DNA from: Escherichia phage JLBYU43
Sequence record: NC_105512.1
Length of the DNA: 64,000 bases
Strand: one strand, 5' to 3'
Shown here: positions 1 through 64,000 of the stretch, one piece after another
Position numbering within the stretch: position 1 is the first letter of the stretch
Layout: every line of letters starts with the position of its first letter
Program-made: the position numbers and the translations under genes
The notes under the pieces: model-generated
The model's input: the letters and a program-made list of their open reading frames with translations, nothing else
The model's database searches: none
What the model was told of the DNA's origin: nothing

Positions 1-388
1 CCAATTTTTCTACTAATAATTTAAAAGCATCTAGTACAGGTACTTCAAACCATTCTCCAGATACTATATAATCTTTAAGAAGATTATGTAATTCTTTCTC
101 TGTACGTCTTTTATCCGACGAAAATCTGAAATGGTATAGCTTGTAGTCTCTATTAGGTGAATAAGTTTGATAACTTGCTAACCTCTCATTCACATCTATA
201 GTCATACCTATTTTATACATGCCTGGCCATGCTGGATTACCAATTACATATACAAAACCTTCCGTTATAGGTATTTTATGCTCCCTTTTATACTTTAAGA
301 GATTTAAGGCTGCCATTCGATAACAGAATCTAAACTCTGAAGTTTTTAACTTACCTTCTTTACCTGAAATTTCGTTATATTTGCTCAT
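1..388 (-). pseudogene. T5orf172-domain (GIY-YIG-like) protein with two frame disruptions; 3' end lies beyond window start
   Basis: Minus-strand ATG at 386-388 gives ...EGFVYVIGNPAWPGMYKIGMTIDVNER, then stops at 152-154 and 149-151. LASYQTYSPNRDYKLYHFRF is encoded only in a second frame (180 to 121). SSDKRRTEKELHNLLKDYIVSGEWFEVPVLDAFKLLVEKL resumes in the first frame (119 to 1). Motifs YKIG.T, E..LH and GEWF fit the T5orf172 family. Confidence 0.5.
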
Positions 389-456
389 ATAAGCTCTTAT
401 GAGCTTATCATCTATAATGAAGTTATCAGGAAGGTTTAAGGCAGATAAAACTTTAT

Positions 457-610
457 TAATTAGCATAGACTTCCTTAATAGAATAAACTTTTAAGTAAGG
501 GTGATTAATACCAAATTCCGCCATCACTTCGTTTTCATCTTTACCGTAATGGGCTAGTGGATACTTCTTACGATCTTTGCTAGAACGCAGATCACTTACT
601 TTTAAACGAA
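457..610 (-). CDS. hypothetical small protein (50 aa)
   Basis: Short minus-strand ORF (MKLFRLKVSDLRSSKDRKKYPLAHYGKDENEVMAEFG...) below the ORF-track size cutoff; no homology recognised. Confidence 0.25.
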
Positions 611-644
611 ATAATTTCATTTCGAAATCCTTCTATTAAATTGG

Positions 645-719
645 AAGCGGGTGTAGGAATCGAACCTACCTCTTTCTAGCTTATGAGACTAGCGATCTCT
701 ACCAGAGATCTAACCCGCA
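645..719 (-). tRNA. tRNA with CAT anticodon (Met or Ile2)
   Basis: Minus-strand cloverleaf: T-arm GTAGG-TTCGATT-CCTAC, anticodon loop CTCATAA, D-stem GATC/GATC, CCA encoded at 642-644. Position 1-72 is a T-T mismatch. Confidence 0.6.
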
Positions 720-728
720 ATTGTTTGG

Positions 729-803
729 TCTCCGTGGGAGGATTTGAACCCCCGACCCTACCGCCCCAAACGGAACGCTCTGGCCAAACTGAGCTACACG
801 GAG
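729..803 (-). tRNA. tRNA-Pro (TGG)
   Basis: Acceptor CTCCGTG/CACGGAG, anticodon loop TTTGGGG, T-loop TTCAAAT, CCA encoded at 726-728. Confidence 0.7.
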
Positions 804-835
804 AATATTCTTTGTTAACTCACTTTATAAGATAT

Positions 836-864
836 ATTATACAGAGAATTAAGTGAAATAGCAA
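836..864 (-). promoter_or_regulatory. sigma70-type promoter (TTGCTA-17-TATAAT)
   Basis: Reverse complement reads TTGCTA, 17-nt spacer, TATAAT; directs minus-strand transcription into tRNA-Pro and the CAT tRNA. Confidence 0.55.
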
Positions 865-1121
865 ATGAATTTTTAATAAATTTACTTATTGCGTAGGCCA
901 CCTGGAGGGTTCAAGCCCCACGGCTGACAAAGAAGTTTGCGAGACTTCTCTTAAATGCCAGAATAGACCCGCCGATCTATCGGAACCTACATAATAAGTA
1001 AACTTTCGTTTACCTACACCTACCTGGTCGGGAGGATTTTCAGCGACTAGAACCGGCCGGAAACTCATCGCCTTGTTTACCCTGTAGTCCCACTATAAGT
1101 GACGCGACCTACAAAGATTTG

Positions 1122-1193
1122 GTGCGGTCGGAGGGAATCGAACCCTCAACTTCTGGTTGGCAACCAAAAATTATACCTTTTAACTACGAACGC
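1122..1193 (-). tRNA. tRNA-Gly (GCC)
   Basis: Acceptor GCGTTCG/CGACCGC with one mismatch, anticodon loop TTGCCAA, T-arm GAGGG-TTCGATT-CCCTC, CCA encoded at 1119-1121. Confidence 0.65.
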
Positions 1194-1409
1194 ATAATGA
1201 GTCAATCTAGGTAGGACTTGAACCTACTATCACTTGTGCGGATTTACGAGAACCATTCTTTCACTCGAATCGAACGAGCTTCTACCCTCGGCAAGCTGGT
1301 GTCCCCTCTCCACCACGCTAGAATGATAATTAATGCCTGCTCCTTTGAATCAAGAAGTCCACCCCGGACTTTGGGTCTTTGCAGTACATCACGCTGCTCT
1401 GATGTTTGG

Positions 1410-1483
1410 TACACCCACTAGGACTTGAACCTAGAACCCTCCGCTTAAGAGGCGGTAGCTCTAACCAATTGAGCTATGGATGT
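1410..1483 (-). tRNA. tRNA-Lys (CTT)
   Basis: Acceptor ACATCCA/TGGGTGT, D-arm GCTC-AATTGGTTA-GAGC, anticodon loop CTCTTAA, T-arm CTAGG-TTCAAGT-CCTAG, CCA encoded at 1407-1409. Confidence 0.6.
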
Positions 1484-1492
1484 ATAATTTGG

Positions 1493-1569
1493 CGGTACTA
1501 AGGGTAATCGAAACCCTACCTCTCCCGTGACAGGGGAGTACCATTACCAAGCCAGCCCCGATCGCATAA
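1493..1569 (-). tRNA. tRNA-Asp (GTC)-like element with degenerate D-arm
   Basis: Clean anticodon hairpin CTCCC-CTGTCAC-GGGAG and T-arm AGGGT-TTCGATT-ACCCT, 3' acceptor TAGTACC, discriminator G, encoded CCA. No canonical D-stem; only a weak 5' acceptor (GGGGCTG or GGTACTC) can be paired. Confidence 0.35.
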
Positions 1570-1574
1570 TTTAT

Positions 1575-1760
1575 TTACTCAGCTTTGAGTTTTTCGATAG
1601 CTTCCTCAACCTCTTTTAGAGCTTCACGACGCTCTACTTGACCTTGAAGTTCTTCAAGAAGTTCAGCTTTCAGAGCCTTAATAATATTACCACGAACCTT
1701 AATATTATTAATCATATTATCACGATCAGCTTCTAGTCGAGCAATTGCACGAGTTGTCAT
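1575..1760 (-). CDS. hypothetical small coiled-coil protein (61 aa)
   Basis: ORF-track ORF embedded between tRNAs; charged heptad-like sequence (ALKAELLEELQGQVERREALKEVEEAIEKLKAE). Confidence 0.4.
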   Translation of the reverse strand: MTTRAIARLEADRDNMINNIKVRGNIIKALKAELLEELQGQVERREALKEVEEAIEKLKAE

Positions 1761-1790
1761 ATCTATTTCCTCAGTTGTTAGTGAAATTGG

Positions 1791-1873
1791 CGGGCCGTGT
1801 AGGAGTTGAACCTACTTTATCCTTGCGGATACGGATTAACAGTCCGGCGCTTAAACCGTTCAGCCAACGACCC
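1791..1873 (-). tRNA. tRNA-Asn (GTT) with enlarged variable region
   Basis: Anticodon arm CGGACTGTTAATCCG matches the E. coli tRNA-Asn arm as recalled; acceptor GGGTCGT/ACGGCCC; T-arm GTAGG-TTCAACT-CCTAC; CCA at 1788-1790. About 15 nt (ATCCGCAAGGATAAA, itself a small hairpin) lie between anticodon stem and T-stem. Confidence 0.55.
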
Positions 1874-2029
1874 TAAATTTATATTGCTGACTAGGATTTT
1901 CACCTAGACGGAGTTAGCACCGTAGCGTGTAGCGGCATACCTCTCCAAACCGTGCCTCATCTTTCAATTACTGAGGCAGTGTTCCTACGCGTGCCTGAAC
2001 TGTTTTAACAATTCTTTCAGCAAATTGGA

Positions 2030-2102
2030 CGACCGCATGAGATTCGAACTCACATAAAAAGGATTTGCAATCCTTCGCCTAAGCCATTCAGCCAACAGTC
2101 GA
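2030..2102 (-). tRNA. tRNA-Cys (GCA)
   Basis: Acceptor CGACTGT/GCGGTCG with G-T wobbles, anticodon arm AAGGA-TTGCAAA-TCCTT, T-arm GTGAG-TTCGAAT-CTCAT, CCA at 2027-2029. Confidence 0.6.
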
Positions 2103-2285
2103 TTTATCTTGTTTTTCGAGATCTTCAAATTCTAGATTTATAGAATGTCCTATGGACCTAGCATAATAGCTATCTCCAGCATCAGTATCTCTTTCAATTT
2201 GGTACAACCTGTACGCAACGATCGTACCTCTTCTCCTTTTCAGGGAGATACTAATCCTTCTCAGTTAAAGTTGCATATTATCTGG

Positions 2286-2353
2286 CAGGGGTAAAGGTAT
2301 TCGAAACCTTTTCATGGGTTTTGGAGGCCCACTAGCAACCTATGCGTACCCCA
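2286..2353 (-). tRNA. tRNA-Trp (CCA), short D region
   Basis: Anticodon arm TGGGC-CTCCAAA-ACCCA and 3' end TACCCCTGCCA resemble the E. coli tRNA-Trp as recalled; T-arm AAGGT-TTCGAAT-ACCTT; only about 67 nt with a reduced D-arm. Confidence 0.5.
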
Positions 2354-2365
2354 ATTATTAATTGG

Positions 2366-2437
2366 CACACCCACGGAGAATTGAACTCCGATTCTCAGAT
2401 TGAAATCCTGATGTCCTAACCATTAGACGATAGGTGC
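2366..2437 (-). tRNA. tRNA-Glu (TTC)
   Basis: Acceptor GCACCTA/TGGGTGT, D-arm GTCT-AATGGTTA-GGAC, anticodon arm TCAGG-ATTTCAA-TCTGA, T-arm CGGAG-TTCAATT-CTCCG, CCA at 2363-2365. Confidence 0.65.
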
Positions 2438-2448
2438 ATTAATTTTGG

Positions 2449-2526
2449 TGGGGGATGGAGGACTCGAACCTCCGCGTGGTATACCCGGTCTACAGCCAGG
2501 CGCCGTCGCCACTGAGCCAATCCCCC
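2449..2526 (-). tRNA. tRNA-Tyr (GTA)
   Basis: Perfect acceptor GGGGGAT/ATCCCCC, anticodon arm CCTGG-CTGTAGA-CCGGG, 10-nt variable region, T-arm GGAGG-TTCGAGT-CCTCC, CCA at 2446-2448. Confidence 0.65.
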
Positions 2527-2650
2527 ATATTTGAATGAAAAGTAAGTCGGTTAAACTCAAAGTGGAATATTTCAGGAAATCCTGACTTTACCCCTAAAAG
2601 CAACTCGCTTAATTACTTCTCATTCAGATATGTTTCCAAAGTAGATAACT

Positions 2651-2679
2651 ATTATATCAAGTTTTATGGCACTGAGCAA
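2651..2679 (-). promoter_or_regulatory. sigma70-type promoter (TTGCTC-17-TATAAT)
   Basis: Reverse complement gives TTGCTC, 17 nt, TATAAT; the -35 element lies inside the left arm of the 13-bp inverted repeat. Confidence 0.45.
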
Positions 2680-2707
2680 GTCAGATTTTAAAGAACTTGC
2701 TCAGTGC
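2669..2707. repeat. perfect 13-bp inverted repeat (hairpin with 13-nt loop)
   Basis: GCACTGAGCAAGT at 2669-2681 and ACTTGCTCAGTGC at 2695-2707 are exact reverse complements; sits just downstream of the minus-strand CDS ending at 2716. Confidence 0.6.
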
Positions 2708-2715
2708 TATATCAG

Positions 2716-2991
2716 TTAATCAAATGAAGGAGTGACTTTCAAAGTGAATGGAAGTTCGAATACCTCTTCACCTTCATCAGTAACAGTGACTACTCGACCC
2801 TCTAGATTATTCATGCTGATTTCAACATCAGCCGTAGCATCAGGAGCCATACCAGCCTCAATACATTGAGCTTTGATCTCTGGAAGAAGTTCTACATTGT
2901 AGAAATAAAGCCACTCGATCTCACCTTCCCAACCACCCCAGGATTTACATACTGAGCTTTCAATACCAGTTGCTGTAACACGTTTTGACAT
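2716..2991 (-). CDS. hypothetical protein (91 aa)
   Basis: ORF-track ORF; start moved to the ATG at 2989-2991, preceded by GAGAGG RBS and the promoter at 3021-3050. Confidence 0.5.
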   Translation of the reverse strand: MSKRVTATGIESSVCKSWGGWEGEIEWLYFYNVELLPEIKAQCIEAGMAPDATADVEISMNNLEGRVVTVTDEGEEVFELPFTLKVTPSFD

Positions 2992-3020
2992 TCTGATTCC
3001 TCTCATCAATTTATATAACT

Positions 3021-3050
3021 ATTATATCAGAAATTTAAGGCAAAAGGCAA
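3021..3050 (-). promoter_or_regulatory. sigma70-type promoter (TTGCCT-18-TATAAT)
   Basis: Reverse complement: TTGCCT, TAAATTTCTGA..., TATAAT, then the conserved leader ATAAATTGATGAGAGG. Confidence 0.55.
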
Positions 3051-3080
3051 GTACATTTTTAAAAATTCTGTTTGGAGGAG

Positions 3081-3287
3081 TTAAAGACCGGATTCATCAG
3101 CCAGATCTAGACCAATAAGGGTGATTGCCATGATTGCAGCAGCCTGTTCTTTTTCACTCACATCTTTAGCAGACGCGATAATCTTTTCAAATTGTGATTT
3201 AAAATCTGCTACTTCAGCTTCTAAACCAGCTTCAGCAATAATGCCTTTCACCATAATACGCTGCGTCATAATTTCAGGATTTGCCAT
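3081..3287 (-). CDS. hypothetical protein (68 aa)
   Basis: ORF-track ORF; a 55-aa ORF (3284-3448) overlaps its start with ATG/TGA overlap. Confidence 0.45.
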   Translation of the reverse strand: MANPEIMTQRIMVKGIIAEAGLEAEVADFKSQFEKIIASAKDVSEKEQAAAIMAITLIGLDLADESGL

Positions 3288-3465
3288 TTGTTTTCTCCAG
3301 TTTCATTTTTAGTATTTTGCAAACAAAGTCAATATCTTCATCCGTGCCTAGATCTCTATCTTCAAGGGTTGCCTTGAAATTTTTTGTTAGTTCCATAAGA
3401 ATAACTTCCCTGGAACGACGTGTTGGCGGAGGTGGATGTCTATACATCTTAATTCCTTAATTTGG

Positions 3466-3537
3466 TGGGTCGGAGGAGAATCTAACTCCTACTCGTTAGC
3501 TTATGAGGCCACCGCTTTAACTTTAAGCTACCGACCC
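3466..3537 (-). tRNA. tRNA with CAT anticodon (Met, fMet or Ile2)
   Basis: Perfect acceptor GGGTCGG/CCGACCC, anticodon loop CTCATAA on an imperfect stem, T-arm AGGAG-TTAGATT-CTCCT, CCA at 3463-3465. Confidence 0.55.
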
Positions 3538-3546
3538 TATGTTTGG

Positions 3547-3632
3547 AGGAAGAAGTGGGAATCGAACCCACAAGGCTATATTTCAAACTGACAGATTAGC
3601 AATCTGCTGCAATACCGTTATGCTATTCTTCC
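3547..3632 (-). tRNA. tRNA-Ser (GCT), type II
   Basis: Perfect acceptor GGAAGAA/TTCTTCC, anticodon arm GCAGA-TTGCTAA-TCTGT, long variable arm, T-arm GTGGG-TTCGATT-CCCAC, CCA at 3544-3546. Confidence 0.6.
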
Positions 3633-3647
3633 GAATTTATAAGATAT

Positions 3648-3676
3648 ATTATATTAGAAATTTAGCTTCATAGCAA
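3648..3676 (-). promoter_or_regulatory. sigma70-type promoter (TTGCTA-17-TATAAT)
   Basis: Reverse complement: TTGCTA, 17 nt, TATAAT; overlaps the 3' end of CDS 3654-4172 and precedes the Ser and CAT tRNAs. Confidence 0.55.
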
Positions 3677-4172
3677 GAAAATTTTTCAAGTTTTCGGTAG
3701 ACATCTCATCCACATCTACAGGAGAAACAAATCCATTTAATTGTTTAGCAAATTTTTCACCTGCAGGATCATTATCCCCAACAGCTACCAATTTAAAAGG
3801 TAGTAATTTCAATTGCTTTAACAACGCTTTTCCAGGGGAAGAACCCAACATTGCTAGGGCTGGATAACCAGCATTATGTAATGCAACTGCCTTAAATACA
3901 GATTCAGCAATCAATACTACTTTTTCATCTCCATTGAGAGTTTCTAGTCCCCATACACACTGGGTAGTAGAATAAGTAAAATATTTAGCTTCAAAGGGAC
4001 ACTTACCATGACCTTTTGGAGCAGAAGGATTATAAGTTTGATAGCCCCTCAACATCCCAGAGAAATCATATAACGGGACTGTTAGCCATCCTTCCGGACT
4101 TAACCAGCAATGATATTTTTCTGTATCAAATCCCCTAGATAGAAGGTGCTGTGTTAGCTCATCAACACTCAT
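3654..4172 (-). CDS. hypothetical protein, possible Toprim-like fold (172 aa)
   Basis: ORF-track ORF with AGGAG RBS upstream; LVAVGDNDPAGEKFAKQL resembles a Toprim acidic motif. Weak assignment. Confidence 0.5.
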   Translation of the reverse strand: MSVDELTQHLLSRGFDTEKYHCWLSPEGWLTVPLYDFSGMLRGYQTYNPSAPKGHGKCPFEAKYFTYSTTQCVWGLETLNGDEKVVLIAESVFKAVALHNAGYPALAMLGSSPGKALLKQLKLLPFKLVAVGDNDPAGEKFAKQLNGFVSPVDVDEMSTENLKNFLAMKLNF

Positions 4173-4213
4173 ATTTGATCTCCTAGTTAGTTTTATAAAT
4201 ACATTATATAGAA

Positions 4214-4244
4214 AAGCCCGCGCTCTCGGAGGAAACGCGGGCTT
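4214..4244 (-). terminator. intrinsic terminator hairpin
   Basis: AAGCCCGCG/CGCGGGCTT 9-bp GC-rich stem with 13-nt loop, followed on the minus strand by TTCTAT; immediately 3' of CDS 4268-5284. Confidence 0.55.
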
Positions 4245-4267
4245 GTTTCGAAGATTACGTGTAACTA

Positions 4268-5284
4268 TTACTTATTACGCATATCCATAATCATCTGGCC
4301 ATCATAACCAGTACCTACAACAGTCTGAGGAACGCCACCCTGATATTTTTCAGCGCGTTTCATATCAACTTCCAGCTGCTTCCAACGAATCATTTCAGGA
4401 GTAATGGTACGTTGCAGAGCGGCGTTAGCTTCAGCTTCTTTCTTAGCTGCGTACAGTTTAGCATCTGCGTCACGTTCGTTAGCTACTGCCATATTTTCAC
4501 GAGCAGAACGATCAGCTTCAGCTTGCTTAACTTTCTGCTGTGCTTCTTGTTCAACACGAGCTAGTTCAGCTTTTGCAGCGTTAACTTGTTCTTCACGAAC
4601 TTTTGTGTTTTGTACCTGTTCCATGATTACCGGTGGCAGAGTAATATCCTGAAGGAATACTTGCTTAACGGTGTAACCATAAGGACGCGCGTACTCTTCT
4701 ACTTCTTGCTGAATAGCGGTTTGCAGTTGAGCCTGAATCTTAGCGTCGAACAGATCTTGTGCTTTTGGTACAGACTTACCAAACTCACGAATCGTAGACA
4801 GCATCTTCTCTTCAACGTACTTGTTCAGAGCTTGATCCTGAGTACCTGCGTTAATACGGTTAATCGGTGCCTTAGAACCATCAAACTGCAACATAACAGT
4901 CAAGTCAACAGTGGATTTAAACTTATCCTGGCTAGGAACCTGAAGTTTATCTAATTTTACAGCAATATCTTTTGTACTAAAAGTATCGAAAGATGCAAAC
5001 GGGTTTACAAGATGGAAACCAGGCAATACTGGATTAGGATCTACTTTACCCAGAAATGTTTGGGTTTTAACCGTACCATCAGAAACAATAGTATATGAAT
5101 TAAAAGCTAGAATCAAGCCTGCTAAACCAACTACAGCACCAATACCCCAACGTTTAATAGTATATGAATTAAAAGCTAGAATCAAGCCTGCTAAACCAAC
5201 TACAGCACCAATACCCCAACGTTTAATAGTACGAATTACTTTCTGCTCAGAAGTCAGTTCTTTCATATTTTTAGTATTAAACAT
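4268..5284 (-). CDS. SPFH/band-7 (HflC/prohibitin-like) membrane protein with duplicated N-terminal TM segment
   Basis: N-terminal hydrophobic helix, SPFH-like core and a long coiled-coil C-terminus rich in E/A/Q/K; AAGGAAA RBS before the ATG at 5282-5284. Confidence 0.65.
   Translation of the reverse strand: MFNTKNMKELTSEQKVIRTIKRWGIGAVVGLAGLILAFNSYTIKRWGIGAVVGLAGLILAFNSYTIVSDGTVKTQTFLGKVDPNPVLPGFHLVNPFASFDTFSTKDIAVKLDKLQVPSQDKFKSTVDLTVMLQFDGSKAPINRINAGTQDQALNKYVEEKMLSTIREFGKSVPKAQDLFDAKIQAQLQTAIQQEVEEYARPYGYTVKQVFLQDITLPPVIMEQVQNTKVREEQVNAAKAELARVEQEAQQKVKQAEADRSARENMAVANERDADAKLYAAKKEAEANAALQRTITPEMIRWKQLEVDMKRAEKYQGGVPQTVVGTGYDGQMIMDMRNK
5092..5229. repeat. perfect direct tandem duplication, 2 x 69 bp, in-frame within CDS 4268-5284
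   Basis: 5092-5160 and 5161-5229 are identical (TATATGAATTAAAAGCTAGAATCAAGCCTGCTAAACCAACTACAGCACCAATACCCCAACGTTTAATAG); encodes KRWGIGAVVGLAGLILAFNSYTI twice. Confidence 0.9.
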
Positions 5285-5321
5285 ATGTTTCCTTTGTTTT
5301 AGTTACAGTTAATAAAATTGG

Positions 5322-5393
5322 CCGAGGTGACAGGATTCGAACCTGCATAAAGGAATTTAGAAGACTCCTGCCTATCCCTTAGACTACACCCCG
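5322..5393 (-). tRNA. tRNA-Arg (TCT)
   Basis: Acceptor CGGGGTG/CACCTCG, anticodon arm GGAGT-CTTCTAA-ATTCC, T-arm GCAGG-TTCGAAT-CCTGT, CCA at 5319-5321. Confidence 0.65.
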
Positions 5394-5884
5394 TTTAGGT
5401 ATTTTTAAGAACTCTCGTAAAAGTCCTTAAAGATACCCAACGGTAGGTAGGGTCAGCCCCCTCAGATTAAGCTCTGCAGCCCTTCCGTCAGACAATATCT
5501 TCCAGTTTAAGTCAAGGTGACTTTGTGGTTATGTTCTCCGTATGTGAAGAACTCGGTTAGGCTTAGGTCATGACTCCCAGCCTACTGCTGCCGCTCAACA
5601 GGAATTATCGCGAATTACCTGTACTATTGGGCACCATTAGTGACATCTCTCATGTCAGCATTTCCCACTTTGTGGATAGCTTGAAAAACTACTCCGATAT
5701 GGAGAAAGAACTTCACTATCCTAGAAATACCTTCTAAAGTTCTTCTTTAGCCTGGACATAGTTAAATCGTAATAAAACTATTCAGCAGACTAGTTGGTTA
5801 GCCTGGAACCAACTACCGCGTGGTTTAGGCAGTGCGTAACTAACCTAGGAAGCTTTTACGTTAAAAGCATCAGTTATCCAGTTC

Positions 5885-5958
5885 TTACCGACCGTAGGAT
5901 TCGAACCTACATCTTCCACCAGTTACGGCTTGATAATACCAATTATACTAGGACGGCA
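5885..5958 (-). tRNA. tRNA-like element, anticodon arm not resolvable
   Basis: Good T-arm (GTAGG-TTCGAAT-CCTAC) and D-loop-like AATTGGTA; acceptor GCCGTCC/GGTCGGT pairs with one mismatch. No 5-bp anticodon stem could be folded. Confidence 0.3.
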
Positions 5959-5995
5959 GTGTTACTACATAAGTGATTTCCACACACCACTATTA

Positions 5996-6478
5996 CTAAC
6001 CAAAGTTAGTAAATTCTTTATGTAAGGATTCTCTTAATATCTTAGAGGCCTCGAAAGCCTCTTCCGCAGTTTTAAACCCTCTTTTACTGTAATTTTTTCC
6101 TTCATGTCTTACTTGGTATCTCCAGGAAGAGCCTTCCCAACTTACTCCTTTGTACCCAGAAGTATTATTGCATTGTTGGTTTCTATTCGCATTGTTTTGC
6201 GATCTAGAGGCGTCCCTTAGATTATTTTTCCTATTATTTCTAGGATTAGTATCCTTATGATCTACTTCTTCAGGCCTATATCCATAGTACATAATAAACA
6301 ATAAGACATGCAGTTGATAGGTGTCGCCCTGAAATCCCACATCTGGGTGTGATTTCTTATTATTGGCACAACACTCTTTCAAACCTTTCTTTGTTTTCCT
6401 ATATAGTACCCCATTATCAGGATCAGCTACAAAATATTTTTCAAGTATTTCTTTAGTAGGGTATTCTTTCCTTTTCAT
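5996..6478 (-). CDS. HNH homing endonuclease with AP2-like DNA-binding domain
   Basis: HNH motifs (HHKD.N..NN..NLR) followed by SGYKGVSWEGSSWRYQVRHEGKNYSKRGFKTAEEA; paralog of CDS 46900-47409. Confidence 0.75.
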   Translation of the reverse strand: MKRKEYPTKEILEKYFVADPDNGVLYRKTKKGLKECCANNKKSHPDVGFQGDTYQLHVLLFIMYYGYRPEEVDHKDTNPRNNRKNNLRDASRSQNNANRNQQCNNTSGYKGVSWEGSSWRYQVRHEGKNYSKRGFKTAEEAFEASKILRESLHKEFTNFG

Positions 6479-6521
6479 GAAACTATTATATCAACTTTTT
6501 CGATGTTAAGCAAATCAATTT

Positions 6522-6965
6522 TTAATTAAATTCGCCAGCAACCTGAGCAGCAATGCCACCGTCGTAACGACCAGGAAACTCTTCCTTAATCGCTTTCATC
6601 AGCATACCTTTTGTAATCCCAGGATTCAACTTAACTAATTCTGCAAAGTATTTGCGAATCTCAGAATCAGATAACTGAGGCGGCAGATACTGCTGTAACC
6701 ATTTGTTCAGTATATATTCATACTGAGCAGACTGCAAGCTATAATTATCAAGGTCTTGACCGTGAAGTTTAGCTTTCGTCTGATTAATGCTTTTCAGTTG
6801 AGCTTTTAGATAAGATACAAACTGTTCAGAAGTAATGAAGTCTTTATCAACACGCTGAAGATCTCCGATTATGGTCTGGTAGCTTTTAGCTACTTCTTTA
6901 TCAGAACCATTAAACTTGGATTCCTGCAAAGCCCTACGCAAAACATCTAGAATATTCTCTTCCAT
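6522..6965 (-). CDS. hypothetical protein (147 aa)
   Basis: ORF-track ORF, protein-like composition; no confident family assignment. Confidence 0.55.
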   Translation of the reverse strand: MEENILDVLRRALQESKFNGSDKEVAKSYQTIIGDLQRVDKDFITSEQFVSYLKAQLKSINQTKAKLHGQDLDNYSLQSAQYEYILNKWLQQYLPPQLSDSEIRKYFAELVKLNPGITKGMLMKAIKEEFPGRYDGGIAAQVAGEFN

Positions 6966-7135
6966 TATTTAATTCCCAGTGCTTGGTTAAAAGATTGTTC
7001 TGTCATAACTGCTGAGACTTTGGCGAAATCAAACTTCTTAGGATTTGTAGTAATTTCAGCAACGTTAGTAGTTTTAACTGTTTTCGTAGTACGAATACCG
7101 TGAGTGTTAACACCAATAATTACTAAGGTTTTCAT
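6965..7135 (-). CDS. hypothetical small protein (56 aa)
   Basis: Start moved to the internal ATG (MKTLVIIG...) preceded by GAGAGGAAAG RBS and the promoter at 7169-7197. Confidence 0.45.
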   Translation of the reverse strand: MKTLVIIGVNTHGIRTTKTVKTTNVAEITTNPKKFDFAKVSAVMTEQSFNQALGIK

Positions 7136-7168
7136 TGTTCGCTTTCCTCTCATCAATTTATACAGTTA

Positions 7169-7197
7169 TTATACAGAATTTTAAGGCTTAAAGCAAT
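7169..7197 (-). promoter_or_regulatory. sigma70-type promoter (TTGCTT-17-TATAAT)
   Basis: Reverse complement: TTGCTT, TAAGCCTTAAAATTCTG, TATAAT, then conserved leader ATAAATTGATGAGAGG. Confidence 0.6.
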
Positions 7198-7204
7198 TGA
7201 ATTT

Positions 7205-7651
7205 TTAAATTTTCTTAGTCACAGGCTTATAGAACGTGTGGCCTTGAATTTTAGTTGTTTTCTTGAACGTTTTCGTCCAGTACGGCTTTTCTTTACCACT
7301 ATGGAAGTATAACGCTCCATATGTTGGATCATGTGGTAAATCAACGTAGTATATCACTCTAGCTACATTCTTAGCAGTTTGCCAAGCCGCATCGGTTTTA
7401 TCAACTTTTGGTCTCTTAGATACCCAAGAGAACTGGTTAGACTGATATACTACTTTACAGTAAGAATCCGGGAATGTGCCAGAGTTAACACGGTTTTTAG
7501 TGACCTGTGCAACTGCAACCATTCCCTTCGTGCCCTCACCTCGGCTCTCAAAATAGACATTTTTTGCAATGCAATCAATCTGTTTAGCGTCGTAGGTAGC
7601 ATGACTCTGAAAGCTAAAGGTTAGGGCAGCCATTAGTAAGACTGCCTTCAT
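7205..7651 (-). CDS. secreted cell-wall hydrolase, SleB/CwlJ-like
   Basis: N-terminal signal peptide (MKAVLLMAALTFSFQSHA) then motifs typical of Hydrolase_2 family (NVYFESRGEG, AVAQVTKNRV). Confidence 0.55.
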   Translation of the reverse strand: MKAVLLMAALTFSFQSHATYDAKQIDCIAKNVYFESRGEGTKGMVAVAQVTKNRVNSGTFPDSYCKVVYQSNQFSWVSKRPKVDKTDAAWQTAKNVARVIYYVDLPHDPTYGALYFHSGKEKPYWTKTFKKTTKIQGHTFYKPVTKKI

Positions 7652-7663
7652 TCTTTTTACTCC

Positions 7664-8485
7664 TTAAAATAGATCATATTCTAATCTATTGGGATTTTCT
7701 CGGTATCCATAAGACGTAAGGGTTCCTCTCATGTACTCTGCGTCAACAGGATTAGATGTTACTAGAACCACTTTTAGTGGTCTTTGACCTAAAAATAGTA
7801 TATGATCTAATAAATCTTTTCCTTGTACCTCTGGATCCCCTAAATCTGAGTCCATAAATAAATAGGATCCTGTGAAACTAAACATATCTGATAGTTCCAG
7901 CGCACCTATAACTGTACGACAAATAATGGACATTTCAGGTAGATCTCTAACATCGTCTATTAGAATATTGGTCTGCTTCCCAATTTCTGCATTACATAAA
8001 CCATTTACTAGTTTTTCTCTTTCCCCTTTAGCTTGTTCGAAAGTGGTGAAGCCAGGAGATACGAAAAACTTTCCACCTAATGTAATGCTATACGCAAAAC
8101 CCTCGGAGAGGAGTTCTACACCTACGGTTTTATCAGTATTAATCCTATTTAACTTAAAATTTGTCTCTCTTAGATTAAGAATTCTGTTATCCCACGGTAT
8201 GGTATTTATATGGTCGATCATATCAGGTGGCTCTTCACCATAATGGAGCAACCACGCTATTCGGTGCCCATAAATAATTGTGGGTTTATTACCTAAGAGC
8301 AAGCTAACTCTGATGTACCCATTAGAGTTCTTACTACATATTTCTCTCCCAGCATATAGGGTGTGCCAAGTTTTATTCTTGTATTTATTAGGCTTATAAA
8401 ATAATTTACCTGTATAAGGATTATATTCTATAATTTCTCGAATATAATCTATATATGATAGTATTTGTTTTTGTAATTTACCCAT
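7664..8485 (-). CDS. HNH endonuclease with C-terminal domain of unknown function
   Basis: N-terminal HNH_3-like region (NGYIRVSL..HRIAWLLHYG..DHIN..DNR..NLR); the C-terminal 150 aa are unassigned. Confidence 0.65.
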   Translation of the reverse strand: MGKLQKQILSYIDYIREIIEYNPYTGKLFYKPNKYKNKTWHTLYAGREICSKNSNGYIRVSLLLGNKPTIIYGHRIAWLLHYGEEPPDMIDHINTIPWDNRILNLRETNFKLNRINTDKTVGVELLSEGFAYSITLGGKFFVSPGFTTFEQAKGEREKLVNGLCNAEIGKQTNILIDDVRDLPEMSIICRTVIGALELSDMFSFTGSYLFMDSDLGDPEVQGKDLLDHILFLGQRPLKVVLVTSNPVDAEYMRGTLTSYGYRENPNRLEYDLF

Positions 8486-8515
8486 AATAGCCTCGTCTCA
8501 TCAATTTAAAAATAT

Positions 8516-8544
8516 ATTATATAGAAAACTAAACTAATTAGCAA
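8516..8544 (-). promoter_or_regulatory. sigma70-type promoter (TTGCTA-17-TATAAT)
   Basis: Reverse complement: TTGCTA, 17 nt, TATAAT, leader AAATTGATGAGACGAGG, then ATG of CDS 7664-8485. Confidence 0.6.
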
Positions 8545-8936
8545 ATACATTTTTAAATTGAGAGACTAGTAAACCGATAAACAGCCTAGAGGCGCCACAG
8601 GCCATATCTTATGAGCCATGTACCTTTGATCTAGGGTTTGAATCATCAACGAATACTTTGCATCTTTTAGCTTTAGAAGGTTAGAAGTTTGAGTGCTTTT
8701 AACTTTTCAGCTTTCATACTTGAGCGTTGATCTTTGAAGTTGTGTTGGTACTACCAACGACGTCTTGTTTTATTTTGACAGATGCAACATCTGCCGAAAA
8801 ATAAATTAAGATAATCTCCAATAGATTATACTGTATCTAGTATGGTCAGCGGTCTTATTTAACCTCGTATTTCAACCGCTGCTGCGAGGTAAGATGCTTG
8901 GGCTTTCGTCTACCGATTTACTAGTCTTTTAAATTA

Positions 8937-9575
8937 TTACTCTACTTCGATAAAAGTAGAGGCGTTGGACTCAGACAGAACAAAGTCAACGTTGGTTGCA
9001 AAGTCCTGGTATTCTTCGTCGTGTTGCTTGATCAGCTTTTCCAGCTCCAGCGGATCGATCAGGAACGGAGTGTTCTTGAGTTCCAGCAGGTTAAGCTGCA
9101 TCTTAACTTCATCCTCGGAAGTCTTCTTGTCGCGGGTAGCCATGGTATCCTGCAAACGCTCATACTTAGCATCAAACTGAGCTTTCTGAGTGTTAAACTT
9201 AACAGTAGCAGCATGGAACTGCTTACGCATGTTAGCCAGCAACTGAGCTTTGAGTTCCATAGAACGCTTAGCTTCGATTGCTTCCGCAACAGTCATAGAG
9301 CGCGAACCGATCTCTACAACAGTTTCAGCATTGCTCTTGATCAGCGCAGCTTTCAGACGATCACGCTGGGACATCATATCCAGCAGAGACTGGAAATCAG
9401 TCTTAATACGGGTAGACAGATCGTCTACTTCGATTGCAGCGCCAACTACAACCTGGTTCTTGTCCTTACCTTCACCAACAGCGATCAAAAGCTGTTGTTC
9501 AGTAGCTTTACGGATTTTAGCTTCCAGAGACTTGATAGTTGCCAGAGCACGAGTTTTAGAGATACGAGTAGTCAT
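8937..9575 (-). CDS. hypothetical protein, host-like codon usage (212 aa)
   Basis: ORF-track ORF; codon choice (CTG, CGT, GGT) resembles highly expressed E. coli genes. Confidence 0.6.
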   Translation of the reverse strand: MTTRISKTRALATIKSLEAKIRKATEQQLLIAVGEGKDKNQVVVGAAIEVDDLSTRIKTDFQSLLDMMSQRDRLKAALIKSNAETVVEIGSRSMTVAEAIEAKRSMELKAQLLANMRKQFHAATVKFNTQKAQFDAKYERLQDTMATRDKKTSEDEVKMQLNLLELKNTPFLIDPLELEKLIKQHDEEYQDFATNVDFVLSESNASTFIEVE

Positions 9576-9628
9576 TATTTGCTTCCTTATATGAAGTTTG
9601 AGATTTGAATTTGTTTAAATTTGGTCTA

Positions 9629-9811
9629 TTACAGACCAATTGCCAGCAGAGTGCGCAGAACAGTATCGTTACTGTTATCAATTTTAGGATTAGCACGATT
9701 TAGCAGATCAAAGATTTTCTGGATACCTGATTGACGTTCAGCCATACGACGGATACCCAGATTACGAGTAGCTTTCTTACCATTTTTACGAACATTTTTA
9801 GATACTGGCAT
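9629..9811 (-). CDS. hypothetical small basic protein (60 aa)
   Basis: ORF-track ORF directly downstream of the promoter at 9852-9880 with AGGAAAACAAAT leader. Confidence 0.45.
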   Translation of the reverse strand: MPVSKNVRKNGKKATRNLGIRRMAERQSGIQKIFDLLNRANPKIDNSNDTVLRTLLAIGL

Positions 9812-9851
9812 ATTTGTTTTCCTTTTATTGTTTTCTCAAATTTATGAATAT

Positions 9852-9880
9852 ATTATACAGAATTTTGGAGCCGGAAGCAA
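9852..9880 (-). promoter_or_regulatory. sigma70-type promoter (TTGCTT-17-TATAAT)
   Basis: Reverse complement: TTGCTT, CCGGCTCCAAAATTCTG, TATAAT. Confidence 0.6.
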
Positions 9881-9881
9881 A

Positions 9882-10583
9882 TCAAATTTTCATTTTTTCG
9901 ATCATAGCTGCAACACAATAGCTCTCAACTAGGGCATCGAATGCTGGGTCGTGCTTAACCGGATAGATCCCATAACGAATGGTGTCCATCTTCTCCATTT
10001 TAGCTATTGCCCAGCTAATACCTTCGGTTTCTAGAGCTTTATAACTATAGCCAGTTTGCATCCAGAGATTACGAAGAGATCTAACATTACCCAAGTTCCA
10101 GAATTTCCACGGAACTATTTCTTCATTGGTTCCAGCATGGAAAGTGTTTGCAGAGTAGATAGTCATATCAAACTCTGGGCCATTGCCATAATACAAAGCA
10201 TTTTCGCCTAGAGCCAACTCCATAATATTTTGAGCCATAGAGAAGGCAGCATGGTTAGAGCCAAGTTTATTAGTGCAATGATGTTTACCATTTTGGAAGG
10301 CAACCAGTTTTGGATTAGGCTCATTCATAGCTTCCATAATGTGGATAGCAGACGGGCTATGTTTAGCCTGATCCATCCAGAATGCTAGAGTAGATGCTGT
10401 AACTTTGGCACCAGAATTAAGTTGATCTTGTACATCTAAAGTAACAAATACTAGATCAGGGTCTTTATCAATTCCATGCATAGCCACAAAAGCGAATGAA
10501 GGCATTGCGATATGGGTAGTACCACAATCTCCTGGAGTTCCTAGAGATTCAATATCTAGCATACCAAATGGTTTTACTTTCAT
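9882..10583 (-). CDS. DEDD-family 3'-5' exonuclease (DnaQ/RNase T-like)
   Basis: Exo I-like motif MLDIESLG near the N-terminus and Exo III-like H..AFDA near the C-terminus. Confidence 0.55.
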   Translation of the reverse strand: MKVKPFGMLDIESLGTPGDCGTTHIAMPSFAFVAMHGIDKDPDLVFVTLDVQDQLNSGAKVTASTLAFWMDQAKHSPSAIHIMEAMNEPNPKLVAFQNGKHHCTNKLGSNHAAFSMAQNIMELALGENALYYGNGPEFDMTIYSANTFHAGTNEEIVPWKFWNLGNVRSLRNLWMQTGYSYKALETEGISWAIAKMEKMDTIRYGIYPVKHDPAFDALVESYCVAAMIEKMKI

Positions 10584-10611
10584 AACTTATCCTTTATTGT
10601 GTAGAAAACTA

Positions 10612-10833
10612 TTAAAGAGCTGTCTCTTTAATAGACTCCCACTTCTTGGGGTCTTTAAAACCAGGAAGCATATCCTCACTGACATCCCAGTTCTCTTCCA
10701 TATAGAGATCATCTAAGTCTAGCTCATCCACTGCTAAATCCATTATCTCATGACTAGAAAGTCGTGTATAATCTCTAGCGGACTTATGAGTGCTAGCACG
10801 GTTAAAATCATTCTTTGCTACAAAATTACGCAT
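10612..10833 (-). CDS. hypothetical protein (73 aa)
   Basis: ORF-track ORF; acidic C-terminal half. Confidence 0.4.
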   Translation of the reverse strand: MRNFVAKNDFNRASTHKSARDYTRLSSHEIMDLAVDELDLDDLYMEENWDVSEDMLPGFKDPKKWESIKETAL

Positions 10834-10874
10834 AGTTTCTCCGATTAAGAGGGGCTTTCGCCCCTATTTATCTA

Positions 10875-11390
10875 TTACTTCGCTTTACGCTTGCGAGCTG
10901 GTTTAGCAGATTTACGAGCAGAATCACCCGTGAACTTAATGCCTACACCGTAACACAGAGCACGAACGTTATCTTTACTATACTCTACGCCAAAGATATT
11001 TGGCTTAACAGAACCAAACTGCCCGCGAGTATCACGCAATACATCTGCCGTTGGTTTACGCTTCTGGTTAACTGCCTTCTCATAGTCTTTCATAGACATA
11101 CCATTACGAGAGAACAATTCAGCCCCAGCGTTGAAGCTCAGGGAAACTGGGACAGATTTGTGGCCGTAATTTTCTACATACATAACCATTTTGTAGGATT
11201 TACGGGTGGCATTTTTAGCTTTAGGCTTCTGACGAATCGGAGCCGGATTATTCAGTGCTTGCGCAGCCTGAGCATCGGTGGGATGCTTACGCAGGTGGCG
11301 TTCCAGACGAGCCTTGCGATTAGCCTCAGTCTTCGGGAAAGTTTTAACTGCCGGAGCTGCTTGAGTTTTTGCGTTTTTCTGCTTAGCCAT
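10875..11390 (-). CDS. hypothetical lysine/arginine-rich protein (171 aa)
   Basis: ORF-track ORF with strongly basic termini; nucleic-acid binding is a guess. Confidence 0.55.
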   Translation of the reverse strand: MAKQKNAKTQAAPAVKTFPKTEANRKARLERHLRKHPTDAQAAQALNNPAPIRQKPKAKNATRKSYKMVMYVENYGHKSVPVSLSFNAGAELFSRNGMSMKDYEKAVNQKRKPTADVLRDTRGQFGSVKPNIFGVEYSKDNVRALCYGVGIKFTGDSARKSAKPARKRKAK

Positions 11391-11428
11391 TATTTGTTTT
11401 CCTTTTTGTTTATCAATTTATGAAGTAT

Positions 11429-11457
11429 ATTATACGAGAATTTGAAGCGTTTAGCAA
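11429..11457 (-). promoter_or_regulatory. sigma70-type promoter (TTGCTA-17-TATAAT)
   Basis: Reverse complement: TTGCTA, AACGCTTCAAATTCTCG, TATAAT. Confidence 0.6.
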
Positions 11458-11473
11458 ATGAATTTTTTAAAAA

Positions 11474-11752
11474 TTATCTACCAACCATCTTAGCTTGTTC
11501 GGCATCTGAGACATATTGATACGCCCCTTTATTATACGCCGGAGCAGTACACATTTTCTTACGCTCAATCTCTTCCTGAGCTTTTCTTTCACGTTCAGCT
11601 AATTCTTCATCCAGATAAACTAAACGTTGCTCTGGAGGAGGTGGAAGACGTGTTTCTGGCTCACCAATATTAGCCTTTCTTATTTGACGAGGTGATTGTG
11701 CACGTTTTCTCAATGGTTTAAATCCTAATGAATTTGAGTTATAAATTCGCAT
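11474..11752 (-). CDS. hypothetical protein (92 aa)
   Basis: ORF-track ORF with GAGGAGGG RBS before the ATG, downstream of the promoter at 11780-11808. Confidence 0.45.
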   Translation of the reverse strand: MRIYNSNSLGFKPLRKRAQSPRQIRKANIGEPETRLPPPPEQRLVYLDEELAERERKAQEEIERKKMCTAPAYNKGAYQYVSDAEQAKMVGR

Positions 11753-11779
11753 AAAGCCCTCCTCACTTTCAATACGAAT

Positions 11780-11808
11780 ATTATACTAAATTAGAGGGCT
11801 TTAAGCAA
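11780..11808 (-). promoter_or_regulatory. sigma70-type promoter (TTGCTT-17-TATAAT)
   Basis: Reverse complement: TTGCTT, AAAGCCCTCTAATTTAG, TATAAT. Confidence 0.6.
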
Positions 11809-11828
11809 GAAAATTTTTAATTTATTTA

Positions 11829-12305
11829 TCACATCTCAGCCATTTCAGCTTCAGTAATAACTGTGTTGCACAATGCATCTACAGCTTCATTACCACTAAT
11901 ACCAGAATGCCCTTTAACCTTAATAAAGGTAGGATTAGTATTATGAAAGTTGATATACTGCTGTGTTAATTTAAATGCTTCCTGCCAAAGTTCTAGATTA
12001 AGAGGAACTTCACCATCTGCTTTCTTCCAGCCTTTCCTTTGCCAAGAAAACATCCAACTTTCCATACCATTTTTGCAATAAGCAGAATCAGTATAGATAG
12101 CAATTGGTCTATTATCTTTTTTAACAGACCAACGTAGAGCTTCTACAATAGCTGTGAGTTCCATCTCATTATTTGTAGTTTTAGGATTATAACCAGATTT
12201 AGAACCTAAACGATCGTCGTTATCATCATAGACAATAAAACCCCAAGCACCTGGACCTGGGTTAGACTTACAAGCACCATCTGTGTAAATGTGGAAAACG
12301 CTCAC
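11829..12305 (-). CDS. rnhA: ribonuclease H (RNase HI)
   Basis: Protein begins ...IYTDGAC..NPGPGAWG and continues with ...AIYTDS.Y and ...KVKGHSG...NE.VD, the conserved RNase HI catalytic motifs. Confidence 0.8.
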   Translation of the reverse strand: MSVFHIYTDGACKSNPGPGAWGFIVYDDNDDRLGSKSGYNPKTTNNEMELTAIVEALRWSVKKDNRPIAIYTDSAYCKNGMESWMFSWQRKGWKKADGEVPLNLELWQEAFKLTQQYINFHNTNPTFIKVKGHSGISGNEAVDALCNTVITEAEMAEM

Positions 12306-12850
12306 TTATTAAGTTCCTCTATTGGTGGGTAATAGTTGGTATAGAAATCTTCTATAACTGCTTCGCTACCATGAAGTGTTTTTCTTAGTTCATTAGCCTT
12401 TATGACCGCACTTTCTAGGTCTAAGTAGTCAAAAACACACCCGTAAATATTTTTACCATTATTATCAATCACCTGTACTTGCCATTTCTGTAGTTGTTTG
12501 TTCCAGTGTACGCCTAGATATCCAGATTTACTCGATGCGGTACAATTTCTGTTATTAGACTGGCTTGTAGCTTCTCTTAGATTTATCCACCTATTATCTG
12601 ACCTAATTCTATTTTTGTGGTCTATTAAATCAGGTATTGATCCTGTCATGTATAGAAAGGCTAACCTATGAGCTAAATAATCTATTTTATCTATCTTAAT
12701 AGTTATATAGCCATCTTTTCTTAGGTATCCAGCGGGCGAACCTGCTTTTCCTCCCCTACCACGACTTATCTTATTAGTAAATATACCGGTATCTGGGTCA
12801 TAGATTAGTATTTCTTTTAATCTTTCTTGGCTAGGTAACTTTTTACTCAT
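12302..12850 (-). CDS. HNH homing endonuclease
   Basis: HNH motifs (HRLAFLYM..IDHKNRIRSDNRWINLR); C-terminal half closely resembles CDS 36521-37054; start and stop overlap both neighbours. Confidence 0.7.
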   Translation of the reverse strand: MSKKLPSQERLKEILIYDPDTGIFTNKISRGRGGKAGSPAGYLRKDGYITIKIDKIDYLAHRLAFLYMTGSIPDLIDHKNRIRSDNRWINLREATSQSNNRNCTASSKSGYLGVHWNKQLQKWQVQVIDNNGKNIYGCVFDYLDLESAVIKANELRKTLHGSEAVIEDFYTNYYPPIEELNK

Positions 12851-13226
12851 CTAACCATCCTATGTCTATACTAAGTAATGCTTTTATTCCTGTAATACCT
12901 GTACCATAAGTATTATATCGAATAGCACTTCTGCTCTTTACTTCAAGTATATTTTCATACTCTGTATTTTCTAGAATTTCTGTAGATATACCTAAATATC
13001 CTAATTGATCTTCCTCGTCCCAACCCATATCTTCTAGAAGATTTAGACGTAACTCTACCTTCTCATCTCCATTGCCTACAGAGTGGTAGTCTTCTAAAGT
13101 CCTGAATTTAGAAGTGATAGAGTCTAGTATTAATAATACCTGTTCCTTAGTAATAGTTTCTTTATCACTCTGCAAGTAATTGGAGTAATTCAGAAGGGCT
13201 TGTTCTAATTCAATTTCTTTACTCAT
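12843..13226 (-). CDS. hypothetical acidic protein (127 aa)
   Basis: ORF-track ORF downstream of the promoter at 13256-13285. Confidence 0.5.
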   Translation of the reverse strand: MSKEIELEQALLNYSNYLQSDKETITKEQVLLILDSITSKFRTLEDYHSVGNGDEKVELRLNLLEDMGWDEEDQLGYLGISTEILENTEYENILEVKSRSAIRYNTYGTGITGIKALLSIDIGWLDE

Positions 13227-13255
13227 TTTATTATCCTTTTGTACTTATTGAGTAT

Positions 13256-13285
13256 ATTATATTTGAAATTGTACTTAATAAGCAA
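13256..13285 (-). promoter_or_regulatory. sigma70-type promoter (TTGCTT-17-TATAAT)
   Basis: Reverse complement: TTGCTT, ATTAAGTACAATTTCAA, TATAAT. Confidence 0.55.
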
Positions 13286-13303
13286 ATACAATTTCAAATA
13301 TAA

Positions 13304-13319
13304 TAGTCCCGAAGGACTA
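13304..13319 (-). terminator. intrinsic terminator (tetraloop hairpin)
   Basis: TAGTCC/GGACTA stem with TTCG loop on the minus strand, followed by TTATATTTG; just 3' of thyA. Confidence 0.6.
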
Positions 13320-13325
13320 TTTAAG

Positions 13326-14165
13326 TTAAGAAGACATTTTAGCTTTAAGAGCTGGATGCGGATCATATCCTTCCAGCTTGAAAGACCAAGCCGCAGTATT
13401 ATTCTCTAATAAATCATAGAGATCTACAAATTCTGGCATTACTAGAGTTGGCAAGGGACGTGGTTTACGTTTCAATTGCTCCTCTACTTGCTCTATATGA
13501 TCACTGTAAATATGTGTATCTCCACCACTAAAGATGAGATAACGGGGTTTTAATCCAGTCAGTTTTGCCAGGATATGTGTTAATAAAGCATAACTAGCAA
13601 TATTGAAAGGTAGGCCTAGAAAACAGTCTACAGAACGTTGTGTCCATTTAAGATCTAAGTATCCATCATTACTTACGTAACATTGGAAACCATAGTGACA
13701 TGGTGGTAATGCCATCTTATCCAGTTCAGCTACATTCCATGCAGATACTAGGTGTCTACGACCATGTGGATTATTCTTGAGACCCTCAATGAGTTCTAGA
13801 ATCTGATCTCGTCCACCAAAGTTACGCCATTGTTTGCCATATACTGGCCCTAGATTACCCTTGTCATATCCCATACTTATGGCTTGGTCTTCATAATTTG
13901 GAGTCCAGATGGTCCACTGTCCTTCGTCACGCCCAAATGTGAATACTCGTAGATCATGGAGATTTGTAGATCCAGATAAAAACCATAAGAGTTCTCCAAC
14001 TACCGATTTCCAAGCTAGACGTTTAGTAGTTACAGCTGGGAATCCCTCACGTAAATCGAACTTAGCATAGGAATCAAAAATTGAAACTGTGCCTGTTCCT
14101 GTACGATCGTTACGTGGTTCACCTAGTAGAATTACATCTGTTAGAATTTTTAAATATTGTTGCAT
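13326..14165 (-). CDS. thyA: thymidylate synthase
   Basis: Full-length ThyA with conserved motifs (LAWKSVVGELLWFLSG, RSVDCFLGLPFNIASYALL). Confidence 0.9.
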   Translation of the reverse strand: MQQYLKILTDVILLGEPRNDRTGTGTVSIFDSYAKFDLREGFPAVTTKRLAWKSVVGELLWFLSGSTNLHDLRVFTFGRDEGQWTIWTPNYEDQAISMGYDKGNLGPVYGKQWRNFGGRDQILELIEGLKNNPHGRRHLVSAWNVAELDKMALPPCHYGFQCYVSNDGYLDLKWTQRSVDCFLGLPFNIASYALLTHILAKLTGLKPRYLIFSGGDTHIYSDHIEQVEEQLKRKPRPLPTLVMPEFVDLYDLLENNTAAWSFKLEGYDPHPALKAKMSS

Positions 14166-14698
14166 TAATAAGTAACCAATTCCTGTACAAATCGCAGGCT
14201 GTTATCACTGTTTGCGCCAGTTGCGTAAACTAAACGAGTAGATTCATAGTTGTAATCTAGAATCATATTATCCAGATGTACATCTGCATCTAGTTTTTGA
14301 TTACTAAAGATTGTTGATACAAAAGCACTTTCAATATGTCCATGAATATACATTTCGTATAGTAATGTTGCGCCACCTAAAACCACTGTCTGTTGATCTT
14401 TTAAGAATGTAGGTAATGTATCCCCAATCTTAGAAATTGGAGTGTAAATACCATGTTTAATATCATCAGGCAGAGGACGATCCGCACGAATAAAGAGGTC
14501 AGATTCTCCAATCATACGTTGCCGAACAACTTCTGGAAGTGCTAAATAAGTACCCACACCAATGATGATGTTATCTGGGTTCAACACGTCCAGTTGAGAG
14601 TAGAAAGCATCTAGTTCTTCTTTGAAGGAACCCCAGGGGAGTTTACCTCGGAGGCCGAACTCCCCATTCGGCCCAACTGCATATAATGCCGTTATCAT
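14165..14698 (-). CDS. folA: dihydrofolate reductase
   Basis: MITALYAVGPNGEFGLRGKLPW and GGATLL motifs; start set at the ATG overlapping the nrdB stop (ATGA). The ORF-track N-terminal extension is judged spurious. Confidence 0.85.
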   Translation of the reverse strand: MITALYAVGPNGEFGLRGKLPWGSFKEELDAFYSQLDVLNPDNIIIGVGTYLALPEVVRQRMIGESDLFIRADRPLPDDIKHGIYTPISKIGDTLPTFLKDQQTVVLGGATLLYEMYIHGHIESAFVSTIFSNQKLDADVHLDNMILDYNYESTRLVYATGANSDNSLRFVQELVTY

Positions 14699-15840
14699 AA
14701 GAAATCTCCAAATTCGTTGCCAAGATCTTTCAGAGTATCCATAGATGTTTCTGTGACTTGACCTACACGATATGCTGCGCCAATCTGAATCTCTTGCGGA
14801 GCAGGTTGTAAAGATGTAGTATCCAACCAGTTCATGATCCACGGAATAGGGTTTTTGGTGATTACTGGTAAATGACTAGGCCATTCTACACCAATGTGCA
14901 TAAACGCATTACGCCCCACAAAATATAGGTACTCTTCTAGAAGTTCTGCATTCAAGCCAATCAGACTACGACCTTTGAAAATGAAATGACCCCATTCAAT
15001 TTCAGTTTTCAGAGTTTTCAGGAGCTGTGCTGGTGCTTTAGCCACTGCTTCATCCACCAGATCTTTGTCAAACTGCTGGAACATAATCTGGATGATTGCT
15101 TTGGACATCTGAGTATGCAGAGCTTCATCTTTAGCGATTAATTGCAGATTTTTAGCAATACCCTGCAGAATATCATTCTCTGCTAATGCAAAGGTACATG
15201 CAAAGGATGCGTAAAACTGCATTGCTTCCAGACCGTAGATCGCAAAGTAAGCGTCTAATAGCTTAGCCTGAGTTTCACGTTTAACTTCAGGGAACTCAGT
15301 TTCTGGATATGTATTGTCGCCACGATGATCGCGTACTGCGATGAAATACTGACCTAACTGGTACAGTTCATCGAATAGTTCAACAGAATCAGCGATGCGT
15401 GCGAATGCTTCTTGGTTTTTGGTTACAGAATCAATAAATTCTGCTGGATCAGTTAGCACATTACGAATAATATTGCTATAAGCACGACTATGCAGATCTT
15501 CGAAGTAGCTCCACTGTTTGAGCATACCTTCTAGTTCTGGACGACTTACAAGCGGCATAATAGCTGCTTCAGGAGCACGACTGATAAAAGAATCTGTTTG
15601 AGTCTGCCATGCTAAGTTCAGGAGTGTAATTTCCTGAATTTCACGTGGGAGATTAGGCCATTGTTTCTTATCTGCTTCCAGACTGATTTCAGTTTCAGTC
15701 CAAAATTGAGAGCGTTGCAAAAGTGCCAGACGTTCTAGTTCTGGGTGTGCTACACGTACATAATCTGCGATACCGAGAGAATCGCCCAGGAAAAGGTCAG
15801 CGTTAGTATGGTCCCAATTCAGGTTTAGTAAAGTAGTCAT
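14695..15840 (-). CDS. nrdB: ribonucleotide reductase class Ia beta subunit
   Basis: 381-aa NrdB-like protein with the ferritin-like diiron ligand pattern (E...H and ...EALH) and a C-terminal tail. Confidence 0.9.
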   Translation of the reverse strand: MTTLLNLNWDHTNADLFLGDSLGIADYVRVAHPELERLALLQRSQFWTETEISLEADKKQWPNLPREIQEITLLNLAWQTQTDSFISRAPEAAIMPLVSRPELEGMLKQWSYFEDLHSRAYSNIIRNVLTDPAEFIDSVTKNQEAFARIADSVELFDELYQLGQYFIAVRDHRGDNTYPETEFPEVKRETQAKLLDAYFAIYGLEAMQFYASFACTFALAENDILQGIAKNLQLIAKDEALHTQMSKAIIQIMFQQFDKDLVDEAVAKAPAQLLKTLKTEIEWGHFIFKGRSLIGLNAELLEEYLYFVGRNAFMHIGVEWPSHLPVITKNPIPWIMNWLDTTSLQPAPQEIQIGAAYRVGQVTETSMDTLKDLGNEFGDFL

Positions 15841-15871
15841 TGATTTTCCTCTTTCTCACTATTTCAGGAAT

Positions 15872-15900
15872 ATTATAGCAAATCTGGTAGCGATTAGCAA
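15872..15900 (-). promoter_or_regulatory. sigma70-type promoter (TTGCTA-17-TATAAT)
   Basis: Reverse complement: TTGCTA, ATCGCTACCAGATTTGC, TATAAT; precedes nrdB. Confidence 0.6.
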
Positions 15901-15946
15901 GTAAAATTTCAAAGAAAAAGGAGACCCGAAGATCTCCTTGTTTTTA

Positions 15947-18277
15947 TTAAATAGTACAACCACCGGATGCACAACCGGCTGCTTCTTCTCCAGCACCTCC
16001 ACCATTTGCGGTATTGAAGTTTGCATAGTAGAAAGTTTTCCACCCATACTTAACAGCAGTCATGAAATCACGAACTACTACTGGGCCAGGAATGATTTCA
16101 TTCTCAAACTTGGTGTAGTCATAGTACATATTCGTACTGATAGACTGACTGAAGAATTTCTGCATAGTTGCTACCCATTTGATCCACTCGATACGATCTA
16201 CATCATAAGCCAGTTTATAGCTCATTAACGTTTCCCAATCAGTTGCACCTGGAGCAATTGCAATTACTTTATTAACTGCACTACCCTTGATAGATACAAT
16301 CTTACGAGGTGGTTCGATAGAGTTAGTAACACCTAACAGAACAGAAGAACTTTCTCCCGGCATCTGAGCAGTCAGAACAGAGTTACGCATACCATATTTC
16401 AGAATATCTGCACGCAGAGACTCCCAATCCATTTCTAGACCTACAGATACCAGTTCATCAACAGTTTTCTTGTACGTGTCGATTACCAGAATTCCTTTAG
16501 ACGGTTTAGTACGATCAAACCACTCACATGCACCCTGTTCTTTAGCTAGGCGTACAGAGGCTTTATGCAGGAAGTAAGACAGTTTTTCAGCCTCACGGTG
16601 GATCCAGTTACGGGCTTCAATACCTTCATAAGCCAGACCTTCTGCTGCCATTGCACCTGCTGCGTTCATTAGGCCAATACCAACATTACGACGTTTCTTA
16701 GCCGTATATTCCATAGTTGGGAACGGATAATCCTGAATTTCAATAATTGTATCAACGAATTTCAGGAGGATGTAGCAAGTTTTTTCCCACTCAGCCAGAG
16801 ATTCCATGCGTCCAAGTACAACACCACCTAAGTTACACAGAGATACTTCACCAATATCCTCCGGCTTCATTTGATCAAGCTGCTCTTTTGTCTTATACAG
16901 TTCTGTGATATGATGGAACGGGCGTGTAGGCTGAGTAATTTCAACACAAAGGTTTGTCATACGGATCGGATCAAGGAAGTTACCATGACGATTAGATTCC
17001 CCGATGTGATGAGCATACATACGTCCTGTTTCCATTCGGATACGTAGCCAAGTATCTAGGATTTCTTTTGCGGAAACTTTAGGAGCTGCTGGAACTGTTT
17101 TTCCTTCATGATCGATCTTTGTAAGAGATGCCACACGTTTCTCCGCTGCCACGTAGATTTCTTCAAATTTAGCCTCGTCATCACTATAAAACGCTTCATG
17201 AACTTCTGGAGCATAGAAGTATGACATTAGCGTAATATCTTCGTTTTTAAGATAACGTTTTAACAAAAGATTGTTAAAGCTCAGAGAATAATCCATCTTA
17301 TCGATTTTATTCTCATCTGTAGCACGTTGTTGCTTAACCTGCATCAATTGAATGATTTCAGGGTCGAAGTATGGATAAGACACTGTGGCAGAACCACCAC
17401 GAGTTTGCTGAGTATTGGCCTTTACTGAGCGGTCAATGTGTCGATAATATGGCAGTTTTCCGGAATGCGGGAATGCCCCATTTCGCACCGGATCAGCAAT
17501 TGATCGGCTTTCAAGATGATACCCGATTCCCGCTCTGGCTGCGACCATTTTGAAGACGATGTGCTCGGCGGTGTCGATTGAATCCAACGTGTCAGTGGAA
17601 TCCACGAGGCAGCAACTAGCAAATCCACGGTCACTAGAGCGCAGACCAACCAGTGGCGGCGTAGGAACGTTGATTTTGTGGAGTGACATTGCGTTGTAGA
17701 GGTCGATTGCATCTAGAATTGTCCAGTTAGGTTGAGATAGCATCGCCATTGCCATACCCATGTAGGCAAACTGCGGAGTTTCGTAAATTTCACCAGTGGC
17801 TATGTTGCGACGGGAATACTTATCAAAGAACTGCTTCAGTCCACCACTAGTAAAAAGACGATCACGATCATGGTCGATAACCTGATTCAGAGCTTCAAAT
17901 TGCTCATCGGTAATCCATGCACTCATGTCTTCCCATGCACCTACGCTAACCATATGGTCATGGAAGAAGCGTAGAGAAGGTGGTTCGAAAGAGTCATAGA
18001 GGCGCTTACGCATTTGCGCAAGACGTAATTCCTTTGCTGGCACATCGTATGCTGGGTTATCTTTAATAAGACTTTCAGCAGCTTTAATTAATGCATCCAT
18101 CAGAGTGTCGGAATCTACAACCCCTTTAGGCAGAGTTTTTTGAGCAGCCATAGTAATGGCTGACCAACTTACATCAACTGTTTTGCAACCATACTCTGCC
18201 CAACCATTGATTTTTTCAGGAGCAAAGTCTTCTACAGTACCGTCACGTTTAATTACTTTTTCAATGCGATGGCTCAT
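15947..18277 (-). CDS. nrdA: ribonucleotide reductase class Ia alpha subunit
   Basis: NrdA-like throughout, with active-site region NLCVEI and C-terminal CxxC tail. Start set at MSHRIEKVIKRDGT with AAAGGAAAG RBS; the 35-codon ORF-track extension is judged spurious. Confidence 0.9.
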   Translation of the reverse strand: MSHRIEKVIKRDGTVEDFAPEKINGWAEYGCKTVDVSWSAITMAAQKTLPKGVVDSDTLMDALIKAAESLIKDNPAYDVPAKELRLAQMRKRLYDSFEPPSLRFFHDHMVSVGAWEDMSAWITDEQFEALNQVIDHDRDRLFTSGGLKQFFDKYSRRNIATGEIYETPQFAYMGMAMAMLSQPNWTILDAIDLYNAMSLHKINVPTPPLVGLRSSDRGFASCCLVDSTDTLDSIDTAEHIVFKMVAARAGIGYHLESRSIADPVRNGAFPHSGKLPYYRHIDRSVKANTQQTRGGSATVSYPYFDPEIIQLMQVKQQRATDENKIDKMDYSLSFNNLLLKRYLKNEDITLMSYFYAPEVHEAFYSDDEAKFEEIYVAAEKRVASLTKIDHEGKTVPAAPKVSAKEILDTWLRIRMETGRMYAHHIGESNRHGNFLDPIRMTNLCVEITQPTRPFHHITELYKTKEQLDQMKPEDIGEVSLCNLGGVVLGRMESLAEWEKTCYILLKFVDTIIEIQDYPFPTMEYTAKKRRNVGIGLMNAAGAMAAEGLAYEGIEARNWIHREAEKLSYFLHKASVRLAKEQGACEWFDRTKPSKGILVIDTYKKTVDELVSVGLEMDWESLRADILKYGMRNSVLTAQMPGESSSVLLGVTNSIEPPRKIVSIKGSAVNKVIAIAPGATDWETLMSYKLAYDVDRIEWIKWVATMQKFFSQSISTNMYYDYTKFENEIIPGPVVVRDFMTAVKYGWKTFYYANFNTANGGGAGEEAAGCASGGCTI

Positions 18278-18315
18278 TTGGCTTTCCTTTTTATAGTTAT
18301 CAGGATTTAAGGAAT

Positions 18316-18344
18316 ATTCTACTTTATTATCGGTCATTAGGCAA
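18316..18344 (-). promoter_or_regulatory. possible sigma70-type promoter (TTGCCT-17-TAGAAT)
   Basis: Reverse complement: TTGCCT, 17 nt, TAGAAT, upstream of the nrdA RBS. Confidence 0.4.
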
Positions 18345-18419
18345 ATAAAATTTTCTGATAGAAAAGGCCCGAGTATTTTCATACCCAGGCCCTGTGTATT
18401 ACCAGTCTAGCTTTTTAGC

Positions 18420-18641
18420 TTATTCAATTACTTTAGCTCTAGCTACTTCTTTTAATAGAATATCTATGGAGGTGCTCAGCTCGTTATAATTGAATGGTTT
18501 ATTTGGATTTGAGGTTACAATTTTCCACGCTAGGGTTGTCTTAGGACTTTCTTCCCCTTCCTTACGTGTAATAATATTAGCAGCACTCAGTGAAGTACGA
18601 TGTATTTTAGTTTTACGGCTCAGATGAACGACGTTTCCCAT
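18420..18641 (-). CDS. hypothetical small protein (73 aa)
   Basis: Start moved to the ATG (MGNVVHLSRK...) one nt after the phoH stop. Confidence 0.4.
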   Translation of the reverse strand: MGNVVHLSRKTKIHRTSLSAANIITRKEGEESPKTTLAWKIVTSNPNKPFNYNELSTSIDILLKEVARAKVIE

Positions 18642-18642
18642 A

Positions 18643-19404
18643 TTACACCTTCCCCATGTCTTTAAAAATACCATAGAATGCTTTAGACTCAACAGAACGA
18701 ACGTTATCAATCAATTCGATCATTGAGAATGGGGCATTTTCATATTTCTCATAGACTTCCATAAGGAGTGCTAGACCTGAGTCACCTTTAATGTCTTTCT
18801 GAGCTATATCTCCGCAGATAATTAAACGGCAGTCTTGTCCTACACGAGTTAGGAGACAAATCATTGCCTCAACGGAAATATTCTGAGCTTCATCGACAAT
18901 TACATAGGAGTTGTTGAAAGTTCTGCCACGAGCATGTTCGATAGCCAAAAATTTAATTTTCTGACGTTCGACATATCCCTTATATGCATGATCTCCGATG
19001 GCCCATTTCATACCATCAGCTATTGGCTCCAACCAAGGCTCTAGCTTTTCCGCTAGATCACCAGGAAGCATACCAAGAGACTTACCTAGAGGTTCATTAG
19101 GACGTACGAGGATCACTTGCTCAATATCTGAGTGAATGTCTACGAGTTCCTGAGCTGCAAGAACGGACGGAATAAAGGTTTTACCAGTACCTGGCTCACC
19201 GATACCCACAGTCACTGTGTTGTTCTTGATCATATTGATATATGATTTTTGCTCGCGGTTTTTACCTACTAGGGATTTAGCAACTGGGTTAGCGTAATCA
19301 TTAGAAAAATCAGCCTGAATTACGTTATTCTCATATTTGTTGCCACGCTTTCTTGAACCATTGCGGTTCTCTCTTTTTTGACGTGCTTTTCCCATAAATA
19401 ACAC
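18643..19404 (-). CDS. phoH: PhoH-like ATPase
   Basis: Walker A GEPGTGKT and Walker B VIVDEAQN in a PhoH-like arrangement. Confidence 0.85.
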   Translation of the reverse strand: MLFMGKARQKRENRNGSRKRGNKYENNVIQADFSNDYANPVAKSLVGKNREQKSYINMIKNNTVTVGIGEPGTGKTFIPSVLAAQELVDIHSDIEQVILVRPNEPLGKSLGMLPGDLAEKLEPWLEPIADGMKWAIGDHAYKGYVERQKIKFLAIEHARGRTFNNSYVIVDEAQNISVEAMICLLTRVGQDCRLIICGDIAQKDIKGDSGLALLMEVYEKYENAPFSMIELIDNVRSVESKAFYGIFKDMGKV

Positions 19405-19471
19405 TCCTATAGTGTACTTCGCTTCTAACAGAGGATCAACAAAAAGATCTTGTTTATCAACTTACAAATAT

Positions 19472-19500
19472 ATTATACCAATATATGTGGGAGAAAGCAA
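19472..19500 (-). promoter_or_regulatory. sigma70-type promoter (TTGCTT-17-TATAAT)
   Basis: Reverse complement: TTGCTT, TCTCCCACATATATTGG, TATAAT; precedes phoH. Confidence 0.6.
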
Positions 19501-19637
19501 CTACAATTTTAAATAAGCATATGATATTGCATTTAAATAAAAAATTTGCTTGCTTATAGAGGCAGAAATATGATACTAGATAATCATTTATTTATACGCA
19601 AAATATTACAGTATTAGATGACGAAAGAAAATTTTAA

Positions 19638-19666
19638 TTGACATAGTGGATAATGTTTAGTATAAT
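19638..19666 (+). promoter_or_regulatory. consensus sigma70 promoter (TTGACA-17-TATAAT)
   Basis: TTGACA at 19638-19643, 17-nt spacer, TATAAT at 19661-19666; first plus-strand promoter, divergent from the phoH promoter. Confidence 0.65.
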
Positions 19667-19693
19667 AGGTGTAAAAATTCTGTGGAGAAGGGG

Positions 19694-20558
19694 AATGCCG
19701 AAAAAATTAACTCAAGAAGAAGTAGATAAATGCCTAGCCGAACGTGGTTTTACTATGGTGGATAAGCCTTACCAAAATTCTAGGTATAGGCATACGTATC
19801 AGTGTGAATATGGTCATCAATGGACATCTAAATTTGATGCTATTAGGAATGGAAAGACCAATTGTCCTACTTGTTCTATTAATAGCCGTAAACTAGATAT
19901 CGATAAAATTAATACTGTATTACAGGGTAGGGGTATTACATTGTTGGAGGGCTATAAAAATAGTGCCGATATAAATACTAAATTTAGGTGTGTTTGTGGT
20001 CATGAGTGGGCTACTACACTTAATAGTATAATTAATAGAGGTAGTGGCTGCCCCTCTTGTGCTATTAATAAACAAAAACTTAGTATTAATACTATAAACG
20101 ATCGTCTTACTGCTAGGAATATTAGAATAGTAGGTGAATATAGTAATGCGAATATTAAGACCACCTTTCTCTGTGGTGCAGGGCATCAGTGGGAAGCTAC
20201 TCCAGGATCCGTGTTAGGAGGAAATGGTTGTCCTTACTGTAAGTATAGGGATTTAGAAAATACTAAGGTATATATTATGCATAGCCCTTCACATGGTGTT
20301 AAAATAGGAAGGTCTAACAATCCAGAGCGCAGACTTTTACATATTAAATCTAGTAGTCACCTTACTGATCTGGAAGTAATTAAAGTATTTGAAATTGGAG
20401 AATATAGTGATGCTGTTCAAATCGAAAAATTAGCTCATAATTACTTTAAAGAACAGAATTGCCAATACAAAGATTTTGATGGTGCTACGGAATTCTTCAA
20501 TATTGAGCCAGAAGTAGCTATAAAATTTATCGAGGAAATAATCAATGACAGAAAATGA
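19694..20558 (+). CDS. T5orf172-domain (GIY-YIG-like) protein with three N-terminal zinc-ribbon repeats
   Basis: Three tandem repeats each ending C..GH.W...(G)CP.C(S/A/K), then KIGRSNNPERRL...GATEFF. Start set at the ATG at 19694 after GGAGAAGGGG RBS. Confidence 0.7.
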
Positions 20559-22371
20559 ACTAATTGAAAATTGCAAAGGTTTACTTACTCTAACTGCTGA
20601 CAAAGACTTGCAGCATAATAATGCTAATAAACCTAGCGAGATGTTTCATACACAGAGGGACTTACTAGCTGGAGAAATCAACAAGTATTTAGTAGCACAA
20701 GAATTACCTAAACATTTATTAGACGCCCATAATCTAGGTAAAATACACATCCATGATATGGATTATAGAGCACAGGGGTACACTAACTGTTGTTTAGTAG
20801 ACCTAGGTGGTATGTTGAAAAATGGTACTAAAATTGGTAATGCGAATATTGAAACTCCTAAATCTATAACTACTGCATGTGCGATTACTGCTCAGATTAT
20901 TGCTCAGGTATCAGGCGCTCAGTATGGGGGTACTTCTATTGATCGTATTGATGAAGTTCTAGCTCCGTATGTTAGGAAGTCCTACAATAAACATCTGGGG
21001 CGTGGCCTACGTTGGCTTAAGGATGAGAGAAAAGCTGCTGTATATGCTACTGAACTTACTGAAAAAGAATGTTATGATGCATTCCAAGCTCTAGAGTATG
21101 AAACTAATTCATTATTTAACTCTAATGGGCAGACTCCTTTTATTACGCTGGGCTTTGGATTAGGGCAGGAGTGGGAGGAAAGGATGATTCAGAAAGCCAT
21201 CCTCCAAAATCGTATTAAAGGTTTAGGTGCTGCTGAGTCAACTCCTATCTTCCCTAAACTAGTATTCTCAGTTAAAGAAGGGTTAAATAAAAATCCAGGT
21301 GATCCTAACTATGATATAAAACAACTAGCACTTGAGTGTTCTGCTACTCGTATGTACCCAGACTATTTAAGTTACGAGAAAGTTGTAGCTGTTACTGGTG
21401 ATTTTAAAGCCCCTATGGGTTGTCGTAGTTTTTTATCTGCCATCCCCTCTGGAGAAATTGCAGGACGTAATAATTTAGGTGTTGTGTCTATCAATCTACC
21501 TATGGTTGCTGCTGAGGCAGATGGAGTTTTTGAAGATTTCTGGGATATTCTAGACAAATATGTGGATGAGGCTTTTGAAGCACATGACTTCTTCTTAAAC
21601 AGACTGAAGAAAGTTAAGGCTAAACAAGCCCCTATTCTTTATATGCACGGTGGTTTTGGTGTACGTTTAGAAGGAGAAGAATATGTATGGCCTATTTTTG
21701 AGGGTAGATCTTCTGTATCTCTTGGGTATATTGGGGTCTATGAGATGTGCCAAATAATGTTTAGTTTACCACAGACTCATAGGGACTGTATTGAATTTAC
21801 AGAGGAAGTTCTCACTCACCTAAAAAATCGTTGCGAAGTTAAAGCTACTGAAACTAATCTTGGGTTTAGCTTGTATGCTACTCCTAGTGAGTCTCTGTGT
21901 AATCGCTTTAATAAACTACTGGAGCGTAGATTCCCAGAGTATTCTTGGTTAGCAGATAAAGGTTATCTTACTAATAGCCATCATTTGGACGTGAGGGAGA
22001 AGGTAGCTCCAGATACTAAATTTGAGTATGAGGCTCATTTTACTAAAATAGCTAATGGTGGTAATATATCATTTGTGGAACTACCTCAAATGAAAAAGTT
22101 CCACAAAGCTCTTGAGTATGTGGTGGATAAGGGGCTAGAATGTAGTCATTATATTGGTGTTAATATACCAATTGATGAGTGCTTCAATTGTGGGTATATG
22201 GGTGAATCTATTGCTTCTGAGCGTGGGTTTGTATGTCCAAGTTGTGGGTCTGAAGAAATAGAGGTTACACGTAGGGTTTGCGGGTACCTGGGATCCCCTG
22301 GCAGTAGGCCTTTCAATTCTGGGAAACAAAAAGAAGTTCTTGGTAGAGTAAAACACTTAAATTTCAAGTAA
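20545..22371 (+). CDS. nrdD: anaerobic ribonucleoside-triphosphate reductase (class III)
   Basis: C-terminal zinc ribbon CFNCGYMG...CPSCGS followed by glycyl-radical motif RRVCGYLG. Confidence 0.85.
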   Translation: MTENELIENCKGLLTLTADKDLQHNNANKPSEMFHTQRDLLAGEINKYLVAQELPKHLLDAHNLGKIHIHDMDYRAQGYTNCCLVDLGGMLKNGTKIGNANIETPKSITTACAITAQIIAQVSGAQYGGTSIDRIDEVLAPYVRKSYNKHLGRGLRWLKDERKAAVYATELTEKECYDAFQALEYETNSLFNSNGQTPFITLGFGLGQEWEERMIQKAILQNRIKGLGAAESTPIFPKLVFSVKEGLNKNPGDPNYDIKQLALECSATRMYPDYLSYEKVVAVTGDFKAPMGCRSFLSAIPSGEIAGRNNLGVVSINLPMVAAEADGVFEDFWDILDKYVDEAFEAHDFFLNRLKKVKAKQAPILYMHGGFGVRLEGEEYVWPIFEGRSSVSLGYIGVYEMCQIMFSLPQTHRDCIEFTEEVLTHLKNRCEVKATETNLGFSLYATPSESLCNRFNKLLERRFPEYSWLADKGYLTNSHHLDVREKVAPDTKFEYEAHFTKIANGGNISFVELPQMKKFHKALEYVVDKGLECSHYIGVNIPIDECFNCGYMGESIASERGFVCPSCGSEEIEVTRRVCGYLGSPGSRPFNSGKQKEVLGRVKHLNFK

Positions 22372-22378
22372 GCTAATC

Positions 22379-22410
22379 AGCCAGGTTGCTAGTCGACCTG
22401 GCTTTTATTT
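22379..22410 (+). terminator. intrinsic terminator
   Basis: AGCCAGGT/ACCTGGCT 8-bp stem with 9-nt loop followed by TTTTATTTT, directly 3' of nrdD. Confidence 0.7.
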
Positions 22411-22413
22411 TAT

Positions 22414-22442
22414 TTGCTTTCAGCTAAAAATTTATGTATAAT
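22414..22442 (+). promoter_or_regulatory. sigma70-type promoter (TTGCTT-17-TATAAT)
   Basis: TTGCTT, TCAGCTAAAAATTTATG, TATAAT, then leader AGATTTATAAATTTAAGAGGAGGG. Confidence 0.65.
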
Positions 22443-22469
22443 AGATTTATAAATTTAAGAGGAGGGTAT

Positions 22470-22829
22470 ATGAAATTAAAACCATTTATTGTTGTATCTA
22501 AACTAGGGCATTATCACGTAGGAGTAGATACAATTCAGGAAGCTATTTTTGCTGCTACAGGTGATTACTCATTACTAGAAGGTATTGGGTATCCTACACT
22601 ACTAGGCGACTTCGTAGAGCAAGAACTAGATATTACTGTCTATAATCCTATATATGAAGAACCTGAATACTTAAAAGAGACTCTAGAATTTGTATATTGG
22701 AACCACTTACAAGTATTTAATGTTACCTCTAATGGCACAGAGGATTTCTCTTCTGTTATTAAATGCCATATTAAACAAGTTTACTACGATTATTTCTACG
22801 AGGATATTGGAGCGGAGCTAAAAGTATGA
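22470..22829 (+). CDS. hypothetical protein (119 aa)
   Basis: Start set at the ATG after GAGGAGGG RBS (MKLKPFIVV...); the ORF-track start lies inside the promoter. Confidence 0.55.
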   Translation: MKLKPFIVVSKLGHYHVGVDTIQEAIFAATGDYSLLEGIGYPTLLGDFVEQELDITVYNPIYEEPEYLKETLEFVYWNHLQVFNVTSNGTEDFSSVIKCHIKQVYYDYFYEDIGAELKV

Positions 22830-23029
22830 AAAACGTAAAACATCTTAAATATCGCTTAATTTACAACGGACGTATGGAAACAGAAGATCTAGCACAGCTA
22901 GCGATCAATTCAGATGAAGTTACAGTTCGTGCTTTGTCCATTGAGAAGCTGCGTGCTTCTTACGAAAATCGTATTATGGAATTAGAGGAGAAACTTTATG
23001 GCATTCTCGAGTCAGAAGCTACCAAGTGA
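22826..23029 (+). CDS. hypothetical protein (67 aa)
   Basis: ORF-track ORF, ATGA overlap with the upstream gene. Confidence 0.45.
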   Translation: MKNVKHLKYRLIYNGRMETEDLAQLAINSDEVTVRALSIEKLRASYENRIMELEEKLYGILESEATK

Positions 23030-23243
23030 AAATGTTAGTCTTATTGACCTGAGTAAACTCAATGTAGAGTTTCAGGGGGTTTTAATGAAGCACTGGGAAA
23101 CTGGCTATAAGGATGGTGTTGAATCCTGTGCTACTATGCTAGAATTTATTGCTAATACCTTAGTGGAGAAAGGCAATAAAGAATTAGCTGAGCTGTTAGA
23201 CAGTATTGGGCAAAACTTCAGAGAGCAGGTGAAAAATGCGTAG
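22998..23243 (+). CDS. hypothetical protein (81 aa)
   Basis: ORF-track ORF with GGAG RBS; overlaps both neighbours. Confidence 0.45.
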   Translation: MAFSSQKLPSENVSLIDLSKLNVEFQGVLMKHWETGYKDGVESCATMLEFIANTLVEKGNKELAELLDSIGQNFREQVKNA

Positions 23244-24012
23244 ACTAATCATTGTTAGTGGTGCTGGTTTAAGTGTTGATAGTGGTATCCGTGCATTCCG
23301 TACAGATACTGCTAGTGGTAAAGCAATGTGGGACGAGTACGATCTAGAAGAGGTGTGTGATATTCATGCTTTTCGTGGCCAGTTCTACTGGAAAACCCAC
23401 GAGTTCTACAACAAGCGTCGTCAGGAGTTGCGGACTGTTGAACCTAACATTGCGCACCTTCGTATTGGGGAATGGTTCCAGCGGTATCCAGAAGCGGTAC
23501 TAAACATTACTACTAACGTAGATGACTTGCTGGAAAGAGCTGGTGTGCCGAAAAGTGAGGTTCTCCACGTTCATGGCTATTTACCGGAAGTTCGTATTAA
23601 GGAATTGCCAGACCGAAAAGAGTACATCCTAGATGTGGGCTATACTGCTATTGATCCTGATGAATTTTATTGGGCAAAGCCTAACGTTGTATTCTTTGGT
23701 GAAGCAGCCCCCGAATATGCTCTGATGCATGCCACTTTTGATAGTCTTACAGCTAACGATATGGTTATCGTGGTTGGGTGTAGTAACCAAGTTATCAACT
23801 TCAACTGGGAACTTTTTCCTGCACTAGCTCGTGGTACTAAGATGATGGTTGTTAACCCAACTATTAACTACTTGGAACAATCCCTGTACGAAGAGCGTGG
23901 TGTTACTGTATGGCGTGCTGGGGCTGCCGAAGTTTTCGGTAACAAACACTTTATTGGCCAGGTAGAAGCTTTTATGGAAGGAACTATTTATGCCCCAGAA
24001 AAGCATGTGTGA
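23236..24012 (+). CDS. Sir2-family (sirtuin-like) NAD-binding protein
   Basis: N-terminal GAGLSVDSGIRAFR matches the sirtuin NAD-binding signature GAG(I/L)S..SGIP.FR; 258 aa is compatible with a single Sir2 domain. Confidence 0.6.
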   Translation: MRRLIIVSGAGLSVDSGIRAFRTDTASGKAMWDEYDLEEVCDIHAFRGQFYWKTHEFYNKRRQELRTVEPNIAHLRIGEWFQRYPEAVLNITTNVDDLLERAGVPKSEVLHVHGYLPEVRIKELPDRKEYILDVGYTAIDPDEFYWAKPNVVFFGEAAPEYALMHATFDSLTANDMVIVVGCSNQVINFNWELFPALARGTKMMVVNPTINYLEQSLYEERGVTVWRAGAAEVFGNKHFIGQVEAFMEGTIYAPEKHV

Positions 24013-24152
24013 TCTTTTAGTATGGCCGGACGGTAGTTGGTGCTACCGTTTCGAATTTGCTACCGATGACTTCTCATGGAAAAGTGATGATTTCTGCGTT
24101 ATCTAAGAGGATACAGCAGAATGGAAAGAGTTCCTTATTAAGGAGGGAGAGT

Positions 24153-24338
24153 ATGGTGAAGAAGATTTTTAAGGGTATCTGGAAGGGTCTATTATGGTTT
24201 GTCAACCTAATCGGTATGATTACCATTTATTCTCTGTTCCTATCTGTTATGTGGGGTAAAGGTGAACTGAAGGTTCCAGTTCCTTTTACTGATGAAGTTA
24301 AAGTCTGGACGTGGGATGCTACTGGTGGAAATAAGTAA
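24153..24338 (+). CDS. small membrane protein (61 aa)
   Basis: Start set at the ATG after AAGGAGGGAGAG RBS; hydrophobic segment GLLWFVNLIGMITIYSLFLSVMW. Confidence 0.45.
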   Translation: MVKKIFKGIWKGLLWFVNLIGMITIYSLFLSVMWGKGELKVPVPFTDEVKVWTWDATGGNK

Positions 24339-24528
24339 TACTCCTGTGATTTTCCTGGATATTGATGGGGTGCTCAATTCGAGCATCTCTCACCATCATG
24401 CTCGAGATAATGAAAAGCTGTTCTTTGGCAGTGATTGGGTTTATAAGCCATTACTCCAGGCTTTTCAGAACTTCCTCAAACCTTCTCCAATAATGATTGT
24501 TGGGGTATCTTCATGGTTTTCTGTATGA
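24316..24528 (+). CDS. HAD-like phosphatase, N-terminal part (ends at in-frame TGA)
   Basis: Contains FLDIDGVLN, resembling HAD motif I (DxDG); ORF ends at TGA 24526-24528, in the same frame as the next ORF. Confidence 0.4.
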   Translation: MLLVEISNTPVIFLDIDGVLNSSISHHHARDNEKLFFGSDWVYKPLLQAFQNFLKPSPIMIVGVSSWFSV

Positions 24529-24534
24529 AATGAA

Positions 24535-24831
24535 ATGGAGAACGTTCAGATTATGACCGGACTCGGTTTGATCGATCGTTTTCTTGGTACAACAGATTTT
24601 ACTGGAGGTGGTTTATCTAGGGGTAATTCTGTTTTACGTTTTGTCGAAAAATATAAGCTCAAACATTGGTGTGTGCTGGATGATGCCGGTGCTATGATGT
24701 ATCAGTATCCAACGGTTATAGTCAATGGTAGAACTGGGATAAATCTTCAAGATTTAAGAGCTGTTAGCTATATGTTAGAATTTAGTCCAGATCTTGAAAT
24801 GTGTAAAGCCCTACAGCAATTTAAGGTGTAA
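24535..24831 (+). CDS. HAD-like phosphatase, C-terminal part
   Basis: Begins 6 nt after the TGA in the same frame; KYKLKHWCVLDDAG resembles HAD motifs III/IV. Confidence 0.4.
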   Translation: MENVQIMTGLGLIDRFLGTTDFTGGGLSRGNSVLRFVEKYKLKHWCVLDDAGAMMYQYPTVIVNGRTGINLQDLRAVSYMLEFSPDLEMCKALQQFKV

Positions 24832-24833
24832 AT

Positions 24834-25262
24834 ATGTTTAATAATGTATTCTCTAAAGAAGCTAACCCAATTTTGGTTAACTTTTGGCGTACTCTCCCAG
24901 CTAGCCTGTATAATGAGGCTATTAACTCTTTGAAAATATGGTGTGAGAATAACGAAATCTCCTTTGCTTTTAAAGATGATATTGATGAGGCCCCTTGTAT
25001 TGGTTTAATTGTTCAGGTAGAGGAGGGTCTTGAAGAGATTGTCGGCTGGAAAGAGTTAGATGAAATGGGCTTAGTTTTTGCATTAAATTATAAGCTGTTT
25101 ATGCCTGCTAAGCATCGCCTCGTTGTTAACTATAAAACTAGTGAGTCTCCTGGTTTTCAGGTTAATGAACGTGAGGGCTGGTCATATTCGCCCGAGGAAG
25201 TAAATGAAGGGATTCAGAAACTTCGTCGTTTCGGGTATATGATCCCAGGTTTAACTGCTTAA
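24834..25262 (+). CDS. hypothetical protein, paralog A (142 aa)
   Basis: ORF-track ORF; C-terminal 80 aa align with CDS 25272-25667 (W.EL..MGL..A.N...F.P......ESP..QV......Y.......G...R.G...PGL). Confidence 0.55.
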   Translation: MFNNVFSKEANPILVNFWRTLPASLYNEAINSLKIWCENNEISFAFKDDIDEAPCIGLIVQVEEGLEEIVGWKELDEMGLVFALNYKLFMPAKHRLVVNYKTSESPGFQVNEREGWSYSPEEVNEGIQKLRRFGYMIPGLTA

Positions 25263-25271
25263 GGAGGCAGA

Positions 25272-25667
25272 ATGGAACAAGTATTTTGGCGTCAGATAGA
25301 TCCTAGTTTGGTAGAGCGTGCTGAGGGGCTCCTTGCACATTGGTTGGGGGTTGACAAGGTTAGTGTAACATTTCCGTTTACTTCTGTAACAGACCCTAGT
25401 GTAGGTGTATTTGTGGACGAAGATGAAGATGATGGTTGGGAAGCTGACTGGAATGAATTGTCCAGCATGGGCTTGATTGTTGCCATCAACTTCTCTATAT
25501 TCCATCCACGTGGCTTAGCCATTACACGTGACCCCGAAACTGGTGAATCCCCTTATCTTTTGCAAGTAGAAGATGATATTTGGGAGTACACCGAAGATAT
25601 TCTCGAAGAAGCTAAAGGTCAATTAAATCGCATTGGGATCTATGTTCCAGGCCTAAATGATGATTGA
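25272..25667 (+). CDS. hypothetical protein, paralog B (131 aa)
   Basis: ORF-track ORF with AAGGAGG RBS; paralogous to CDS 24834-25262. Confidence 0.55.
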   Translation: MEQVFWRQIDPSLVERAEGLLAHWLGVDKVSVTFPFTSVTDPSVGVFVDEDEDDGWEADWNELSSMGLIVAINFSIFHPRGLAITRDPETGESPYLLQVEDDIWEYTEDILEEAKGQLNRIGIYVPGLNDD

Positions 25668-25758
25668 TTTTCATTAGCCCAATCCTGATTACCGAGTCAT
25701 TTTGGCTCGGTTTTCTCTGTGCTCAAAGACACTGATAGCACCTTCGTAAAAAATTTTG

Positions 25759-25787
25759 TTGCACGATGCTCAAAATCTTGGTATAAT
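25759..25787 (+). promoter_or_regulatory. sigma70-type promoter (TTGCAC-17-TATAAT)
   Basis: TTGCAC at 25759-25764, 17-nt spacer, TATAAT at 25782-25787; followed by about 590 nt without a credible ORF. Confidence 0.55.
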
Positions 25788-26380
25788 ATTTATATTGAAT
25801 TGAGAGACATTAGTAAAAATTGATTTTGCTAATTTTTCTTAGTGAAGCTGACAATGGATTTACGGCGAGAGTGGTCGATGACCCGTAAATAGCTGCATAA
25901 GGTACGTTGCTAGAGCTTTATGAAAAAGTTTTTCTTGTTTACAATCCGCGATACGGAACAGTTAGGCTGCCCCATTAAGGGTTGTTTTAACTATTACTAG
26001 TGTTTATATTGCATTAGTTAATCTTCAATTAAGTGATCTGTGTACCCTGAATTCGGAAAGGTAAATCCAAACCGTGCATATTTAGCTCGTTATATAGGCA
26101 GAGCTTTATATGGGGGTGCGAACGAAAAGAGCAGCGAATGGCGGCACGTACAGTAGTCACCTACCAATAGGATAGCGAGGACAAATAGAATCGGCTTAGC
26201 GGCCAATGACCTAGGTTCTATTCTGTATATGAGCGAAGAGAGCACAGCACTGAGATATGATAACTTATTCATATTGTTTGATGATAATTGATGTTTACGT
26301 AAATAGTAGTAATAGTTGTTCTATTCTTTCTGAATAGTCCTAAAGAAAAGATTTCGATTAATCAACACAGGAGTATTGTT

Positions 26381-29170
26381 GTGTTTTCTATCCTCCAAGG
26401 TCACGCCGGGTTTTCTCGTGATTTAGCAACAGGTATTTGGCGAGAAATCAAAGCGGAAGATTATACCTTTGCCAAACGATTCTCGAAAGAGCATCCAGAA
26501 GGTAAACCAGCTTCTATGCCCTTCAAATTTGATGTAATAGAAGAGCACGACCCACAAAGCCTTGCTGAAATGTTACCACTTATGAGACGTTTAACGTCTG
26601 ACCCTCATATCGTTGTGGTACGAGGTCGATGTCTTGCACCTAAAAATAATGTGCGACGTAAGAAAGGTAACTTTAATGTATCCAACCCTAGCAATATTAT
26701 TGCTATGGACGTGGATGGTATCCTGGATACCGGTGGGTACGACAAGTTTAATCTTGTAGGTATGGCCCGTCACATTATTAAGATGTTGAATAGTATTAGT
26801 GAGGACATGTTTCCTCTTGATGCAGGGTTTATTGCTCATGCATCGTCTTCGGCTGGCCTAAAACCAGGTATCCGAATGCACTTAATGCTAGAATCTAACG
26901 TCAAGGTAACTCAAGGTCAGTTAAAGTTCTTATTTACGTCTATCAATGATAGTAGTAAGCAAAAATTCGGTTTTGATATTGCCGACTTAGCTTATTATTC
27001 ATCTGTCCAGCTTCACTATTTTGCCGACCCTTTATTTAGCGATGGTATTGTTGATCCGTTTAAAGCGGAGAGTAAGCCACGTCTGGTGTATGTTAAAGGT
27101 TCGAAAGTAAATTTGCCTAATAATCTGGTTGACTATGAAACAACTAGAGGGGAGTTTAAGGAAGAGTTTTATTCTTTACTTGATCAAATTAAAGGCAAAA
27201 AGATTGCTTCTGATAAAGTAGAAGAAACCATCAGCGAATTGGAAGAAGCTGAGGATGGGGTGTACTTGCGTATTATCCCCAAACTATACCATAGAGCATT
27301 AGAGGATGGTGTTGATTTCGCATGGCTAGAACGTGAGATTAAACCCGCTTTATCTGAATATATTGCAACTAAAGATAACAGTCGTAATATTCAAGATTAC
27401 TTTAATAACGGTCGTAAGCAGGCTCTCAAAGCGTTTGTTAATAATTCTAAACGCGAGATTCCATTAAATCTGAAAGGTGTTCCTCTTAAGAAATTAGAAG
27501 TGGATTCTCCACCAGAAGTTCCATACCTGAAGATTAACATTGTGCCCCCAAAAGGGCATATAACATTTGTTAAGGCAAGTCTTGGTACTGGCAAAACTAC
27601 GGCAGTAACTAAATGGCTGGACGCAGGTGTTCTTCCTGGCAACTTTTTAGCAGTTACAAATACTAGAGCGCTGGTATCTTCAAACGCTAAGAAATTTAGC
27701 GCAGGACAATATGATAAGTCTGTAGATATGCTCAACTTTAAACGTGGAGCTATTGATCGTATGTCCACAACTATTCACTCTTTGCATAAGTTCAAGAGTT
27801 TTATTGGTCAAATTGATGCAATCTTTATCGATGAATGTGATGCTGTAATGAATGACCTATTATTCGCCCCGGTTGTTAAACAGCGTCGTGAATGTATTCA
27901 AGTTCTACGTGACATCCTCATGACAGCTAAAACTGTAATTCTATCAGATGGTGATATTAGTGCCGAAACTATTGAAGCATATGGTTCTCTAATTGATTTT
28001 GATAAACCAGTAGCATTTTATAATCATCACCGTAAAATGCTGTCAAAAGCTCATGCTTATGAGTTCCCTGACGAATCCAGTATTTGGGTTGCACTTCAAA
28101 CATCTCTAGAGATGGGTGAGAAGTCAATCCTAGTATCTGACTGTGGACCTGATGAATTAAATGAAAAGGGAATGGCATTACGTCGTAATACCGGTGCGTT
28201 AGTTAAAGAAATTCACTCAAACTCTACGTCTGATGTAGATATCCGACGTATTCTGGATTATACAACTAATGAGCTAATTGATCAACAGATTGATTGTTTG
28301 TTATGTAGTCCATCTGTAACGAGTGGTGTTGACTTTAACTATTTTGATAACGTATTCGTAATCACTAGAACCTCAAACCAAGCGCCAAACATGCGTTTCC
28401 AAGCAATCAGGCGCGACCGTGGTGCTCAGAACATTTATTATTTTATTGATAAATCTACGAGTGGATTTTCTGCAGGTTCCGAGCAATATAATATTGACGA
28501 GGGTTGGATTGAGTTAGCCCAACAACTGTACGCACGTCGTCGTGAGCTGGAATCTAGAAACTATACCAGTACTTTGCGTTATTATCTTCTCGATCAAGGT
28601 GCAACTATTGATATCTTCAGTGAAAGCTGGGGGACTATCGAAGGTGCAGGCAAAGAGTATACAGAAGAGCGAATCAAAGCCATTTTGTATTCAACTCCTG
28701 ATTATTGTGCTCCACGCCATGCAGATGCGTATGAAGCTAAACTACTTCTTGTTCGCTATTATCATCTTGAGTCTATTAAAGATGTAACAGTTGAGCATGT
28801 TGAGCAATATATCAAGGATAAACCTAATGATCGAGCTGCATTCTTCCATAAAATGCACGAGATGTTCTGGGAAGATATTAAGAAGTGTTCAAATGTCACT
28901 ATCAAACCATTCATAGAAGCTCTGAAAGGTAAGAAGAAAGATTTCTTCCTTAAAACAGGTCAGAGTGCTAACCCAAAATACGCCAGAATGTATCTTGGTA
29001 TGATGGGTATTGGTAAGGATATGAACACGGAGAATATTGTAGACTGGTACAGAACCTATTGTAAAATCGAATGTATGCCAATCCCGTATAAGTTTATGAC
29101 TGATGAGGAGAAACATATGCATGATGAAGCAATGGCAGAGCTAGGCGCTAGAAATGACAGTGAAGAATAA
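26381..29170 (+). CDS. P-loop NTPase, putative replication initiation or helicase-like protein (929 aa, GTG start)
   Basis: Walker A SLGTGKTTAV and DExD-like Walker B IFIDECDAV in the central region; ACAGGAG RBS before the GTG start. Confidence 0.7.
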   Translation: MFSILQGHAGFSRDLATGIWREIKAEDYTFAKRFSKEHPEGKPASMPFKFDVIEEHDPQSLAEMLPLMRRLTSDPHIVVVRGRCLAPKNNVRRKKGNFNVSNPSNIIAMDVDGILDTGGYDKFNLVGMARHIIKMLNSISEDMFPLDAGFIAHASSSAGLKPGIRMHLMLESNVKVTQGQLKFLFTSINDSSKQKFGFDIADLAYYSSVQLHYFADPLFSDGIVDPFKAESKPRLVYVKGSKVNLPNNLVDYETTRGEFKEEFYSLLDQIKGKKIASDKVEETISELEEAEDGVYLRIIPKLYHRALEDGVDFAWLEREIKPALSEYIATKDNSRNIQDYFNNGRKQALKAFVNNSKREIPLNLKGVPLKKLEVDSPPEVPYLKINIVPPKGHITFVKASLGTGKTTAVTKWLDAGVLPGNFLAVTNTRALVSSNAKKFSAGQYDKSVDMLNFKRGAIDRMSTTIHSLHKFKSFIGQIDAIFIDECDAVMNDLLFAPVVKQRRECIQVLRDILMTAKTVILSDGDISAETIEAYGSLIDFDKPVAFYNHHRKMLSKAHAYEFPDESSIWVALQTSLEMGEKSILVSDCGPDELNEKGMALRRNTGALVKEIHSNSTSDVDIRRILDYTTNELIDQQIDCLLCSPSVTSGVDFNYFDNVFVITRTSNQAPNMRFQAIRRDRGAQNIYYFIDKSTSGFSAGSEQYNIDEGWIELAQQLYARRRELESRNYTSTLRYYLLDQGATIDIFSESWGTIEGAGKEYTEERIKAILYSTPDYCAPRHADAYEAKLLLVRYYHLESIKDVTVEHVEQYIKDKPNDRAAFFHKMHEMFWEDIKKCSNVTIKPFIEALKGKKKDFFLKTGQSANPKYARMYLGMMGIGKDMNTENIVDWYRTYCKIECMPIPYKFMTDEEKHMHDEAMAELGARNDSEE

Positions 29171-29387
29171 AAAATGGGAAACAAGGAAGTTTCCAGTAAA
29201 AGAGCGTAAAGTTCCTGTTTACGACACTTCGGAAAAGCTATGTAGGGTGGTACCACACAGATTAGCTGGCATCCCTAACATATCCGAGTGGTTACTTAAA
29301 CAACGGAAAACTAACGTGTCTCTTCGCATCGGCTTTGAGTTAGATAAAGTCTATGCTGAACTTGCTTCTTTGCTCAAGGAACAATAA
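29154..29387 (+). CDS. hypothetical protein (77 aa)
   Basis: ORF-track ORF overlapping the end of the 929-aa gene; stop overlaps the next start. Confidence 0.4.
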   Translation: MTVKNKKWETRKFPVKERKVPVYDTSEKLCRVVPHRLAGIPNISEWLLKQRKTNVSLRIGFELDKVYAELASLLKEQ

Positions 29388-29959
29388 TGTTTATAAGAAT
29401 TCCCGAATTTCCTGACTATGCAGTGAATGAAAATGGAGATGTATACTCTTTTCTCTCCAACAAATTTCTTGCTCCAGGTCAAAATACTGCGGGGTACTTA
29501 CAAGTTAACTTAATGAAAGATGGCTCCCCTATAAATGTGAGAGTGCATAGGCTAGTGGCTTATTGTTTTGGTCTACTTCCTGAGTTAGAATCAGAGTTGG
29601 TAGTAGACCATATAAATGATAATAAGTTAGATCCTAGATTAGTTAACCTACAGGTATTAACCCACAAAGCTAATGCAATAAAATTCCATAATAAAAACTG
29701 GAGAGAACATCCAGATTTCTTAGCAGAGATTAAGAAATTAGAAAGTATGGGTATAACTAAAGCAGCTGCATCTTATAGGTGTAGGGCTATGTTTAAATAT
29801 AATGTGGTTATTCCTTCCGGTGATACTCTAACCTTAGAGTTAATAGAATCTACATATCAGAAAACCAATTCTTGGAGAAAAACCGCGAGAGTACTTGGAT
29901 TTAAAAGCGCTCCTGCCATTCTTTATAGATATAACAAGCTGAAAGCAGCTTCTTTATAA
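29387..29959 (+). CDS. HNH homing endonuclease
   Basis: HNH_3-like motifs (GYLQVNL..HRLVAYCF...VDHINDNKLDPRLVNLQVLTHKAN). Confidence 0.7.
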   Translation: MFIRIPEFPDYAVNENGDVYSFLSNKFLAPGQNTAGYLQVNLMKDGSPINVRVHRLVAYCFGLLPELESELVVDHINDNKLDPRLVNLQVLTHKANAIKFHNKNWREHPDFLAEIKKLESMGITKAAASYRCRAMFKYNVVIPSGDTLTLELIESTYQKTNSWRKTARVLGFKSAPAILYRYNKLKAASL

Positions 29960-29965
29960 ATTTAT

Positions 29966-29994
29966 TTGCTTTCAGGAAAAAATTTCTGTATAAT
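29966..29994 (+). promoter_or_regulatory. sigma70-type promoter, T5 PN25-like
   Basis: TTGCTTTCAGGAAAAAATTTCTGTATAATAGATTCATAAATTTGAGAGAGGAG, near-identical to the T5 PN25 promoter as recalled. Confidence 0.75.
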
Positions 29995-30025
29995 AGATTC
30001 ATAAATTTGAGAGAGGAGTTTAAAT

Positions 30026-30730
30026 ATGGCTGGTTCTCGTAGAAAGAAACACATTCATGAAATCCCGGATGAAGTCTTTAAAAAGGTTATAGAGCATCTG
30101 GAGAACGGCGGTACTAAGAAAGCAGCATGTGAAATGCTCGGCGTATCATCCAATCCAACTATGGAAAGGATGATTGAGGAATGGCAAGACCGCCAAATTC
30201 AAGTTGCCGAGATGAAGAAAAAGAAACGTGGCACACTCATTGAAGGCATTGAGTTAGCTAACGTTATTGAGCAGTATTTATCTGGTGATTCTTTTGAAGA
30301 AATTGCCGATCGTAATTATCGTTCTGTAGCAATGGTTAAATCTGTTTTGGAACGCTATGGTGCTCTGCTTCGTTTGAACGATATTGTAGATCCATTGAAT
30401 CCTCCAATTATTCCTGATGATGCTGTAGCAGAAGAATTTGAGGTTGGAGAACTAGTTTGGGTTCCTGGATACCAGTGTATTGGTGAAATCAAAAAAGCAA
30501 TGGATAATCCTGTTGGTTGTTACCGTGTATGGCTTCTATCAGAAGGCAAACAACAGAACGTCCATTATATGAATTACGAGCTGGCTTCTGTTAAACATCT
30601 GGAAAAGCTAGGGGTTGATGTAAAATCTCTAGGGTATAAATGGACTCGTGAAGAAATTATTACGTTGATTAATGAAGCTGTTAAGGCTGCCCTGAAACTT
30701 GATAAAGAAAAAGGAAAACGCCGTGAGTAA
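30026..30730 (+). CDS. putative HTH DNA-binding protein (234 aa)
   Basis: N-terminal helix-turn-helix-like segment (GGTKKAACEMLGVSSN); first gene after the PN25-like promoter. Confidence 0.55.
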   Translation: MAGSRRKKHIHEIPDEVFKKVIEHLENGGTKKAACEMLGVSSNPTMERMIEEWQDRQIQVAEMKKKKRGTLIEGIELANVIEQYLSGDSFEEIADRNYRSVAMVKSVLERYGALLRLNDIVDPLNPPIIPDDAVAEEFEVGELVWVPGYQCIGEIKKAMDNPVGCYRVWLLSEGKQQNVHYMNYELASVKHLEKLGVDVKSLGYKWTREEIITLINEAVKAALKLDKEKGKRRE

Positions 30731-30959
30731 GCTAACTGATTTGCTTAAAGATGGGGATGTAAAATATCTTCAACGGGATAGCTGGGAGAATAATAAAGAG
30801 TATACTGTACTGTTAAAATTTGACGTAGACAGCAATACTGTACGTCAATACGTGTGGATGCCTCCAGATACTACGCTGCTGCCTAGTGATGAAGAGGTTG
30901 AATTAACCCTAGACGAAGCTCTAGCGGATGATTGGGAGATTGTTGAGCTAGATGTGTAG
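30723..30959 (+). CDS. hypothetical acidic protein (78 aa, GTG start proposed)
   Basis: ORF-track ORF 30699-30959; in-frame GTG at 30723 preceded by AAAAGGAAAA is a likelier start. Confidence 0.4.
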   Translation: MSKLTDLLKDGDVKYLQRDSWENNKEYTVLLKFDVDSNTVRQYVWMPPDTTLLPSDEEVELTLDEALADDWEIVELDV

Positions 30960-30979
30960 CAATTACCGAAAAATTTCAG

Positions 30980-31008
30980 TTGCTTAATCCTATAATTCTT
31001 GATATAAT
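30980..31008 (+). promoter_or_regulatory. sigma70-type promoter, T5 PD/E20-like
   Basis: TTGCTTAATCCTATAATTCTTGATATAATATTCTCATAGTTTGAA, near-identical to the T5 D/E20 promoter as recalled. Confidence 0.7.
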
Positions 31009-31065
31009 ATTCTCATAGTTTGAAAGAACTATTCTGTTTAATTCTTAATTAAGGAAATATAAAAT

Positions 31066-31476
31066 ATGACTACTCCAACTCAGTGGACTGATGAACTGTT
31101 CGAAAAAATGTCTTCCGAATACGTTGCTCGTATGGAGCAATTCCCAGAGGATGAACGTCCGGGTGTTAGCATGGAAATTGTTAGCGAAATTGCCCAGGAA
31201 AATGGTGTAACTCCGAACGGTTTTCGTATGAAGCTGACTAAAGCAGGTTTGTATATCAAGAAAGCTGCTGGCTCTGCTTCTAAATCTAGTGCATCTACTG
31301 GAGAAAAAGCTTCTGGTGGTTCTCGCACTTCTAAAGCTCAAGCCCATGCCGACCTTCGTTCAGCATTCTCTGATGCTGGCCTAGCACCAGATTTTCTGGA
31401 TGATGCAATTATTGACAAACTGACCGGTAAAGCGGCTGCTCATCTGGCAGAAGCAATCCGAGCTATCACTAAGTAA
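31066..31476 (+). CDS. hypothetical protein, host-like codon usage (136 aa)
   Basis: ORF-track ORF with E. coli-optimal codons and an Ala/Ser/Lys-rich central region. Confidence 0.6.
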   Translation: MTTPTQWTDELFEKMSSEYVARMEQFPEDERPGVSMEIVSEIAQENGVTPNGFRMKLTKAGLYIKKAAGSASKSSASTGEKASGGSRTSKAQAHADLRSAFSDAGLAPDFLDDAIIDKLTGKAAAHLAEAIRAITK

Positions 31477-31512
31477 TTTTTAGATAAATCCACCAACAAA
31501 AGGAACACAGTT

Positions 31513-31809
31513 ATGACCAAAGCTGAAATTATCGCACAATGTGAAAAATTTGGTGAGTTTTATCTTCATTACGAGAAACTTCGTCAGAAAGGAACCACGT
31601 ACCTTCAGGGTACGATGGAATTTGATCCAGCCCAAGATAAATATCTGGCTGAGCGTATTAAACGTGAACGTATTCGTAAAGCGAAAGATGATGAGATCCT
31701 TGTCTTCTCTCGTACTAATGATAGCTTCCGTTTTATTCCTGTCGAGAAAGTCCGTCGTGTGACTAGCCTCCAATCAGAGTTAGATCGTGCTTCTCCAGTA
31801 GGCCGATAA
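31513..31809 (+). CDS. hypothetical protein (98 aa)
   Basis: ORF-track ORF with AAAGGAACA leader. Confidence 0.5.
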   Translation: MTKAEIIAQCEKFGEFYLHYEKLRQKGTTYLQGTMEFDPAQDKYLAERIKRERIRKAKDDEILVFSRTNDSFRFIPVEKVRRVTSLQSELDRASPVGR

Positions 31810-31859
31810 GAAACCAATTAGCCCCTATATGGGGCTTTTTGTGTATTTGGGATATGTAA

Positions 31860-32168
31860 ATGAGCGAACAGGTAAATCAAAACTATGAAGGACACGTTGA
31901 TGACCAGTCCATCATACTTTGGGAGAAGGAGGGAGAACAAGTAAGATTAACAGTATCTGAATTTCGTGGGAATCTATACATGGGTATTCGTTACTGGCTT
32001 CTTGATATTAATGATGAATGGTTTCCAACGAAATCTGGCTTCTCTTTTCCTTACACCCTAGAAACAACATCACAGCTTTTCTATGCGTTTACACAGATTC
32101 TTAGTGAATCTGAGGTTTTACATGAAGTACAGAAACGAGCTGAAGAACTCAAAGCCAAGAATGCCTAG
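31860..32168 (+). CDS. hypothetical protein (102 aa)
   Basis: ORF-track ORF. Confidence 0.5.
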   Translation: MSEQVNQNYEGHVDDQSIILWEKEGEQVRLTVSEFRGNLYMGIRYWLLDINDEWFPTKSGFSFPYTLETTSQLFYAFTQILSESEVLHEVQKRAEELKAKNA

Positions 32169-32195
32169 TTCTTGGCTTTTTCTTTATAAATGTAT

Positions 32196-32224
32196 TTGCT
32201 TTCAACTCAGTTTTATTATATAAT
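32196..32224 (+). promoter_or_regulatory. sigma70-type promoter (TTGCTT-17-TATAAT)
   Basis: TTGCTT, TCAACTCAGTTTTATTA, TATAAT, leader ATAAATTGATGAGAG. Confidence 0.65.
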
Positions 32225-32255
32225 ATTTATATAAATTGATGAGAGATATAAATAA

Positions 32256-33227
32256 ATGACTAATGTAAAAGACTTTATTAAACGTTGCCAAGAAGCGTAT
32301 TACCAGGGAATGTCTTTAATCTCTGACGAAGAATATGATCGTCTGATTAAAAGATTTCCGTTAGAAGAAGAGATCGGGCCTAAGGGCGATATTCCACATC
32401 TGTATCGTATGTATTCTTTACAGAAAGTTTACTTTGATCGTGGTGATAAAGCTCCGTTTACTACCCTTGATGATGTAGAAACTGATAAGTTAGATGGTTG
32501 TGCAATTTCTCTACTGTATATCGACGGAACGTTTGTTCAAGCATTAACTCGTGGTAATGGTATTCTAGGAAATGATGTCACAAGCAACGTTAGATTGCTG
32601 AACATCCCGAAAAAGATTTCCCAAAAAGTACCAACTCAAATCACTGGTGAAGTTCTTATCACTAAAGAAGTAGAAAACAAACGTAACTACGCTTCCGGTG
32701 CTATTAACTTAAAAGAAGAAGATGACTTCATCGAACGTATTGCAGAAGGTGGCTTGATTTTTGTAGCGTACGGTATTCAGTGTTCAGAGGATTCTGTAGG
32801 TATTACAGGTTCTTACTTAGATGATATGTCTTGGTTGGCTAACGAAGATTTTATCACTGTAATGAACATTAAAAACTACTTTAATTGGTATCCAACGGAT
32901 GGTAAAGTAGTTCGTATTAATGACAACAACAAATTCTTCCGTGAAGGTTGGACAAATAAACATCCTCGTGGTGCTTATGCAATCAAACAAGATGAAGAAG
33001 GCGAAATTACAACTCTTCTCAAAGTTGAATGGCAGGTAGGGGCTTCTGGTAAAGTAACTCCAGTTGGTTATTTCGAACCGGTAATTATTGATGATGCTAC
33101 AATTGTTAAGGCGACTCTTAATAACGTTGATTATATTAACTCTCTTGATCTAGAGATCGGTTGCCAGATTCGAGTAATTCGTGCTGGTGGTGTAATCCCG
33201 TGTATAGTAGAGCGAGTATACGATTAA
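32256..33227 (+). CDS. ligA: NAD-dependent DNA ligase, N-terminal half (adenylation and OB domains)
   Basis: SDEEYDRL (domain Ia), KLDGCAISLLY (KxDG adenylation lysine), TRGNGILGNDVTSNVR and IRAGGVIP match LigA motifs. Confidence 0.8.
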   Translation: MTNVKDFIKRCQEAYYQGMSLISDEEYDRLIKRFPLEEEIGPKGDIPHLYRMYSLQKVYFDRGDKAPFTTLDDVETDKLDGCAISLLYIDGTFVQALTRGNGILGNDVTSNVRLLNIPKKISQKVPTQITGEVLITKEVENKRNYASGAINLKEEDDFIERIAEGGLIFVAYGIQCSEDSVGITGSYLDDMSWLANEDFITVMNIKNYFNWYPTDGKVVRINDNNKFFREGWTNKHPRGAYAIKQDEEGEITTLLKVEWQVGASGKVTPVGYFEPVIIDDATIVKATLNNVDYINSLDLEIGCQIRVIRAGGVIPCIVERVYD

Positions 33228-33277
33228 TACATAACCCTTTGCTACCCATCTACCATATCGGAATTATAAAGTGGTTA

Positions 33278-33306
33278 TTGACATTTTCGCCGCTTAGGTA
33301 TATACT
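33278..33306 (+). promoter_or_regulatory. sigma70-type promoter (TTGACA-17-TATACT)
   Basis: TTGACA, 17 nt, TATACT inside the 200-bp gap between the two ligase ORFs. Confidence 0.5.
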
Positions 33307-33370
33307 ATTATCATTCAGTTGAGGGATAGAAAGTTATGGCGAGGGTAAGCAAAGTTAGTTAAAATTGTAG

Positions 33371-33399
33371 TTGCTAAATGCTTAAATACTTGCTATAAT
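33371..33399 (+). promoter_or_regulatory. sigma70-type promoter (TTGCTA-17-TATAAT)
   Basis: TTGCTA, AATGCTTAAATACTTGC, TATAAT, leader ATAAATTGATAAGGAAG. Confidence 0.65.
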
Positions 33400-33429
33400 A
33401 TTTATATAAATTGATAAGGAAGAAATTTG

Positions 33430-34209
33430 ATGAAAATCGAAATTCCAACACAATGTCCCTCTTGTGGTTCTAAGCTAGATCTTGTCAACGGACAATTATT
33501 CTGTCGGAATAAGTCCAACTGTCCAGCGCAATCAAGTAAGTTAATTGAGAACTTCTGTACAAAAATGAAGTTAAAGGGCTTTGGTCCAAAAACTATTGAG
33601 AAGCTGGAGCTGACGAAGATTTCAGAACTATTTTACCTAACCGAAGAAGATTTGGTTAGAGCCGTGGGTAGCAAGGTTGCCGCTAAGTTAATTAGCGAAT
33701 TAAATACTAAAGTTCGCGGAGACATTGACTTTGGTTCAGTTCTCGGTTCTTTAGGAATCCCTCTAATCGGAGAGGTTGCAGCAAAGAAATTATCCCAAAA
33801 TTGCACTAGCTTCCACGATGTGAAGGCTGACGGCAAGGCTGGAGAAAATTATAAAGCCTGGCTAAATTCCCCACAAGGCAAGGATGTTATCGAATTACCG
33901 TGGAAATTTTCAACTGGTATTAGGGGCACTAAAGCTAATATCATCATTACAGATGAATTAGTTGCCCAGCCAAATGGAATCGCGGTATGTATTACCGGAT
34001 CTTTGCAAGATTTTGCAAATCGAACGGATGCAACAAACTATTTAGAAAGTCTAGGGTATACGGTTAAGAAATCAGTTACTAAAGACGTCAAATACCTAAT
34101 CTGTGAGGATGAATCAAAACGTTCTTCCTCATCTTATAAGAAAGCCGAAACGAATGGGATAGAAATCCTGTCGATTAAAGAACTATTGGAGAAAAATAAT
34201 AATGTCTAA
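33430..34209 (+). CDS. ligA: NAD-dependent DNA ligase, C-terminal half (Zn finger, HhH, BRCT)
   Basis: Zinc-finger CPSCGS...C..C, helix-hairpin-helix region and BRCT-like IAVCITGSL; ATG at 33430 preferred over the TTG at 33427. Confidence 0.75.
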   Translation: MKIEIPTQCPSCGSKLDLVNGQLFCRNKSNCPAQSSKLIENFCTKMKLKGFGPKTIEKLELTKISELFYLTEEDLVRAVGSKVAAKLISELNTKVRGDIDFGSVLGSLGIPLIGEVAAKKLSQNCTSFHDVKADGKAGENYKAWLNSPQGKDVIELPWKFSTGIRGTKANIIITDELVAQPNGIAVCITGSLQDFANRTDATNYLESLGYTVKKSVTKDVKYLICEDESKRSSSSYKKAETNGIEILSIKELLEKNNNV

Positions 34210-34969
34210 ACTGAACTGGAACGTAGAAGGTGTAACCGAGTCTCTGAAAGCAAAAGCCACTGCTCTGGGTGTTGCTGTAATCTCTCAAGAACAAGTAGCT
34301 GCTATCGCTGCTGAACTGGCCGCTGAAACTGGCAAAGATGTTACCGCTCGCTCTGTTGGCTCTAAACTGCGTAAAGAAGGTTTTGAAGTACAGAAAGCTA
34401 ATGAAGTACAGAAATCTCCGTGGACTCCTGAGCAGGAAGCTGAACTGGTTGATTTCCTGAACGCTCATGCTGGTCAGTATACCTATGCTGAAATCGCTGC
34501 TGCTGTAGCTGGTGGTCAGTTCGGTGCTAAGCAGGTACAGGGTAAGATTCTGAGCCTGGAAATGACCGCTTCTGTTAAGCCAACCGAAAAAGCTGCCGCT
34601 GTTCGTTCCTTCACTCCGGATGAAGAAACTGATTTTGTTAATCAGGTTGTTGCTGGTGCTACTATTGAAGCTATCGCTGCTCACTTCGGTCGTAATATCA
34701 AGCAGATCCGTGGTAAAGCTCTGAGCCTGCTTCGTGAAGGTCGTATCGCTGCTATGCCGGTACAGGAAACCTCAAGTGCTAAAACTCGTGAAGATCTGTT
34801 AGAAGGTCTGGATTTGGTTAACATGACTGTTGCTGAGATCGCCGAGAAAACTGGTAAGTCTGAGCGCGGTGTTAAATCTATGCTGTCTCGTCGTGGTCTG
34901 GTTGCTAAGGACTATGATGGTGCCGCTAAGCGTGCTAAACTGGATGCAAAAGCTGCGGCTGCTGAATAA
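34202..34969 (+). CDS. repeat-containing protein with four HTH-like repeats, host-like codon usage (possible T5 D5-like DNA-binding protein)
   Basis: Four tandem units sharing the pattern [hydrophobic]AEIAxxxG....R.VKS.LSRRGL; Ala-rich; E. coli-optimal codons. D5 identity is a guess from size and position. Confidence 0.6.
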   Translation: MSKLNWNVEGVTESLKAKATALGVAVISQEQVAAIAAELAAETGKDVTARSVGSKLRKEGFEVQKANEVQKSPWTPEQEAELVDFLNAHAGQYTYAEIAAAVAGGQFGAKQVQGKILSLEMTASVKPTEKAAAVRSFTPDEETDFVNQVVAGATIEAIAAHFGRNIKQIRGKALSLLREGRIAAMPVQETSSAKTREDLLEGLDLVNMTVAEIAEKTGKSERGVKSMLSRRGLVAKDYDGAAKRAKLDAKAAAAE

Positions 34970-34986
34970 TCTGGTAAATTAAACCT

Positions 34987-35018
34987 AAGGGGAGGGGGCT
35001 ATGCTCCTTCCCCTTTTT
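34987..35018 (+). terminator. intrinsic terminator
   Basis: AAGGGGAGG/CCTTCCCCTT stem followed by TTTTT, directly 3' of CDS 34202-34969. Confidence 0.65.
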
Positions 35019-35051
35019 GCATTTAGAAGGCACGAAAGCGTGCAAAGGAGA

Positions 35052-36524
35052 ATGACCTTGTTTAACGTGCAAGCTGTAGTGTTGAAGATGCTTCTAGCTT
35101 CTGAACAGAAGCAAATAGCATTGGAAACATTCTCAAAACTGCATAAAGATCATTTTAATGACGCTTTCTCCTCAATTTACCAAGCCGTCCAGAATTATTA
35201 TAAAAAATATAACACAATGCCGTCCATTGACGCACTGATGCTTGAGGCTAATAGGAACGCCCGTCTTTCTCAAGCTCTAGTCGTCTTAGCTAACACTCAA
35301 ATTCCAGAAGTGAGCATGGAACAGGCACTTGAAGTCCTAGAAGCAGAATATACACAGGATTTATTCCTGAAGCTTCTAGAAACAGACGTGCTTCAAGATT
35401 TAACAATGCTGGATCAGGGAGAAATTCTCAACCGAGTTGCCTCCCTTCACTTAAAATTAGAAGAGAAAGTAACGAATACTGGAAAAGTATTCAACGCAGA
35501 TAACATGCGTATTTTCCAGAGAGAAGAAGATACCAAACTGAACTTAATCGCTCTTGGTATTTGTAATGAGTTCGACGCTCAAATTGGTTTAGCTCGCACA
35601 GAAACGTTACTGCTTGGTGGTTGGCGTGGTACTGGTAAATCCATTATCTGTTCAAACATACAGGTTCAGCAATATTTGAATGGAGATATTGCTCCATACT
35701 TCTCAATTGAGATGAAAGAACATGAAGTATTTAGACGTAATCTAGCCATGTTAGCTGGTGTATCAGCATTAGCAATGCGTAATAACACTCTTGAAGGTGC
35801 TGCTCTGTTGAGATTAGCCAGAACTAGGGCTAGGATGTTTAATGGTGGTGAAGAGCTTTTCGATAACTTCGTTAAGCAATACACTATGGCTAAAATGAGT
35901 GACTTCTATGATATGGAAAGTAAACTCCTTGAAGGCTATGAGCTTCACACTCCTATGATCATCGTTTACGATCCTGAACTGTCTATTACGACTGTTGACG
36001 TAGAATTAAATAAACTAGTTGCTAAATATGGTGATAAGGTTACTGTAGCTCTTCTAGACTATATTAACCAAACAAGACTTCCAGATTCAAAGACCATTGA
36101 CATGTATGACTGGAAAGAACAGATGGTCGTTAGTTCATCTTTCAAATCTATCTGCCAGAAACATAACGTGGCTGGTGTAGCTCCTTACCAGATCGATCAA
36201 GATGGTAGAACACGTATGTCAAAGGGGATTCTTGATTCCGCAGACATGGCTGCTAATCTTAATGCTGCAAAAGCTGATAATGGTCAAGGTGCTATTATGT
36301 TTGACTTCGTTAAGACTCGTTCTTCTGATAGCGTGAAGTTTATGCCTAAAATGAACTGGGAAACTCTGCGAATGGATAACACTACCAACCTAGCAATGGA
36401 AGATATATCTCAAATGGAAGCTGAGTTCGTTATCCCTATTGAGAAGGATAAGCCGGCTCAACCTAAACGTGCTAAGAAAGACAAAACTGAAAATTCAACA
36501 GGTGAACAGGCCAGCGATATATGA
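35052..36524 (+). CDS. DnaB-like replicative helicase
   Basis: RecA-like core with Walker A GGWRGTGKS; start set at the ATG after AAAGGAGA RBS (MTLFNVQ...). The ORF-track start lies inside the terminator. Confidence 0.7.
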   Translation: MTLFNVQAVVLKMLLASEQKQIALETFSKLHKDHFNDAFSSIYQAVQNYYKKYNTMPSIDALMLEANRNARLSQALVVLANTQIPEVSMEQALEVLEAEYTQDLFLKLLETDVLQDLTMLDQGEILNRVASLHLKLEEKVTNTGKVFNADNMRIFQREEDTKLNLIALGICNEFDAQIGLARTETLLLGGWRGTGKSIICSNIQVQQYLNGDIAPYFSIEMKEHEVFRRNLAMLAGVSALAMRNNTLEGAALLRLARTRARMFNGGEELFDNFVKQYTMAKMSDFYDMESKLLEGYELHTPMIIVYDPELSITTVDVELNKLVAKYGDKVTVALLDYINQTRLPDSKTIDMYDWKEQMVVSSSFKSICQKHNVAGVAPYQIDQDGRTRMSKGILDSADMAANLNAAKADNGQGAIMFDFVKTRSSDSVKFMPKMNWETLRMDNTTNLAMEDISQMEAEFVIPIEKDKPAQPKRAKKDKTENSTGEQASDI

Positions 36525-37054
36525 TAACACAGGAAAGGCTAAAAGAGTTATTTGATTACTCCCCAGAAACTGGGGAGTTTACTAGAAAAGTATCTAGAGG
36601 CAATCAGAAAGCTGGGAGTATAGTAAATAGAAAAGACTCTAATGGCTATATAATTATTGGCATAGATGGCAAGGATTACAAAGCTCATCGTATGGCTTTT
36701 CTATTTATGGAGAATACACTGCCTGAAAAAGTAGACCATGTAAACAGAATACCATTCGATAACAGATGGTGTAATCTAAGAGATGCCACAGCCCAGGAAA
36801 ATAGTAGAAATAAAACAGCATGTAGTAAATCTGGATACTTAGGAGTTGCTTGGGATAAGAAAAATCAAAAATGGGAAGTTAGAGTCAGGGATTATTTAGG
36901 AAATAAAAAATATTTCGGAAGATTTAACTATCTGGATTTACAATCAGCTGTTGAGATAGCTAATAAGGCCAGACTACAGTTACACGGAGAACGTGCTGTT
37001 ATAGAGATTTTTGATATATATAATTATCCTGCACTAGAGGAGCTAAACTCATGA
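36521..37054 (+). CDS. HNH homing endonuclease
   Basis: HNH motifs (HRMAFLFM..VDHVNRIPFDNRWCNLR); paralog of CDS 12302-12850; wedged between helicase and primase with overlapping start and stop. Confidence 0.75.
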   Translation: MITQERLKELFDYSPETGEFTRKVSRGNQKAGSIVNRKDSNGYIIIGIDGKDYKAHRMAFLFMENTLPEKVDHVNRIPFDNRWCNLRDATAQENSRNKTACSKSGYLGVAWDKKNQKWEVRVRDYLGNKKYFGRFNYLDLQSAVEIANKARLQLHGERAVIEIFDIYNYPALEELNS

Positions 37055-37941
37055 GTAGAATAACAGAACTACTTGATCTGAAAGGCATCGAATATAAAGA
37101 TACAGGTGGTGATATTCTTATATGCTGTCTCAATCCAGATCACGATGATAAACACCCAAGTTTGCGTATTGATCCTGAAACAGGCATTATGCACTGCTTG
37201 AGTTGTGGCTTCGGTAAAGGTATACCGAGCATTTACCATTATTTTAATGAGACTCAGTACCGACAGTCTCCAAGACTATCGCAGGTACGTAAAAAGATTT
37301 CAGAGATTAGGAATGGATCTACGAATCTTGCAATTCCTGAATCTGCTTACCTTTTCGAAGGTGATTTCCGAGGTATAAGTTCTAAGACCTTGAAGAAATA
37401 TTTTGCTTTCCAACACCAAGCAGACTGGGAAGGCAGAATTGTATTTCCAATCACAGATGCTGTTGGACGTAATATCCTATTTTTGGGTCGTTCTATAAAC
37501 AGTTCTGCCCCTCCTAAATACTTAGTAAAACCAAAACAAGTTTCACCACCGATTTTCCCTGTACGATATAATACTCCAGTTCTTATCTTAGTTGAGGGTA
37601 TCTTTGATATGCTGAACCTAGAGGATAATGGTATAGACTATGCTTCTTGCTGCTTTGGTACACATCAGTTCACTTCAGATAACATTGCAGATAAGTTCAG
37701 TCCTTATATTATTGCTGGTGTAAAAGTTGTTGTTATCTTACTAGATAATGATGCTTCTGGTAATAAAGCTGCACAAGCGTTGGCCAAGTTAATTCGTACA
37801 AAAACGCGTTTAACACCTGTAATTGCTAACTTTCTCCTACCTGAAGGCAAAGATCCAGGTGATTTAAACAAAGATGAAATTGATATGTTAGCAAAACGTA
37901 TTGAAATTTTAGTTGCTGAATCGCTTAAAGATTTGGTATAA
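37051..37941 (+). CDS. DNA primase (zinc-binding plus Toprim)
   Basis: Zinc-binding CCLNPDHDDKHPSLRID...HCLSCG and Toprim-like LVEGIFDMLNL ... LLDNDASGNKA. Confidence 0.75.
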   Translation: MSRITELLDLKGIEYKDTGGDILICCLNPDHDDKHPSLRIDPETGIMHCLSCGFGKGIPSIYHYFNETQYRQSPRLSQVRKKISEIRNGSTNLAIPESAYLFEGDFRGISSKTLKKYFAFQHQADWEGRIVFPITDAVGRNILFLGRSINSSAPPKYLVKPKQVSPPIFPVRYNTPVLILVEGIFDMLNLEDNGIDYASCCFGTHQFTSDNIADKFSPYIIAGVKVVVILLDNDASGNKAAQALAKLIRTKTRLTPVIANFLLPEGKDPGDLNKDEIDMLAKRIEILVAESLKDLV

Positions 37942-37967
37942 TAGTCCTAAATAACTGAGGAGCTACT

Positions 37968-38297
37968 ATGGAATATGTATATATTTATGAGGATGTTCCA
38001 GTGTATGATAGTATAACACGCAAAGAGGTTAAACTAGAGCGGTTTACAACACTGGAGTCCCTTAACAAACGAAAGAATTTCCATTTATTTGGTGATCCTA
38101 AATTACCTGCATCTTATATTTACTTTAAAGTAAAAGATACAGGTCAAGAGGTATACCTAACATATGATTGGGCTGTTGTAGAAAATACTGAGCAATCTAT
38201 GAAAGCGCTAGATGCTTTTCTGCGTATAGATGAAGAATTTCGGGTACTAGAAAAGCATCGCAATGAAATGCGTAAATTACTTCACACCTATAAATAG
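37968..38297 (+). CDS. hypothetical protein (109 aa)
   Basis: ORF-track ORF with GAGGAG RBS. Confidence 0.5.
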   Translation: MEYVYIYEDVPVYDSITRKEVKLERFTTLESLNKRKNFHLFGDPKLPASYIYFKVKDTGQEVYLTYDWAVVENTEQSMKALDAFLRIDEEFRVLEKHRNEMRKLLHTYK

Positions 38298-38300
38298 TAT

Positions 38301-38329
38301 TTGCTATTATCCCAATATTTTGATATAAT
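38301..38329 (+). promoter_or_regulatory. sigma70-type promoter (TTGCTA-17-TATAAT)
   Basis: TTGCTA, TTATCCCAATATTTTGA, TATAAT upstream of the polymerase gene. Confidence 0.65.
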
Positions 38330-38390
38330 ATATTGGTAAGTTAGAGAAGAAACACTGAAGTTATACTTACTTACCAAGAGGAGATTAAAT

Positions 38391-40958
38391 TTGAAAATCG
38401 CAGTAGTTGATAAAGCTCTAAATAACACTCGTTATGATAAACATTTCCAGCTATACGGCGAGGAAGTTGATGTATTCCATATGTGTAACGAGAAGTTATC
38501 TGGTCGTTTGCTTAAAAAGCACATTACTATTGGAACACCAGAAAACCCATTTGATCCGAATGATTATGATTTTGTTATACTAGTAGGTGCTGAACCTTTC
38601 CTGTATTTCGCAGGTAAGAAAGGCATTGGTGACTATACTGGTAAACGTGTAGAGTATAATGGATATGCTAACTGGATTGCGAGTATCAGCCCAGCCCAGT
38701 TACACTTTAAGCCCGAAATGAAACCAGTTTTTGATGCAACAGTAGATAATATCCACGATATTATCAATGGTCGTGAGAAGATTGCAAAAGCTGGTGATTA
38801 CCGCCCTATTACTGACCCTGATGAGGCAGAAGAATATATCAAGATGGTGTATAATATGGTTATCGGACCTGTAGCATTCGACTCCGAAACCTCAGCACTA
38901 TACTGTCGAGATGGTTATCTGCTTGGTGTTTCTATGTCTCACCAAGAGTATCAGGGTGTGTATATCGATTCTGATTGTCTCACAGAGGTTGCAGTATATT
39001 ATCTCCAGAAAATTCTGGATAGTGAAAACCACACTATTGTTTTTCACAACCTGAAGTTTGATATGCACTTTTATAAGTACCATCTGGGACTTACTTTTGA
39101 TAAAGCACATAAAGAACGCAGGCTTCATGATACTATGTTGCAGCATTATGTTCTAGATGAGCGTCGTGGTACTCATGGCTTGAAATCTCTAGCAATGAAG
39201 TATACCGATATGGGTGACTATGACTTTGAACTAGATAAGTTCAAGGAGGATTACTACAAAGCACATAAAATCAAGAAAGAAGATTTCACTTATGATTTAA
39301 TTCCGTTTGATATTATGTGGCCTTACGCTGCAAAAGATACCGATGCCACCATACGTTTGCACAACTTCTTCTTACCAAAAATTGAGAAGAATGAAAAACT
39401 TTGCAGTCTGTATTATGATGTTCTAATGCCTGGTTGTGTATTCCTCCAGCGTGTTGAGGATCGTGGTGTACCAATTTCTATTGATCGCCTGAAAGAAGCA
39501 CAGTACCAGTTAACTCATAATCTGAATAAAGCTCGTGAAAAGCTGTATACTTACCCAGAAGTCGTTCAGCTAGAGAAAGATCAGAACGAAGCGTTTAACC
39601 CAAACTCTGTTAAACAACTCCGTGTTCTTCTGTTTGATTATGTTGGGTTAACTCCAACAGGTAAATTGACAGATACTGGAGCGGACTCTACAGATGCAGA
39701 AGCTCTGAACGAACTGTCTACGCAGCATCCAATTGCTAAAACTCTGCTAGAGATTCGTAAGCTGACTAAGCTGATCTCTACTTACGTTGAGAAGATTCTT
39801 CTGAGCATTGATGCTGATGGTTGCATTCGTACTGGCTTCCACGAACACATGACTACTTCTGGTCGTCTGAGTTCTTCTGGTAAACTGAACCTGCAACAGT
39901 TACCTCGTGATGAATCTATTATCAAGGGTTGTGTAGTAGCTCCTCCCGGGTATCGTGTAATCGCATGGGACTTAACAACTGCGGAAGTTTATTATGCTGC
40001 TGTTCTATCTGGTGATAGAAATATGCAACAAGTATTTATCAACATGAGAAATGAACCAGATAAATACCCTGACTTCCACTCTAACATCGCACACATGGTA
40101 TTTAAGCTCCAATGCGAACCTCGTGATGTTAAAAAGTTATTCCCAGCCCTGCGTCAAGCAGCTAAAGCAATCACTTTTGGTATTTTGTATGGTTCTGGCC
40201 CGGCTAAAGTAGCTCATTCTGTTAATGAGGCTCTTTTGGAACAAGCTGCTAAGACAGGCGAACCGTTTGTAGAGTGTACTGTTGCAGATGCTAAAGAGTA
40301 CATTGAAACTTACTTCGGCCAGTTCCCGCAGCTTAAGCGTTGGATTGATAAGTGCCACGATCAGATCAAGAATCATGGATTTATCTATAGTCACTTTGGT
40401 CGTAAACGTCGTCTGCATAATATCCACTCTGAAGACCGTGGTGTTCAGGGTGAAGAAATCCGTTCTGGATTTAACGCAATCATTCAGTCTGCTTCTTCTG
40501 ATAGTCTCCTTTTAGGTGCTGTAGATGCAGATAATGAGATCATTTCTCTTGGCCTAGAACAAGAGATGAAGATTGTTATGCTGGTTCACGACTCAGTAGT
40601 TGCTATTGTTCGTGAGGATTTGATCGACCAATACAATGAAATCCTGATTCGTAATATCCAAAAAGACCGTGGTATCAGTATTCCTGGCTGTCCGATTGGT
40701 ATTGATTCTGATTCTGAAGCTGGAGGTTCTCGTGACTACTCTTGTGGTAAGATGAAGAAGCAGCACCCATCAATCGCTTGTATTGATGATGATGAATATA
40801 CTCGTTATGTCAAGGGTGTATTACTTGATGCAGAATTCGAGTATAAGAAATTAGCTGCAATGGATAAAGAGCATCCAGATCATAGCAAATACAAGGATGA
40901 TAAGTTTATTGCTGTATGTAAAGATTTGGATAATGTGAGAAGGATTCTCGGTGCTTGA
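38391..40958 (+). CDS. family A DNA polymerase with 3'-5' exonuclease (T5-type, TTG start)
   Basis: 855 aa; exonuclease motif VAFDSETSAL; Pol A motifs (RQAAKAITFGILYG, HDS). N-terminus MKIAVVDKALNN matches the T5 polymerase as recalled; AGAGGAGA RBS before the TTG. Confidence 0.9.
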   Translation: MKIAVVDKALNNTRYDKHFQLYGEEVDVFHMCNEKLSGRLLKKHITIGTPENPFDPNDYDFVILVGAEPFLYFAGKKGIGDYTGKRVEYNGYANWIASISPAQLHFKPEMKPVFDATVDNIHDIINGREKIAKAGDYRPITDPDEAEEYIKMVYNMVIGPVAFDSETSALYCRDGYLLGVSMSHQEYQGVYIDSDCLTEVAVYYLQKILDSENHTIVFHNLKFDMHFYKYHLGLTFDKAHKERRLHDTMLQHYVLDERRGTHGLKSLAMKYTDMGDYDFELDKFKEDYYKAHKIKKEDFTYDLIPFDIMWPYAAKDTDATIRLHNFFLPKIEKNEKLCSLYYDVLMPGCVFLQRVEDRGVPISIDRLKEAQYQLTHNLNKAREKLYTYPEVVQLEKDQNEAFNPNSVKQLRVLLFDYVGLTPTGKLTDTGADSTDAEALNELSTQHPIAKTLLEIRKLTKLISTYVEKILLSIDADGCIRTGFHEHMTTSGRLSSSGKLNLQQLPRDESIIKGCVVAPPGYRVIAWDLTTAEVYYAAVLSGDRNMQQVFINMRNEPDKYPDFHSNIAHMVFKLQCEPRDVKKLFPALRQAAKAITFGILYGSGPAKVAHSVNEALLEQAAKTGEPFVECTVADAKEYIETYFGQFPQLKRWIDKCHDQIKNHGFIYSHFGRKRRLHNIHSEDRGVQGEEIRSGFNAIIQSASSDSLLLGAVDADNEIISLGLEQEMKIVMLVHDSVVAIVREDLIDQYNEILIRNIQKDRGISIPGCPIGIDSDSEAGGSRDYSCGKMKKQHPSIACIDDDEYTRYVKGVLLDAEFEYKKLAAMDKEHPDHSKYKDDKFIAVCKDLDNVRRILGA

Positions 40959-41448
40959 TTTCAAATTGCCCGTATATGCTTTACGGGCATTTGTATCAAT
41001 TGAGCAAGAAGGTGATTATTCCGTAATTACAACAAGATATAATAAATATGTGCTAGATAACAGGAAGTTGCCTGGTACGTTTTCTCAACGTAGGCTTATT
41101 CTATTTGAGAAACGGAAAGAATTACCATACAAGCTCTATCCTATTAGAGGTAGAATATCAATGTTGTCTCAATTAGTTGGGTCAAAGCGTAGCCAATTTA
41201 TAGATTCTGATGGAAATCTTATTAACTGGAAGAAAACTACGTTCTATGATGTTGTCACCTCTAAAGTTTTACATTCAGCTAGAATTTATAACGGAAAATA
41301 CCAATGCTATGTAGCTAAAGTTCCATACCCATTTGTATTATCCTATGTTCCAGCTTATATAAGCTATATTCTGGTAAATAATAGCCCTGTTATTTATCAA
41401 GCCCATCAAGAGGAGCCTGAAATTCCTAGACTTAGAATAAAATTATGA
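40951..41448 (+). CDS. hypothetical protein (165 aa)
   Basis: ORF-track ORF overlapping its neighbours by a few nt. Confidence 0.5.
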   Translation: MLDFKLPVYALRAFVSIEQEGDYSVITTRYNKYVLDNRKLPGTFSQRRLILFEKRKELPYKLYPIRGRISMLSQLVGSKRSQFIDSDGNLINWKKTTFYDVVTSKVLHSARIYNGKYQCYVAKVPYPFVLSYVPAYISYILVNNSPVIYQAHQEEPEIPRLRIKL

Positions 41449-42797
41449 AGGTTGTTATATCTAATAAAGCCTATTTCAAGCCCGATGATGAACTTTGGGA
41501 TTATTGTAGTAAGCAAACCACTTATCACATTGAGACAATGACTAGTAAATACCCTATTATGTATAAGAATAGTGGTGTTGTTGCCAAAGAGATTAAGTGG
41601 ATTCCTATCACGCGTCTGGATTTATTAGATGCTAAAGGAGTAAAATACGAATTAGTTGATAAACGCACACTAGCTCCGGTAGATATACCAAAACCTAAGT
41701 TCAAACTGCGTGAAGAAGACCAGCTCCCAATATATGAAGAGTGTGATGATACCTGTATTATTAATGGTAAGCCTGGATTCGGTAAAACTATCCTAGCCCT
41801 TGCACTTGCATATAAATTTGGCCAGAAAACTTTGGTAATTTGTACTAACACATCTATTCGTGAAATGTGGGCGGCAGAAGTTCGTAAATGGTTTGGGTTT
41901 GAACCGGGTATCATAGGTTCTGGGAAATACAATATTGATCCACCAATTGTGGTCAGTAATATTCAAACAGTGAATAAACATGCGAATAATCTTTCTAAAG
42001 TATTCGGTACTGTTATAGTTGATGAAGTTCACCATTGTGTGGCTACAACTTTCACTAACTTCCTAGAAATATCATGTGCTCGCTATAAGATTGGACTATC
42101 TGGAACATTAAAACGTAAAGATGGTCTACAAGTTATGTTCAAAGATTTCTTTGGATATAAGATCTTTAGCCCACCGGTTAATAATACTGTTGCACCTACA
42201 ATCCATAGGTACTCCGTGCCTGTTGAGTTATCGGGAAACCAAAACGTACCATGGGCATTACGTGCTAATGATGTGTACAACCATCCTGAATATCGAGAGA
42301 CTATTATAAATCTAGCACATTTATATGTGAATATGGGGCATAAGGTACTCATTGTAAGTGACAGAACAGAGTTAATCCAAACAGTACTAGAAGCTCTTGC
42401 ACAGCGTGGTGTTACAACATACGAAATTATAGGGGCAACCCACTTGGATGACCGATTAAAAATTCAGGAAGATATAGCAAAAGGTGGACCTTGTGTACTT
42501 GCAGCAGCTCAAAGTATCTTCTCTGAAGGTATTTCTCTTAATGAGTTGTCTTGTTTAATAATGGGAAGTCTCATTAATAATGAATCTCTCATTGAACAGC
42601 TTGCAGGTCGTGTTCAACGTATTGTTGAGGGTAAACTCGACCCGATTGTTGTAGATCTAATTATGAAAGGTGGCACTGGACTAAGGCAGGCTTCTGGACG
42701 TATGGCAGTATATCGTAACAACGGGTGGAAAACTATTACCATGACTCCGGAGAAAGCAGTTCAATTAGCTAAAATTGCATTTGGCAACAGCTCATAA
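41445..42797 (+). CDS. SF2 DNA helicase (DEAH-type)
   Basis: Walker A NGKPGFGKT and motif II VIVDEVHH. Confidence 0.75.
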   Translation: MKVVISNKAYFKPDDELWDYCSKQTTYHIETMTSKYPIMYKNSGVVAKEIKWIPITRLDLLDAKGVKYELVDKRTLAPVDIPKPKFKLREEDQLPIYEECDDTCIINGKPGFGKTILALALAYKFGQKTLVICTNTSIREMWAAEVRKWFGFEPGIIGSGKYNIDPPIVVSNIQTVNKHANNLSKVFGTVIVDEVHHCVATTFTNFLEISCARYKIGLSGTLKRKDGLQVMFKDFFGYKIFSPPVNNTVAPTIHRYSVPVELSGNQNVPWALRANDVYNHPEYRETIINLAHLYVNMGHKVLIVSDRTELIQTVLEALAQRGVTTYEIIGATHLDDRLKIQEDIAKGGPCVLAAAQSIFSEGISLNELSCLIMGSLINNESLIEQLAGRVQRIVEGKLDPIVVDLIMKGGTGLRQASGRMAVYRNNGWKTITMTPEKAVQLAKIAFGNSS

Positions 42798-42809
42798 ATG
42801 ATGTATAAT
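42781..42809 (+). promoter_or_regulatory. sigma70-type promoter (TTGGCA-17-TATAAT)
   Basis: TTGGCA, 17 nt, TATAAT overlapping the helicase 3' end. Confidence 0.5.
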
Positions 42810-42882
42810 ATATACATAAATTTGAGAGAGAGAAAGTTTCGGATTGATAAGAAAGTCCGAAGCAGAAAAATAAAAATTTTAG

Positions 42883-42912
42883 TTGCTAAATTCTCTCGAA
42901 ATCTAGTATAAT
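42883..42912 (+). promoter_or_regulatory. sigma70-type promoter (TTGCTA-18-TATAAT)
   Basis: TTGCTA, AATTCTCTCGAAATCTAG, TATAAT, leader ATACATAAATTCGAGGAG. Confidence 0.6.
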
Positions 42913-43019
42913 ATATACATAAATTCGAGGAGAAAACAAAAATTAAATTCTTCGATTATGAAAAGCTATACTTACTAGCTAGAGGAAATTCCGACCTAAT
43001 TATTAAGCTATTCAAAAGA

Positions 43020-43304
43020 ATGCTTACAGAGCCTGATGCTCACCAATTATTGGTCGGTCCCTCATTCATTTTGAATGAATCAACAATAGTTGATAATCCA
43101 AATAAATTGTCTAATAGACAACTGGCAGAATATCTAGGAATTTTAAGTCTACGAAATTATGCCGAATACAAGTTTACAAACGATCCTAGTCTGGACATGC
43201 AATATGTTCCAGTATGGATACCACGTTTAGTAATCGACACTAACCCACTAATCGCAATTAACAAATCGAAATTAATCTTTAAAGAGGAAATAAAATATGG
43301 CTAA
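43020..43304 (+). CDS. hypothetical protein (94 aa)
   Basis: ORF-track ORF; first sizeable ORF after the tandem promoters. Confidence 0.5.
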   Translation: MLTEPDAHQLLVGPSFILNESTIVDNPNKLSNRQLAEYLGILSLRNYAEYKFTNDPSLDMQYVPVWIPRLVIDTNPLIAINKSKLIFKEEIKYG

Positions 43305-44070
43305 GTCTTGGGGCGAAACTACTGGTGGTTCTAACGATAAAATCGAATTCCTGAAGTTCAACAACGGTATCACTCGTGTTCGTATCGTTTCTGGTGTTCT
43401 TCCACGTTATGTTTATTGGCTGACTAATAAAGATGGTAACGCAGCTCCTTTCGAATGTCTCCGTTTTAACCGTGACAAAGAGAGTTTTGTTCGTGGTAAA
43501 GCTGATCCGGTTCATGAGATGGGCTTCTTCGAGAAAGAGCTGGATAAAGATGGTAATCGTGTTCCGCTGAAACCGAAGAAAAACTATATCGCTTTTGTTA
43601 TTGACCGTTCTGATAACAAACTGAAAGTAATGGAAGTTAAGGCTACTATTCTGAAAGGCATTCAGTCTATCATGAAGCAGTTGAGTCTGGCAACTCCGTT
43701 TGATATTGATATTTCTATCGAGAAAAAAGGTAAAGGTTTCGATACTGAGTATGATGTACAGCAGATTGCTGCTATGCAGTTCCAGATTAAGCTGCAAGAT
43801 CCTAACAGTGCGGAATCTAAGCAATATGCTGCGGATGTCGATCTGATCGGTGAAGCTATGTGTGATGAAGATGGCGACATCATTAAGTTCGAAAAAGTTC
43901 CTTCTCTGGAACAAACCTATCCGGTTCCTACCTATGAAGAGCAGAAAGAAGCAATTCTAGCCTTCATGGAGGGTCGTGAGAATAAAGATGATGATGCCAA
44001 ATCTGGTAATAGCAATGCAGGTTCCCAGAAAGGTATTGACTCAGAAGCTGCAAGCGATCTGGACGACTAA
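43297..44070 (+). CDS. putative single-stranded DNA-binding protein (acidic C-terminal tail), host-like codon usage
   Basis: E. coli-optimal codons; acidic C-terminus ending DSEAASDLDD as in phage SSBs; AAAGAGGAAA RBS. Function inferred from composition and position. Confidence 0.55.
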   Translation: MAKSWGETTGGSNDKIEFLKFNNGITRVRIVSGVLPRYVYWLTNKDGNAAPFECLRFNRDKESFVRGKADPVHEMGFFEKELDKDGNRVPLKPKKNYIAFVIDRSDNKLKVMEVKATILKGIQSIMKQLSLATPFDIDISIEKKGKGFDTEYDVQQIAAMQFQIKLQDPNSAESKQYAADVDLIGEAMCDEDGDIIKFEKVPSLEQTYPVPTYEEQKEAILAFMEGRENKDDDAKSGNSNAGSQKGIDSEAASDLDD

Positions 44071-44106
44071 TAAATAGAGGGGCTTCGGCCCCTTTCTTTT
44101 TAACCA

Positions 44107-45084
44107 ATGAGAATATTATTTAGTGCTGATCATCATATCAAACTAGGACAAGATAAAGTTCCAAAGGAATGGCAGAAGCGTCGCTTTCTGATGCTAGGAG
44201 AACGGTTAAATGATATATTCCATAATCATAACTGTGATCTTCATATTGCTGGTGGTGATATACTTGATGTTGCCGACCCGTCGTCAGAAGAAATAGAACT
44301 GCTTGAACAGTTCATGTCAAGACTTGACCATCCAGGCAAAATCTTTACTGGAAATCATGAAATGTTAACTAAAACCATTTCATGTCTATATCATTATGCA
44401 GGAGTTATTAATAAAGTAACAAGTGGTAAGTGGGAAGTAATTACCAAACCATATCGTTCCCCTGAATTTGATATTGTTCCGTACGATGAAATCCATAAAT
44501 CTAAGTGGAAACCATCTGAATCAAAACTATGTTTCACGCATGTTCGTGGTGAAATCCCTCCACATGTAAAACCAGAAATTGATCTAACTAAGTACAACTG
44601 TTATGATACTGTAATTGCTGGAGATTTACATTCTTATACTAATAGCCAGACTATCGGGTCTACTAGACTCCTCTACCCAGGGTCTCCATTAACTACATCG
44701 TTCCATAGAGAACGCACAAAAGGTACAAATGGTTGCTTTATCGTTGATACCGACACATTAAAAGTAGAATGGATTGAACTCGGTGATTTACCACAACTGA
44801 TTCGTAAAACAATTGGAGCTGGTGAAGAGATGGAACCTAGTGATTATGATCGTGTAGTCTATGAAGTTACTGGTGACGTTGTTCAATTAAAGTCTATTAA
44901 AGACTCTGATTTATTAGATAAGAAGATTAACCATCGAGTTACTAAAGATGCTAAGTTAAATCTTGTTGATCTTGATATGTTAGGTGAACTTGAACTTTAC
45001 TTCCGTGAAGTCGAGAAGCTATCTCAAGGCGACATTGATAGAATCTTGGCTAGAGCTGCGAAATATGTCAAAGATTACAATTAA
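44107..45084 (+). CDS. Mre11/SbcD-like nuclease
   Basis: Calcineurin-like phosphoesterase motifs (ILFSADHH, GGD, GNHE, GDLH). Confidence 0.75.
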   Translation: MRILFSADHHIKLGQDKVPKEWQKRRFLMLGERLNDIFHNHNCDLHIAGGDILDVADPSSEEIELLEQFMSRLDHPGKIFTGNHEMLTKTISCLYHYAGVINKVTSGKWEVITKPYRSPEFDIVPYDEIHKSKWKPSESKLCFTHVRGEIPPHVKPEIDLTKYNCYDTVIAGDLHSYTNSQTIGSTRLLYPGSPLTTSFHRERTKGTNGCFIVDTDTLKVEWIELGDLPQLIRKTIGAGEEMEPSDYDRVVYEVTGDVVQLKSIKDSDLLDKKINHRVTKDAKLNLVDLDMLGELELYFREVEKLSQGDIDRILARAAKYVKDYN

Positions 45085-46903
45085 GACACTAAAATTTAGT
45101 AACGTTATGTCTTACGGTAAGGACATCGTAATTCATTTCGATAAGAATCCAGTTACTCAACTAATTGGCGGCAATGGACTAGGGAAATCTACAATTGCCA
45201 CTGTTATTGAAGAACTCTTTTATAATAAGAACTCACGCGGTATTAAGAAGGATGCTCTGTTCTCCTGGTCTTCTCCGAAAAAAGAATACGATATGCACGC
45301 TTACTTCTCGAAAGATGAAGATGAATACGAACTGCATAAAGTAGTTAAGTCAACTGCCAAAGTAACTCTTATTAAGAACGGAGAAGATATTAGTGGACAC
45401 ACGGCAACTCAAACGTACAAGATGGTTGAAGAGATTATGGGAGGTGACTTCCAAACATTCACCAAACTAATTTATCAATCAGTGGGTTCCAATCTAGACT
45501 TTCTAAAAGCAACAGATGCAACACGTAAGGCTTTTCTTGTTAACTTGTTCAATCAAGAACAGTACAAAGAAATGTCAGAAACTATTAAGGCTGACCGTAA
45601 AGAAATAGCAAATACCTTAAATAATTTGCAGGGCCAAATGGCTGTAATTACGAAAATCCTTAATGGGAAGAATAATCTGGGAACTTTGCAGGAACCGGTA
45701 GAAGTACCAGAGTTTGATGAAGAGCCATTAGCACAAGAACTTACTGAATCGAAAATTAAGGCGGCATTAGCCAAGTCTCAAGAGGCTAATATTACTAAAT
45801 TGCGTAATTTGGACAAAGCTGTACAAGTTGCCGAACAATCTTTCGAGCCTTTCAAAAATTTGCCTGCGCCCATTGACCAAAATGAAGAGATCTCAAGTGT
45901 TACGCGTGACCTAACGATTGTGACCTCACGTGCGGGCGAAGTCAAGAAACGTTATCAGAAGTTCAAGCAAGAAGCTTCAAATACTGAATGTCCTACTTGT
46001 GGTACTCATCTGGATACAACTGCTGCTCAAAAAGCAATGGATATGGCTAGAACAGAATATGATCCTCTGTTCAAAGAGAAGCAATCTCTTGAAACCAAGC
46101 TAGAACAACTGAAGAAAGAACAACTTGAGTACGTTGCATATACTAGAGCAAAGGATGCTTTGGATAAAGCAGTGGTAGCTAGAGACGAGTTCAAAAATTC
46201 AATGAGTGATGCTTCTTTTGAAGAACTCAATGTGCAAATCCTACAGGTGCAAATCCGACAATTAGAACAGGAAATCGCTGATGGCCGTTCTAAGGTTGCA
46301 ATTGCCAAAGAGCATAATGCAAATGTTGAATTAGCCAATGCAAAATATAAAGCGAAACTAGAACAGATTGAGAAAGCTGAGGCAGAAATGTCTGAGATTA
46401 CTTCCAAACTGGATGGAGTATCAGAAGCTGTTGCTGATCTCGATATTCTGATCGCCGCATTGAAAAATCTGGTAGGGTATAAACTAGAACATAGTGTGAA
46501 AGTATTTGAAGAGCTTATTAATAAATACCTTTCTATTATGACTGGTGGTAAATTCGCACTTGGATTTGAACTTGATGAAACAAAATTACAAGTAGTAATC
46601 TTCAATGATGGAAACCGCACCAGTATGGAGAACTGCTCTACAGGTCAGCAGAGTAGAATTAACCTAGCAACTCTGTTAGCTATTCGAATGCTGTTAACAT
46701 CTATTAGTAAAGTTAATATTAATCTTCTGTTCCTTGACGAAGTTATTAGCTTTATTGATACGAAAGGACTTGATACTCTCGTTGAATTATTAAATGAAGA
46801 AGATAGTCTGAATTCTATCATTGTTTCTCATGGGCACTCTCACCCGCTGGCCCATAAGATTACAGTTAAAAAAGATGCAGAAGGATTCTCCTATTTAGAA
46901 TGA
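45065..46903 (+). CDS. Rad50/SbcC-like ATPase
   Basis: Walker A GGNGLGKST, long central coiled coil with CxxC zinc hook (CPTCGT), C-terminal signature and Walker B (LLFLDEV). Start set at MSKITIKTLKF inside the 3' end of the nuclease gene. Confidence 0.75.
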   Translation: MSKITIKTLKFSNVMSYGKDIVIHFDKNPVTQLIGGNGLGKSTIATVIEELFYNKNSRGIKKDALFSWSSPKKEYDMHAYFSKDEDEYELHKVVKSTAKVTLIKNGEDISGHTATQTYKMVEEIMGGDFQTFTKLIYQSVGSNLDFLKATDATRKAFLVNLFNQEQYKEMSETIKADRKEIANTLNNLQGQMAVITKILNGKNNLGTLQEPVEVPEFDEEPLAQELTESKIKAALAKSQEANITKLRNLDKAVQVAEQSFEPFKNLPAPIDQNEEISSVTRDLTIVTSRAGEVKKRYQKFKQEASNTECPTCGTHLDTTAAQKAMDMARTEYDPLFKEKQSLETKLEQLKKEQLEYVAYTRAKDALDKAVVARDEFKNSMSDASFEELNVQILQVQIRQLEQEIADGRSKVAIAKEHNANVELANAKYKAKLEQIEKAEAEMSEITSKLDGVSEAVADLDILIAALKNLVGYKLEHSVKVFEELINKYLSIMTGGKFALGFELDETKLQVVIFNDGNRTSMENCSTGQQSRINLATLLAIRMLLTSISKVNINLLFLDEVISFIDTKGLDTLVELLNEEDSLNSIIVSHGHSHPLAHKITVKKDAEGFSYLE

Positions 46904-47409
46904 AAAAGCAAGATATAACTGTAGAGTTCCTACAGGATAGGTATGAAATTAGAGACGGTACTCTATTTCATAGAAAATCAGTAGGATCAGCTAAGAAAGG
47001 ATCTAGAGTCGGATCCCTGTCTAAAGATGGGTATTATAGAACAAGTATTAAAGGGACAGAATACAGAGTATACGATTTAATTTACTTTATGGCCAACGGT
47101 ACCTGGGCAGACTCAGTGGATCATAAAGATAGAAATAGGCAAAATGATATTCCAGATAACTTACGTAATGCTTCTAAGTCTCAGCAAGCTCAAAATAGAT
47201 CTTCTAGGTCTAAGGCTACTAAGTATAAAGGTTTAGATTTCCCTAACGGTAGAGATGGTAAACCCAGGGCTAGAATTAAGAACCCTAATACTGGTATTAG
47301 AGAAAACTTAGGATCTTTTAATACTCTAGAGGAGGCCGCCAGAGCCTATGATATTAAAGCAAAAGAATACTTCGGAGATTTCGCAGTATTAAATTTCCCA
47401 GAGGAATAA
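46900..47409 (+). CDS. HNH homing endonuclease with AP2-like domain
   Basis: HNH (VDHKDRNRQNDIPDNLR) then YKGLDFPNGRDGKPRARIKNP...EEAARAY; paralog of CDS 5996-6478. Confidence 0.75.
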   Translation: MKKQDITVEFLQDRYEIRDGTLFHRKSVGSAKKGSRVGSLSKDGYYRTSIKGTEYRVYDLIYFMANGTWADSVDHKDRNRQNDIPDNLRNASKSQQAQNRSSRSKATKYKGLDFPNGRDGKPRARIKNPNTGIRENLGSFNTLEEAARAYDIKAKEYFGDFAVLNFPEE

Positions 47410-47891
47410 TGGCAATTGATAGTAGAGAAAAAGGAAAGAGAGCAGAGTATCAAGTTAGGGATATTTTAAGAGAGCGTACAGGTCTTGAGTGGGAGCGTGT
47501 ACCTGGCTCAGGTGCTTTCGGTCAAAGTCATGGGTTGAAAGGTGACATCTATCTCCCGCCCCAAACAGGTAAAATCAGCAAGTATTGTTTTGAAGTAAAA
47601 CATTACAAAGATGACGCATTATCAAGTAATTTATTTAATGTTGGTGAATCCACTTTAGAGAAGTGGTGGCAGCAGTGCTCACGTGAAGGTGAGCAGATGA
47701 ACTCCAAACCTGCATTAATATTCAAAAAAGACAGAGGACAGTGGTTAATAGCTTTGGATAGCTCAGACCCGATGGTTGACAACTTAATGAGTCGTACCCA
47801 TATGGTGTTAAATAAGAAAGACATGGAAATCGTAATTGGTTTATTTGAGCCGTGGCTACATCATGCATCTGTTGAGGACTTAATTAAATAA
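47409..47891 (+). CDS. hypothetical protein, possible PD-(D/E)xK nuclease
   Basis: GDIY...FEVKH arrangement resembles a PD-(D/E)xK catalytic core. Weak. Confidence 0.45.
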   Translation: MAIDSREKGKRAEYQVRDILRERTGLEWERVPGSGAFGQSHGLKGDIYLPPQTGKISKYCFEVKHYKDDALSSNLFNVGESTLEKWWQQCSREGEQMNSKPALIFKKDRGQWLIALDSSDPMVDNLMSRTHMVLNKKDMEIVIGLFEPWLHHASVEDLIK

Positions 47892-48766
47892 TGAGTAAAT
47901 CCTGGGGAAAATTTATTGAAGAAGAGGAAGCTGAAATGGCTTCCCGTCGTAACCTAATGATTGTCGATGGAACTAACTTAGGCTTTCGCTTCAAACATAA
48001 CAATAGTAAAAAACCATTTGCCTCAAGTTATGTTTCCACTATTCAGTCTCTTGCAAAATCTTATTCTGCTAGAACTACAATAGTTTTAGGAGATAAAGGG
48101 AAGTCTGCATTCCGCCTAGAGCATCTCCCCGAGTATAAAGGGAACCGAGATGAGAAGTACTCGCAGCGTACGGAGGAGGAGAAAGCGTTAGATGAGCAGT
48201 TCTTCGAGTATTTGAAAGATGCTTTCGAATTATGTGAAACTACATTCCCAACTTTCACTATTCGGGGCGTAGAAGCAGACGACATGGCAGCTTATATTGT
48301 TAAGCTCATCGGGCATCTATATGATCACGTTTGGTTGATTTCTACTGACGGTGACTGGGATACTTTATTAACTGATAAAGTTTCTCGCTTCTCTTTCACA
48401 ACACGTCGTGAATATCATCTTCGTGATATGTATGAGCATCATAATGTTGACGATGTAGAGCAGTTTATCTCCCTGAAAGCAATTATGGGTGATTTAGGGG
48501 ATAATATCCGAGGTGTTGAAGGTATTGGGGCAAAGCGTGGGTATAATATTATTCGTGAATTTGGTAACGTTCTGGATATTATTGATCAGCTCCCACTACC
48601 TGGAAAACAGAAATATATACAGAATTTAAATGCTTCAGAAGAATTGCTTTATCGAAACCTAATTCTGGTTGATTTACCTACCTACTGTGTGGATGCTATT
48701 GCTGCTGTAGGTCAAGATGTATTAGATAAGTTTACAAAAGATATTTTGGAGATTGCAGAACAATGA
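47891..48766 (+). CDS. flap endonuclease / 5'-3' exonuclease
   Basis: N-terminus MSKSWGKFIEEEEAEMASRRNLMIVDGTNLGFRF and downstream acidic clusters match the T5 D15 5'-exonuclease as recalled. Confidence 0.85.
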   Translation: MSKSWGKFIEEEEAEMASRRNLMIVDGTNLGFRFKHNNSKKPFASSYVSTIQSLAKSYSARTTIVLGDKGKSAFRLEHLPEYKGNRDEKYSQRTEEEKALDEQFFEYLKDAFELCETTFPTFTIRGVEADDMAAYIVKLIGHLYDHVWLISTDGDWDTLLTDKVSRFSFTTRREYHLRDMYEHHNVDDVEQFISLKAIMGDLGDNIRGVEGIGAKRGYNIIREFGNVLDIIDQLPLPGKQKYIQNLNASEELLYRNLILVDLPTYCVDAIAAVGQDVLDKFTKDILEIAEQ

Positions 48767-49209
48767 TTAAAATTAAATTAACTCATCCAGATTGTATGCC
48801 TAAGATTGGTTCCGAAGATGCCGCAGGTATGGATTTGCGAGCGTTCTTTGGTACTAATCCTGCCGCAGATTTACGTGCTATTGCACCAGGCAAATCCTTA
48901 ATGATTGACACCGGTGTCGCGGTAGAAATTCCGCGAGGTTGGTTCGGTTTGGTAGTTCCTCGCAGCTCTTTAGGTAAGCGTAAACTAATGATCGCAAATA
49001 CCGCAGGAGTGATCGACTCAGACTACCGTGGTACTATTAAGATGAACCTGTTTAACTACGGTTCTGAAATGCAAACTCTGGAGAATTTCGAGAGACTTTG
49101 TCAGCTAGTGGTACTACCACACTACTCAACCCATCATTTTGAAATCGTTGACGAACTAGAGGAGACTGATCGTGGAGAAGGTGGCTTTGGAAGTTCAGGA
49201 AGCAAATAA
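48763..49209 (+). CDS. dut: dUTP diphosphatase
   Basis: dUTPase motifs (AAGMDLRA, PRSS, ANTAGVIDSDYRG). Confidence 0.85.
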   Translation: MIKIKLTHPDCMPKIGSEDAAGMDLRAFFGTNPAADLRAIAPGKSLMIDTGVAVEIPRGWFGLVVPRSSLGKRKLMIANTAGVIDSDYRGTIKMNLFNYGSEMQTLENFERLCQLVVLPHYSTHHFEIVDELEETDRGEGGFGSSGSK

Positions 49210-49435
49210 TTTTACTGATCCTAATACGGTAGGTGTTGATACTAATACATTAACTTACCAGAGTAAAACTACTGAACCAGAAACGTTTGTGCTAAAAACA
49301 GATAAAGAGGGTAATGTTACCTTCTGGGATCCTGAAGGTTTTGTAGAGCTTTGTACTAATACAGATAATGAGCAGTTAAAATTACTACTAACTATTTATA
49401 ATCTTGGTATTATAGAAGGTTGTAGAAGCGAATAA
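49172..49435 (+). CDS. hypothetical protein (87 aa)
   Basis: ORF-track ORF overlapping the dut 3' end; last plus-strand ORF before the bidirectional terminator. Confidence 0.4.
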   Translation: MEKVALEVQEANNFTDPNTVGVDTNTLTYQSKTTEPETFVLKTDKEGNVTFWDPEGFVELCTNTDNEQLKLLLTIYNLGIIEGCRSE

Positions 49436-49443
49436 TAGAAAAA

Positions 49444-49468
49444 CCCCAGTGGATTTTGTCCACTGGGG
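49444..49468. terminator. bidirectional intrinsic terminator between convergent genes
   Basis: CCCCAGTGGA/TCCACTGGGG 10-bp stem with 5-nt loop; T-runs on both strands (TTTCTCTTTT on plus, TTTTTCT on minus). Confidence 0.75.
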
Positions 49469-49476
49469 TTTCTCTT

Positions 49477-52400
49477 TTATTGTGCCTTATTTGCTAGTAG
49501 AGAATTAACTACTAACGTTAGGTCTGCAATTTGCTTTTTAAGATCAGATACTTCTGATTCTAGGGCTGTGATTCTGCTATCAGATTCTCTGCCTGCTTGT
49601 ACTAACAGACCTGTTATAGCCGCATAGTCAACAGAATAGAAACGTTCCTCGCCAACTAGTTGCTCACCAGTAAGTGTAGGCCCTTCAAGATCTGTATATT
49701 TTGTAAATCCACTTACAGCCTCCGGTAGCGCTTCCATCACTTCCTGAGCTATAACACCAGCGTAAGGCATCCCATTTTTCTTAAGGGTATAAGTATAGCC
49801 TTTCATTTTGCGCAATGATTCAGTGGCGTTTTGGATTTCCTCAATATTATCCTTCAGATCTCTATCGGATGACTGAGTAATGTTTGTTACTTCAACGCTT
49901 CCATTAACATTAAAAACACGGGATCCATCAGTGCTTTGCTGAGCATAGAACAAATAACCATCTGGTAGCTTGCATTCAACAACAGATGGCCTAGTAGTAC
50001 TACCCCATAGCAGGATAGAAGCATTTTTTGCTGCCGTCATGGTATTCTCATATTTGAATTCACGACCATTACTTCTTCTAACGGAAATACCACTACCATC
50101 AGCAAATATTCCACCGTTATAGCTAGGAGTTCTTAATGTGATATCATCACTTACAGTTAGAGTACTGCCGTTCATATCGTTATGTAGGATAACATCCTTA
50201 GCAGCCCCACCTTTTCCCACGTACCACAGTCTAGCAGAATCTGTTCTACATGCTAAATAACCAACTTGAGACGTATCGGTTCCGGTAAGTCTTATTGATA
50301 AGGCCTCACCAGCTTTAGCTATCGAAACAGGCACACCAAAATCAGCAAATTTATCTGTAATTAATCTGTTCCATGTTCCAATAGTACCGCCCTCAATACT
50401 TCTAGCCCAAAACTTGGAGTTACGGCCAGCAAATTGGGTAGCATAATTACCACTAAACCCTACATGAACTCCACCATATACAACATTATTTTCCGGAGTA
50501 TTAACTTGACCCGCAATACCATAAAACTTATTGACAGTGTTATGTTGTGTATTCCAATCTACACCAGTGGAGGATAAAATACCGGAAGGAGCTGAAAAGG
50601 TCCCCTCTTTATTGAAATTAAAGAATTGGTGGTTAGTACCGGTGGGGTCTCTAACAACAACTTGACCCGCATTTTCACTAGCTCTAAACTCCGCACCATA
50701 TACCGTATTTCCTACTCTATACCTAGAATAGAAGGTGGCATTAGATACAGATATACCGTCAGCAATAACACCATTACCCGCCCCTATAGTACCGCTAAAA
50801 CTAATCTTAGGAGCATATAAAGACAGTTCATCTCCCACGTTCATACCATTAGAAAGAACTATACGCTCACCATTTCCTATATAGTAGTTTCCTTCCGTTG
50901 TTGCTTGATAGAAACCTATACGGTTTAAAGAAAAATCAAACATAGTAAGAACATCAGTTGAATCTGTTGCAGGATTAGCGGTCCCCCATGCGTAAGTTGT
51001 ATTTTTATACGTAAAGTTTGACGTTGGTACAGTTACCTCACAGAATGCAGGAACACGTAACTGGACAGGAAAACCACGGGCCTCAATATAAATTGCAACA
51101 TATCTTTCAGCATCTTTGGAGGAAGAAAGAATACATTTCATTGCAATCTCATTTCTCGCATAGTTATTGAAGTATCCGTACCCACCATCTTTACTATCAC
51201 TCCAACCCCCACATCTAATAAAACCATTGAAACTACAACAGTTCATAGGGTCACTGCCTATAGAGGATCGTGTTTTTACATCAATAAAAGCTCCAGATGC
51301 ATATAGTGAGCTATAAGCAAGGTCAATAATAACAGGGTAGTATTTACCCTCCTCAACACCCGCAGGTGCATTAAGTGTTAACCATTCACCACCGCCTATA
51401 GATGGTATCTGAAGATTTGTTTTGGCTTCAGATATAGATAAGCCTCCAGTACCCCCCTGAGTTATAGGTAGGGCTATAAGTCTTTTTAATTCTTTATCAT
51501 AAGCCCCCCAATTTTTATTATCTGTAATAAAAATTTGAGCTGTACCGGCATGGTTTACTACATGTGTTTCACCTGTAGCCTGTACGAACCTATTTACCTG
51601 TAGGTTTACTTTAGAAGTGGCTACATCTGACAAGCTTATAGCATTACCAATAAAATTACCGTTTATCTGGAAATTACCGTCAATACTTAAGCCAGCATAT
51701 TTATTGGTATTAGCATCAGATTGTAGGTGTAGTGTCAACCAAGCTTTGTTATCCCCACGTATTTCTGAGTAAATCCTACTACGAGCTCTCTGTACTCCAG
51801 AAGTATCCCGTAAGAACTGACTAAGTATTCCAGAAGAAGCTTGTGCAGAGTCATTTTCAACAAGAAGCTGTAAATGCGCAAACGTTGGAGAACTGCTACG
51901 TCCTAATCCTAGATTTGTACGAGCGTCATCGGTGGTAACTCCTCCCGTACCACCCTGAGCTACGGCGAGGGGTTGCCATCTACTAGCTTTAGGGTTAAAC
52001 GCACCCCACTGACCATCAGCATCAACCTGTAAGTAACAGCCGTCCTTCTGAACGTCAGTGGACAAAATGATAGTTCTTGTATCACTAGAACGCTGAAAAC
52101 GGTTTATCTGTAGGTTATTTCTTGCTTCCGCAGCTGATCTACCTCCAGTACCTCCTTGTCCTACTGCAAGAGGTATATATGCTCTATTCTCTATATCATA
52201 AGCTCCCCAAAGTTTACCACTAGTAATAACGATTTTAGCATTATTGCCCGGGTTTAACAACTGGGTCTCAGAGCTAAGCTGTACAAGCCTGTTTACATCA
52301 TCTATTCTAGCATTTTTAGTCCATAAGGGTCCACTCTCCGGTCTCCAGCGATATGAGTATATTGCTCTAGTAGATGAACCTACAAAGAGACCAGCAAAGG

Positions 52401-53226
52401 AAGGTACACCATCAGTACCTGAAATAAATCCGGTAAGAACTGTTTCACCTACTGCTATACTAGGAAAACCTGTAGCCGTTTCGTATATTCTTAGAAACCC
52501 CAGAAAATTGGAAGGATTACCAGAAATATCCGGACAATCTCTTGGGGATTCCCCAAGACCTATAGAGGCTTTCATACCAGAAGCTACATTTTCAGCTTTA
52601 GTAGCAGATGCCGCCGCATTAGTTTCTGATGTTTTAGCATTGGTTTCTGATTCTTTAGCAGCACTAGCACTGTTAGCAGCAGCAGTTTTACTACTATTAG
52701 CGTTAGTTTCAGAGGTTTTGGCCGCAGAAGCAGATGCTGCAGCATTAGTTTCTGAAGTTTTAGCAGCTGATGCAGAAGCAGCCGCAGCAGTTTTGCTACT
52801 ATTAGCATTGGTCTCAGAAGTTTTAGCCGCTGTTTCACTAGCTTTTGCGTTAGTTTCTGAAGTTTTTGCAGCCGTCTCACTAGCTTTTGCATTGGTCTCA
52901 GAAGTCTTAGCAGCTTTAGCACTATTAGCAGAAGCAGTAGCAGAAGAAGCAGACTGAGTTGCAGATTGCTGGGAAGATGCCGCAGAAATTTCTGCTTCAT
53001 TTTCAGAATCTTTGGCATTTAGTTCCGACTGTTTAGCATTAATCTCTGATTGTTTGGCTGCTGCAGCAGATGCTTTAGAGGACTCTATAGCAGAGGTTAG
53101 CTCCGCAGCAGTAATAGAGCTAATTGTATTTCCCAGAACTATAGTATATTTAGGATACTTACTTGCAGTTACACTATTTTGGTCCATAGTGACCATTTGC
53201 TGTAGAATTATTTTAGTTATAGCCAT
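49477..53226 (-). CDS. ltf: L-shaped tail fibre protein with C-terminal intramolecular chaperone domain
   Basis: 1249 aa; N-terminal low-complexity repeat array (SETNAKASETAAKT...), long beta-rich body, C-terminal S74-type chaperone region (SDRDLKDNIEEIQNATESLRKMKGYTYTLK...AGVIAQEV). Confidence 0.8.
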   Translation of the reverse strand: MAITKIILQQMVTMDQNSVTASKYPKYTIVLGNTISSITAAELTSAIESSKASAAAAKQSEINAKQSELNAKDSENEAEISAASSQQSATQSASSATASANSAKAAKTSETNAKASETAAKTSETNAKASETAAKTSETNANSSKTAAAASASAAKTSETNAAASASAAKTSETNANSSKTAAANSASAAKESETNAKTSETNAAASATKAENVASGMKASIGLGESPRDCPDISGNPSNFLGFLRIYETATGFPSIAVGETVLTGFISGTDGVPSFAGLFVGSSTRAIYSYRWRPESGPLWTKNARIDDVNRLVQLSSETQLLNPGNNAKIVITSGKLWGAYDIENRAYIPLAVGQGGTGGRSAAEARNNLQINRFQRSSDTRTIILSTDVQKDGCYLQVDADGQWGAFNPKASRWQPLAVAQGGTGGVTTDDARTNLGLGRSSSPTFAHLQLLVENDSAQASSGILSQFLRDTSGVQRARSRIYSEIRGDNKAWLTLHLQSDANTNKYAGLSIDGNFQINGNFIGNAISLSDVATSKVNLQVNRFVQATGETHVVNHAGTAQIFITDNKNWGAYDKELKRLIALPITQGGTGGLSISEAKTNLQIPSIGGGEWLTLNAPAGVEEGKYYPVIIDLAYSSLYASGAFIDVKTRSSIGSDPMNCCSFNGFIRCGGWSDSKDGGYGYFNNYARNEIAMKCILSSSKDAERYVAIYIEARGFPVQLRVPAFCEVTVPTSNFTYKNTTYAWGTANPATDSTDVLTMFDFSLNRIGFYQATTEGNYYIGNGERIVLSNGMNVGDELSLYAPKISFSGTIGAGNGVIADGISVSNATFYSRYRVGNTVYGAEFRASENAGQVVVRDPTGTNHQFFNFNKEGTFSAPSGILSSTGVDWNTQHNTVNKFYGIAGQVNTPENNVVYGGVHVGFSGNYATQFAGRNSKFWARSIEGGTIGTWNRLITDKFADFGVPVSIAKAGEALSIRLTGTDTSQVGYLACRTDSARLWYVGKGGAAKDVILHNDMNGSTLTVSDDITLRTPSYNGGIFADGSGISVRRSNGREFKYENTMTAAKNASILLWGSTTRPSVVECKLPDGYLFYAQQSTDGSRVFNVNGSVEVTNITQSSDRDLKDNIEEIQNATESLRKMKGYTYTLKKNGMPYAGVIAQEVMEALPEAVSGFTKYTDLEGPTLTGEQLVGEERFYSVDYAAITGLLVQAGRESDSRITALESEVSDLKKQIADLTLVVNSLLANKAQ

Positions 53227-53648
53227 TATTGAGTTACCCCATCACTAATATAAACCTTGCCTTCCATAATACGGAAAGAACTAGCAGCACTACCAACAGC
53301 TGTTCTAGTAATAATTACATCATAGTACCCAGCTAATCTCTGTCGAGGGTTATATCTATCTCTTTCTTTAGATGCTTTGGAAGCAATAGTAGTTACGGCA
53401 TTAACAGGTAGACTTATAGATGCTACTCCTTGATTCGCATCAATAATAGATGTAGTAAAAGATGCTAAAGTTTCAGCTCCATCTTCTAAGCTACTTTTAA
53501 TACTTCCCCTAAGAGAGAAGCCAGTAAGATCTACTGGCTTAGATGTAGCAGGATAAACACTATCATCTACATCCATAAATTGCATAAGTAAACCATAAGG
53601 TACGTTCTCATCTACTACTAAATCAATAACTCTATTTTCTGTACTCAT
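53226..53648 (-). CDS. tail protein (T5 p132-like, by size and position)
   Basis: 140-aa ORF between the tail fibre and baseplate genes; assignment by synteny only. Confidence 0.45.
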
Positions 53649-53652
53649 TATT

Positions 53653-55725
53653 TTACCTTATATGGATATACCCGTTTTGCAGGTCTATCTTCATTTTGTA
53701 AGATCCCTCTGGATTAGAGGATAGTGCTGCTGCACGATCATATATAATATTTACACCAATTTGTGATAAGAAAGCGTTATTAGCAACAATCTTACTAGCA
53801 GTTACTGTACCATTAACTATCATATCACCATGTAAAATCATTGCAGGGCTAGCCCATGCTGAACCATTCCATTGTCTAGTAAATGCTGTTTGCGGAGCAT
53901 TACTATTAAACTCAGTTAATACATCGTATTTAACAGGTGGGGAACCAAAATTACTTTGGAAGAAGGAGTTAGCACGACTATCGTCCCATCCTCCTAACCC
54001 GGCCACTCCAAGAGAATACATGCCCGGACCTCTCTGGCCATCCGCACCAATAGTACCTTCAGTACCACTCCACTGAACCACATCAGACCAGCTAGTACCT
54101 TCAAGAAGTTTGTTAGTAACTGGGTCAAGTGTACCCGTAGTAGCATAGATATTTTGTGTCATATCTGTACGATTAGGTGGAGTTTTTGACCAACCAGGGG
54201 GTGGATAATCTTGTTCTAGCGGTTTAGCTGGTAGAGATGTTGCTAACTTATAAACAAATACTGTTTGTTTACCCTGTAATCCAGTACCAATATCTACGTC
54301 ACCATTTGGTGTTCCAATTACTACACCACTAGAAATACGTAGGGTGGTACCATCATAACGTATCCATTGTGTAGCATTACCAATATCTAATTTAGCTTTG
54401 GCAGAGGTATTATCCACGCCCATCCAAATACCAGAGTTATTATCTCCCCAAGTTTTACCTTGAGTATAGATTGCTGGGTTATCTTGGCCAGTTAGATTAG
54501 TCATTACAAAGTTAGCAGCATTGATAGTTTTGGTTATAACACTACCATCAACGTTAACTATCTTTTTAATAGGATCGAAAGATATTGGTGCTTTTCCTTT
54601 TGCATCCAGAAGACCTATATTAATAGCACCAGTAGCGGCATCAATTAAAAATGTTTGCTTCCACGTAGAGCCATCTTTAATCTTACCTTTAATATACGCA
54701 TAGTTTACTTCGATACCAGTTTCATTAACAAAACTATTATCAAGAGGAGTATCCTCATTTAGTATAAAAGTCTGTACTGCAGAATCTGTTACATCTTTAG
54801 CATCTGGCCCCCACGCTATAGAGGAGACTTTAAATTTATGCTCAATTTTCCACGGAAACGATATAATAGTTGCCGCTTGTGCAGCACCTACGTTAATTTT
54901 TTGGGCCTTAGTCCATCCAGTTCTTGCAAATTCTGCGGAGTCTATATAAGAAACGACAAATTCACGAACATTGGCTCCAGACCCCCTATTCCAATCCCAT
55001 TGCACACGTAAATCATAACGTTCTTTACCATCTGCAATTCTTGCAGCCTTGAAGGTAATATTGCTAGGAGCAGTGGGAGGTACAAAGTTATACTCTACAA
55101 CAAGAACTTTAGAAAACTCAAAGTATCCAGAGGAGTCTACAGTTACACCATCAGGCATAGTAACTTGCCCTGATATACGTACTTTATAATCCCCAATAGG
55201 AACACCACCAAATCTAATAGTTGGGGATAGTGGGCCTATATAATACTTTACCCACGGGCTATTTGAAGGTTGAGTACTTTTTAACTCAATAGTACAATAA
55301 CTAGCTTCTCCTGTAGTTTCTATAACTACTATAGGAGCACCTACGCCCACATCTACTGGATCAGCTTCTGATCTAGCGGCAGTAATAGTAGGTTTTCTCT
55401 TAGTACTAAAGGTAGTTTTATTGGATAAGTTTATACCAATTTTAGCCTCTAGTAATTCAGAATCTATAATAGAATCATAAAAAGCCCCTTGAACTTCATA
55501 AGAGGTTGAAGGGGTTAGATTATTAATCATTACGAAGAAAGTATCTATACCAGTATAATCACGTCTATCTATACTTTCTCCTATCTTTAACCAAAATGAT
55601 CTACCAATAACGTCATAGTCAGTATATATAGAGTGCTGGACATACGCCATTGTATATCCAGTCATTATACTATTTAAGACCATTTTGGCTGGTGCATTAT
55701 TCGAAATCATTAAATGGATGCCCAC
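53653..55725 (-). CDS. baseplate / tail tip protein (T5 pb4-like, by size and position)
   Basis: 690-aa beta-rich protein in the tail module; assignment by synteny and length. Confidence 0.5.
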
Positions 55726-58559
55726 TCCACAGACTGTTCTCCATCATCTCCTTCTGCTCTAATACGAAAATATAGTTTTCTATTGATCCCTAGAGCACCA
55801 CTGTTATGAAGAGCAAAATCTGCCTTATTATACATTAATAAATAGTCATAAGTATATTGATTTTCAATGCGTACACTTCTTAGCATTCTATTCTGAGAAT
55901 CATAGATCTCCAGAGTGTAGAATATACTTTCTATTATATCTTCTTCCGGTATCCTATCCCAAGCTAGTTTTACATCCGGGCCGACAAACTCAGTTACATC
56001 TCCAGAGGCCGTATTAGTTACTCTAAAATTAGATACTACGCTTAGGTTTTTAGCAGAGTTAAGTTCTATAGATAATGTTACTGGAGAACTTCTTCTACCG
56101 TTTATATCCACAGCTCTTATTTCAAATATTGCTAAACCTGCAGGCTCTCCAATTATCTCTTGGATCATGCGTTCATTGGGATTTGTTTCTAGTTGCTGCA
56201 CAATATAAGGCTCAGCATGACCGGAATGCACAATAGAGTAATAAACTACGTTATTAGTTAAACTTGGAAGCCAAGATAGCTCACCATTTTTTCCTATAGA
56301 GCCAACTAAACCACCGGGTGTAGGAGTATATTTAAAATCTCTAGGAGGAAGAACATTGTTACTAATATCTGGTATATCATTACCACTATTATCTACTTGA
56401 TCAGAGTTGATAAATACATCTTCTCCATACTCCTGTAGGGTGACGTTTATCTTTCCTTCTCTAGAGTTTTCTACTTCATCTACTAAAAAGTATTTCTTAT
56501 CCCATCCATAACGGTCATATGTAAATGCAATAGCATCATTAGGCTCAATACCAATGAATTGATATGGCAAAGAAAATGAGAGGGTTCTAGAATATCTAGA
56601 TTTTTTAAGCTCTCTGTCTGCAAAACTTCTAGCAGTATAGTAGTTAGTTATATTTGCAAAAGATAACTGTAATTTTTTGTCTAGATTTTTATCTTGCTCT
56701 TTATATTTAGAGTTGTAAAAGGTAATAGCATTAGTTTTCCAGCTAAGAGCAGGATCTACGATAGATGCTTGAACTGAGTTGAATTTATTTCTACCAGTAG
56801 TATCTGATAGCTCTAAATCACCATAAGTATCCAGAAAATTAATCTCTAATGGAGTATTAGAGTATTTTTCTACAGTAATCCTATACTGGCCAGATAAGTT
56901 GTTAATAGCCCCACCGTAGGACTCTAGCAAACCTTGCACGTTTTTAAATACTGATTCAGACGTATCTAGAATAGTATTCATCTGTACTATTTGTCTATTT
57001 TCTGCTAATGGATCAGTCCACCCAACATATCTCCAGTATGGCTGCCAGGATACTTGGTAAGATTCATCTATAATATCTAAGATAGCAGCTTCTTGTACCA
57101 ATTGTTGGAGAGGGAACTGATCAATAGCAATGTTTGCACCATACCTATCTGAAGTTAAGTAGTCAAGTGTTTGCCAAATACCGTTTAAACTAGTATTATT
57201 AGCAGTTACTCTACCATCAGAATGATAGATTTTTATCTTCTTACCCTGAATCTCAGCACTAACTTCTGGAATCTCAGTTCTATTTTCATTAATAGTAAAG
57301 CGTACTACCGCGTATGCAGTATCTAATAGTTTATATCTAGCATCCCAGTACTCAGGCCCATTACCGTTCATATTTTGGAGGTAGAACCCACGTTCCTTCG
57401 CTATATTTACTAATACTTCAGAAGCCGTTTGATCAGCTTTTCCATGATAAGTCCAAATCCTTATATCACCATTACCATCATTATACTTATATTCCTGACC
57501 ATGCACAGAATGACTACTAGAAGATATTCCTGACGCTATTCTTTGCATGGTGTCTCCGGCTACTTTTTTAACACCGAAGCAGGTTCTAGCAGAGCTATCA
57601 TTAGAATCCATACAAATCATGGGATTATCACCAAAGGAAAAGTCAAGAAAACCGTCTATCTCTCCTTCAGCAAAAGCATATACTACATAAACTATATTAG
57701 GATTGTGTAATTCCGTATCCGCAAAAATAGGTATTCCCGGTATTTTCTGTACACCATAAACTACTGGTATATACTTAGCAGCAAGGTTAAAATCTATATC
57801 TACTTCTTTAGTAACAGTCTCGTAATACTTTTTAAGACTATAACTTCTAGATAGTCCAAATAGCTTTTTCTTAGACTTTAGCTTGTATCTTTCTTCCTGT
57901 ACCTGATACTTTGCTAGAATAGAGATACTTTTATTGGCGTGAAAGAAACCGTAGTCTTCTTGGTACTCAAGTCTTTTAGCCCCATTAGATGGAACTAATT
58001 GCCCTGCTACAACCTCAAGCCCCCTATGAGAAGCATCATCAGTAAATCTACCGTTAACCCTATCAAAATCATAGAATTGGTTAGAACAATTCCAAGTAAT
58101 TGTAGAGGTTCCAACCCCAGAAGTACTAATATTGTCCTTAATACCTCCACCAGTAATTCTCCCTCTAAAGTATAATAAAGGGCCATTTGTGTCTGGGTCT
58201 ACAGGTAAAATAGAACCATCCTCTGTAATAATTGCTTGGTGGATTGATACTAGTCTATCTAAAAAGGATACACCATTCTGCACTAATTTCAGTACTTCAT
58301 CCTGTGCTGTACCTGTAATAGTAAAAGATAGGCTGCCAATAGATAAATCTCTATTTTGTTTATGTGTGCTAATAGACTTAACTTTACCGGCCTGGTACAA
58401 AATACCATTATATAGTACATCTCTAAAATAGTCAGTTAAGTAAATAAAAGCAGTACTAGTACCAGTAGAGCCGGGTAATTCTAGAGAAATTAGACTAGCA
58501 GTTTTTATTCTGCTATTATTTTTTAAGTAGTTTCTAGCACTATCTAATATTTTTTTCAT
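55710..58559 (-). CDS. baseplate hub protein (T5 pb3-like, by size and position)
   Basis: 949-aa protein immediately after the Dit-like gene; assignment by synteny and length. Confidence 0.55.
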   Translation of the reverse strand: MKKILDSARNYLKNNSRIKTASLISLELPGSTGTSTAFIYLTDYFRDVLYNGILYQAGKVKSISTHKQNRDLSIGSLSFTITGTAQDEVLKLVQNGVSFLDRLVSIHQAIITEDGSILPVDPDTNGPLLYFRGRITGGGIKDNISTSGVGTSTITWNCSNQFYDFDRVNGRFTDDASHRGLEVVAGQLVPSNGAKRLEYQEDYGFFHANKSISILAKYQVQEERYKLKSKKKLFGLSRSYSLKKYYETVTKEVDIDFNLAAKYIPVVYGVQKIPGIPIFADTELHNPNIVYVVYAFAEGEIDGFLDFSFGDNPMICMDSNDSSARTCFGVKKVAGDTMQRIASGISSSSHSVHGQEYKYNDGNGDIRIWTYHGKADQTASEVLVNIAKERGFYLQNMNGNGPEYWDARYKLLDTAYAVVRFTINENRTEIPEVSAEIQGKKIKIYHSDGRVTANNTSLNGIWQTLDYLTSDRYGANIAIDQFPLQQLVQEAAILDIIDESYQVSWQPYWRYVGWTDPLAENRQIVQMNTILDTSESVFKNVQGLLESYGGAINNLSGQYRITVEKYSNTPLEINFLDTYGDLELSDTTGRNKFNSVQASIVDPALSWKTNAITFYNSKYKEQDKNLDKKLQLSFANITNYYTARSFADRELKKSRYSRTLSFSLPYQFIGIEPNDAIAFTYDRYGWDKKYFLVDEVENSREGKINVTLQEYGEDVFINSDQVDNSGNDIPDISNNVLPPRDFKYTPTPGGLVGSIGKNGELSWLPSLTNNVVYYSIVHSGHAEPYIVQQLETNPNERMIQEIIGEPAGLAIFEIRAVDINGRRSSPVTLSIELNSAKNLSVVSNFRVTNTASGDVTEFVGPDVKLAWDRIPEEDIIESIFYTLEIYDSQNRMLRSVRIENQYTYDYLLMYNKADFALHNSGALGINRKLYFRIRAEGDDGEQSVEWASI

Positions 58560-59170
58560 AGACTTTCCCGTAAATTTAATGAGATGTTGGAGTATGTTCC
58601 GTTATTATTTAGTGTAGATCCAAAAGCATCACCATTCATGAGTTTTGTTCTAAATAGTATTCCATTAAATACTGGCTTCTCCGCTCCAGTAGTAGTTATA
58701 AATAAATCAGGATATAAGTTTATGTACCATGTATTACCTGATTTGCTGAATGATGTTATTTTATATACTTTTGGGTGGCTAGACAGTTTAAATAAATCCC
58801 CAGGTTTTGGAGTACCTGTGAGAAGTCCCTTTGTATCCATGGTTATATTAGAACCTTTCTGTCCAGCAGGTATATTTACTAGATTAGTATTACCTCTAAC
58901 TCTGAAAGCTTCGTATTGAGGTAGTATAACATCTATATAACCACCAGTCCTTTTGTACTCTAGAATAAAAGCATCTAGAACACTATATTCATCTGGAAAT
59001 AATTCTGGATAAGAAATATTTATACCCCAGTATTGAGCAGATACCTTAACTTCGTTAACTTTACCATTTGGTAACTCATCACGAATTACTGGGTCATTAT
59101 CAATCAGGTTAACACTTTCGAATCCTAATCCTGAAAGTTCTGGATTCGTGTATGGGTCTGGTAATCTCAT
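58556..59170 (-). CDS. distal tail protein Dit (T5 pb9-like)
   Basis: 204-aa ORF directly downstream of the tape measure gene, the conserved Dit position. Confidence 0.6.
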   Translation of the reverse strand: MRLPDPYTNPELSGLGFESVNLIDNDPVIRDELPNGKVNEVKVSAQYWGINISYPELFPDEYSVLDAFILEYKRTGGYIDVILPQYEAFRVRGNTNLVNIPAGQKGSNITMDTKGLLTGTPKPGDLFKLSSHPKVYKITSFSKSGNTWYINLYPDLFITTTGAEKPVFNGILFRTKLMNGDAFGSTLNNNGTYSNISLNLRESL

Positions 59171-59253
59171 AGTTAATTTCTCCTCTTTAATAACAATATT
59201 ATAATAGTATTAGAAAATTTTATCAAGAAATTTTTATTTTTCCATAAAGAAAA

Positions 59254-59272
59254 GGAGGACTCAAAGTCCTCC
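59254..59272 (-). terminator. intrinsic terminator 3' of the tape measure gene
   Basis: GGAGGACT/AGTCCTCC 8-bp stem with 3-nt loop followed on the minus strand by TTTTCTTTAT. Confidence 0.65.
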
Positions 59273-59279
59273 TCCAGTT

Positions 59280-62200
59280 TTAAGAATTCCCTAATGTTTT
59301 CAGACTAGCACCGTTCTCATTCAGAGCTAATTCTACTGCGTCTCTTAGAGCACCACTATTACTAGAAGCAAACTCTCTAAAACTTGCAGCATCCATAGCA
59401 CTAATATTCAAGATGATAGGTCTTCCTGAAGTTGAGTTAGATGAGGTTTTTAGCTCATCATTAGGTGTAGCTTTCATAGGAACCATAGGTGTAACTACTT
59501 CTGTACCATGCTCACCCATTTGATAGCTAACCCCAGGGTACATATTACCGCCCTCAGCACGAGGAACGAAAGAGTTAGCACCACCTATACCTTTATCGCC
59601 TCTGATATAAGATAATTCACCAGCATTAGCAGACATAGACACATCTATATTCTTCTGACGTTCTCCTAAGGTTAGGTAACTAGTTGTATCCGCTCCAGAA
59701 TCAGCAATACTTGACATACTAGAAGCAGAAGATGCTTGAGCAAGAGCTAAGGCACCCGCCAAACCTGCCGCAACCATTAGTGGAATAGAGAACGGATATG
59801 GAACAGCGGTGGCCGCCTGCATTACAGCTACTGCAGTTTGGATAATAATCTGCTTCTTAGCTGCGTCTTGTTGAATCTTCAACTTTTCAGCTTCTAGTTT
59901 CTTCAACTTAGCTTTAGATGCTTCTGATTTACCATCACGTTTCTGCTCTGCTGCAATAGCCTGATCAATTGCACTAACCTGTTGACTAGTACTATATTGA
60001 ATCATAGAGGCCACAGTCTGCATACCTGCTGCGATAGTGGAAGTAGTGTCTAAAGACCCCATAGAGAACTGAATCATAGCATTGGTTAAATTACCAATGC
60101 TTTGAGCTACAGCAGTTGCTTCGGAATTTAACTCAGATAGTTTAGAAATTGCCTGATCATAAGAAGCCATTCTATTTCCCATATCAGCAAAATCTTTATC
60201 TTCTCCAGATAGTCCAGTTGTAGGGGTGTACACAGCACCTAAAGAAGATCCAACAGAAGCTTGCATCTCCGCATTTCTCTGTGCCCTTAAACCTGCTAGT
60301 TGTGCCCTAGTTTCAGCTATCTTTTTATTATATTCCGCTTGTGCCGCAGCATTACCTAATGTTTTCTGCTTTAAGTCTTCATATAATTTTAGCTGTTCCT
60401 GTAAGCGCTCCGCATTTCCCATTAATGGTTTAGCAGTAAATTGTCTTTGCTGTTCTTCCTCTCTACCAGCAGCCATTGAAGCAATCTGATCTTGGCGGAA
60501 TTTCCAGATTTCACGTTCAATTTGGGCTTGAGCACGTCTAGACTGCTCCATCTTAGCTTGGCCATTTTCTTGTTTAGAATATAGCTCAGTTTTTTCCCTC
60601 TCTAACTGTAGCTCTAGGTTTAGCTGTGCTAAACGATACTGAGTATCAGTCATAGTACGGTTATTTAAAAGGGCTATTTCTCTATCAACGCCAAGAATTT
60701 TATCTGTCTGATCTTTAACTTTCTTAGCATTCTCGAATCCCTGGGCTTTAGTATTAAGAATTTCTGTCTCTATCTTAGCCACCTGTTTTAATGCCTCAGG
60801 ATCATTAGGGTTAATGGCTAGCAACGCTTTTGCTGCCGTAAGCTGTTCTTGTTGTTGACGTAATAATACTTCTCTAGCTGCTGCCTCAGCCTTAGCCTTA
60901 TCCTTAGTCTGGGCGTAAACCTCATCCTTACGTTTAGCTACCTCTAGTGCATTCTGCTCAGTTTTATCCATAGCAGCTGCATACTCTGCTAGACCTTTCT
61001 GAGTAGTCTTCATTTGGTCTAGATTTTGAAAACCTAGATTTAGATTCTTAACTAAAGTATCTGTACTTTGTCCAGTTACTTTAGCAGTATCTTCTACTGC
61101 TTTTATAGAACTAGCTAAGTCACCGGCAGCTTTTTTAGCGTTAGTAATATTACCTGCCGCCATTTTTATATTATTTGCAGTATCACTAGAGCTTTTCTTT
61201 AGTTGGTCATAGTTCTTCTGTATCTCTGCAACAGCTTTGAGATTCTTAGGATCAACTTCGAATACTCCTGTTTCTCCCGGAATAGCAGTGGCAGCATACT
61301 TCATATTAGCTCCTAACTGCTTAGCTAGATTGCCATTACGTAGCAACGCCTCTCCAGTATCCTGCACTGCTTGTTTTAGAATCTTCTCAGTTTGAGCGCG
61401 TTCTTCTATTTCTTGGTTTTGACGAGCCAATTCATTAGTAAGTTGTACTACTAACTTATTACTTTCATCACCACCAATACCAAAAGCAGTCAATGCGTTG
61501 GCGAAAGGAGCAGTAGCCGCTTGTTTTGCTTTAAGATCATCTAACTGCTGTTTAATCTCCTGAGCTTTCTTAATACGAGCGTCACTTTCCTTAAGGTATG
61601 TATCTAGATCTTCTTGAGCCCCTACAGCATTCTCTATGAGAGCCGTAACATTTTCAGTAGGAGTGGTTTTAGCAGATGCACTACGTGCCATCGCAGAAAC
61701 CCTCATCTGGGAAGATTTAGTTTGGTACAAGAAAGTATTGATAGTATCAATAACTGGAGTTAAGTATGTTGCAGCACTTTGCTGTAGGCTTCTTAGGGCA
61801 GAGTTGGCGTTAGTAGCAAATTGTTCCCAAGAAGTTGCTCTAAGAGCATCATCTAGGTATCCAAATCTACGAGTAGACTCTGCAATAACTTCATTTGCGT
61901 ACGCCTGTTGTCTCTGATATGTAGTTAAGCTATCCACAGTATATTTAATACCTGTACTAGTAGCATTTAACTGTTTAACGTAGTTTGCATACGCATCGTT
62001 AAGACGAATAGTAACACCAAGTTCATCCAGAAGTTCAATTTCTTGTTTTGATACACCCTTAATTACACGGTTAAGTGCATCAGTCATATCAACACCAAGA
62101 ACAGCGGCAGCACGACGAGCTACTAAACCAAACTGCTCTAATTGCTCACTGTCAAATCCGTAGGCTGAAGCAGTAGATGCTTGACGCATAGCTTCTTCAA

Positions 62201-62939
62201 AGGATACAGCACCATTAGTAGCATTTTGTAGTGCTAGAGCTAGTGTCTGTACTGGTGTACCTGTCATAGAGCCAACAATAGTACCAAACTGTTCCAATCT
62301 GTTTAGCTGATCACCTACTTTTAGATTATCAAGAGCAGACTGAAGAACGAATATATTAGAAGCAAAAGCTGCGTATAATATAGGTAAACCACCACCTACT
62401 TTAGCCATTGCTGCGAAGTCACGAGTAGCTCCGCGTGCTGAACCAGAAGTATTACCAATAGCTCTAGAAGCTCTACTTGCGGCACCTGCTGTGTTATTAA
62501 ATCCTTTAGCAGTACCACCTAAAACCCTGTTAGTATCGTATAATCTATCATAGACTTTTTCTGTTGCAGCTGCAACATCATTACCCATTGCTTTAACAGA
62601 CCTAGATACTCCATTAAATCCAACTTCTAGTTTGTCTGCTACTTCAATCATTGTAATAGCTAAGTCATCCAGCTTAGCACCTATATCATTAATAGATTTA
62701 GTAACGCTAAGCATACCTCTACTAGCTTGCATTTTAGTAAGACTTTTTGCTGCTCTATCCGCTGCCCTCTCAATGGAGTAAAGGGTTTTGGGCATTTTAC
62801 CTAACTGCTCATTTGTCAGTTCGGAAGCAGCAGCAGCATTTTCCAACGCATCAGATACGTTTTCAATAGACTTTGCAGTACGAGTTGCCCCCTTCTGTTT
62901 AACGTCTATTAGTAATTCTCGTATTAGCTTATCAGTCAT
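59280..62939 (-). CDS. tail tape measure protein (T5 pb2-like)
   Basis: 1219 aa, largely alpha-helical/coiled-coil and Ala/Gln/Lys-rich with a hydrophobic segment near the C-terminus; length equals T5 pb2 as recalled. Confidence 0.8.
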   Translation of the reverse strand: MTDKLIRELLIDVKQKGATRTAKSIENVSDALENAAAASELTNEQLGKMPKTLYSIERAADRAAKSLTKMQASRGMLSVTKSINDIGAKLDDLAITMIEVADKLEVGFNGVSRSVKAMGNDVAAATEKVYDRLYDTNRVLGGTAKGFNNTAGAASRASRAIGNTSGSARGATRDFAAMAKVGGGLPILYAAFASNIFVLQSALDNLKVGDQLNRLEQFGTIVGSMTGTPVQTLALALQNATNGAVSFEEAMRQASTASAYGFDSEQLEQFGLVARRAAAVLGVDMTDALNRVIKGVSKQEIELLDELGVTIRLNDAYANYVKQLNATSTGIKYTVDSLTTYQRQQAYANEVIAESTRRFGYLDDALRATSWEQFATNANSALRSLQQSAATYLTPVIDTINTFLYQTKSSQMRVSAMARSASAKTTPTENVTALIENAVGAQEDLDTYLKESDARIKKAQEIKQQLDDLKAKQAATAPFANALTAFGIGGDESNKLVVQLTNELARQNQEIEERAQTEKILKQAVQDTGEALLRNGNLAKQLGANMKYAATAIPGETGVFEVDPKNLKAVAEIQKNYDQLKKSSSDTANNIKMAAGNITNAKKAAGDLASSIKAVEDTAKVTGQSTDTLVKNLNLGFQNLDQMKTTQKGLAEYAAAMDKTEQNALEVAKRKDEVYAQTKDKAKAEAAAREVLLRQQQEQLTAAKALLAINPNDPEALKQVAKIETEILNTKAQGFENAKKVKDQTDKILGVDREIALLNNRTMTDTQYRLAQLNLELQLEREKTELYSKQENGQAKMEQSRRAQAQIEREIWKFRQDQIASMAAGREEEQQRQFTAKPLMGNAERLQEQLKLYEDLKQKTLGNAAAQAEYNKKIAETRAQLAGLRAQRNAEMQASVGSSLGAVYTPTTGLSGEDKDFADMGNRMASYDQAISKLSELNSEATAVAQSIGNLTNAMIQFSMGSLDTTSTIAAGMQTVASMIQYSTSQQVSAIDQAIAAEQKRDGKSEASKAKLKKLEAEKLKIQQDAAKKQIIIQTAVAVMQAATAVPYPFSIPLMVAAGLAGALALAQASSASSMSSIADSGADTTSYLTLGERQKNIDVSMSANAGELSYIRGDKGIGGANSFVPRAEGGNMYPGVSYQMGEHGTEVVTPMVPMKATPNDELKTSSNSTSGRPIILNISAMDAASFREFASSNSGALRDAVELALNENGASLKTLGNS

Positions 62940-63022
62940 GTTTTATTTTTCCCAATAAAAAAGGCTCTGGGCAAATCACCCAGAGCCAAGCCTCATCGTG
63001 GAACGCCCATTGGAGGAAACTT

Positions 63023-63391
63023 TTACCGTGCACGAGATCTAGCATGTGGCTTAACGTTAGGAATCCTTCCGTTTTGCGGTTTATGCTTCTCAGCACGTTT
63101 ACGTGCAGCATCTACAGCTTTAGCATCAAATATATTGATAATGTGTAGAACAAATTCTTTTTCTATAGGATCAGTAATCCCATAAATATCAAATAAAACA
63201 CCTAGAGCAGCTTTGTCTTTACCTATAAAGATAGGGAAGTCACCAGGTATGAAACAGTCAATTAGACTATTATAAATATTCATACTAGTAGCTACAATAG
63301 GTGGAAAGTCTTCAAGTTCAACAGGCATGGCCTTAGGATCAGGCTCTATACCCATTGATTCACAAAGTATTAAATATTGTTGTTTAGTCAT
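63023..63391 (-). CDS. putative tail assembly protein (122 aa)
   Basis: ORF-track ORF between the chaperone-like gene and the tape measure gene; its frame is open upstream to 63478, overlapping the preceding ORF. Confidence 0.45.
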   Translation of the reverse strand: MTKQQYLILCESMGIEPDPKAMPVELEDFPPIVATSMNIYNSLIDCFIPGDFPIFIGKDKAALGVLFDIYGITDPIEKEFVLHIINIFDAKAVDAARKRAEKHKPQNGRIPNVKPHARSRAR

Positions 63392-63452
63392 TTTAGATGC
63401 TGAGCTTTTAATACACTTATCTGCAAAATCAGCAACAGCATCTAGTAATTCT

Positions 63453-63857
63453 TTACGCTTTTGAGCTACGAAAAGTATCTAAGTGGAACACTGTCTGGTT
63501 GATCCAAGAATCAAACGCAGCAGAGTTCTGCATAAGCATTACAGCATTATCACGACTAAATGGAACTTCAGTAGCAGGATCGGCATCTGTTTCGATCAGC
63601 ATCAGTTTTTCAACGTCACCTACGGTCAAACCAGTCCAACCTTTAATCGCAGCATCAACGAAGGCTTCAATGAACTTATCATCATCCTGTACCTGAATCA
63701 AAGTACCATTAACCCACTCATCACGCTTAGCAGAAGTGATAACTCGTTTAGAAGTAGCACGAGACATATAATTAAGCTCTAGCTTAAAGTTCGGCATACC
63801 TGGGTATGAAAGAGTGACAGTACGAGTTTCAAGGGTAATATCTTTTAAATTGATCAT
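63453..63857 (-). CDS. putative tail assembly chaperone (134 aa)
   Basis: Small acidic ORF upstream of the tape measure gene; start overlaps the stop of the upstream tail gene (ATGA). Confidence 0.5.
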   Translation of the reverse strand: MINLKDITLETRTVTLSYPGMPNFKLELNYMSRATSKRVITSAKRDEWVNGTLIQVQDDDKFIEAFVDAAIKGWTGLTVGDVEKLMLIETDADPATEVPFSRDNAVMLMQNSAAFDSWINQTVFHLDTFRSSKA

Positions 63858-64000
63858 TTCTTTATTTCTCCAAAGAAGTCGATTCTTACCGGATCAGAGT
63901 CTGCAGTAGGGATTACATCCCATTCAACTCTGTATATATCCGAGAATTGTAGGCGTTTTGTTATACGTGCTGAAGGGAAGTCAATCGAAATATGTTCATT
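63854..64000 (-). CDS. tail structural protein, C-terminal fragment (possibly major tail tube); 5' end beyond window
   Basis: Frame open from the window end to TGA at 63854-63856 (...NEHISIDFPSARITKRLQFSDIYRVEWDVIPTADSDPVRIDFFGEIKK*). Confidence 0.45.
   Translation of the reverse strand, partial: NEHISIDFPSARITKRLQFSDIYRVEWDVIPTADSDPVRIDFFGEIKK

What the first reader, a model, noticed from the sequence alone, without database searches (positions are those of the whole stretch)
23236..25667. Accessory gene cluster headed by a Sir2-domain protein
A plus-strand block between nrdD and the replication genes encodes a sirtuin-like protein (GAGLSVDSGIRAFR), a 61-aa membrane protein, a HAD-like phosphatase whose frame is broken by one in-frame TGA, and two tandem paralogs of unknown function. 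None is needed for a replication or nucleotide-metabolism pathway. Sir2 domains are NAD-consuming effectors in several bacterial defence systems (Thoeris ThsA, DSR, Sir2-HerA), so a phage-borne copy could be a counter-defence, a host NAD-manipulating function or a protein-modifying enzyme. This is the most plausible place in the window for an uncharacterised functional module.
Basis: partly seen in the sequence, partly recalled or inferred. Interest (0 to 1): 0.6.

Follow-up and report, generated by a model that had tools for sequence, protein, structure and literature searches.

The report
T5 phage sirtuin–HAD accessory operon
This is the well-conserved T5.102–T5.107 accessory gene block of T5-like phages, a zinc-less CobB-like sirtuin with an RNA-repair-type HAD phosphatase and two DUF7415 proteins; it was already annotated and computationally predicted to be an NAD-dependent RNA-repair module, and in this genome two of its genes carry private stop-codon mutations.

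Summary
Window 23236-25667 (+) encodes:
- a Sir2-family protein (PF02146, E 1e-23);
- a 61-aa single-pass membrane protein;
- a HAD_SAK_2 phosphatase broken by an in-frame TGA;
- two tandem DUF7415 paralogs.

The window is a T5-like phage, and the block is T5.102–T5.107, present in about 450 sequenced phages. It is the distal part of one operon (promoter 22415-22443, terminator 25691-25711).

The sirtuin is a canonical class III, CobB/SIRT5-like enzyme. All catalytic residues are invariant and the zinc ribbon is missing. It matches no defence-system model, so the analogy to Thoeris/DSR/Sir2-HerA is not supported.

Iyer et al. 2022 (PMC9503650) already described the sirtuin + "Swiss-army-knife" HAD pair in T5-like phages. 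They predicted a KptA-like, NAD-dependent RNA-end repair system. I found no experimental test of this.

- The TGA is a private CGA→TGA nonsense change.
- A second private nonsense change (TAT→TAA) truncates the small ORF after Sir2.
- HAD is dispensable: it is absent from Klebsiella T5-likes and deleted in DT57C. Sir2 + 2×DUF7415 is the more conserved set.
- PHROG/RefSeq mislabel the HAD gene as "Sir2".

Verdict: real, ordinary and already known; the function remains untested.

The parts
22379..22403 (+). Intrinsic terminator ending the nrdD transcription unit, at the upstream boundary of the block
   Evidence: 10-bp stem with 6 GC pairs followed by a T-run. T5 annotates a terminator at the equivalent place.
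22415..22443 (+). Sigma-70 type promoter (TTGCTT, 17 nt, TATAAT, with TG before the -10) that drives the operon
   Evidence: Read directly from the sequence. T5 annotates a promoter between nrdD and T5.100. Function is inferred, not shown.
22470..22829 (+). First gene of the operon, 119 aa, T5.100-like, unknown function
   Evidence: phrog_11748 E 1e-62, aligned from residue 13 of the longer ORF. An RBS, aagaggaggg, lies upstream of ATG 22470. No Pfam, NCBIfam or PADLOC hit.
22826..23029 (+). 67-aa ORF, T5.101-like, unknown function
   Evidence: phrog_5236 E 3e-46. 87-100% identical in T5-like loci.
22998..23243 (+). 81-aa ORF overlapping the Sir2 start; variable, absent from T5
   Evidence: phrog_5827 E 3e-28. 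Present in MSP1, L056 and L057. No T5 match by tblastn.
23236..24012 (+). Phage sirtuin (T5.102 homolog), 258 aa: class III CobB/SIRT5-like, catalytic set intact, no zinc ribbon
   Evidence: PF02146 E 1e-23. Best PDB sequence hit is E. coli CobB 1s5p, E 4e-18. AF2 pLDDT 89.7. Foldseek top hits are CobB at E 2e-17, TM 0.76/0.86. Invariant in 38 phage homologs: G9 A10 G11 S16 G17 F21 R22 Y58 R61 N94 D96 H113 F153 F154 E156 S183 N207. Only 2 Cys. No PADLOC hit.
23990..24106 (+). T5.103-like small ORF (WPDGSWC motif) overlapping the Sir2 stop; truncated to 38 codons by TAT→TAA at 24104-24106
   Evidence: Alignment with MSP1 and L002, which have TAT and a 60-aa ORF. A 60-aa gene is called in L056 and L057, genomes with an identical Sir2. 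A homologous overlapping ORF follows Sir2 in unrelated contigs L015 and L017. No known family.
24153..24338 (+). 61-aa single-pass membrane protein (T5.104 homolog), unknown function
   Evidence: phrog_11166 E 6.5e-44. One hydrophobic segment, pI 9.7. Absent in Kenya-K37 and STyj5-1, where Sir2 abuts HAD.
24325..24831 (+). HAD_SAK_2 phosphatase gene (T5.105 homolog), 168 codons, interrupted at codon 68
   Evidence: PF18143 hits on both halves. Intact 168-aa homologs occur in MSP1, T5 and most of 469 phage records. Motif I FLDIDGV (D12, D14) and VLDDAG are present. dN/dS 0.06-0.10 in window pairs, the same as among intact relatives.
24526..24528 (+). In-frame TGA: a private nonsense mutation of a conserved Arg codon (CGA in MSP1, AGG in T5)
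   Evidence: Direct comparison. No phage record is identical over the surrounding 81 nt; the best are 80/81. IMG/VR has 0 contigs with TGA and 25 with an Arg codon. HAD is intact in the three genomes with an identical Sir2.
24834..25262 (+). DUF7415 protein a (T5.106 homolog), 142 aa, acidic
   Evidence: PF24187 E 5e-36, two domain matches. phrog_2502. pI 4.69.
25272..25667 (+). DUF7415 protein b (T5.107 homolog), 131 aa, very acidic; tandem paralog of the previous gene
25691..25711 (+). Intrinsic terminator closing the operon
   Evidence: 9-bp stem with 5 GC pairs plus a T-run. T5 annotates a terminator after T5.107.

Best explanation
Identity (shown). The region is the T5.102–T5.107 part of a conserved, dispensable operon of T5-like phages (Demerecviridae), located between nrdD and the origin-binding helicase gene.

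Its enzymatic core has two parts.
(i) A phage-specific sirtuin of the class III CobB/SIRT5 type. It keeps the NAD pocket, the Asn/Asp/His catalytic set and the anion-binding Tyr-x-x-Arg pair. It has lost the zinc ribbon.
(ii) A small HAD phosphatase of the 'Swiss-army-knife RNA-repair' family (HAD_SAK_2).

Mechanism (inferred, following Iyer et al. 2022). The pair heals damaged RNA ends, most plausibly tRNAs cut by host anticodon nucleases. The HAD enzyme would remove or resolve terminal 2'/3' phosphates, or dephosphorylate the ADP-ribose-phosphate by-product. The sirtuin would use NAD+ to take off a 2'-phosphate. In that reaction the phosphate oxygen attacks C1'' of NAD, nicotinamide leaves, and the ribose 2''-OH, activated via His113, releases ADP-ribose-1'',2''-cyclic phosphate. 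This is chemically parallel to both Tpt1/KptA and to sirtuin deacylation. Ligation would have to be done by a host enzyme, because T5-likes encode no T4-type RNA ligase.

The two DUF7415 proteins are co-located, acidic, internally duplicated proteins of unknown role, and they are separable from the pair.

In this particular genome the HAD gene and the small ORF after Sir2 each carry a private nonsense mutation. If the stops are real, only the sirtuin and the DUF7415 genes remain intact.
For: Identity:
- 448 phage records match the block by DNA, and the annotation of T5 and MSP1 maps gene for gene.

Sirtuin type:
-.
- In the CobB alignment, Y58/R61 align with the residues I number Y92/R95 and H113 with H147. 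The CobB numbering is from my own knowledge of the sequence.

RNA-repair link:
- The HAD is PF18143 HAD_SAK_2.
- HAD_SAK_2 homologs in the Aeromonas T4-like phages Aeh1 and PX29 lie upstream of RNA ligase rnlA, separated from it by nrdA.1 and denA, and near a CCA-adding enzyme.
- Sir2 homologs 55-65% identical to the window protein sit near a T4-type RNA ligase and a calcineurin-like phosphoesterase in L010. In Klebsiella phage BIS47 the ligase (57332-58237) and Sir2 (59279-60025) are about 1 kb apart.
- This reproduces the neighbourhoods published in PMC9503650 section 3.7.3.

Pairing of the two genes:
- Sir2 and HAD overlap by 20 nt with nothing between them in Kenya-K37 and STyj5-1.
- They are removed together by one deletion in DT57C.
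- No macro-domain gene is adjacent, which argues against a toxin-antitoxin type sirtuin.

Other:
- The window carries 11 tRNA genes, so tRNA integrity is plausibly under selection. This last point is inference.
- Operon structure.
- Private nonsense codons.
Against: - No sirtuin has ever been shown to act on RNA. The RNA-repair role is a neighbourhood-based prediction only.
- The sirtuin retains everything a lysine deacylase needs, including the FGE loop and the YxxR pair that binds succinyl/malonyl groups in SIRT5 and CobB.
- It is acidic (pI 5.2, net charge about -11), which is unusual for an RNA-binding enzyme.
- T5-like phages lack a T4-type RNA ligase. None is in the 64-kb window, and T5-likes are essentially missing among 726 ligase-bearing records.
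- HAD is not an obligate partner. It is absent from the Klebsiella T5-like phage vB_Kpn13-P1 and from L014, frameshifted in PMBT26, and nonsense-mutated here while Sir2 stays 100% identical to MSP1.
- Sir2 occurs in 999 phage records against 469 for HAD.
- Conserved gene order within one phage family is weak evidence for functional coupling.
- Within this window the block is a recombination mosaic.
Confidence: 0.4

Rival explanations
1. The sirtuin is simply a protein lysine deacylase, CobB-like and possibly desuccinylase-leaning because of its YxxR pair. It would remodel the acylation state of host or phage proteins (for example RNA polymerase, acetyl-CoA synthetase or replication proteins) early in infection. 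HAD and the other genes would be unrelated neighbours.
For: - Closest sequence and fold relatives are all deacylases: CobB, Sir2Af1/2 and SIRT5.
- Every catalytic and NAD-binding residue, the FGE loop and the Y58-x-x-R61 pair are invariant in the phage clade.
- NCBIfam's best hits are the CobB and deacylase models.
- Sir2 is far more widespread than HAD (999 vs 469 phage records). It persists intact where HAD is lost or broken.
- A deacylase role has been proposed for the related zinc-less sirtuins of Vibrio phages (PMC5107563).
Against: - The scores to the CobB models are far below their curated cutoffs (109 vs 243 bits).
- The zinc module that shapes the peptide cleft is gone.
- The CobB Val-Tyr-Pro substrate-staple motif reads Val-Ile-Asn here. 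This rests on my own alignment reading and is weak.
- Recurrent genomic linkage of this clade with RNA ligase and phosphoesterase genes in unrelated phages (PMC9503650) is not explained by a protein deacylase.
Confidence: 0.3
2. The sirtuin is an NAD-consuming or NAD-signal-directed counter-defence or host-shutoff factor. It would deplete or divert NAD+, or destroy NAD-derived immune signals, to blunt Thoeris, DSR, Sir2-HerA or similar systems, or to exclude competing phages.
For: - Sirtuin chemistry can yield NADase activity.
- The gene is accessory and shows strongly divergent alleles among otherwise similar T5-like genomes. Only about 20 of 999 records are more than 80% identical to the window allele and most T5-likes are 60-68% identical, while HAD is 87-98% identical. 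Such allele turnover is often seen in conflict genes.
Against: - No similarity to any defence SIR2 model.
- No SLOG, TIR, HerA, pAgo or macro partner nearby.
- T5-like phages use an NAD-dependent DNA ligase (my own knowledge), so wholesale NAD depletion would be self-harming.
- nrdD next door shows the same two-allele pattern (60% vs 98%), so allele divergence here reflects regional mosaicism rather than something specific to Sir2.
Confidence: 0.1
3. There is no five-gene functional module. The block is a hyperplastic accessory region in which independent small genes have accumulated between two conserved anchors (nrdD and the origin-binding helicase). Their co-occurrence reflects shared descent only.
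For: - Gene content between the anchors varies: T5 lacks orf81; Kenya-K37 lacks T5.103 and T5.104; the Klebsiella T5-like lacks HAD; My1 has one DUF7415; DT57C lacks Sir2 through HAD.
- Recombination breakpoints fall inside the block.
- HAD_SAK_2 in T4-like phages has no Sir2 neighbour.
- DUF7415 occurs in quite different contexts elsewhere.
Against: - Direct 20-nt overlap of Sir2 and HAD in some phages.
- Single promoter-to-terminator unit.
- HAD and DUF7415 also flank rnlA within about 2.5 kb in Aeromonas T4-like phages. By my own estimate, the chance of such proximity in a 222-kb genome is about 2%; this is a post hoc figure.
- The Sir2-then-DUF7415 order is kept even in the most divergent Demerecviridae examined.
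Confidence: 0.2

Closest known systems
Phage sirtuin + 'Swiss-army-knife-like' HAD neighbourhood (type 3 of Iyer, Burroughs, Anantharaman & Aravind 2022, Viruses 14:1977; prototype Escherichia phage SP15)
   Same: Same phage group (T5-like), same two gene families (phage-clade sirtuin PF02146 and HAD_SAK_2 PF18143) in the same order, and no macro-domain partner. By every sequence criterion I could test, the window block is an instance of this published neighbourhood.
   Different: Here the HAD gene carries a nonsense codon. Two small ORFs (one truncated) lie between the pair. The paper does not, in the text I read, discuss the DUF7415 paralogs or the fact that a whole branch of T5-likes lacks HAD. 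The predicted activity is untested.
E. coli CobB / human SIRT5 (class III sirtuin deacylases)
   Same: Same fold (TM 0.76-0.86). Shared GAGxS, TxNxD and HG catalytic motifs, FGE loop, and the Tyr-x-x-Arg pair.
   Different: Only about 25-27% identity. Falls well below the NCBIfam CobB cutoffs. The zinc-binding cysteines are lost. It lacks the basic N-terminal extension that CobB has (my own knowledge of the CobB sequence, not tested) and is acidic overall. It is phage-restricted: among the top database hits, every one that carries a virus name is a phage protein, a few are labelled as Salmonella or E. coli, and most have no name.
Tpt1/KptA RNA 2'-phosphotransferase
   Same: Proposed functional analogue. 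It consumes NAD+, releases nicotinamide and forms an ADP-ribosylated intermediate that collapses through the ribose 2''-OH. It acts in tRNA repair and splicing.
   Different: Unrelated fold (ADP-ribosyltransferase superfamily). No sequence similarity. The analogy is chemical and contextual only, and nothing here tests it.
Defence-associated SIR2 NADases (ThsA, DSR1/2, SIR2-HerA, SPARSA)
   Same: Same broad superfamily. All consume NAD.
   Different: No PADLOC model matches. No sensor or partner domains. The gene is encoded by a lytic phage inside an operon of replication and nucleotide-metabolism neighbours. The catalytic architecture is that of deacylases.
T4 polynucleotide kinase/phosphatase (Pnkp) with Rnl1
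   Same: A phage system that heals anticodon-nuclease damage. Its 3'-phosphatase domain is also a DxDxT HAD-superfamily enzyme (my own knowledge). HAD_SAK_2 genes lie near rnlA in Aeromonas T4-likes.
   Different: The window block has no kinase domain and no ligase. The HAD here is a stand-alone 168-aa protein with no detectable sequence relative in the PDB.

Membership tests
Sirtuin / Pfam SIR2 (PF02146) | Profile match above the curated threshold | tested here: met
   84.5 bits vs cutoff 24, E 1.1e-23, covering profile positions 1-178 of 180.
Sirtuin / Pfam SIR2 (PF02146) | NAD-binding GAGxSxxSGIxxFR motif and the catalytic Asn, Asp and His | tested here: met
   G9-A10-G11, S16, G17, F21, R22, N94, D96 and H113 are invariant in 38 phage homologs. 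They align to the same motifs of CobB.
Sirtuin / Pfam SIR2 (PF02146) | Cys4 zinc-ribbon small domain | tested here: not met
   Only two cysteines (C41, C182), neither in the ribbon region. The CobB Cys positions align to non-Cys residues. The same loss is reported for KVP40 and Vibrio phage sirtuins (PMC5107563).
Class III sirtuins (CobB/SIRT5) | Tyr-x-x-Arg pair that binds acidic acyl groups | tested here: met
   Y58 and R61 are invariant. They align with the FYNARR segment of CobB. Equating these with CobB Y92/R95 rests on my own knowledge of CobB numbering.
Class III sirtuins (CobB/SIRT5) | Equivalog-level similarity to CobB (NCBIfam) | tested here: not met
   Best score is 109 bits against a cutoff of 243 (NF001753), and 91 against 320 (NF040867).
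Class III sirtuins (CobB/SIRT5) | NAD-dependent lysine deacylase activity | not testable with these tools
   Needs an enzyme assay.
Defence-associated SIR2 effectors (ThsA, DSR, SIR2-HerA, SPARSA) | Match to defence-system SIR2 profiles | tested here: not met
   No PADLOC family at E ≤ 0.01. No defence SIR2 among the top 50 Foldseek PDB hits.
Defence-associated SIR2 effectors (ThsA, DSR, SIR2-HerA, SPARSA) | Fused or adjacent sensor/partner (SLOG, TIR, HerA, pAgo, large C-terminal domain) | tested here: not met
   A single-domain 258-aa protein. Its neighbours are small ORFs, HAD and DUF7415.
Phage sirtuin RNA-repair neighbourhood, type 3 (Iyer et al. 2022) | Phage-clade sirtuin with a SAK-type HAD phosphatase gene in a conserved neighbourhood | tested here: met
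   Sir2 at 23236-24012 and HAD_SAK_2 at 24325-24831, same strand and same operon. The order is conserved in T5, MSP1, My1 and others.
Phage sirtuin RNA-repair neighbourhood, type 3 (Iyer et al. 2022) | Both genes intact | tested here: not met
   HAD has TGA at codon 68.
Phage sirtuin RNA-repair neighbourhood, type 3 (Iyer et al. 2022) | No adjacent macro-domain gene (distinguishes it from sirtuin-macro toxin-antitoxin pairs) | tested here: met
   No macro domain among the Pfam hits of the nine operon ORFs scanned; the truncated T5.103-like ORF was scanned via its MSP1 homolog.
Phage sirtuin RNA-repair neighbourhood, type 3 (Iyer et al. 2022) | RNA 2'-phosphate removal or RNA-end healing activity | not testable with these tools
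   A prediction only. I found no experimental paper.
HAD superfamily, HAD_SAK_2 (PF18143) | Profile match | tested here: met
   The N-terminal fragment scores 35.2 bits (cutoff 27.5) and the C-terminal fragment 22.8 bits; together they cover profile positions 1-54 and 70-138. Intact homologs carry PF18143.
HAD superfamily, HAD_SAK_2 (PF18143) | Motif I DxDx(T/V) nucleophile and a C-terminal acidic motif | tested here: met
   FLDIDGV (D12, D14) and VLDDAG (D119, D120) are present. Assigning the second to motif IV is my inference.
DUF7415 (PF24187) | Profile match | tested here: met
   123 and 96.8 bits against a cutoff of 27, with two domain matches in each protein.

The most novel reading that the evidence does not exclude
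The phage-specific, zinc-less sirtuin clade may be the first sirtuin that works on nucleic acid. It would be an NAD-dependent RNA 2'-phosphotransferase (a Tpt1/KptA analogue), using its conserved Tyr-Arg anion pocket for a phosphate instead of a succinyl group. It would act with the HAD_SAK_2 phosphatase, and possibly with the DUF7415 proteins, which also sit beside RNA ligase in Aeromonas T4-like phages. Together they would restore tRNAs cut by host anticodon-nuclease defences. T5-likes would then complete the repair with a host ligase.
Probability: 0.25. Interest if true: 0.7.

Novelty: already known. Interest (0 to 1): 0.22.

Why it matters
Sirtuins of this clade are found in about 1,000 sequenced phages: T5-like, rV5-like, Phapecoctavirus/Mydovirus-like, jumbo and Vibrio phages. 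No one appears to have tested what they do. If the published RNA-repair prediction is right, it would extend sirtuin chemistry to RNA and add a new counter-measure against tRNA-cleaving immunity. If the enzyme is a deacylase, it would be a case of phage control over the host acyl-proteome.

The present window adds nothing fundamentally new to that question. It does offer some practical points.
- It supplies natural genotypes that are useful as controls: this phage, with HAD and T5.103 nonsense-mutated and Sir2 intact, and DT57C, with Sir2 through HAD deleted.
- HAD is dispensable to the sirtuin.
- Sir2 + 2×DUF7415 is the more conserved set across Demerecviridae.
- There is a propagating annotation error: phrog_18062 and RefSeq label the HAD gene 'Sir2'.

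Tried and rejected
- Defence-type SIR2 membership: rejected. There are no PADLOC hits, and sequence and fold place it with CobB and SIRT5.
- Programmed read-through or recoding of the TGA: rejected as the default reading.
  - None of the 11 tRNAs in the window has a UCA anticodon.
  - The codon is Arg in all relatives examined.
  - No other record or IMG/VR contig carries the TGA.
  - Low-level natural UGA read-through, or re-initiation at ATG 24535 six nt downstream, cannot be excluded.
- Long-standing pseudogene: rejected. dN/dS on the window lineage is as low as among intact genes.
- General poor sequence quality as the cause of the stops: unlikely but not excluded. Both lesions are base substitutions, and the flanking 608-aa nrdD and 929-aa helicase ORFs are intact.
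- HAD against PDB sequences: only spurious His-tag/TEV-linker matches.
- Rfam scan of 22000-27000: nothing credible.
- Looking up the truncated HAD C-terminal product in public assemblies: not on record.
- Pfam, NCBIfam and PADLOC on the small ORFs (T5.100, T5.101, orf81, T5.103, T5.104): no families.
- Sir2 adjacent to HAD_SAK_2 in T4-like phages: not found.
- T4-type RNA ligase in the window: not found.
- Minus-strand ORFs in the region are short (≤84 aa), overlap the plus-strand genes and run against the GC skew. I treated them as spurious.

Full report
**What the window is**

Megablast of 22400-26400 finds 448 phage records, all T5-like (Salmonella and Escherichia Demerecviridae). The best is Phage MSP1 at 94.4% identity. 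Gene for gene, the region corresponds to T5.100–T5.107 of the T5 reference genome. It lies between nrdD (T5.099) and the replication-origin-binding helicase (T5.108).

**Checking the observation**

- Sir2: 23236-24012, 258 aa, PF02146 E 1e-23.
- 61-aa protein: 24153-24338, one hydrophobic segment.
- HAD gene: both halves hit PF18143 'HAD domain in Swiss Army Knife RNA repair proteins'. The frame is interrupted by TGA at 24526-24528.
- Two DUF7415 (PF24187) paralogs: 24834-25262 and 25272-25667, about 31% identical to each other.

Corrections and additions:
- The HAD gene starts at GTG 24325 (T5: MEISNTP…), not at ATG 24292. It has 168 codons, and the stop is at codon 68.
- A further small ORF (23990-24106) overlaps the Sir2 stop, as T5.103 does in T5.
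- The block is the distal part of a single transcription unit. A TTGCTT-17-TATAAT promoter lies at 22415-22443, just after the nrdD terminator (22379-22403). Three small ORFs precede Sir2. A strong terminator at 25691-25711 follows the second DUF7415 gene. T5 carries annotated signals at the same places.

Pairwise dN/dS of 0.03-0.25 for the genes tested shows they are real, selected genes.

**The stop codons**

The TGA is a single C→T change of a conserved arginine codon: CGA in MSP1 and AGG in T5.
- None of 436 phage records is identical over the surrounding 81 nt; the best are 80/81.
- In IMG/VR, 25 contigs carry an Arg codon in this context and none carries TGA.
- The three public genomes that encode a Sir2 protein identical to the window's all have an intact HAD of 168-171 aa.

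A second private nonsense change, TAT→TAA at 24104-24106, shortens the T5.103-like ORF from 60 to 38 codons.

HAD dN/dS on window pairs (0.06-0.10) is the same as among intact relatives (0.04-0.14). The lesion is therefore recent, an error, or tolerated. Both changes are substitutions, and the large flanking ORFs are intact, so I treat them as real mutations pending re-sequencing. No UGA-suppressor tRNA is among the 11 tRNAs of the window.

**What kind of sirtuin**

The nearest solved sequences are E. coli CobB (E 4e-18), archaeal Sir2Af1/2 and SIRT5. An AlphaFold model (pLDDT 89.7) superposes best on CobB (Foldseek E 2e-17, TM 0.76/0.86), then on Sir2Af and SIRT5. No defence SIR2 appears among the top 50 hits.

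In an alignment of 38 phage homologs, these residues are invariant:
- the NAD-binding GAG…S16 G17…F21 R22;
- the catalytic N94, D96 and H113;
- the FGE loop (F153, F154, E156);
- S183 and N207;
- the pair Y58/R61.

In the CobB alignment, Y58/R61 fall on the FYNARR segment. From my own knowledge of CobB numbering, these are Y92/R95, the class III pair that binds acidic acyl groups.

The protein has only two cysteines and no zinc ribbon. This trait was already noted for KVP40 and Vibrio phage sirtuins (PMC5107563). It scores far below the NCBIfam CobB cutoffs (109 vs 243 bits) and hits no PADLOC defence model. Among the top database relatives, the hits that carry a virus name are phage proteins; a few are labelled as Salmonella or E. 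coli, and most carry no name. 999 phage records encode a homolog.

So it is a phage-specific, zinc-less, catalytically complete class III-like sirtuin. It is not a ThsA/DSR/HerA-type effector.

**What is already published**

T5.102 is annotated as Sir2 in the T5 reference. Iyer, Burroughs, Anantharaman and Aravind (Viruses 2022; PMC9503650, section 3.7.3) state that most viral sirtuins form a distinct clade found in three conserved neighbourhoods. [quoted passage not shown]

They predict that the sirtuin acts like KptA/Tpt1. It would remove RNA 2'-phosphates with NAD+, and the associated phosphoesterases would prepare the ends or process the ADP-ribose-phosphate by-product. Some GenBank records already label the HAD gene 'RNA repair protein' or 'HAD domain… for RNA repair or re-ligation'. 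I found no experimental study of any phage sirtuin of this clade.

**Independent tests of that prediction**

For:
- Sir2 homologs 55-65% identical to the window protein lie near a T4-type RNA ligase and a calcineurin-like phosphoesterase in contig L010. In Klebsiella phage BIS47 the ligase and Sir2 are about 1 kb apart.
- HAD_SAK_2 homologs in the Aeromonas T4-like phages Aeh1 and PX29 lie upstream of rnlA, separated from it by nrdA.1 and denA, and close to a CCA-adding enzyme.
- In Kenya-K37 and STyj5-1, Sir2 and HAD overlap by 20 nt with no intervening genes.
- DT57C lost both genes in one deletion that fuses the Sir2 N-terminus to the HAD C-terminus.

Against:
- T5-likes have no T4-type RNA ligase.
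- HAD_SAK_2 in T4-likes has no Sir2 neighbour.
- The sirtuin is acidic (pI 5.2) and keeps all deacylase features.
- HAD is not obligatory. The Klebsiella T5-like phage vB_Kpn13-P1 has nrdD – small ORF – Sir2 – DUF7415 – DUF7415 – helicase, with no HAD. L014 also lacks HAD. PMBT26 has a frameshifted HAD. The window has the nonsense codon.

Sir2 is thus more widespread (999 records) than HAD (469 records).

**Mosaicism**

Relative to MSP1, Sir2 and DUF7415b are nearly identical (dS 0.006 and 0.012). HAD (dS 0.45) and DUF7415a (dS 1.1, closer to T5's allele) are not. At the protein level the window's Sir2 allele is rare. About 20 records are more than 80% identical, and the bulk of T5-likes are 60-68% identical. 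HAD, by contrast, is 87-98% identical everywhere. nrdD shows a similar two-allele pattern. This is regional recombination rather than something peculiar to Sir2, and it argues against the five genes being a co-adapted cassette.

**DUF7415**

A profile search of 1.84 billion representative proteins finds only 160 relatives. Most are a stand-alone core domain of about 55 aa. Some are fused to a thymidylate kinase or a dATP/dGTP pyrophosphohydrolase.

In Aeh1 and PX29 a DUF7415 gene lies immediately after rnlA, with HAD_SAK_2 three genes upstream. In Proteus phage PM2 one lies immediately after nrdD. The domain therefore keeps company with both RNA-repair and nucleotide-metabolism genes, and I cannot assign it a function. 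It survives in DT57C without Sir2 and HAD, so it is at least partly independent.

**Conclusion**

The finding is real but ordinary. It is a known, widely conserved, dispensable operon of T5-like phages, and its sirtuin–HAD core already has a published, untested functional prediction.

I adopt that prediction as the most likely mechanism with modest confidence (0.4). A plain protein deacylase is a close rival (0.3). An NADase or counter-defence role is unlikely (0.1). The view that the five genes are not a single module is a serious caveat (0.2).

This particular genome carries private nonsense mutations in HAD and in the T5.103-like ORF, while Sir2 and the DUF7415 genes are intact.

Noticed in passing
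window 24535-24831; T5 reference T5.105 (L019 4001-4507): Annotation error that propagates. PHROG family phrog_18062 (92 aa) is labelled 'Sir2 (NAD-dependent deacetylase)', but it is the C-terminal half of the HAD_SAK_2 phosphatase. As a result RefSeq T5.105 and many T5-like records list two 'Sir2' genes.
   Followed up: yes
window 24104-24106: A second private nonsense mutation (TAT→TAA) truncates the T5.103-like small ORF to 38 codons, only 420 nt upstream of the HAD TGA. Two stop-creating substitutions in adjacent genes of one operon are unexplained; the cause could be relaxed selection, laboratory history or sequencing error.
   Followed up: partly
window 23990-24106; L015 816-1001; L017 6719-6949: A small ORF with a V-W-P-D-G-x-W-C motif overlaps the 3' end of the sirtuin gene both in T5-likes and in an unrelated ~90-kb phage lineage. 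This suggests a conserved Sir2-associated micro-protein. No family is known.
   Followed up: partly
window 19653-20558 (+): A 301-aa ORF immediately upstream of, and overlapping, the nrdD start has treble-clef zinc fingers (DUF4379, CapR) and a T5orf172/MUG113 (GIY-YIG-like) domain. It is a probable homing endonuclease inserted before nrdD and is absent at this position in T5.
   Followed up: partly
window 20545-22371 (nrdD): nrdD exists as two deeply divergent alleles among otherwise similar T5-like phages. It is about 98% identical to DT57C and L005 but only about 57-62% identical to T5, MSP1 and others. The adjacent homing-endonuclease ORF may be relevant.
   Followed up: no
window 25712-26380: A ~670-nt non-coding stretch lies between the operon terminator and the origin-binding helicase gene. 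It contains a near-consensus promoter (TTGCAC…TGgTATAAT around 25760-25790), which gives a long 5' leader. There is no Rfam match. T5 annotates a promoter in the equivalent place.
   Followed up: no
window 642-5393 (-): A cluster of 11 tRNA genes: Met×2, Pro, Gly, Lys, Asn, Cys, Glu, Tyr, Ser, Arg. None is a suppressor.
   Followed up: partly
L058 (Klebsiella phage vB_Kpn13-P1) 3501-5262; L014 5995-7657: Divergent Demerecviridae keep Sir2 followed directly by DUF7415 gene(s), with no HAD between them. Sir2 + DUF7415 is therefore the ancestral or most conserved arrangement, and HAD looks like an insertion in the Markadamsvirinae/My1 branch.
   Followed up: partly
L024 (Aeh1) 3649-6210; L022 (PX29) 7968-10535: In Aeromonas T4-like phages the order is td – HAD_SAK_2 – DUF4326 (nrdA.1) – denA – rnlA – DUF7415. 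Two of the T5-block families thus flank RNA ligase 1 in an unrelated phage family.
   Followed up: partly

What the first reader, a model, noticed from the sequence alone, without database searches (positions are those of the whole stretch)
24316..24831. HAD-like phosphatase frame interrupted by a single in-frame TGA
ORF 24316-24528 carries a HAD motif I-like FLDIDGVLN and ends at TGA 24526-24528. The next ORF starts 6 nt later at ATG 24535 in the same frame and carries a motif III/IV-like KYKLKHWCVLDD. Read through the TGA, the two would form one HAD-fold protein of about 170 aa. This could be a recent nonsense mutation, a sequencing error, a deliberately split enzyme or a stop-codon readthrough site.
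Basis: seen in the sequence. Interest (0 to 1): 0.55.

Follow-up and report, generated by a model that had tools for sequence, protein, structure and literature searches.

The report
Private nonsense mutation splits phage phosphatase
A small accessory phosphatase-like gene of a T5-like phage (Escherichia phage JLBYU43) is cut in two by a single C-to-T change that turned an arginine codon into a TGA stop; no related phage checked has this stop, so it is an ordinary recent gene knock-out (or a base-call error), not a recoding signal or a designed split enzyme.

Summary
Window 24316-24831 is one reading frame with a single in-frame TGA at 24526-24528. The two halves match one family colinearly (Pfam HAD_SAK_2, fused E=4e-18). 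The gene is the orthologue of T5.105, which is 168 aa and intact in T5.

All 31 full-length relatives examined (29 distinct sequences) carry Arg (CGA/AGG/AGA) or Lys at that codon and have no stop. A 36-mer differing only by C instead of T matches 100 phage records; the TGA version matches none.

The family is under strong purifying selection (median dN/dS 0.059). No new ribosome-binding site, suppressor tRNA, SECIS or stop-specific structure accompanies the TGA. An intact orthologue models as one compact HAD-fold domain (pLDDT 94.6), with the stop in a variable loop between motif II and motifs III/IV.

The best reading is a recent, lineage-private CGA→TGA loss-of-function mutation in a dispensable accessory gene. 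Other T5-like phages have lost the gene independently. A sequencing error cannot be excluded.

New here: the small gene 422 nt upstream carries a second private nonsense mutation (TAT→TAA, 24104-24106). Interest is low.

The parts
24316..24831 (+). Whole disrupted gene: orthologue of T5.105, a stand-alone HAD_SAK_2 (PF18143) capless HAD-fold phosphatase-like protein. ATG at 24316; the start conserved in relatives is 24325 (GTG here, ATG in T5).
   Evidence: T5.105 aligns over 1-168 at 92.9% identity with one stop in the alignment.
24316..24528 (+). N-terminal fragment ORF (70 aa from ATG 24316; annotated in GenBank as the 78-aa UGO55794.1 from ATG 24292). Carries motif I FLDIDGVLN (24352-24378) and motif II SSWF (24508-24519).
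   Evidence: (PF18143 positions 1-54).
24526..24528 (+). Premature TGA stop, derived from CGA (Arg) by one C-to-T transition at 24526. Private to this phage.
   Evidence: (CGA in the 5 closest relatives; AGG/AGA/AAA in the others), 15, 17 with positive control 69, and 24.
24535..24831 (+). C-terminal fragment ORF (98 aa, GenBank UGO55688.1). Carries the invariant GGGLSRG (24604-24624) and motif IV VLDDAG (24673-24690). Both candidate starts, ATG 24535 and ATG 24553, are ordinary internal Met codons in intact relatives.
   Evidence: (PF18143 positions 70-138, 22.8 bits, below the cut-off on its own).
24403..24405 (+). Private missense change P30R (CCA to CGA). Pro in all 29 aligned nucleotide relatives at this column; Ser in P0019.
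24537..24584 (+). Predicted RNA hairpin starting 11 nt after the UGA (dG -19.8 kcal/mol, z -2.7). It buries GGAG 24537-24540 and AUG 24553. The sequence is identical in relative L005, which has CGA, so the hairpin is not stop-specific.
   Evidence: no Rfam family matches.
23990..24172 (+). Upstream 60-aa gene (phrog_5116, AKFV33 orf106 type) with a second private nonsense mutation: TAT (Tyr39) to TAA at 24104-24106, leaving a 38-aa ORF.
   Evidence: with positive control 70, 35, 37.
22379..25711 (+). Transcription unit bracketed by terminator-like hairpins (22379-22403 and 25691-25711). Contents: T5.100/101-like genes, orf81, Sir2-like (23236-24012), small gene*, 61-aa membrane protein (24153-24338), HAD*, and two DUF7415 paralogues (24834-25262, 25272-25667).
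   Evidence: (T5 annotation).

Best explanation
The gene is the JLBYU43 orthologue of T5.105, a stand-alone capless HAD-fold (HAD_SAK_2) phosphatase-like accessory protein. It was recently inactivated by a single C-to-T transition (CGA Arg to TGA) in the loop between motif II and the motif III/IV half. SHOWN: the ancestral codon was a sense codon. The stop is private to this genome. The family is otherwise under strong purifying selection. Nothing around the stop has changed to accommodate it. INFERRED: translation ends after 67-70 residues, giving a fragment with the nucleophile motif (DxD) and motif II but without the Arg and Asp-Asp residues needed to complete a HAD active site, so activity is lost. 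Two things are possible but incidental: a few per cent of full-length protein (Trp at the stop) from the natural leakiness of UGA in E. coli, and some re-initiation at AUG 24535. The gene is dispensable for plaque growth, as shown by independent truncations or deletions in other T5-like phages.
For: (1) In-frame TGA; both halves match PF18143 and phrog_1818 colinearly. (2) 31/31 full-length T5-like loci (29 distinct sequences) have CGA/AGG/AGA/AAA there and no in-frame stop. The closest ones differ at that codon only by C versus T. (3) The TGA 36-mer gives 0 hits in 50,697 phage records, while the same 36-mer with CGA gives 100 records at >=99%. The TGA 20-mer is absent from IMG/VR, and the three metagenome hits are chance matches. 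(4) The exact fragment proteins exist only in Escherichia phage JLBYU43, on 1 contig each. (5) Median pairwise dN/dS among relatives is 0.059, and window versus relatives is 0.05-0.10, so the stop post-dates almost all divergence. Only 3 private changes occur in the gene: R71*, P30R and one silent. (6) The intact orthologue models as one domain (pLDDT 94.6, pTM 0.91) with residue 68 in a loop. The top PDB matches are all HAD phosphatases, such as MDP-1, KdsC and PNKP. Invariant residues lie on both sides of the stop. (7) Independent losses elsewhere: SP_Thor 117 aa, PMBT26 121 aa, SHSML-45 with the C half only, Shivani and DT57C partial. (8) T5 annotates the orthologue as one 168-aa CDS.
Against: Only one genome record carries the allele and no independent read-based assembly of it was found, so a base-call error cannot be told apart from a real mutation. 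UGA is the leakiest stop in E. coli: about 2% readthrough at 37 C and 4% at 25 C in K-12 reporters (PMC10570021). An in-frame AUG lies 6 nt downstream. So complete loss of function is inferred, not shown. A second private nonsense mutation 422 nt upstream hints that more than random decay may be at work.
Confidence: 0.74

Rival explanations
1. Sequencing, assembly or consensus-calling error: the real phage has CGA (and TAT upstream), and the gene is intact.
For: The allele exists in one deposited record only and has no independent Logan/ENA assembly. Two private stop-creating substitutions lie within 422 nt. All 100 and 140 records with otherwise identical flanks carry the sense codons.
Against: About 63 other genes shared with T5 across the 64-kb window are uninterrupted, so the assembly is not generally error-prone. 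Both changes are clean substitutions, not homopolymer indels. Other private substitutions nearby are silent or conservative, as expected for real variation. Independent natural truncations of this gene exist in other phages.
Confidence: 0.16
2. Functional split enzyme: the N fragment, and a C fragment re-initiated at AUG 24535 (or AUG 24553), assemble non-covalently into an active HAD domain.
For: An in-frame AUG lies 6 nt after the stop, which would allow termination-reinitiation. The break falls in a variable, indel-tolerant surface loop between secondary-structure elements. T5-like phages do have one genuine split enzyme, the NAD-dependent ligase ligA/ligB.
Against: No relative is split at this site. 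There is no Shine-Dalgarno sequence before AUG 24535. GGAG 24537-40 and AUG 24553 are predicted to sit inside a hairpin. Both AUGs are pre-existing internal Met codons, and the flanks are identical to those of intact relatives, so there has been no adaptation to a split state. The HAD core sheet would have to form across two chains.
Confidence: 0.04
3. Programmed recoding of the UGA: regulated readthrough, selenocysteine, or phage-wide stop-codon reassignment.
For: UGA followed by A is a comparatively weak terminator (own knowledge). A stable hairpin starts 11 nt downstream. Basal UGA readthrough in E. coli K-12 is a few per cent.
Against: The stop is not conserved in any relative. The hairpin is identical in phages with CGA. 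There is no SECIS or other Rfam match. The site is a variable Arg/Lys loop position, not a catalytic one. There is no opal, ochre or amber suppressor tRNA among the 11 tRNAs in the window or the 21-29 tRNAs of four related clusters, and no tRNA-Trp in the expected slot. No other gene in the window has an in-frame stop except a TAA, which would need a different suppressor.
Confidence: 0.03
4. Selected inactivation: loss of the HAD gene and its small upstream neighbour was favoured in this lineage. Possible reasons are that the products are costly on, or sensed by, the isolation host.
For: Two private nonsense mutations sit in adjacent genes of one operon, while none occurs in about 63 other genes. 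2 of 10 private coding substitutions are nonsense, against 4.5% expected for random mutation (P=0.07 even without purifying selection). The gene has been lost repeatedly in other T5-like phages.
Against: The numbers are tiny. No defence system or phenotype is linked to these genes in the literature searched. Relaxed selection in the laboratory, or errors, would give the same pattern.
Confidence: 0.1

Closest known systems
[quoted passage not shown]
   Same: Same locus, between the Sir2-like gene and the DUF7415 pair. 92.9% amino-acid identity to T5.105 over 168 residues. Same invariant motifs: FLDIDGVLN, SSWF, GGxxRG, VxDDxG.
   Different: Interrupted at codon 68 (71 from ATG 24316) by TGA. 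Carries a private P-to-R change. The biochemical function of the family is untested; the name 'RNA repair' comes from domain context in other proteins.
Capless (C0) HAD phosphatases with solved structures: MDP-1 (1u7p, 2wm8), KdsC/YrbI (2r8e, 3hyc), and the phosphatase domains of T4 and mammalian PNKP (2ia5, 1yj5)
   Same: Best structural matches of the intact orthologue model (Foldseek probability up to 1.00, TM 0.54-0.57). DxD nucleophile motif and acidic motif IV.
   Different: 12-21% sequence identity only, and E-values are marginal (1e-3 and above). The family has Arg in a GGGxxRG loop where classical HADs have the motif III Lys. The substrate is unknown.
Programmed UGA readthrough (e.g. 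the Qbeta coat/A1 extension) and phage stop-codon recoding (Borges et al. 2022, cited within PMC13092985)
   Same: An in-frame UGA followed by more coding sequence in the same frame.
   Different: In those systems the stop is conserved, and in recoded phages it recurs in many genes together with suppressor tRNAs. Here it is private to one genome, occurs in one gene and has no suppressor tRNA.
Genuinely split enzyme of T5-like phages: NAD-dependent DNA ligase subunits A and B (T5.116/T5.117)
   Same: One enzyme encoded as two adjacent ORFs in the same genome (window 32256-33224 and 33430-34206).
   Different: The ligase split is conserved between T5 and this phage, with an intergenic spacer of about 200 nt that carries its own promoters in T5. 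The HAD split is a one-base change found in one genome only.

Membership tests
Pfam PF18143 HAD_SAK_2 / T5.105 orthologue group | Sequence match above the Pfam gathering score across the whole domain | tested here: met
   Fused frame: 66.5 bits against a 27.5 cut-off, profile positions 1-138 of 139. N half alone 35.7 bits; C half alone 22.8 bits, below the cut-off. All 22 database homologues carry PF18143.
Pfam PF18143 HAD_SAK_2 / T5.105 orthologue group | Uninterrupted reading frame encoding the whole domain | tested here: not met
   TGA at 24526-24528. So this is a disrupted (pseudogene-like) member, not an intact one.
HAD superfamily phosphatase | Motif I DxDx(T/V) nucleophile, motif II S/T, a motif III basic residue and motif IV acidic pair, all conserved | tested here: met
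   Invariant in 18 sequences: F-L-D-I-D-G-V-L-N, S-W-F (preceded by a nearly invariant S), G-G-x-x-R-G and V-x-D-D-x-G. The basic residue is Arg rather than the classical Lys.
HAD superfamily phosphatase | Rossmannoid HAD fold | tested here: met
   Tested on the intact 92%-identical orthologue P0019, not on the window protein itself: pLDDT 94.6, pTM 0.91. The top 19 Foldseek PDB matches are all HAD-fold proteins, but with modest E-values of 1e-3 or weaker.
HAD superfamily phosphatase | Mg-dependent phosphatase activity | not testable with these tools
   No biochemical data were found for T5.105 or its family.
Programmed stop-codon readthrough site | Stop codon conserved among relatives that keep the downstream frame | tested here: not met
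   0 of 31 relatives and 0 of 100 records with identical flanks have the stop.
Programmed stop-codon readthrough site | Stimulatory element specific to the stop-containing allele | tested here: not met
   The hairpin at 24537-24584 is identical in L005, which has CGA.
Selenocysteine (UGA/SECIS) recoding | SECIS element downstream, and Sec/Cys at a catalytic position in homologues | tested here: not met
   No Rfam match at E<=1. Homologues have Arg/Lys in a variable loop.
Stop-codon-recoded phage genome | Many genes with the same in-frame stop, plus a suppressor tRNA | tested here: not met
   Only this gene has an in-frame TGA among about 65 genes shared with T5. No tRNA with a UCA, UUA or CUA anticodon. 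The rest of JLBYU43's own tRNA cluster lies outside the window and was checked only in relatives.
Naturally split enzyme (like T5 ligA/ligB) | Split conserved in relatives, with independent translation signals for the second part | tested here: not met
   Single ORF in T5, SP76 and AKFV33. No SD before AUG 24535, and the flanks are unchanged from intact alleles.

The most novel reading that the evidence does not exclude
The two private nonsense mutations in adjacent genes of the Sir2-like operon (TAA at 24104 in the 60-aa gene, TGA at 24526 in the HAD gene) were selected together. On this reading, the small protein and the HAD phosphatase act as a functional pair, and losing them helps this phage on its host, for example by removing a trigger sensed by a bacterial defence system. 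That would give these two orphan T5 genes a first phenotype.
Probability: 0.08. Interest if true: 0.5.

Novelty: already known. Interest (0 to 1): 0.12.

Why it matters
It matters little beyond annotation hygiene. The two ORFs (UGO55794.1 and UGO55688.1) should be annotated as one disrupted T5.105-type gene. The C-terminal fragments of this family have seeded a spurious PHROG (phrog_18062) that carries a wrong 'Sir2 deacetylase' label. The case does show that this strongly conserved accessory gene (dN/dS about 0.06) is nevertheless dispensable and is repeatedly lost in cultured T5-like phages, which is useful when choosing genes to delete or study. The paired knock-out with its upstream neighbour is a weak hint of a functional link.

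Tried and rejected
- Exact 20-mer scan for the TGA allele. IMG/VR gave none. JGI metagenomes gave three hits, which proved to be chance 20-21-mers with no flanking similarity.
The 92%-identical intact orthologue P0019 was modelled instead.
- A profile search of PDB sequences gave nothing significant: best E=0.58 for ferritin, and the HAD protein 2p9j at E=0.62. Only the fold comparison shows the HAD relationship.
- SECIS or readthrough element: Rfam found nothing, and the hairpin is not allele-specific.
- Suppressor tRNA: none in the window or in four related tRNA clusters. A tRNA-Trp able to read UGA (4-bp anticodon stem idea, PMC13092985) was considered, but the window has no tRNA-Trp in the expected slot.
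- I tried to fetch JLBYU43's own DNA upstream of the window through a shared protein. Only relatives were returned.
- Literature: nothing on JLBYU43, on the function of T5.105 or on defence-escape mutations in these genes. The paper I recalled as the source of the 'Swiss Army Knife' HAD name (Burroughs and Aravind 2016) is not held under the id I tried.
- A whole-window scan for other same-frame ORF pairs split by one stop found only ordinary neighbouring genes.

Full report
**What is there**

The window's plus strand at 24316-24831 is a single frame of 172 codons with one internal stop, TGA at 24526-24528. The upstream piece is 70 aa from ATG 24316. The start conserved in relatives corresponds to GTG 24325. 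This piece contains FLDIDGVLN (24352-24378) and SSWF (24508-24519). After six bases, ATG 24535 opens a 98-aa ORF with GGGLSRG (24604-24624) and VLDDAG (24673-24690).

**The halves are one gene**

- Pfam HAD_SAK_2 (PF18143) aligns the N piece to profile positions 1-54 and the C piece to 70-138. The fused sequence aligns to 1-138 at E=4.3e-18, 66.5 bits against a cut-off of 27.5.
- phrog_1818 gives the same colinear picture.
- tblastn of T5.105 (168 aa) covers window 24325-24828 end to end at 92.9% identity, with exactly one stop in the alignment.
- T5, SP76 and AKFV33 each annotate a single 168-aa CDS here.

**Identity of the window**

Exact-sequence look-up places both fragments in Escherichia phage JLBYU43 (111,814 bp). 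There they are annotated separately as 'putative RNA repair protein': UGO55794.1 (78 aa) and UGO55688.1 (98 aa). Each is seen on a single contig and only in NCBI-derived sources. No paper mentions the phage.

**The stop is private and derived**

- In 31 full-length T5-like loci (29 distinct sequences) the codon is CGA, AGG or AGA (Arg), or AAA (Lys). None has any in-frame stop.
- The closest relatives read GTA CGA AAT GAA ATG where the window reads GTA TGA AAT GAA ATG. That is a single C-to-T transition with no other local change.
- A 36-mer centred on the TGA finds nothing in 50,697 phage records. The same 36-mer with C finds 100 records at 99% identity or better.
- The TGA 20-mer is absent from IMG/VR. 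Its three metagenome matches are chance 20-mers.

**Selection**

Pairwise dN/dS among the relatives has a median of 0.059 over 404 pairs. The window's copy against relatives gives 0.05-0.10. Nearly all of its divergence therefore accrued under purifying selection, and the stop is recent. Only three substitutions in the gene are private to the window: the stop, P30R (24403-24405) and one silent change.

**Fold**

It forms one compact domain (pLDDT 94.6, pTM 0.91). Residue 68, the stop site, lies in the loop between strand 57-60 (motif II) and helix 70-79. Foldseek against the PDB returns HAD-superfamily phosphatases as all the leading hits: MDP-1, AQ2171, KdsC/YrbI, and the PNKP phosphatase domains. 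Probability reaches 1.00 and TM 0.54-0.57, but E-values are only about 1e-3.

Invariant residues sit on both sides of the stop: FLDIDGVLN and SWF before it, GGxxRG and VxDDxG after it. Neither fragment can hold a complete HAD active site. This last step follows from established HAD enzymology rather than from a test here.

**Recoding and split-enzyme rivals**

- *Suppressor tRNA.* No tRNA with an opal, ochre or amber suppressor anticodon occurs among the 11 tRNAs of the window or the 21-29 tRNAs in four related clusters. The window also lacks a tRNA-Trp in the slot where T5 and some relatives have one.
- *RNA elements.* No Rfam family, SECIS included, matches. A hairpin (24537-24584, dG -19.8, z -2.7) begins 11 nt after the UGA. 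It is base-for-base identical in L005, which has CGA.
- *Independent translation of the C half.* The hairpin would bury GGAG 24537-40 and AUG 24553. AUG 24535 has no Shine-Dalgarno sequence. Both AUGs are ordinary internal Met codons in the intact genes.
- *Comparison with a real split.* The genuinely split T5 enzyme, ligase ligA/ligB, is split in both T5 and this phage and has its own promoters in T5.
- *Leakiness.* Basal UGA leakiness in E. coli K-12 reporters is about 2% at 37 C and 4% at 25 C (PMC10570021). A trace of full-length protein with Trp at a variable loop position is therefore plausible, but it would be incidental.

**Context and a second lesion**

The gene lies in a unit bracketed by terminator-like hairpins at 22379-22403 and 25691-25711. 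These match the positions annotated in T5. The unit runs in this order:

- a Sir2-family gene (PF02146)
- a 60-aa gene (phrog_5116)
- a 61-aa membrane protein (phrog_11166)
- the HAD gene
- two DUF7415 paralogues

Comparing 76 T5 proteins with the window showed only one other stop inside an alignment. Follow-up showed that the 60-aa gene (23990-24172) carries TAA at 24104-24106 where five close relatives have TAT (Tyr39). The TAA 36-mer has no match in the phage collection, whereas the TAT version matches 140 records.

Thus two adjacent accessory genes each carry a private nonsense mutation 422 nt apart, while about 63 other shared genes are intact. Of 10 private coding substitutions in the 3.7 kb covered by relatives, 2 are nonsense, 4 missense and 4 silent. 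Random mutation would give 4.5% nonsense, so P(two or more of 10) is 0.07 before allowing for purifying selection. This is suggestive at most. It fits relaxed or loss-favouring selection on this module in this lineage, or errors in the record.

**Recurrent loss elsewhere**

- SP_Thor encodes a 117-aa version that ends just before WCVLDD.
- PMBT26 encodes a 121-aa version with an altered end.
- SHSML-45 (L031) keeps only the C-terminal 98 aa behind unrelated sequence.
- Shivani matches only query positions 199-516, and DT57C only the last 140 nt.

These C-terminal remnants explain phrog_18062, a 92-residue family labelled 'Sir2 (NAD-dependent deacetylase)'. That label is a propagated mis-annotation, because the protein has no SIR2 domain.

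**Verdict**

This is an ordinary, recent, lineage-private nonsense mutation (CGA to TGA) that knocks out a conserved but dispensable HAD-fold accessory gene of a T5-like phage. A base-call error in the single available record is the only serious alternative. Designed splitting and programmed recoding each fail their defining tests. Novelty: already known kind. Interest: low. The only mildly unexpected item is the companion nonsense mutation in the neighbouring small gene.

Noticed in passing
window 23990-24172 (stop at 24104-24106): A second private nonsense mutation, TAT (Tyr39) to TAA, truncates the 60-aa phrog_5116 gene to 38 aa. It lies 422 nt upstream of the TGA in the same operon. It is absent from the 140 phage records that carry the otherwise identical 36-mer.
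   Followed up: yes
window 24535-24831; phrog_18062; RefSeq records such as NC_017969 orf108: The HAD protein and its C-terminal remnants are widely labelled 'Sir2 (NAD-dependent deacetylase)' in RefSeq and PHROGs, although they have no SIR2 domain. The label seems to have leaked from the true Sir2-like gene two or three genes upstream (23236-24012).
   Followed up: partly
window about 24690 (inside the HAD gene): There is a mosaic junction. The 5' two-thirds of the gene is 92-100% identical to Epseptimavirus-type alleles (L004/L005). The last ~140 nt is 98-100% identical to T5 but only 82-85% identical to those alleles. This implies a recombination breakpoint within the gene.
   Followed up: partly
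window 24537-24584: A stable predicted hairpin lies inside the coding sequence (dG -19.8 kcal/mol, z -2.7), identical in a relative. Its role, if any, is unknown, and covariation was not tested.
   Followed up: partly
L031 (SHSML-45); P0028 (SP_Thor); P0017 (PMBT26); hits H99 (Shivani) and H100 (DT57C): Other T5-like phages have truncated, N-terminally replaced or almost deleted copies of the same gene, indicating repeated independent loss. The DNA-level causes in SP_Thor and PMBT26 were not examined.
   Followed up: partly
window 24834-25262 and 25272-25667: Two tandem paralogous genes (T5.106/T5.107 types) each contain two DUF7415 repeats. The T5 annotation notes that homologues of T5.105 and T5.107 both occur in Aeromonas phage Aeh1 (ORF303c, ORF299c), hinting at a conserved neighbourhood.
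   Followed up: no
window 2101-2363 (minus strand): The slot between tRNA-Glu and tRNA-Cys holds tRNA-Phe and/or tRNA-Trp in T5 and several relatives. It has no detectable tRNA in this phage by ARAGORN or the Rfam tRNA model.
   Followed up: partly
window 20560-22368 and 23236-23991: nrdD (57% aa identity to T5) and the Sir2-like gene (60%) are far more divergent from T5 than the flanking genes (nrdA, nrdB and phoH at 98-99%). This suggests allelic replacement by recombination.
   Followed up: no
window 52591-53226 (minus strand): Only the first ~205 residues of the T5 L-shaped tail fibre (pb1, 1396 aa) have a counterpart. The rest of the fibre gene differs, consistent with a different O-antigen specificity.
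   Followed up: no
L047 9660-9735: In one related assembly (Logan DRR832035) the phage tRNA-Cys is called with anticodon ACA, instead of the GCA seen in the other relatives and in the window.
   Followed up: no

What the first reader, a model, noticed from the sequence alone, without database searches (positions are those of the whole stretch)
25668..26380. Seven-hundred-bp ORF-free region between a promoter and the GTG-start replication protein
A TTGCAC-17-TATAAT promoter at 25759-25787 is followed by about 590 nt with only very short ORFs before the RBS and GTG start of the 929-aa P-loop protein. The region contains an 8-bp stem with a 17-nt loop (ATTTACGG...CCGTAAAT near 25856-25890) and is less AT-rich than typical leaders here. 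Such a long structured leader may be a regulatory RNA, a replication origin next to its initiator, or a binding-site array.
Basis: partly seen in the sequence, partly recalled or inferred. Interest (0 to 1): 0.5.

Follow-up and report, generated by a model that had tools for sequence, protein, structure and literature searches.

The report
Large structured RNA leader in T5
The 713-base gap in front of the phage T5-type replication helicase gene (D2, annotated 'origin-binding protein') is not empty: it specifies a long, intricately folded RNA whose base-pairing is preserved across very different T5 relatives, matches no catalogued RNA family, and has an unknown function.

Summary
Window 25668-26380 is the largest ORF-free stretch outside the tRNA cluster. 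It starts with a terminator (25691-25711) and a conserved T5-type early promoter (-35 at 25759, -10 at 25782), and ends at the GTG of the D2/obp helicase gene. It lies in a 97-nt optional insert that T5 and about 90% of relatives lack.

The main feature is a roughly 330-nt RNA domain (25988-26318). A helix of about 35 bp closes it, and several further helices and one invariant hairpin (CUUAGCGG, 26195-26202) lie inside it. On two alignments, 100% and 99.6% of pair cells form standard pairs, with 10 and 14 pairs changed on both sides. Controls with the 3' partner slid by 1-3 columns give 30-56%. Many G·U pairs mean the full fold forms only in the + (mRNA-sense) strand.

Two T5-like alleles of the core are only 23-60% identical, inside flanks that are 78-98% identical, yet keep the same length and helices. 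No ORF is conserved, there are no iterons, no GC-skew change occurs here, and no Rfam family matches.

Best reading: a new structured 5' leader of the D2 mRNA that acts in cis on D2 expression or processing. Primer or R-loop origin RNA, or a processed trans-acting RNA, remain open. The function is inferred, not shown.

The parts
25691..25718 (+). Intrinsic terminator of the upstream T5.106/T5.107 transcription unit: hairpin ACCGAGTCATTTTGGCTCGGT followed by TTTTCTC.
   Evidence: 9 pairs, 5 G-C, T tract. It is conserved in relatives. It is annotated as a terminator in T5 and BF23.
25749..25794 (+). T5-type early promoter. It has an A/T-rich upstream tract, -35 TTGCAC at 25759-64, a 17-nt spacer, an extended -10 TGgTATAAT at 25779-87, and an inferred +1 near 25794.
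   Evidence: Sequence. It is conserved in all lineages. It is annotated as 'promoter' in T5 NC_005859. The +1 is inferred from spacing only.
25799..25843 (+). H0: stem-loop at the 5' end of the transcript (GAGAGACAUUAGUAAAA / UUUUGCUAAUUUUUCUU).
   Evidence: Predicted in the window. It is also predicted, with different sequences, in L038, L164, L165 and L177.
25833..25929 (+). Optional 97-nt insert flanked by the direct repeat TTTTTCTT (25833-40 and 25930-37).
   Evidence: It is present in the window, DT571/2, SP3 and phA11, and absent in T5, BF23, PMBT22, GEC_N5, IME178, K15, MM-2 and GSW6. It occurs in 49 records, one copy each, always at this locus.
25941..25985 (+). H1: conserved hairpin domain with outer stem ACAAUCC/GGGUUGU and inner stem CAGU/GCUG (25959-62 / 25966-69). 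It carries the motif AUACGGAACAGUUAGGCUGC.
   Evidence: It is almost invariant between type A and type B phages. Motif variants occur in L038, L164, L165 and L177.
25988..26031 (+). P1, 5' strand of the long AU-rich closing helix. It pairs with 26278-26318 as 19 + 16 bp separated by small internal loops.
   Evidence: Inverted repeats I1 and I2 and the alifold helices. There is an A-U to G-C compensatory change with a G·U intermediate in T5. Cognate 5'/3' flanks give a mean duplex energy of -32.8 kcal/mol, against -13.6 ± 4.4 for non-cognate flanks, over 8 lineages.
26033..26043 (+). P2a (GUG, 26033-35), a 2-nt bulge (AU), and the P2 5' strand (CUGUGU, 26038-43). These pair with 26242-26250.
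   Evidence: All 9 pairs are kept in the 11 variants tabulated in register, which carry 9 different sequences. P2 is 6/6 paired in all 50+ sequences. No pair is broken in A4 or A7.
26044..26241 (+). Core of the domain. P3 pairs 26044-48 with 26113-17. The P3b hairpin pairs 26084-91 with 26097-105. The P4 hairpin with a GAAA-type loop spans about 26117-33. The junction GCGAAUGG is at 26134-41 (GAGAAGUG in other lineages). P6 pairs 26184-92 with 26214-22.
   Evidence: P3, P3b and P4 covary; P6: 5 of 8 pairs changed on both sides, none broken. For type A, alifold offers an alternative partner for the P3 3' strand, so the interior is only partly resolved.
26193..26204 (+). P6a hairpin GGCU-UAGC-GGCC, carrying the invariant motif CUUAGCGG (26195-26202).
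   Evidence: The motif is invariant in every T5-like sequence and in L038, L040/41, L164, L165, L166 and L177. Flanking pairs covary, for example GACU..GGUC in L165. Aeromonas phage TS3 carries GCUUAGCGG inside a CCCGAAAA/UUUUCGGG stem.
26242..26250 (+). P2 3' strand (GCACAG, 26242-47) and P2a 3' strand (CAC, 26248-50).
26254..26275 (+). P7 hairpin (GAUAUGA / UCAUAUU) between P2 and the P1 3' strand.
   Evidence: The equivalent hairpins are AAGUGG/CCACUU (type B), GAGG/CCUC (L038) and GGAGGA/UCUUCC (L177).
26278..26318 (+). P1, 3' strand.
   Evidence: As for the P1 5' strand.
26321..26337 (+). H8: short hairpin CUAUUC-UUUCU-GAAUAG directly after P1. It is followed by UCCU (26338-41), which could pair with the Shine-Dalgarno sequence.
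   Evidence: The sequence is identical in types A and B. Analogous hairpins occur in L038, L164 and L040. The anti-SD pairing is weak and not significant.
26369..26383 (+). Ribosome-binding site AGGAG (26369-73) and GTG start codon (26381-83) of D2/obp.
   Evidence: Relatives have ATG or GTG at the same place, followed by the conserved residues M-F-S/T-I-L.
26381..29170 (+). Gene for the 929-aa D2 helicase, annotated 'replication origin binding protein' (an SF2, UL9-like helicase).
   Evidence: Pfam Herpes_ori_bp at residues 389-533. PHROG 3712, 'replication origin binding'. HSV UL9 structures match residues 389-532. The same domain positions are reported for T5 D2 in PMC3632103.

Best explanation
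Shown by computation: the gap is the template for the long 5' part of the D2/obp transcript. A conserved sigma-70 early promoter is followed by about 587 nt here, and about 490 nt in T5, with no terminator-like site before the gene. This RNA folds, in the + sense only, into a conserved architecture. The elements are a 5'-terminal stem-loop (H0), a conserved hairpin domain (H1), and a roughly 330-nt domain. That domain is closed by an AU-rich helix of about 35 bp (P1). It contains P2a/P2, P3, P3b, P4, P6, the invariant CUUAGCGG hairpin (P6a) and P7. A small hairpin (H8) and the ribosome-binding site follow.

Inferred mechanism: the domain acts in cis on the amount and timing of D2 made. H0 and H8 would protect the mRNA ends. 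The heavy folding would keep a 500-600-nt untranslated leader from being terminated or degraded. The long P1 duplex is a plausible RNase III processing site that would separate the domain from the coding part. The conserved loops and junctions would be a docking site for a protein. The most attractive candidate is D2 itself, acting in autogenous control. D2's first 120 residues are its fastest-evolving part and lie next to the hypervariable RNA core.
For: Structure, T5-like sequences: on 32 sequences, 31 pairs are 100% paired over 992 cells. Ten pairs change on both sides. The covariation score is 0.320 against 0.173 in shuffles (0/500). Slid controls are 30-47% paired.

Structure, broader set: on 10 sequences that include three more distant lineages, 25 pairs are 99.6% paired. 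Fourteen pairs change on both sides, against 4.6 ± 1.5 in shuffles (0/500). Slid controls are 34-56% paired.

Individual helices: P2a/P2 is intact in the 11 variants tabulated in register, with 9 different sequences, and P2 is 6/6 paired in all 50+ sequences. P1 cognate flanks give -32.8 kcal/mol against -13.6 ± 4.4 for non-cognate flanks.

Strand: U·G or G·U is the majority pair at 7 of 31 positions. The + strand folds to -90.8 kcal/mol (z -3.3), the - strand to -64.8 (z -1.3).

Single transcription unit: the promoter is conserved and annotated. The scan found no + strand terminator-like site between the promoter and the GTG.

Insertions respect the unit: HNH endonuclease genes, an extra ORF and the 97-nt module all lie upstream of the promoter or between H0 and H1. 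None lies between the domain and obp.

Spacing: CUUAGCGG sits 170-186 nt before the start codon in five lineages.

Not coding: no ORF is conserved in position or sequence.

Partner hint: obp residues 1-120 are the least conserved part of the protein in every comparison.
Against: No expression data were available, so transcription, RNA ends and processing are inferred.

Local folds around the ribosome-binding site are not better than shuffles (z -0.1 to -1.8). An expression platform is therefore not demonstrated.

In L166 a near-consensus TTGACA-18-TATAAT lies about 35 nt before the obp ATG, downstream of the CUUAGCGG hairpin. There the structured part may not be in the obp mRNA at all.

The distance from motif to start codon is 285 nt in L040 and 410 nt in L166.

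Thermodynamic z-scores are not significant for L038 and the Vibrio phages.

A covariance model of the type-B-like half-domain does not find type A, L038, L040, or the Vibrio or Aeromonas phages. Homology of the alleles therefore rests on position, length and matching helices.

Linkage alone could explain why the RNA type and the obp N-terminus vary together.
Confidence: 0.45

Rival explanations
1. Transcription-dependent replication origin. The structured transcript from the strong early promoter forms a persistent R-loop or is processed into the leading-strand primer, as with ColE1 RNA II or T4 oriF/oriG. This would happen next to the gene of the initiator helicase, which would act on the element.
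For: The element is adjacent to the gene of the UL9-like D2 helicase, for which a role in initiation has been proposed (PMC3632103).

A long non-coding gap upstream of obp is kept across Demerecviridae, even where the upstream neighbour differs. In Vibrio and Aeromonas phages it lies between divergent nrdD and obp.

The arrangement is a strong promoter followed by a structured RNA of about 500-590 nt, similar in scale to ColE1 RNA II (from memory). The P1 arms are AT-rich.

The hypervariable core lies next to the most variable part of obp, which recalls the ori/O-protein specificity pairs of lambdoid phages.

The locus lies at 48.4-48.9% of the T5 genome (coordinates).
Against: There are no iterons or repeated motifs.

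There is no GC-skew change here; the skew flips at about 20 and 50 kb follow gene orientation.

No conserved G-run or C-run exists for hybrid formation: GGGGG at 26112-16 is specific to type A.

No - strand promoter-like site for an antisense regulator lies inside the leader.

Recombitron editing of T5 shows a strand preference that indicates dominant unidirectional replication from one genome end (PMC10055335).

Selection for G·U-containing helices is explained by an RNA fold alone.
Confidence: 0.2
2. Processed, stable trans-acting non-coding RNA. RNase III cuts the P1 duplex and releases the roughly 290-nt core. The core would then act elsewhere, for example as a decoy or inhibitor of a host factor or defence system, or as a scaffold. 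Its position in the D2 leader would serve only for early, strong expression.
For: P1 is a long, nearly continuous dsRNA helix (19 + 16 bp) in every lineage. Established knowledge of E. coli RNase III sites in T7 early mRNAs and rRNA precursors says such helices are substrates.

The core evolves or is exchanged far faster than its flanks (23-60% against 78-98% identity) while keeping its structure. The same mosaic is seen in Vibrio phages. This pattern is expected for an arms race or modular exchange.

The invariant loop CUUAGCGG is kept across phages of different hosts.

L166 has its own obp promoter downstream of the RNA.
Against: There is no terminator and no independent 3' end signal.

The element is always directly upstream of obp and in the same orientation, and never elsewhere in the genome. 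This is not required for a trans-acting RNA.

No significant complementary target was found for the conserved loop: CCGCTAAG occurs twice inside genes, 3 matches in all against 1.1 expected, not significant.

There is no homologue in E. coli genomes and none outside T5 relatives in IMG/VR pattern hits.
Confidence: 0.2
3. A DNA-level element. The conserved hairpins would form in single-stranded or extruded DNA, acting as an ssi/primosome-assembly-type signal or an origin hairpin like HSV oriS*. The replication machinery would recognise them.
For: The same inverted repeats exist in DNA. The neighbouring gene encodes a UL9-like helicase. From memory, UL9 binds a hairpin form of oriS. The UL9 box-I core GTTCGCAC occurs once in the window, at 26116-23.
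Against: About a fifth of the conserved pairs are G·U (G·T in DNA), and they are allowed only on the + strand. The fold is much weaker on the - strand.

The GTTCGCAC match is not significant: 48 of 100 shuffles have at least one match. It is also absent from type B.

A 330-nt multi-helix fold with GNRA-type loops is typical of RNA, not of known ssDNA signals.
Confidence: 0.05
4. No dedicated function. The gap would be mosaic debris from homing-endonuclease traffic and recombination, or would hold unannotated small proteins.
For: HNH endonuclease genes come and go around obp. Some records annotate 30-50-aa ORFs in the gap.
Against: Compensatory changes keep 99.6-100% of pairs intact. Domain length is constant at 209-224 nt between the P2 strands in the ten lineages/allele types compared. 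No ORF is conserved.
Confidence: 0.03

Closest known systems
ColE1 RNA II (plasmid primer RNA)
   Same: A strong promoter drives a structured untranslated RNA of about 500-600 nt beside a replication function. The fold, rather than the sequence, is conserved. Variants differ in sequence within the same architecture.
   Different: No conserved G-run for a persistent hybrid was found, and no antisense RNA I promoter. This RNA runs straight into a protein gene, D2/obp. No origin has been mapped at this site, and no RNase H or Pol I evidence exists.
Autogenous translational operators in phage T4 replication mRNAs (gene 32 leader pseudoknot, gene 43 operator, RegA sites)
   Same: A structured 5' leader of a replication-protein mRNA. 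Feedback binding by the encoded DNA-binding protein is plausible. Fremin et al. 2023 (PMC10690425) also report structured RNA candidates upstream of gp32 genes.
   Different: The T4 operators are short (tens of nt) and overlap or adjoin the ribosome-binding site. Here the conserved domain is about 330 nt and ends about 60 nt before the start codon. Occlusion of the ribosome-binding site is not demonstrated.
RNase III processing stems (T7 early mRNA R sites, rRNA precursor stems)
   Same: A long, nearly perfect duplex formed by sequences flanking a folded RNA, inside a phage early transcript.
   Different: Cleavage is only inferred from helix length. T7 sites are single hairpins, not the closing stems of a 215-nt multi-helix core.
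Large 'ornate' phage- and bacteria-associated RNAs (ROOL, GOLLD, OLE, HEARO, raiA)
   Same: Size above 300 nt, many helices with covariation, conserved loops and junctions, phage association, and unknown biochemical function.
   Different: No Rfam model matches the window or 11 relatives. This RNA is restricted to Demerecviridae, sits in a fixed position as an mRNA leader, and is AU-rich in its closing helix.
Lambdoid ori / O-protein specificity modules
   Same: A hypervariable element lies beside the most variable (N-terminal) part of the replication initiator, inside conserved flanks.
   Different: Lambdoid origins are iteron arrays inside the O gene that act as dsDNA. Here there are no iterons, and the conserved property is RNA-type base pairing.

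Membership tests
Any Rfam 15 family (including GOLLD, ROOL, OLE, HEARO, ARRPOF, riboswitches, ribozymes, tmRNA, RNase P, 6S, Y RNA) | A match to the family covariance model at or near its gathering score. | tested here: not met
   Gathering-threshold scan of the window found tRNAs only. The E-value scan of 25600-26450 had a best hit of E 0.13 at 21.6 bits against a 56-bit cut-off, located at the terminator. Eleven relatives gave nothing in the leader.
Structured cis-regulatory 5' leader (riboswitch-like or protein-binding leader) | Lies between the promoter and the start codon of the regulated gene, on the sense strand, in a conserved position. | tested here: met
   The promoter is conserved. 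No + strand terminator-like site lies before the GTG. The element is always upstream of obp on the same strand.
Structured cis-regulatory 5' leader (riboswitch-like or protein-binding leader) | A conserved secondary structure supported by compensatory changes. | tested here: met
Structured cis-regulatory 5' leader (riboswitch-like or protein-binding leader) | An expression platform: a terminator/antiterminator or a helix that sequesters the ribosome-binding site, coupled to the sensor domain. | tested here: inconclusive
   No terminator-like site was found. Pairings that could sequester the SD or the start codon are predicted in several lineages, but they are not better than shuffles and differ between lineages.
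Structured cis-regulatory 5' leader (riboswitch-like or protein-binding leader) | An identified ligand or binding protein, and a regulatory response. | not testable with these tools
   Needs binding assays and reporter fusions.
ColE1-type primer RNA origin | A G-rich RNA segment pairing with a C-rich template to give a persistent hybrid at a defined origin. | tested here: not met
   The only G5 run (26112-16) is specific to type A and is part of helix P3.
ColE1-type primer RNA origin | An antisense regulator RNA transcribed from the opposite strand of the 5' part. | tested here: not met
   The only - strand promoter-like site found lies at 25622-25594, outside the leader. This was a consensus scan only.
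ColE1-type primer RNA origin | DNA synthesis starts at the 3' end of the processed RNA. | not testable with these tools
   Needs origin mapping.
Iteron or binding-site-array origin (lambda, plasmid, HSV oriS type) | Several copies of an initiator-binding motif next to an AT-rich unwinding element. | tested here: not met
   No tandem repeats. Only short two-copy direct repeats. CTTAGCGG and GTTCGCAC are not enriched.
Replication origin in general | A strand-composition (GC-skew) switch at the site. | tested here: not met
   Skew changes sign at about 19-20 kb and about 50 kb, together with gene orientation, and not at 25.7-26.4 kb. This is a weak test for phages.
RNase III substrate | At least about 20 bp of nearly continuous dsRNA. 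| tested here: met
   P1 is 19 + 16 bp in the window. Comparable helices occur in all 10 sequences folded, covering seven lineages.
RNase III substrate | Cleavage in vivo or in vitro. | not testable with these tools
   Needs end mapping in rnc+ and rnc- hosts.
Protein-coding gene(s) | An ORF conserved in position and sequence among relatives. | tested here: not met
   The window's 38-aa + strand ORF is lost in L004, L010 and L011. The 60-aa - strand ORF is truncated or absent in these. Nothing is shared between the type A, type B, L038, L164, L165, L177 and L040 forms.
tRNA / tmRNA | Detected by ARAGORN. | tested here: not met
   tRNAs are found only at 642-5393.

The most novel reading that the evidence does not exclude
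The D2/obp leader could be the RNA half of a replication-initiation specificity module. The UL9-like initiator helicase would use its fast-evolving N-terminal 120 residues to recognise its own cognate structured RNA, or the R-loop that RNA forms. That would mark where T5-type phages start DNA synthesis. The hypervariable, structure-preserving core and the variable obp N-terminus would co-evolve as a lock and key. This would be an RNA-specified origin in a classical model phage whose origins have never been mapped at sequence level.
Probability: 0.12. Interest if true: 0.88.

Novelty: new variant of a known kind. Interest (0 to 1): 0.68.

Why it matters
Covariation-supported bacterial or phage RNAs longer than 300 nt are rare, and each one found so far has opened a new line of biology.

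This one sits in T5, a textbook phage, directly in front of the helicase thought to start its DNA replication. It is kept across T5 relatives that infect Escherichia, Salmonella, Klebsiella and Providencia.

It gives a concrete, testable handle on two open questions. One is how T5 controls or positions replication initiation; its origins are still unmapped. The other is why a leader domain is swapped or diversified between close relatives while its fold is kept.

It also corrects annotation. The small 'hypothetical proteins' called in this gap in several GenBank records are probably spurious.

Tried and rejected
1. Rfam. The gathering scan, the E-value scan and the scan of 11 relatives matched no family.

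2. Loose motif scan of IMG/VR. I searched GCTTAGCGGC-N10-40-GYGAAG. It returned 120 loci, almost all chance. Only T5-like contigs have the P6 stem. The one other 7/7 case (L045) is GC-rich, appears to be coding sequence by eye, and has no obp.

3. Covariance model. Model R1 covers the P3-P4 half-domain of the type-B-like lineages. It finds only its own lineages, even with filters off. It therefore could not link type A, L038 or L040, and could not extend the family to Vibrio or Aeromonas phages.

4. Thermodynamic z-scores. They are significant only for T5-like sequences on the + strand. They are not significant for L038, L166, Brizo or D233.

5. Iterons and tandem repeats. None were found.

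6. GC skew as an origin marker. It follows gene orientation.

7. Small ORFs. They are not conserved.

8. HSV UL9 box-like GTTCGCAC at 26116-23. The single match is at chance level and specific to type A.

9. A pseudoknot partner (GCUAA) for the UUAGC loop. It is absent in L038 and L177.

10. Pairing of the core with the obp start region. The I5 repeat is not conserved in type B or L164 on inspection.

11. Sequestration of the ribosome-binding site. It is not significant.

12. Literature. Eight searches found no description of this RNA. The 2023 catalogue of more than 10,000 viral structured-RNA candidates (PMC10690425) does not mention it in the text, and its tables are not held. Prior listing there cannot be excluded. 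Bourguignon 1976 could not be read.

13. Metagenome scan for obp relatives. It added only two new lineages.
Full report
**Context.**
The window is a T5-like phage genome (Tequintavirus). The region with its flanks (25600-26450) matches 442 phage records at megablast level. The closest are DT571/2 and Kenya-K44, at about 95-96% identity. The more sensitive blastn search of the gap alone (25668-26380) matches 522 records. The region lies between the homologue of T5.107 and the homologue of T5.108. T5.108 is the 929-aa protein. It carries the Herpes_ori_bp helicase core at residues 389-533. Those are the same positions reported for the biochemically characterised T5 D2 bipolar helicase. That paper proposed a role for D2 in replication initiation (PMC3632103).

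**Checking the observation.**
- The 713-nt gap holds only ORFs of 60 aa or less. It is the largest stretch of the window without an ORF of at least 65 aa outside the tRNA cluster.
- TTGCAC-17-TATAAT is at 25759-25787 and has an extended -10 TG. The simple scanner missed it because TTGCAC scores 3/6 against TTGACA.
- The promoter is conserved in all relatives. It is annotated as a promoter in the T5 RefSeq record, just after an annotated terminator. I find that terminator at 25691-25711.
- The 8-bp hairpin is at 25858-25890. It belongs to a 97-nt segment (25833-25929, flanked by TTTTTCTT repeats) that T5, BF23 and most relatives lack.
- That segment occurs in 49 records, against 522 that match the region. 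It is always single-copy and always at this locus.

**What is really there.**
- *Two alleles.* Twelve T5-like sequences, aligned, show conserved blocks at both ends of the leader. Between them lies a central stretch of about 300 nt that exists as two very different alleles. Type A includes the window, T5 and BF23. Type B includes GEC_N5, IME178 and SP3.
- *Divergence.* Between the types, nucleotide identity is 23-60% across 26001-26300. The flanks are 78-98% identical.
- *Same fold.* Folded separately, the two alleles give the same architecture. Long-range inverted repeats (25989-26006 / 26300-26317 and 26014-26031 / 26285-26302) form a closing helix, P1. A second long-range helix, P2, lies inside it.
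- *More distant relatives.* They have obp 43-73% identical and came from IMG/VR and metagenomes. They have the same 600-715-nt gap, the same terminator-promoter start, and an invariant CUUAGCGG.

**Covariation.**
- *P2a/P2.* This is 3 + 6 bp with a 2-nt bulge. It is fully paired in the 11 variants tabulated in register, with nine different sequences: CUGUGU/GCACAG, CUGCGU/GCGCAG, CUGCAU/GUGCAG, CUACAC/GUGUAG, CUACAU/GUGUAG, CUGCGC/GCGCAG, CUAGAA/UUCUAG, CUGUAU/GUACAG and UUGCUA/UAGCAA. P2 itself is 6/6 paired in every one of more than 50 sequences.
- *P3 and P4.* They behave the same way. P3 appears as CCCGU/ACGGG, CCCAU/AUGGG, UUCGU/GCGAA, GCCGU/ACGGC, UGCGG/CCGCG and ACCCU/GGGGU.
- *32 T5-like sequences.* RNAalifold predicted 41 pairs, 15 of them with compensatory changes.
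- *Counts for P1 (outer part), P2a/P2, P6 and P6a.* All 992 cells form standard pairs. Ten pairs change on both sides. The covariation score is 0.320 against 0.173 in shuffles (0/500). Sliding the 3' partner by 1-3 columns gives only 30-47% pairing.
- *Second alignment.* It holds type-B variants plus three more distant lineages (L164, L165, L177). It gave 25 pairs in P2a/P2, P3, P3b, P4 and P6a, 99.6% paired. Fourteen pairs change on both sides, against 4.6 ± 1.5 in shuffles (0/500). Slid controls are 34-56% paired.
- *P1.* It cannot be aligned in register across lineages, so I used a swap test. Cognate 5' and 3' flanks give duplexes of -26 to -37.5 kcal/mol (mean -32.8). Non-cognate combinations give -13.6 ± 4.4. 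The flanks themselves are only about 50-66% identical across lineages.
- *Caveat on the controls.* Shuffle controls ignore relatedness, so the slid-partner and swap controls carry more weight.

**RNA, and which strand.**
- G·U or U·G is the commonest pair at 7 of the 31 positions. On the opposite strand these would be A·C mismatches.
- The domain folds to -90.8 kcal/mol on the + strand (z -3.3). On the - strand it folds to -64.8 (z -1.3). For the whole leader the z-scores are -2.4 and -1.75.
- The + strand is the sense strand of D2. It lies downstream of the conserved promoter, and the scan finds no + strand terminator-like site before the gene.
- I therefore read the element as the 5' leader of the D2 mRNA. 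This is an inference, because no expression data were available to me.

**Anatomy in window coordinates.**
- Inferred +1 near 25794.
- H0, 25799-25843.
- Optional insert, 25833-25929.
- H1, 25941-25985.
- P1, 25988-26031 with 26278-26318.
- P2a/P2, 26033-26043 with 26242-26250.
- P3, 26044-48 with 26113-17.
- P3b, 26084-91 with 26097-105.
- P4, about 26117-33.
- Junction GCGAAUGG, 26134-41.
- P6, 26184-92 with 26214-22.
- P6a with CUUAGCGG, 26193-26204.
- P7, 26254-75.
- H8, 26321-37.
- AGGAG, 26369-73, and GTG, 26381.
- The interior between P3 and P6 is only partly resolved. For type A, alifold prefers another partner for the P3 3' strand.

**What it is not.**
- It is not coding. No ORF is conserved in position or sequence. 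The small CDSs annotated here in some records differ from record to record.
- It matches no Rfam family, and it is not a tRNA or tmRNA.
- It is not an iteron array.
- It has no match in E. coli genomes. It was not found outside T5 relatives among IMG/VR pattern hits.

**Function.**
- *Points for a cis role on D2.* The unit promoter-RNA-obp is never interrupted. HNH endonuclease genes, an extra ORF and the 97-nt module all insert upstream of the promoter or between H0 and H1. CUUAGCGG lies 170-186 nt before the start codon in five lineages. H0 and H8 look like end-protecting stem-loops.
- *RNase III.* The long P1 duplex meets the length requirement of an RNase III substrate, so processing is plausible. 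That step rests on established knowledge of RNase III, not on a test.
- *Weak point.* I could not demonstrate an expression platform. Pairings around the ribosome-binding site are weak and vary between lineages.
- *Counter-example.* L166 has a near-consensus promoter between the CUUAGCGG hairpin and obp.
- *The origin idea.* Adjacency to the initiator gene favours it, as does the family-wide gap. In Vibrio and Aeromonas phages that gap lies between divergent nrdD and obp. The hypervariable core also lies next to the most variable part of obp. [quoted passage not shown]
- *A processed trans-acting RNA.* This fits the fast, structure-preserving turnover of the core. The same turnover is seen in Vibrio phages: Brizo and Pylo have conserved leader ends and a central ~550 nt only 55% identical.
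- *Weights.* I put about 0.45 on the cis-acting leader, 0.2 on a primer or R-loop origin RNA, 0.2 on a processed trans-acting RNA, and the rest on DNA-level or null explanations.

**Limits.**
- The covariance model of the type-B-like half-domain does not recognise type A, L038, L040, or the Vibrio or Aeromonas phages. Equivalence of the alleles therefore rests on position, equal length (209-224 nt between the P2 strands), the invariant hairpin and matching helices.
- For Vibrio phages I can only say that a leader of similar size and mosaic pattern exists. I saw one likely compensatory hairpin by eye.
- The large 2023 catalogue of viral structured-RNA candidates could not be checked.

**Verdict.**
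It is a new, large, covariation-supported RNA element in front of the T5-type replication helicase gene. Its function is unknown.

Noticed in passing
window 29387-29959; L007 740-1192; L009 317-769; L018/L021/L025/L034 about 561-1067: HNH_3 homing-endonuclease genes cluster around obp. One lies just downstream of obp in the window. In some relatives a 150-aa or 168-aa HNH gene is inserted between the T5.107 terminator and the leader promoter. This traffic may drive the mosaicism of the locus.
   Followed up: partly
window 25833-25929: A 97-nt optional module flanked by an 8-nt direct repeat (TTTTTCTT). It is present in 49 phage records, single-copy and always here. Whether it arose by insertion or by deletion between repeats is unresolved, as is any function.
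   Followed up: partly
window 24834-25262 and 25272-25667: The two genes upstream are tandem paralogues carrying DUF7415. A patch at 25351-25450 is only 36-52% identical between type A and type B phages, although the rest of the gene is 76-98% identical.
   Followed up: no
window 26116-26123 (- strand): GTTCGCAC, the core of the HSV-1 UL9 box I as I recall it, occurs once in the 64 kb. It lies inside the RNA domain, next to the gene of the UL9-like helicase. The count is at chance level (48 of 100 shuffles have at least one match), and the motif is absent from type B.
   Followed up: yes
window 33680-33687 and 34923-34930: The exact complement of the invariant loop (CCGCTAAG on the + strand) occurs twice, inside + strand genes. 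Both times it reads as GCC GCT AAG. That makes 3 matches in all against 1.1 expected, which is not significant.
   Followed up: partly
window 26381-26740 (obp residues 1-120): The first 120 residues of obp are its least conserved part in every comparison, at 38-67% identity. Most of the rest of the protein is about 70-93% identical, though residues 361-420 are also low at 60-72%. No Pfam domain covers residues 1-388.
   Followed up: partly
L167 1205-1916, L181 705-1416, L182 581-1416, L183 705-1416: Vibrio phages (Brizo, Kronos, VPG01, Pylo) have an unannotated leader of 712-836 nt before obp. Its 5' hairpins and 3' end are conserved, but the central ~550 nt are only 55% identical between Brizo and Pylo. 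This is the same mosaic pattern as T5 type A against type B.
   Followed up: partly
L169 219-1808: Aeromonas phage TS3 has about 1.6 kb without annotated genes between divergent nrdD and obp. The stretch contains three UUAGCGG and three CGGAAC motifs. One GCUUAGCGG lies in a CCCGAAAA/UUUUCGGG hairpin. This may be a multiplied version of the RNA modules.
   Followed up: no
L166 about 1545-1575: A near-consensus TTGACA-18-TATAAT lies about 35 nt upstream of the obp ATG in this lineage, downstream of the CUUAGCGG hairpin. It suggests obp can have its own proximal promoter.
   Followed up: no
window 642-5393 and whole window: A cluster of 11-12 tRNA genes lies on the - strand. GC skew changes sign at about 19-20 kb and about 50 kb, together with gene orientation.
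   Followed up: no
L004 635-997, L005 595-1124, L009 857-1222, L168 1221-1845: Several GenBank records annotate 30-55-aa 'hypothetical proteins' inside the leader. One 38-aa ORF is even labelled 'putative replication origin-binding protein'. They are not conserved between lineages and are probably over-predictions.
   Followed up: yes
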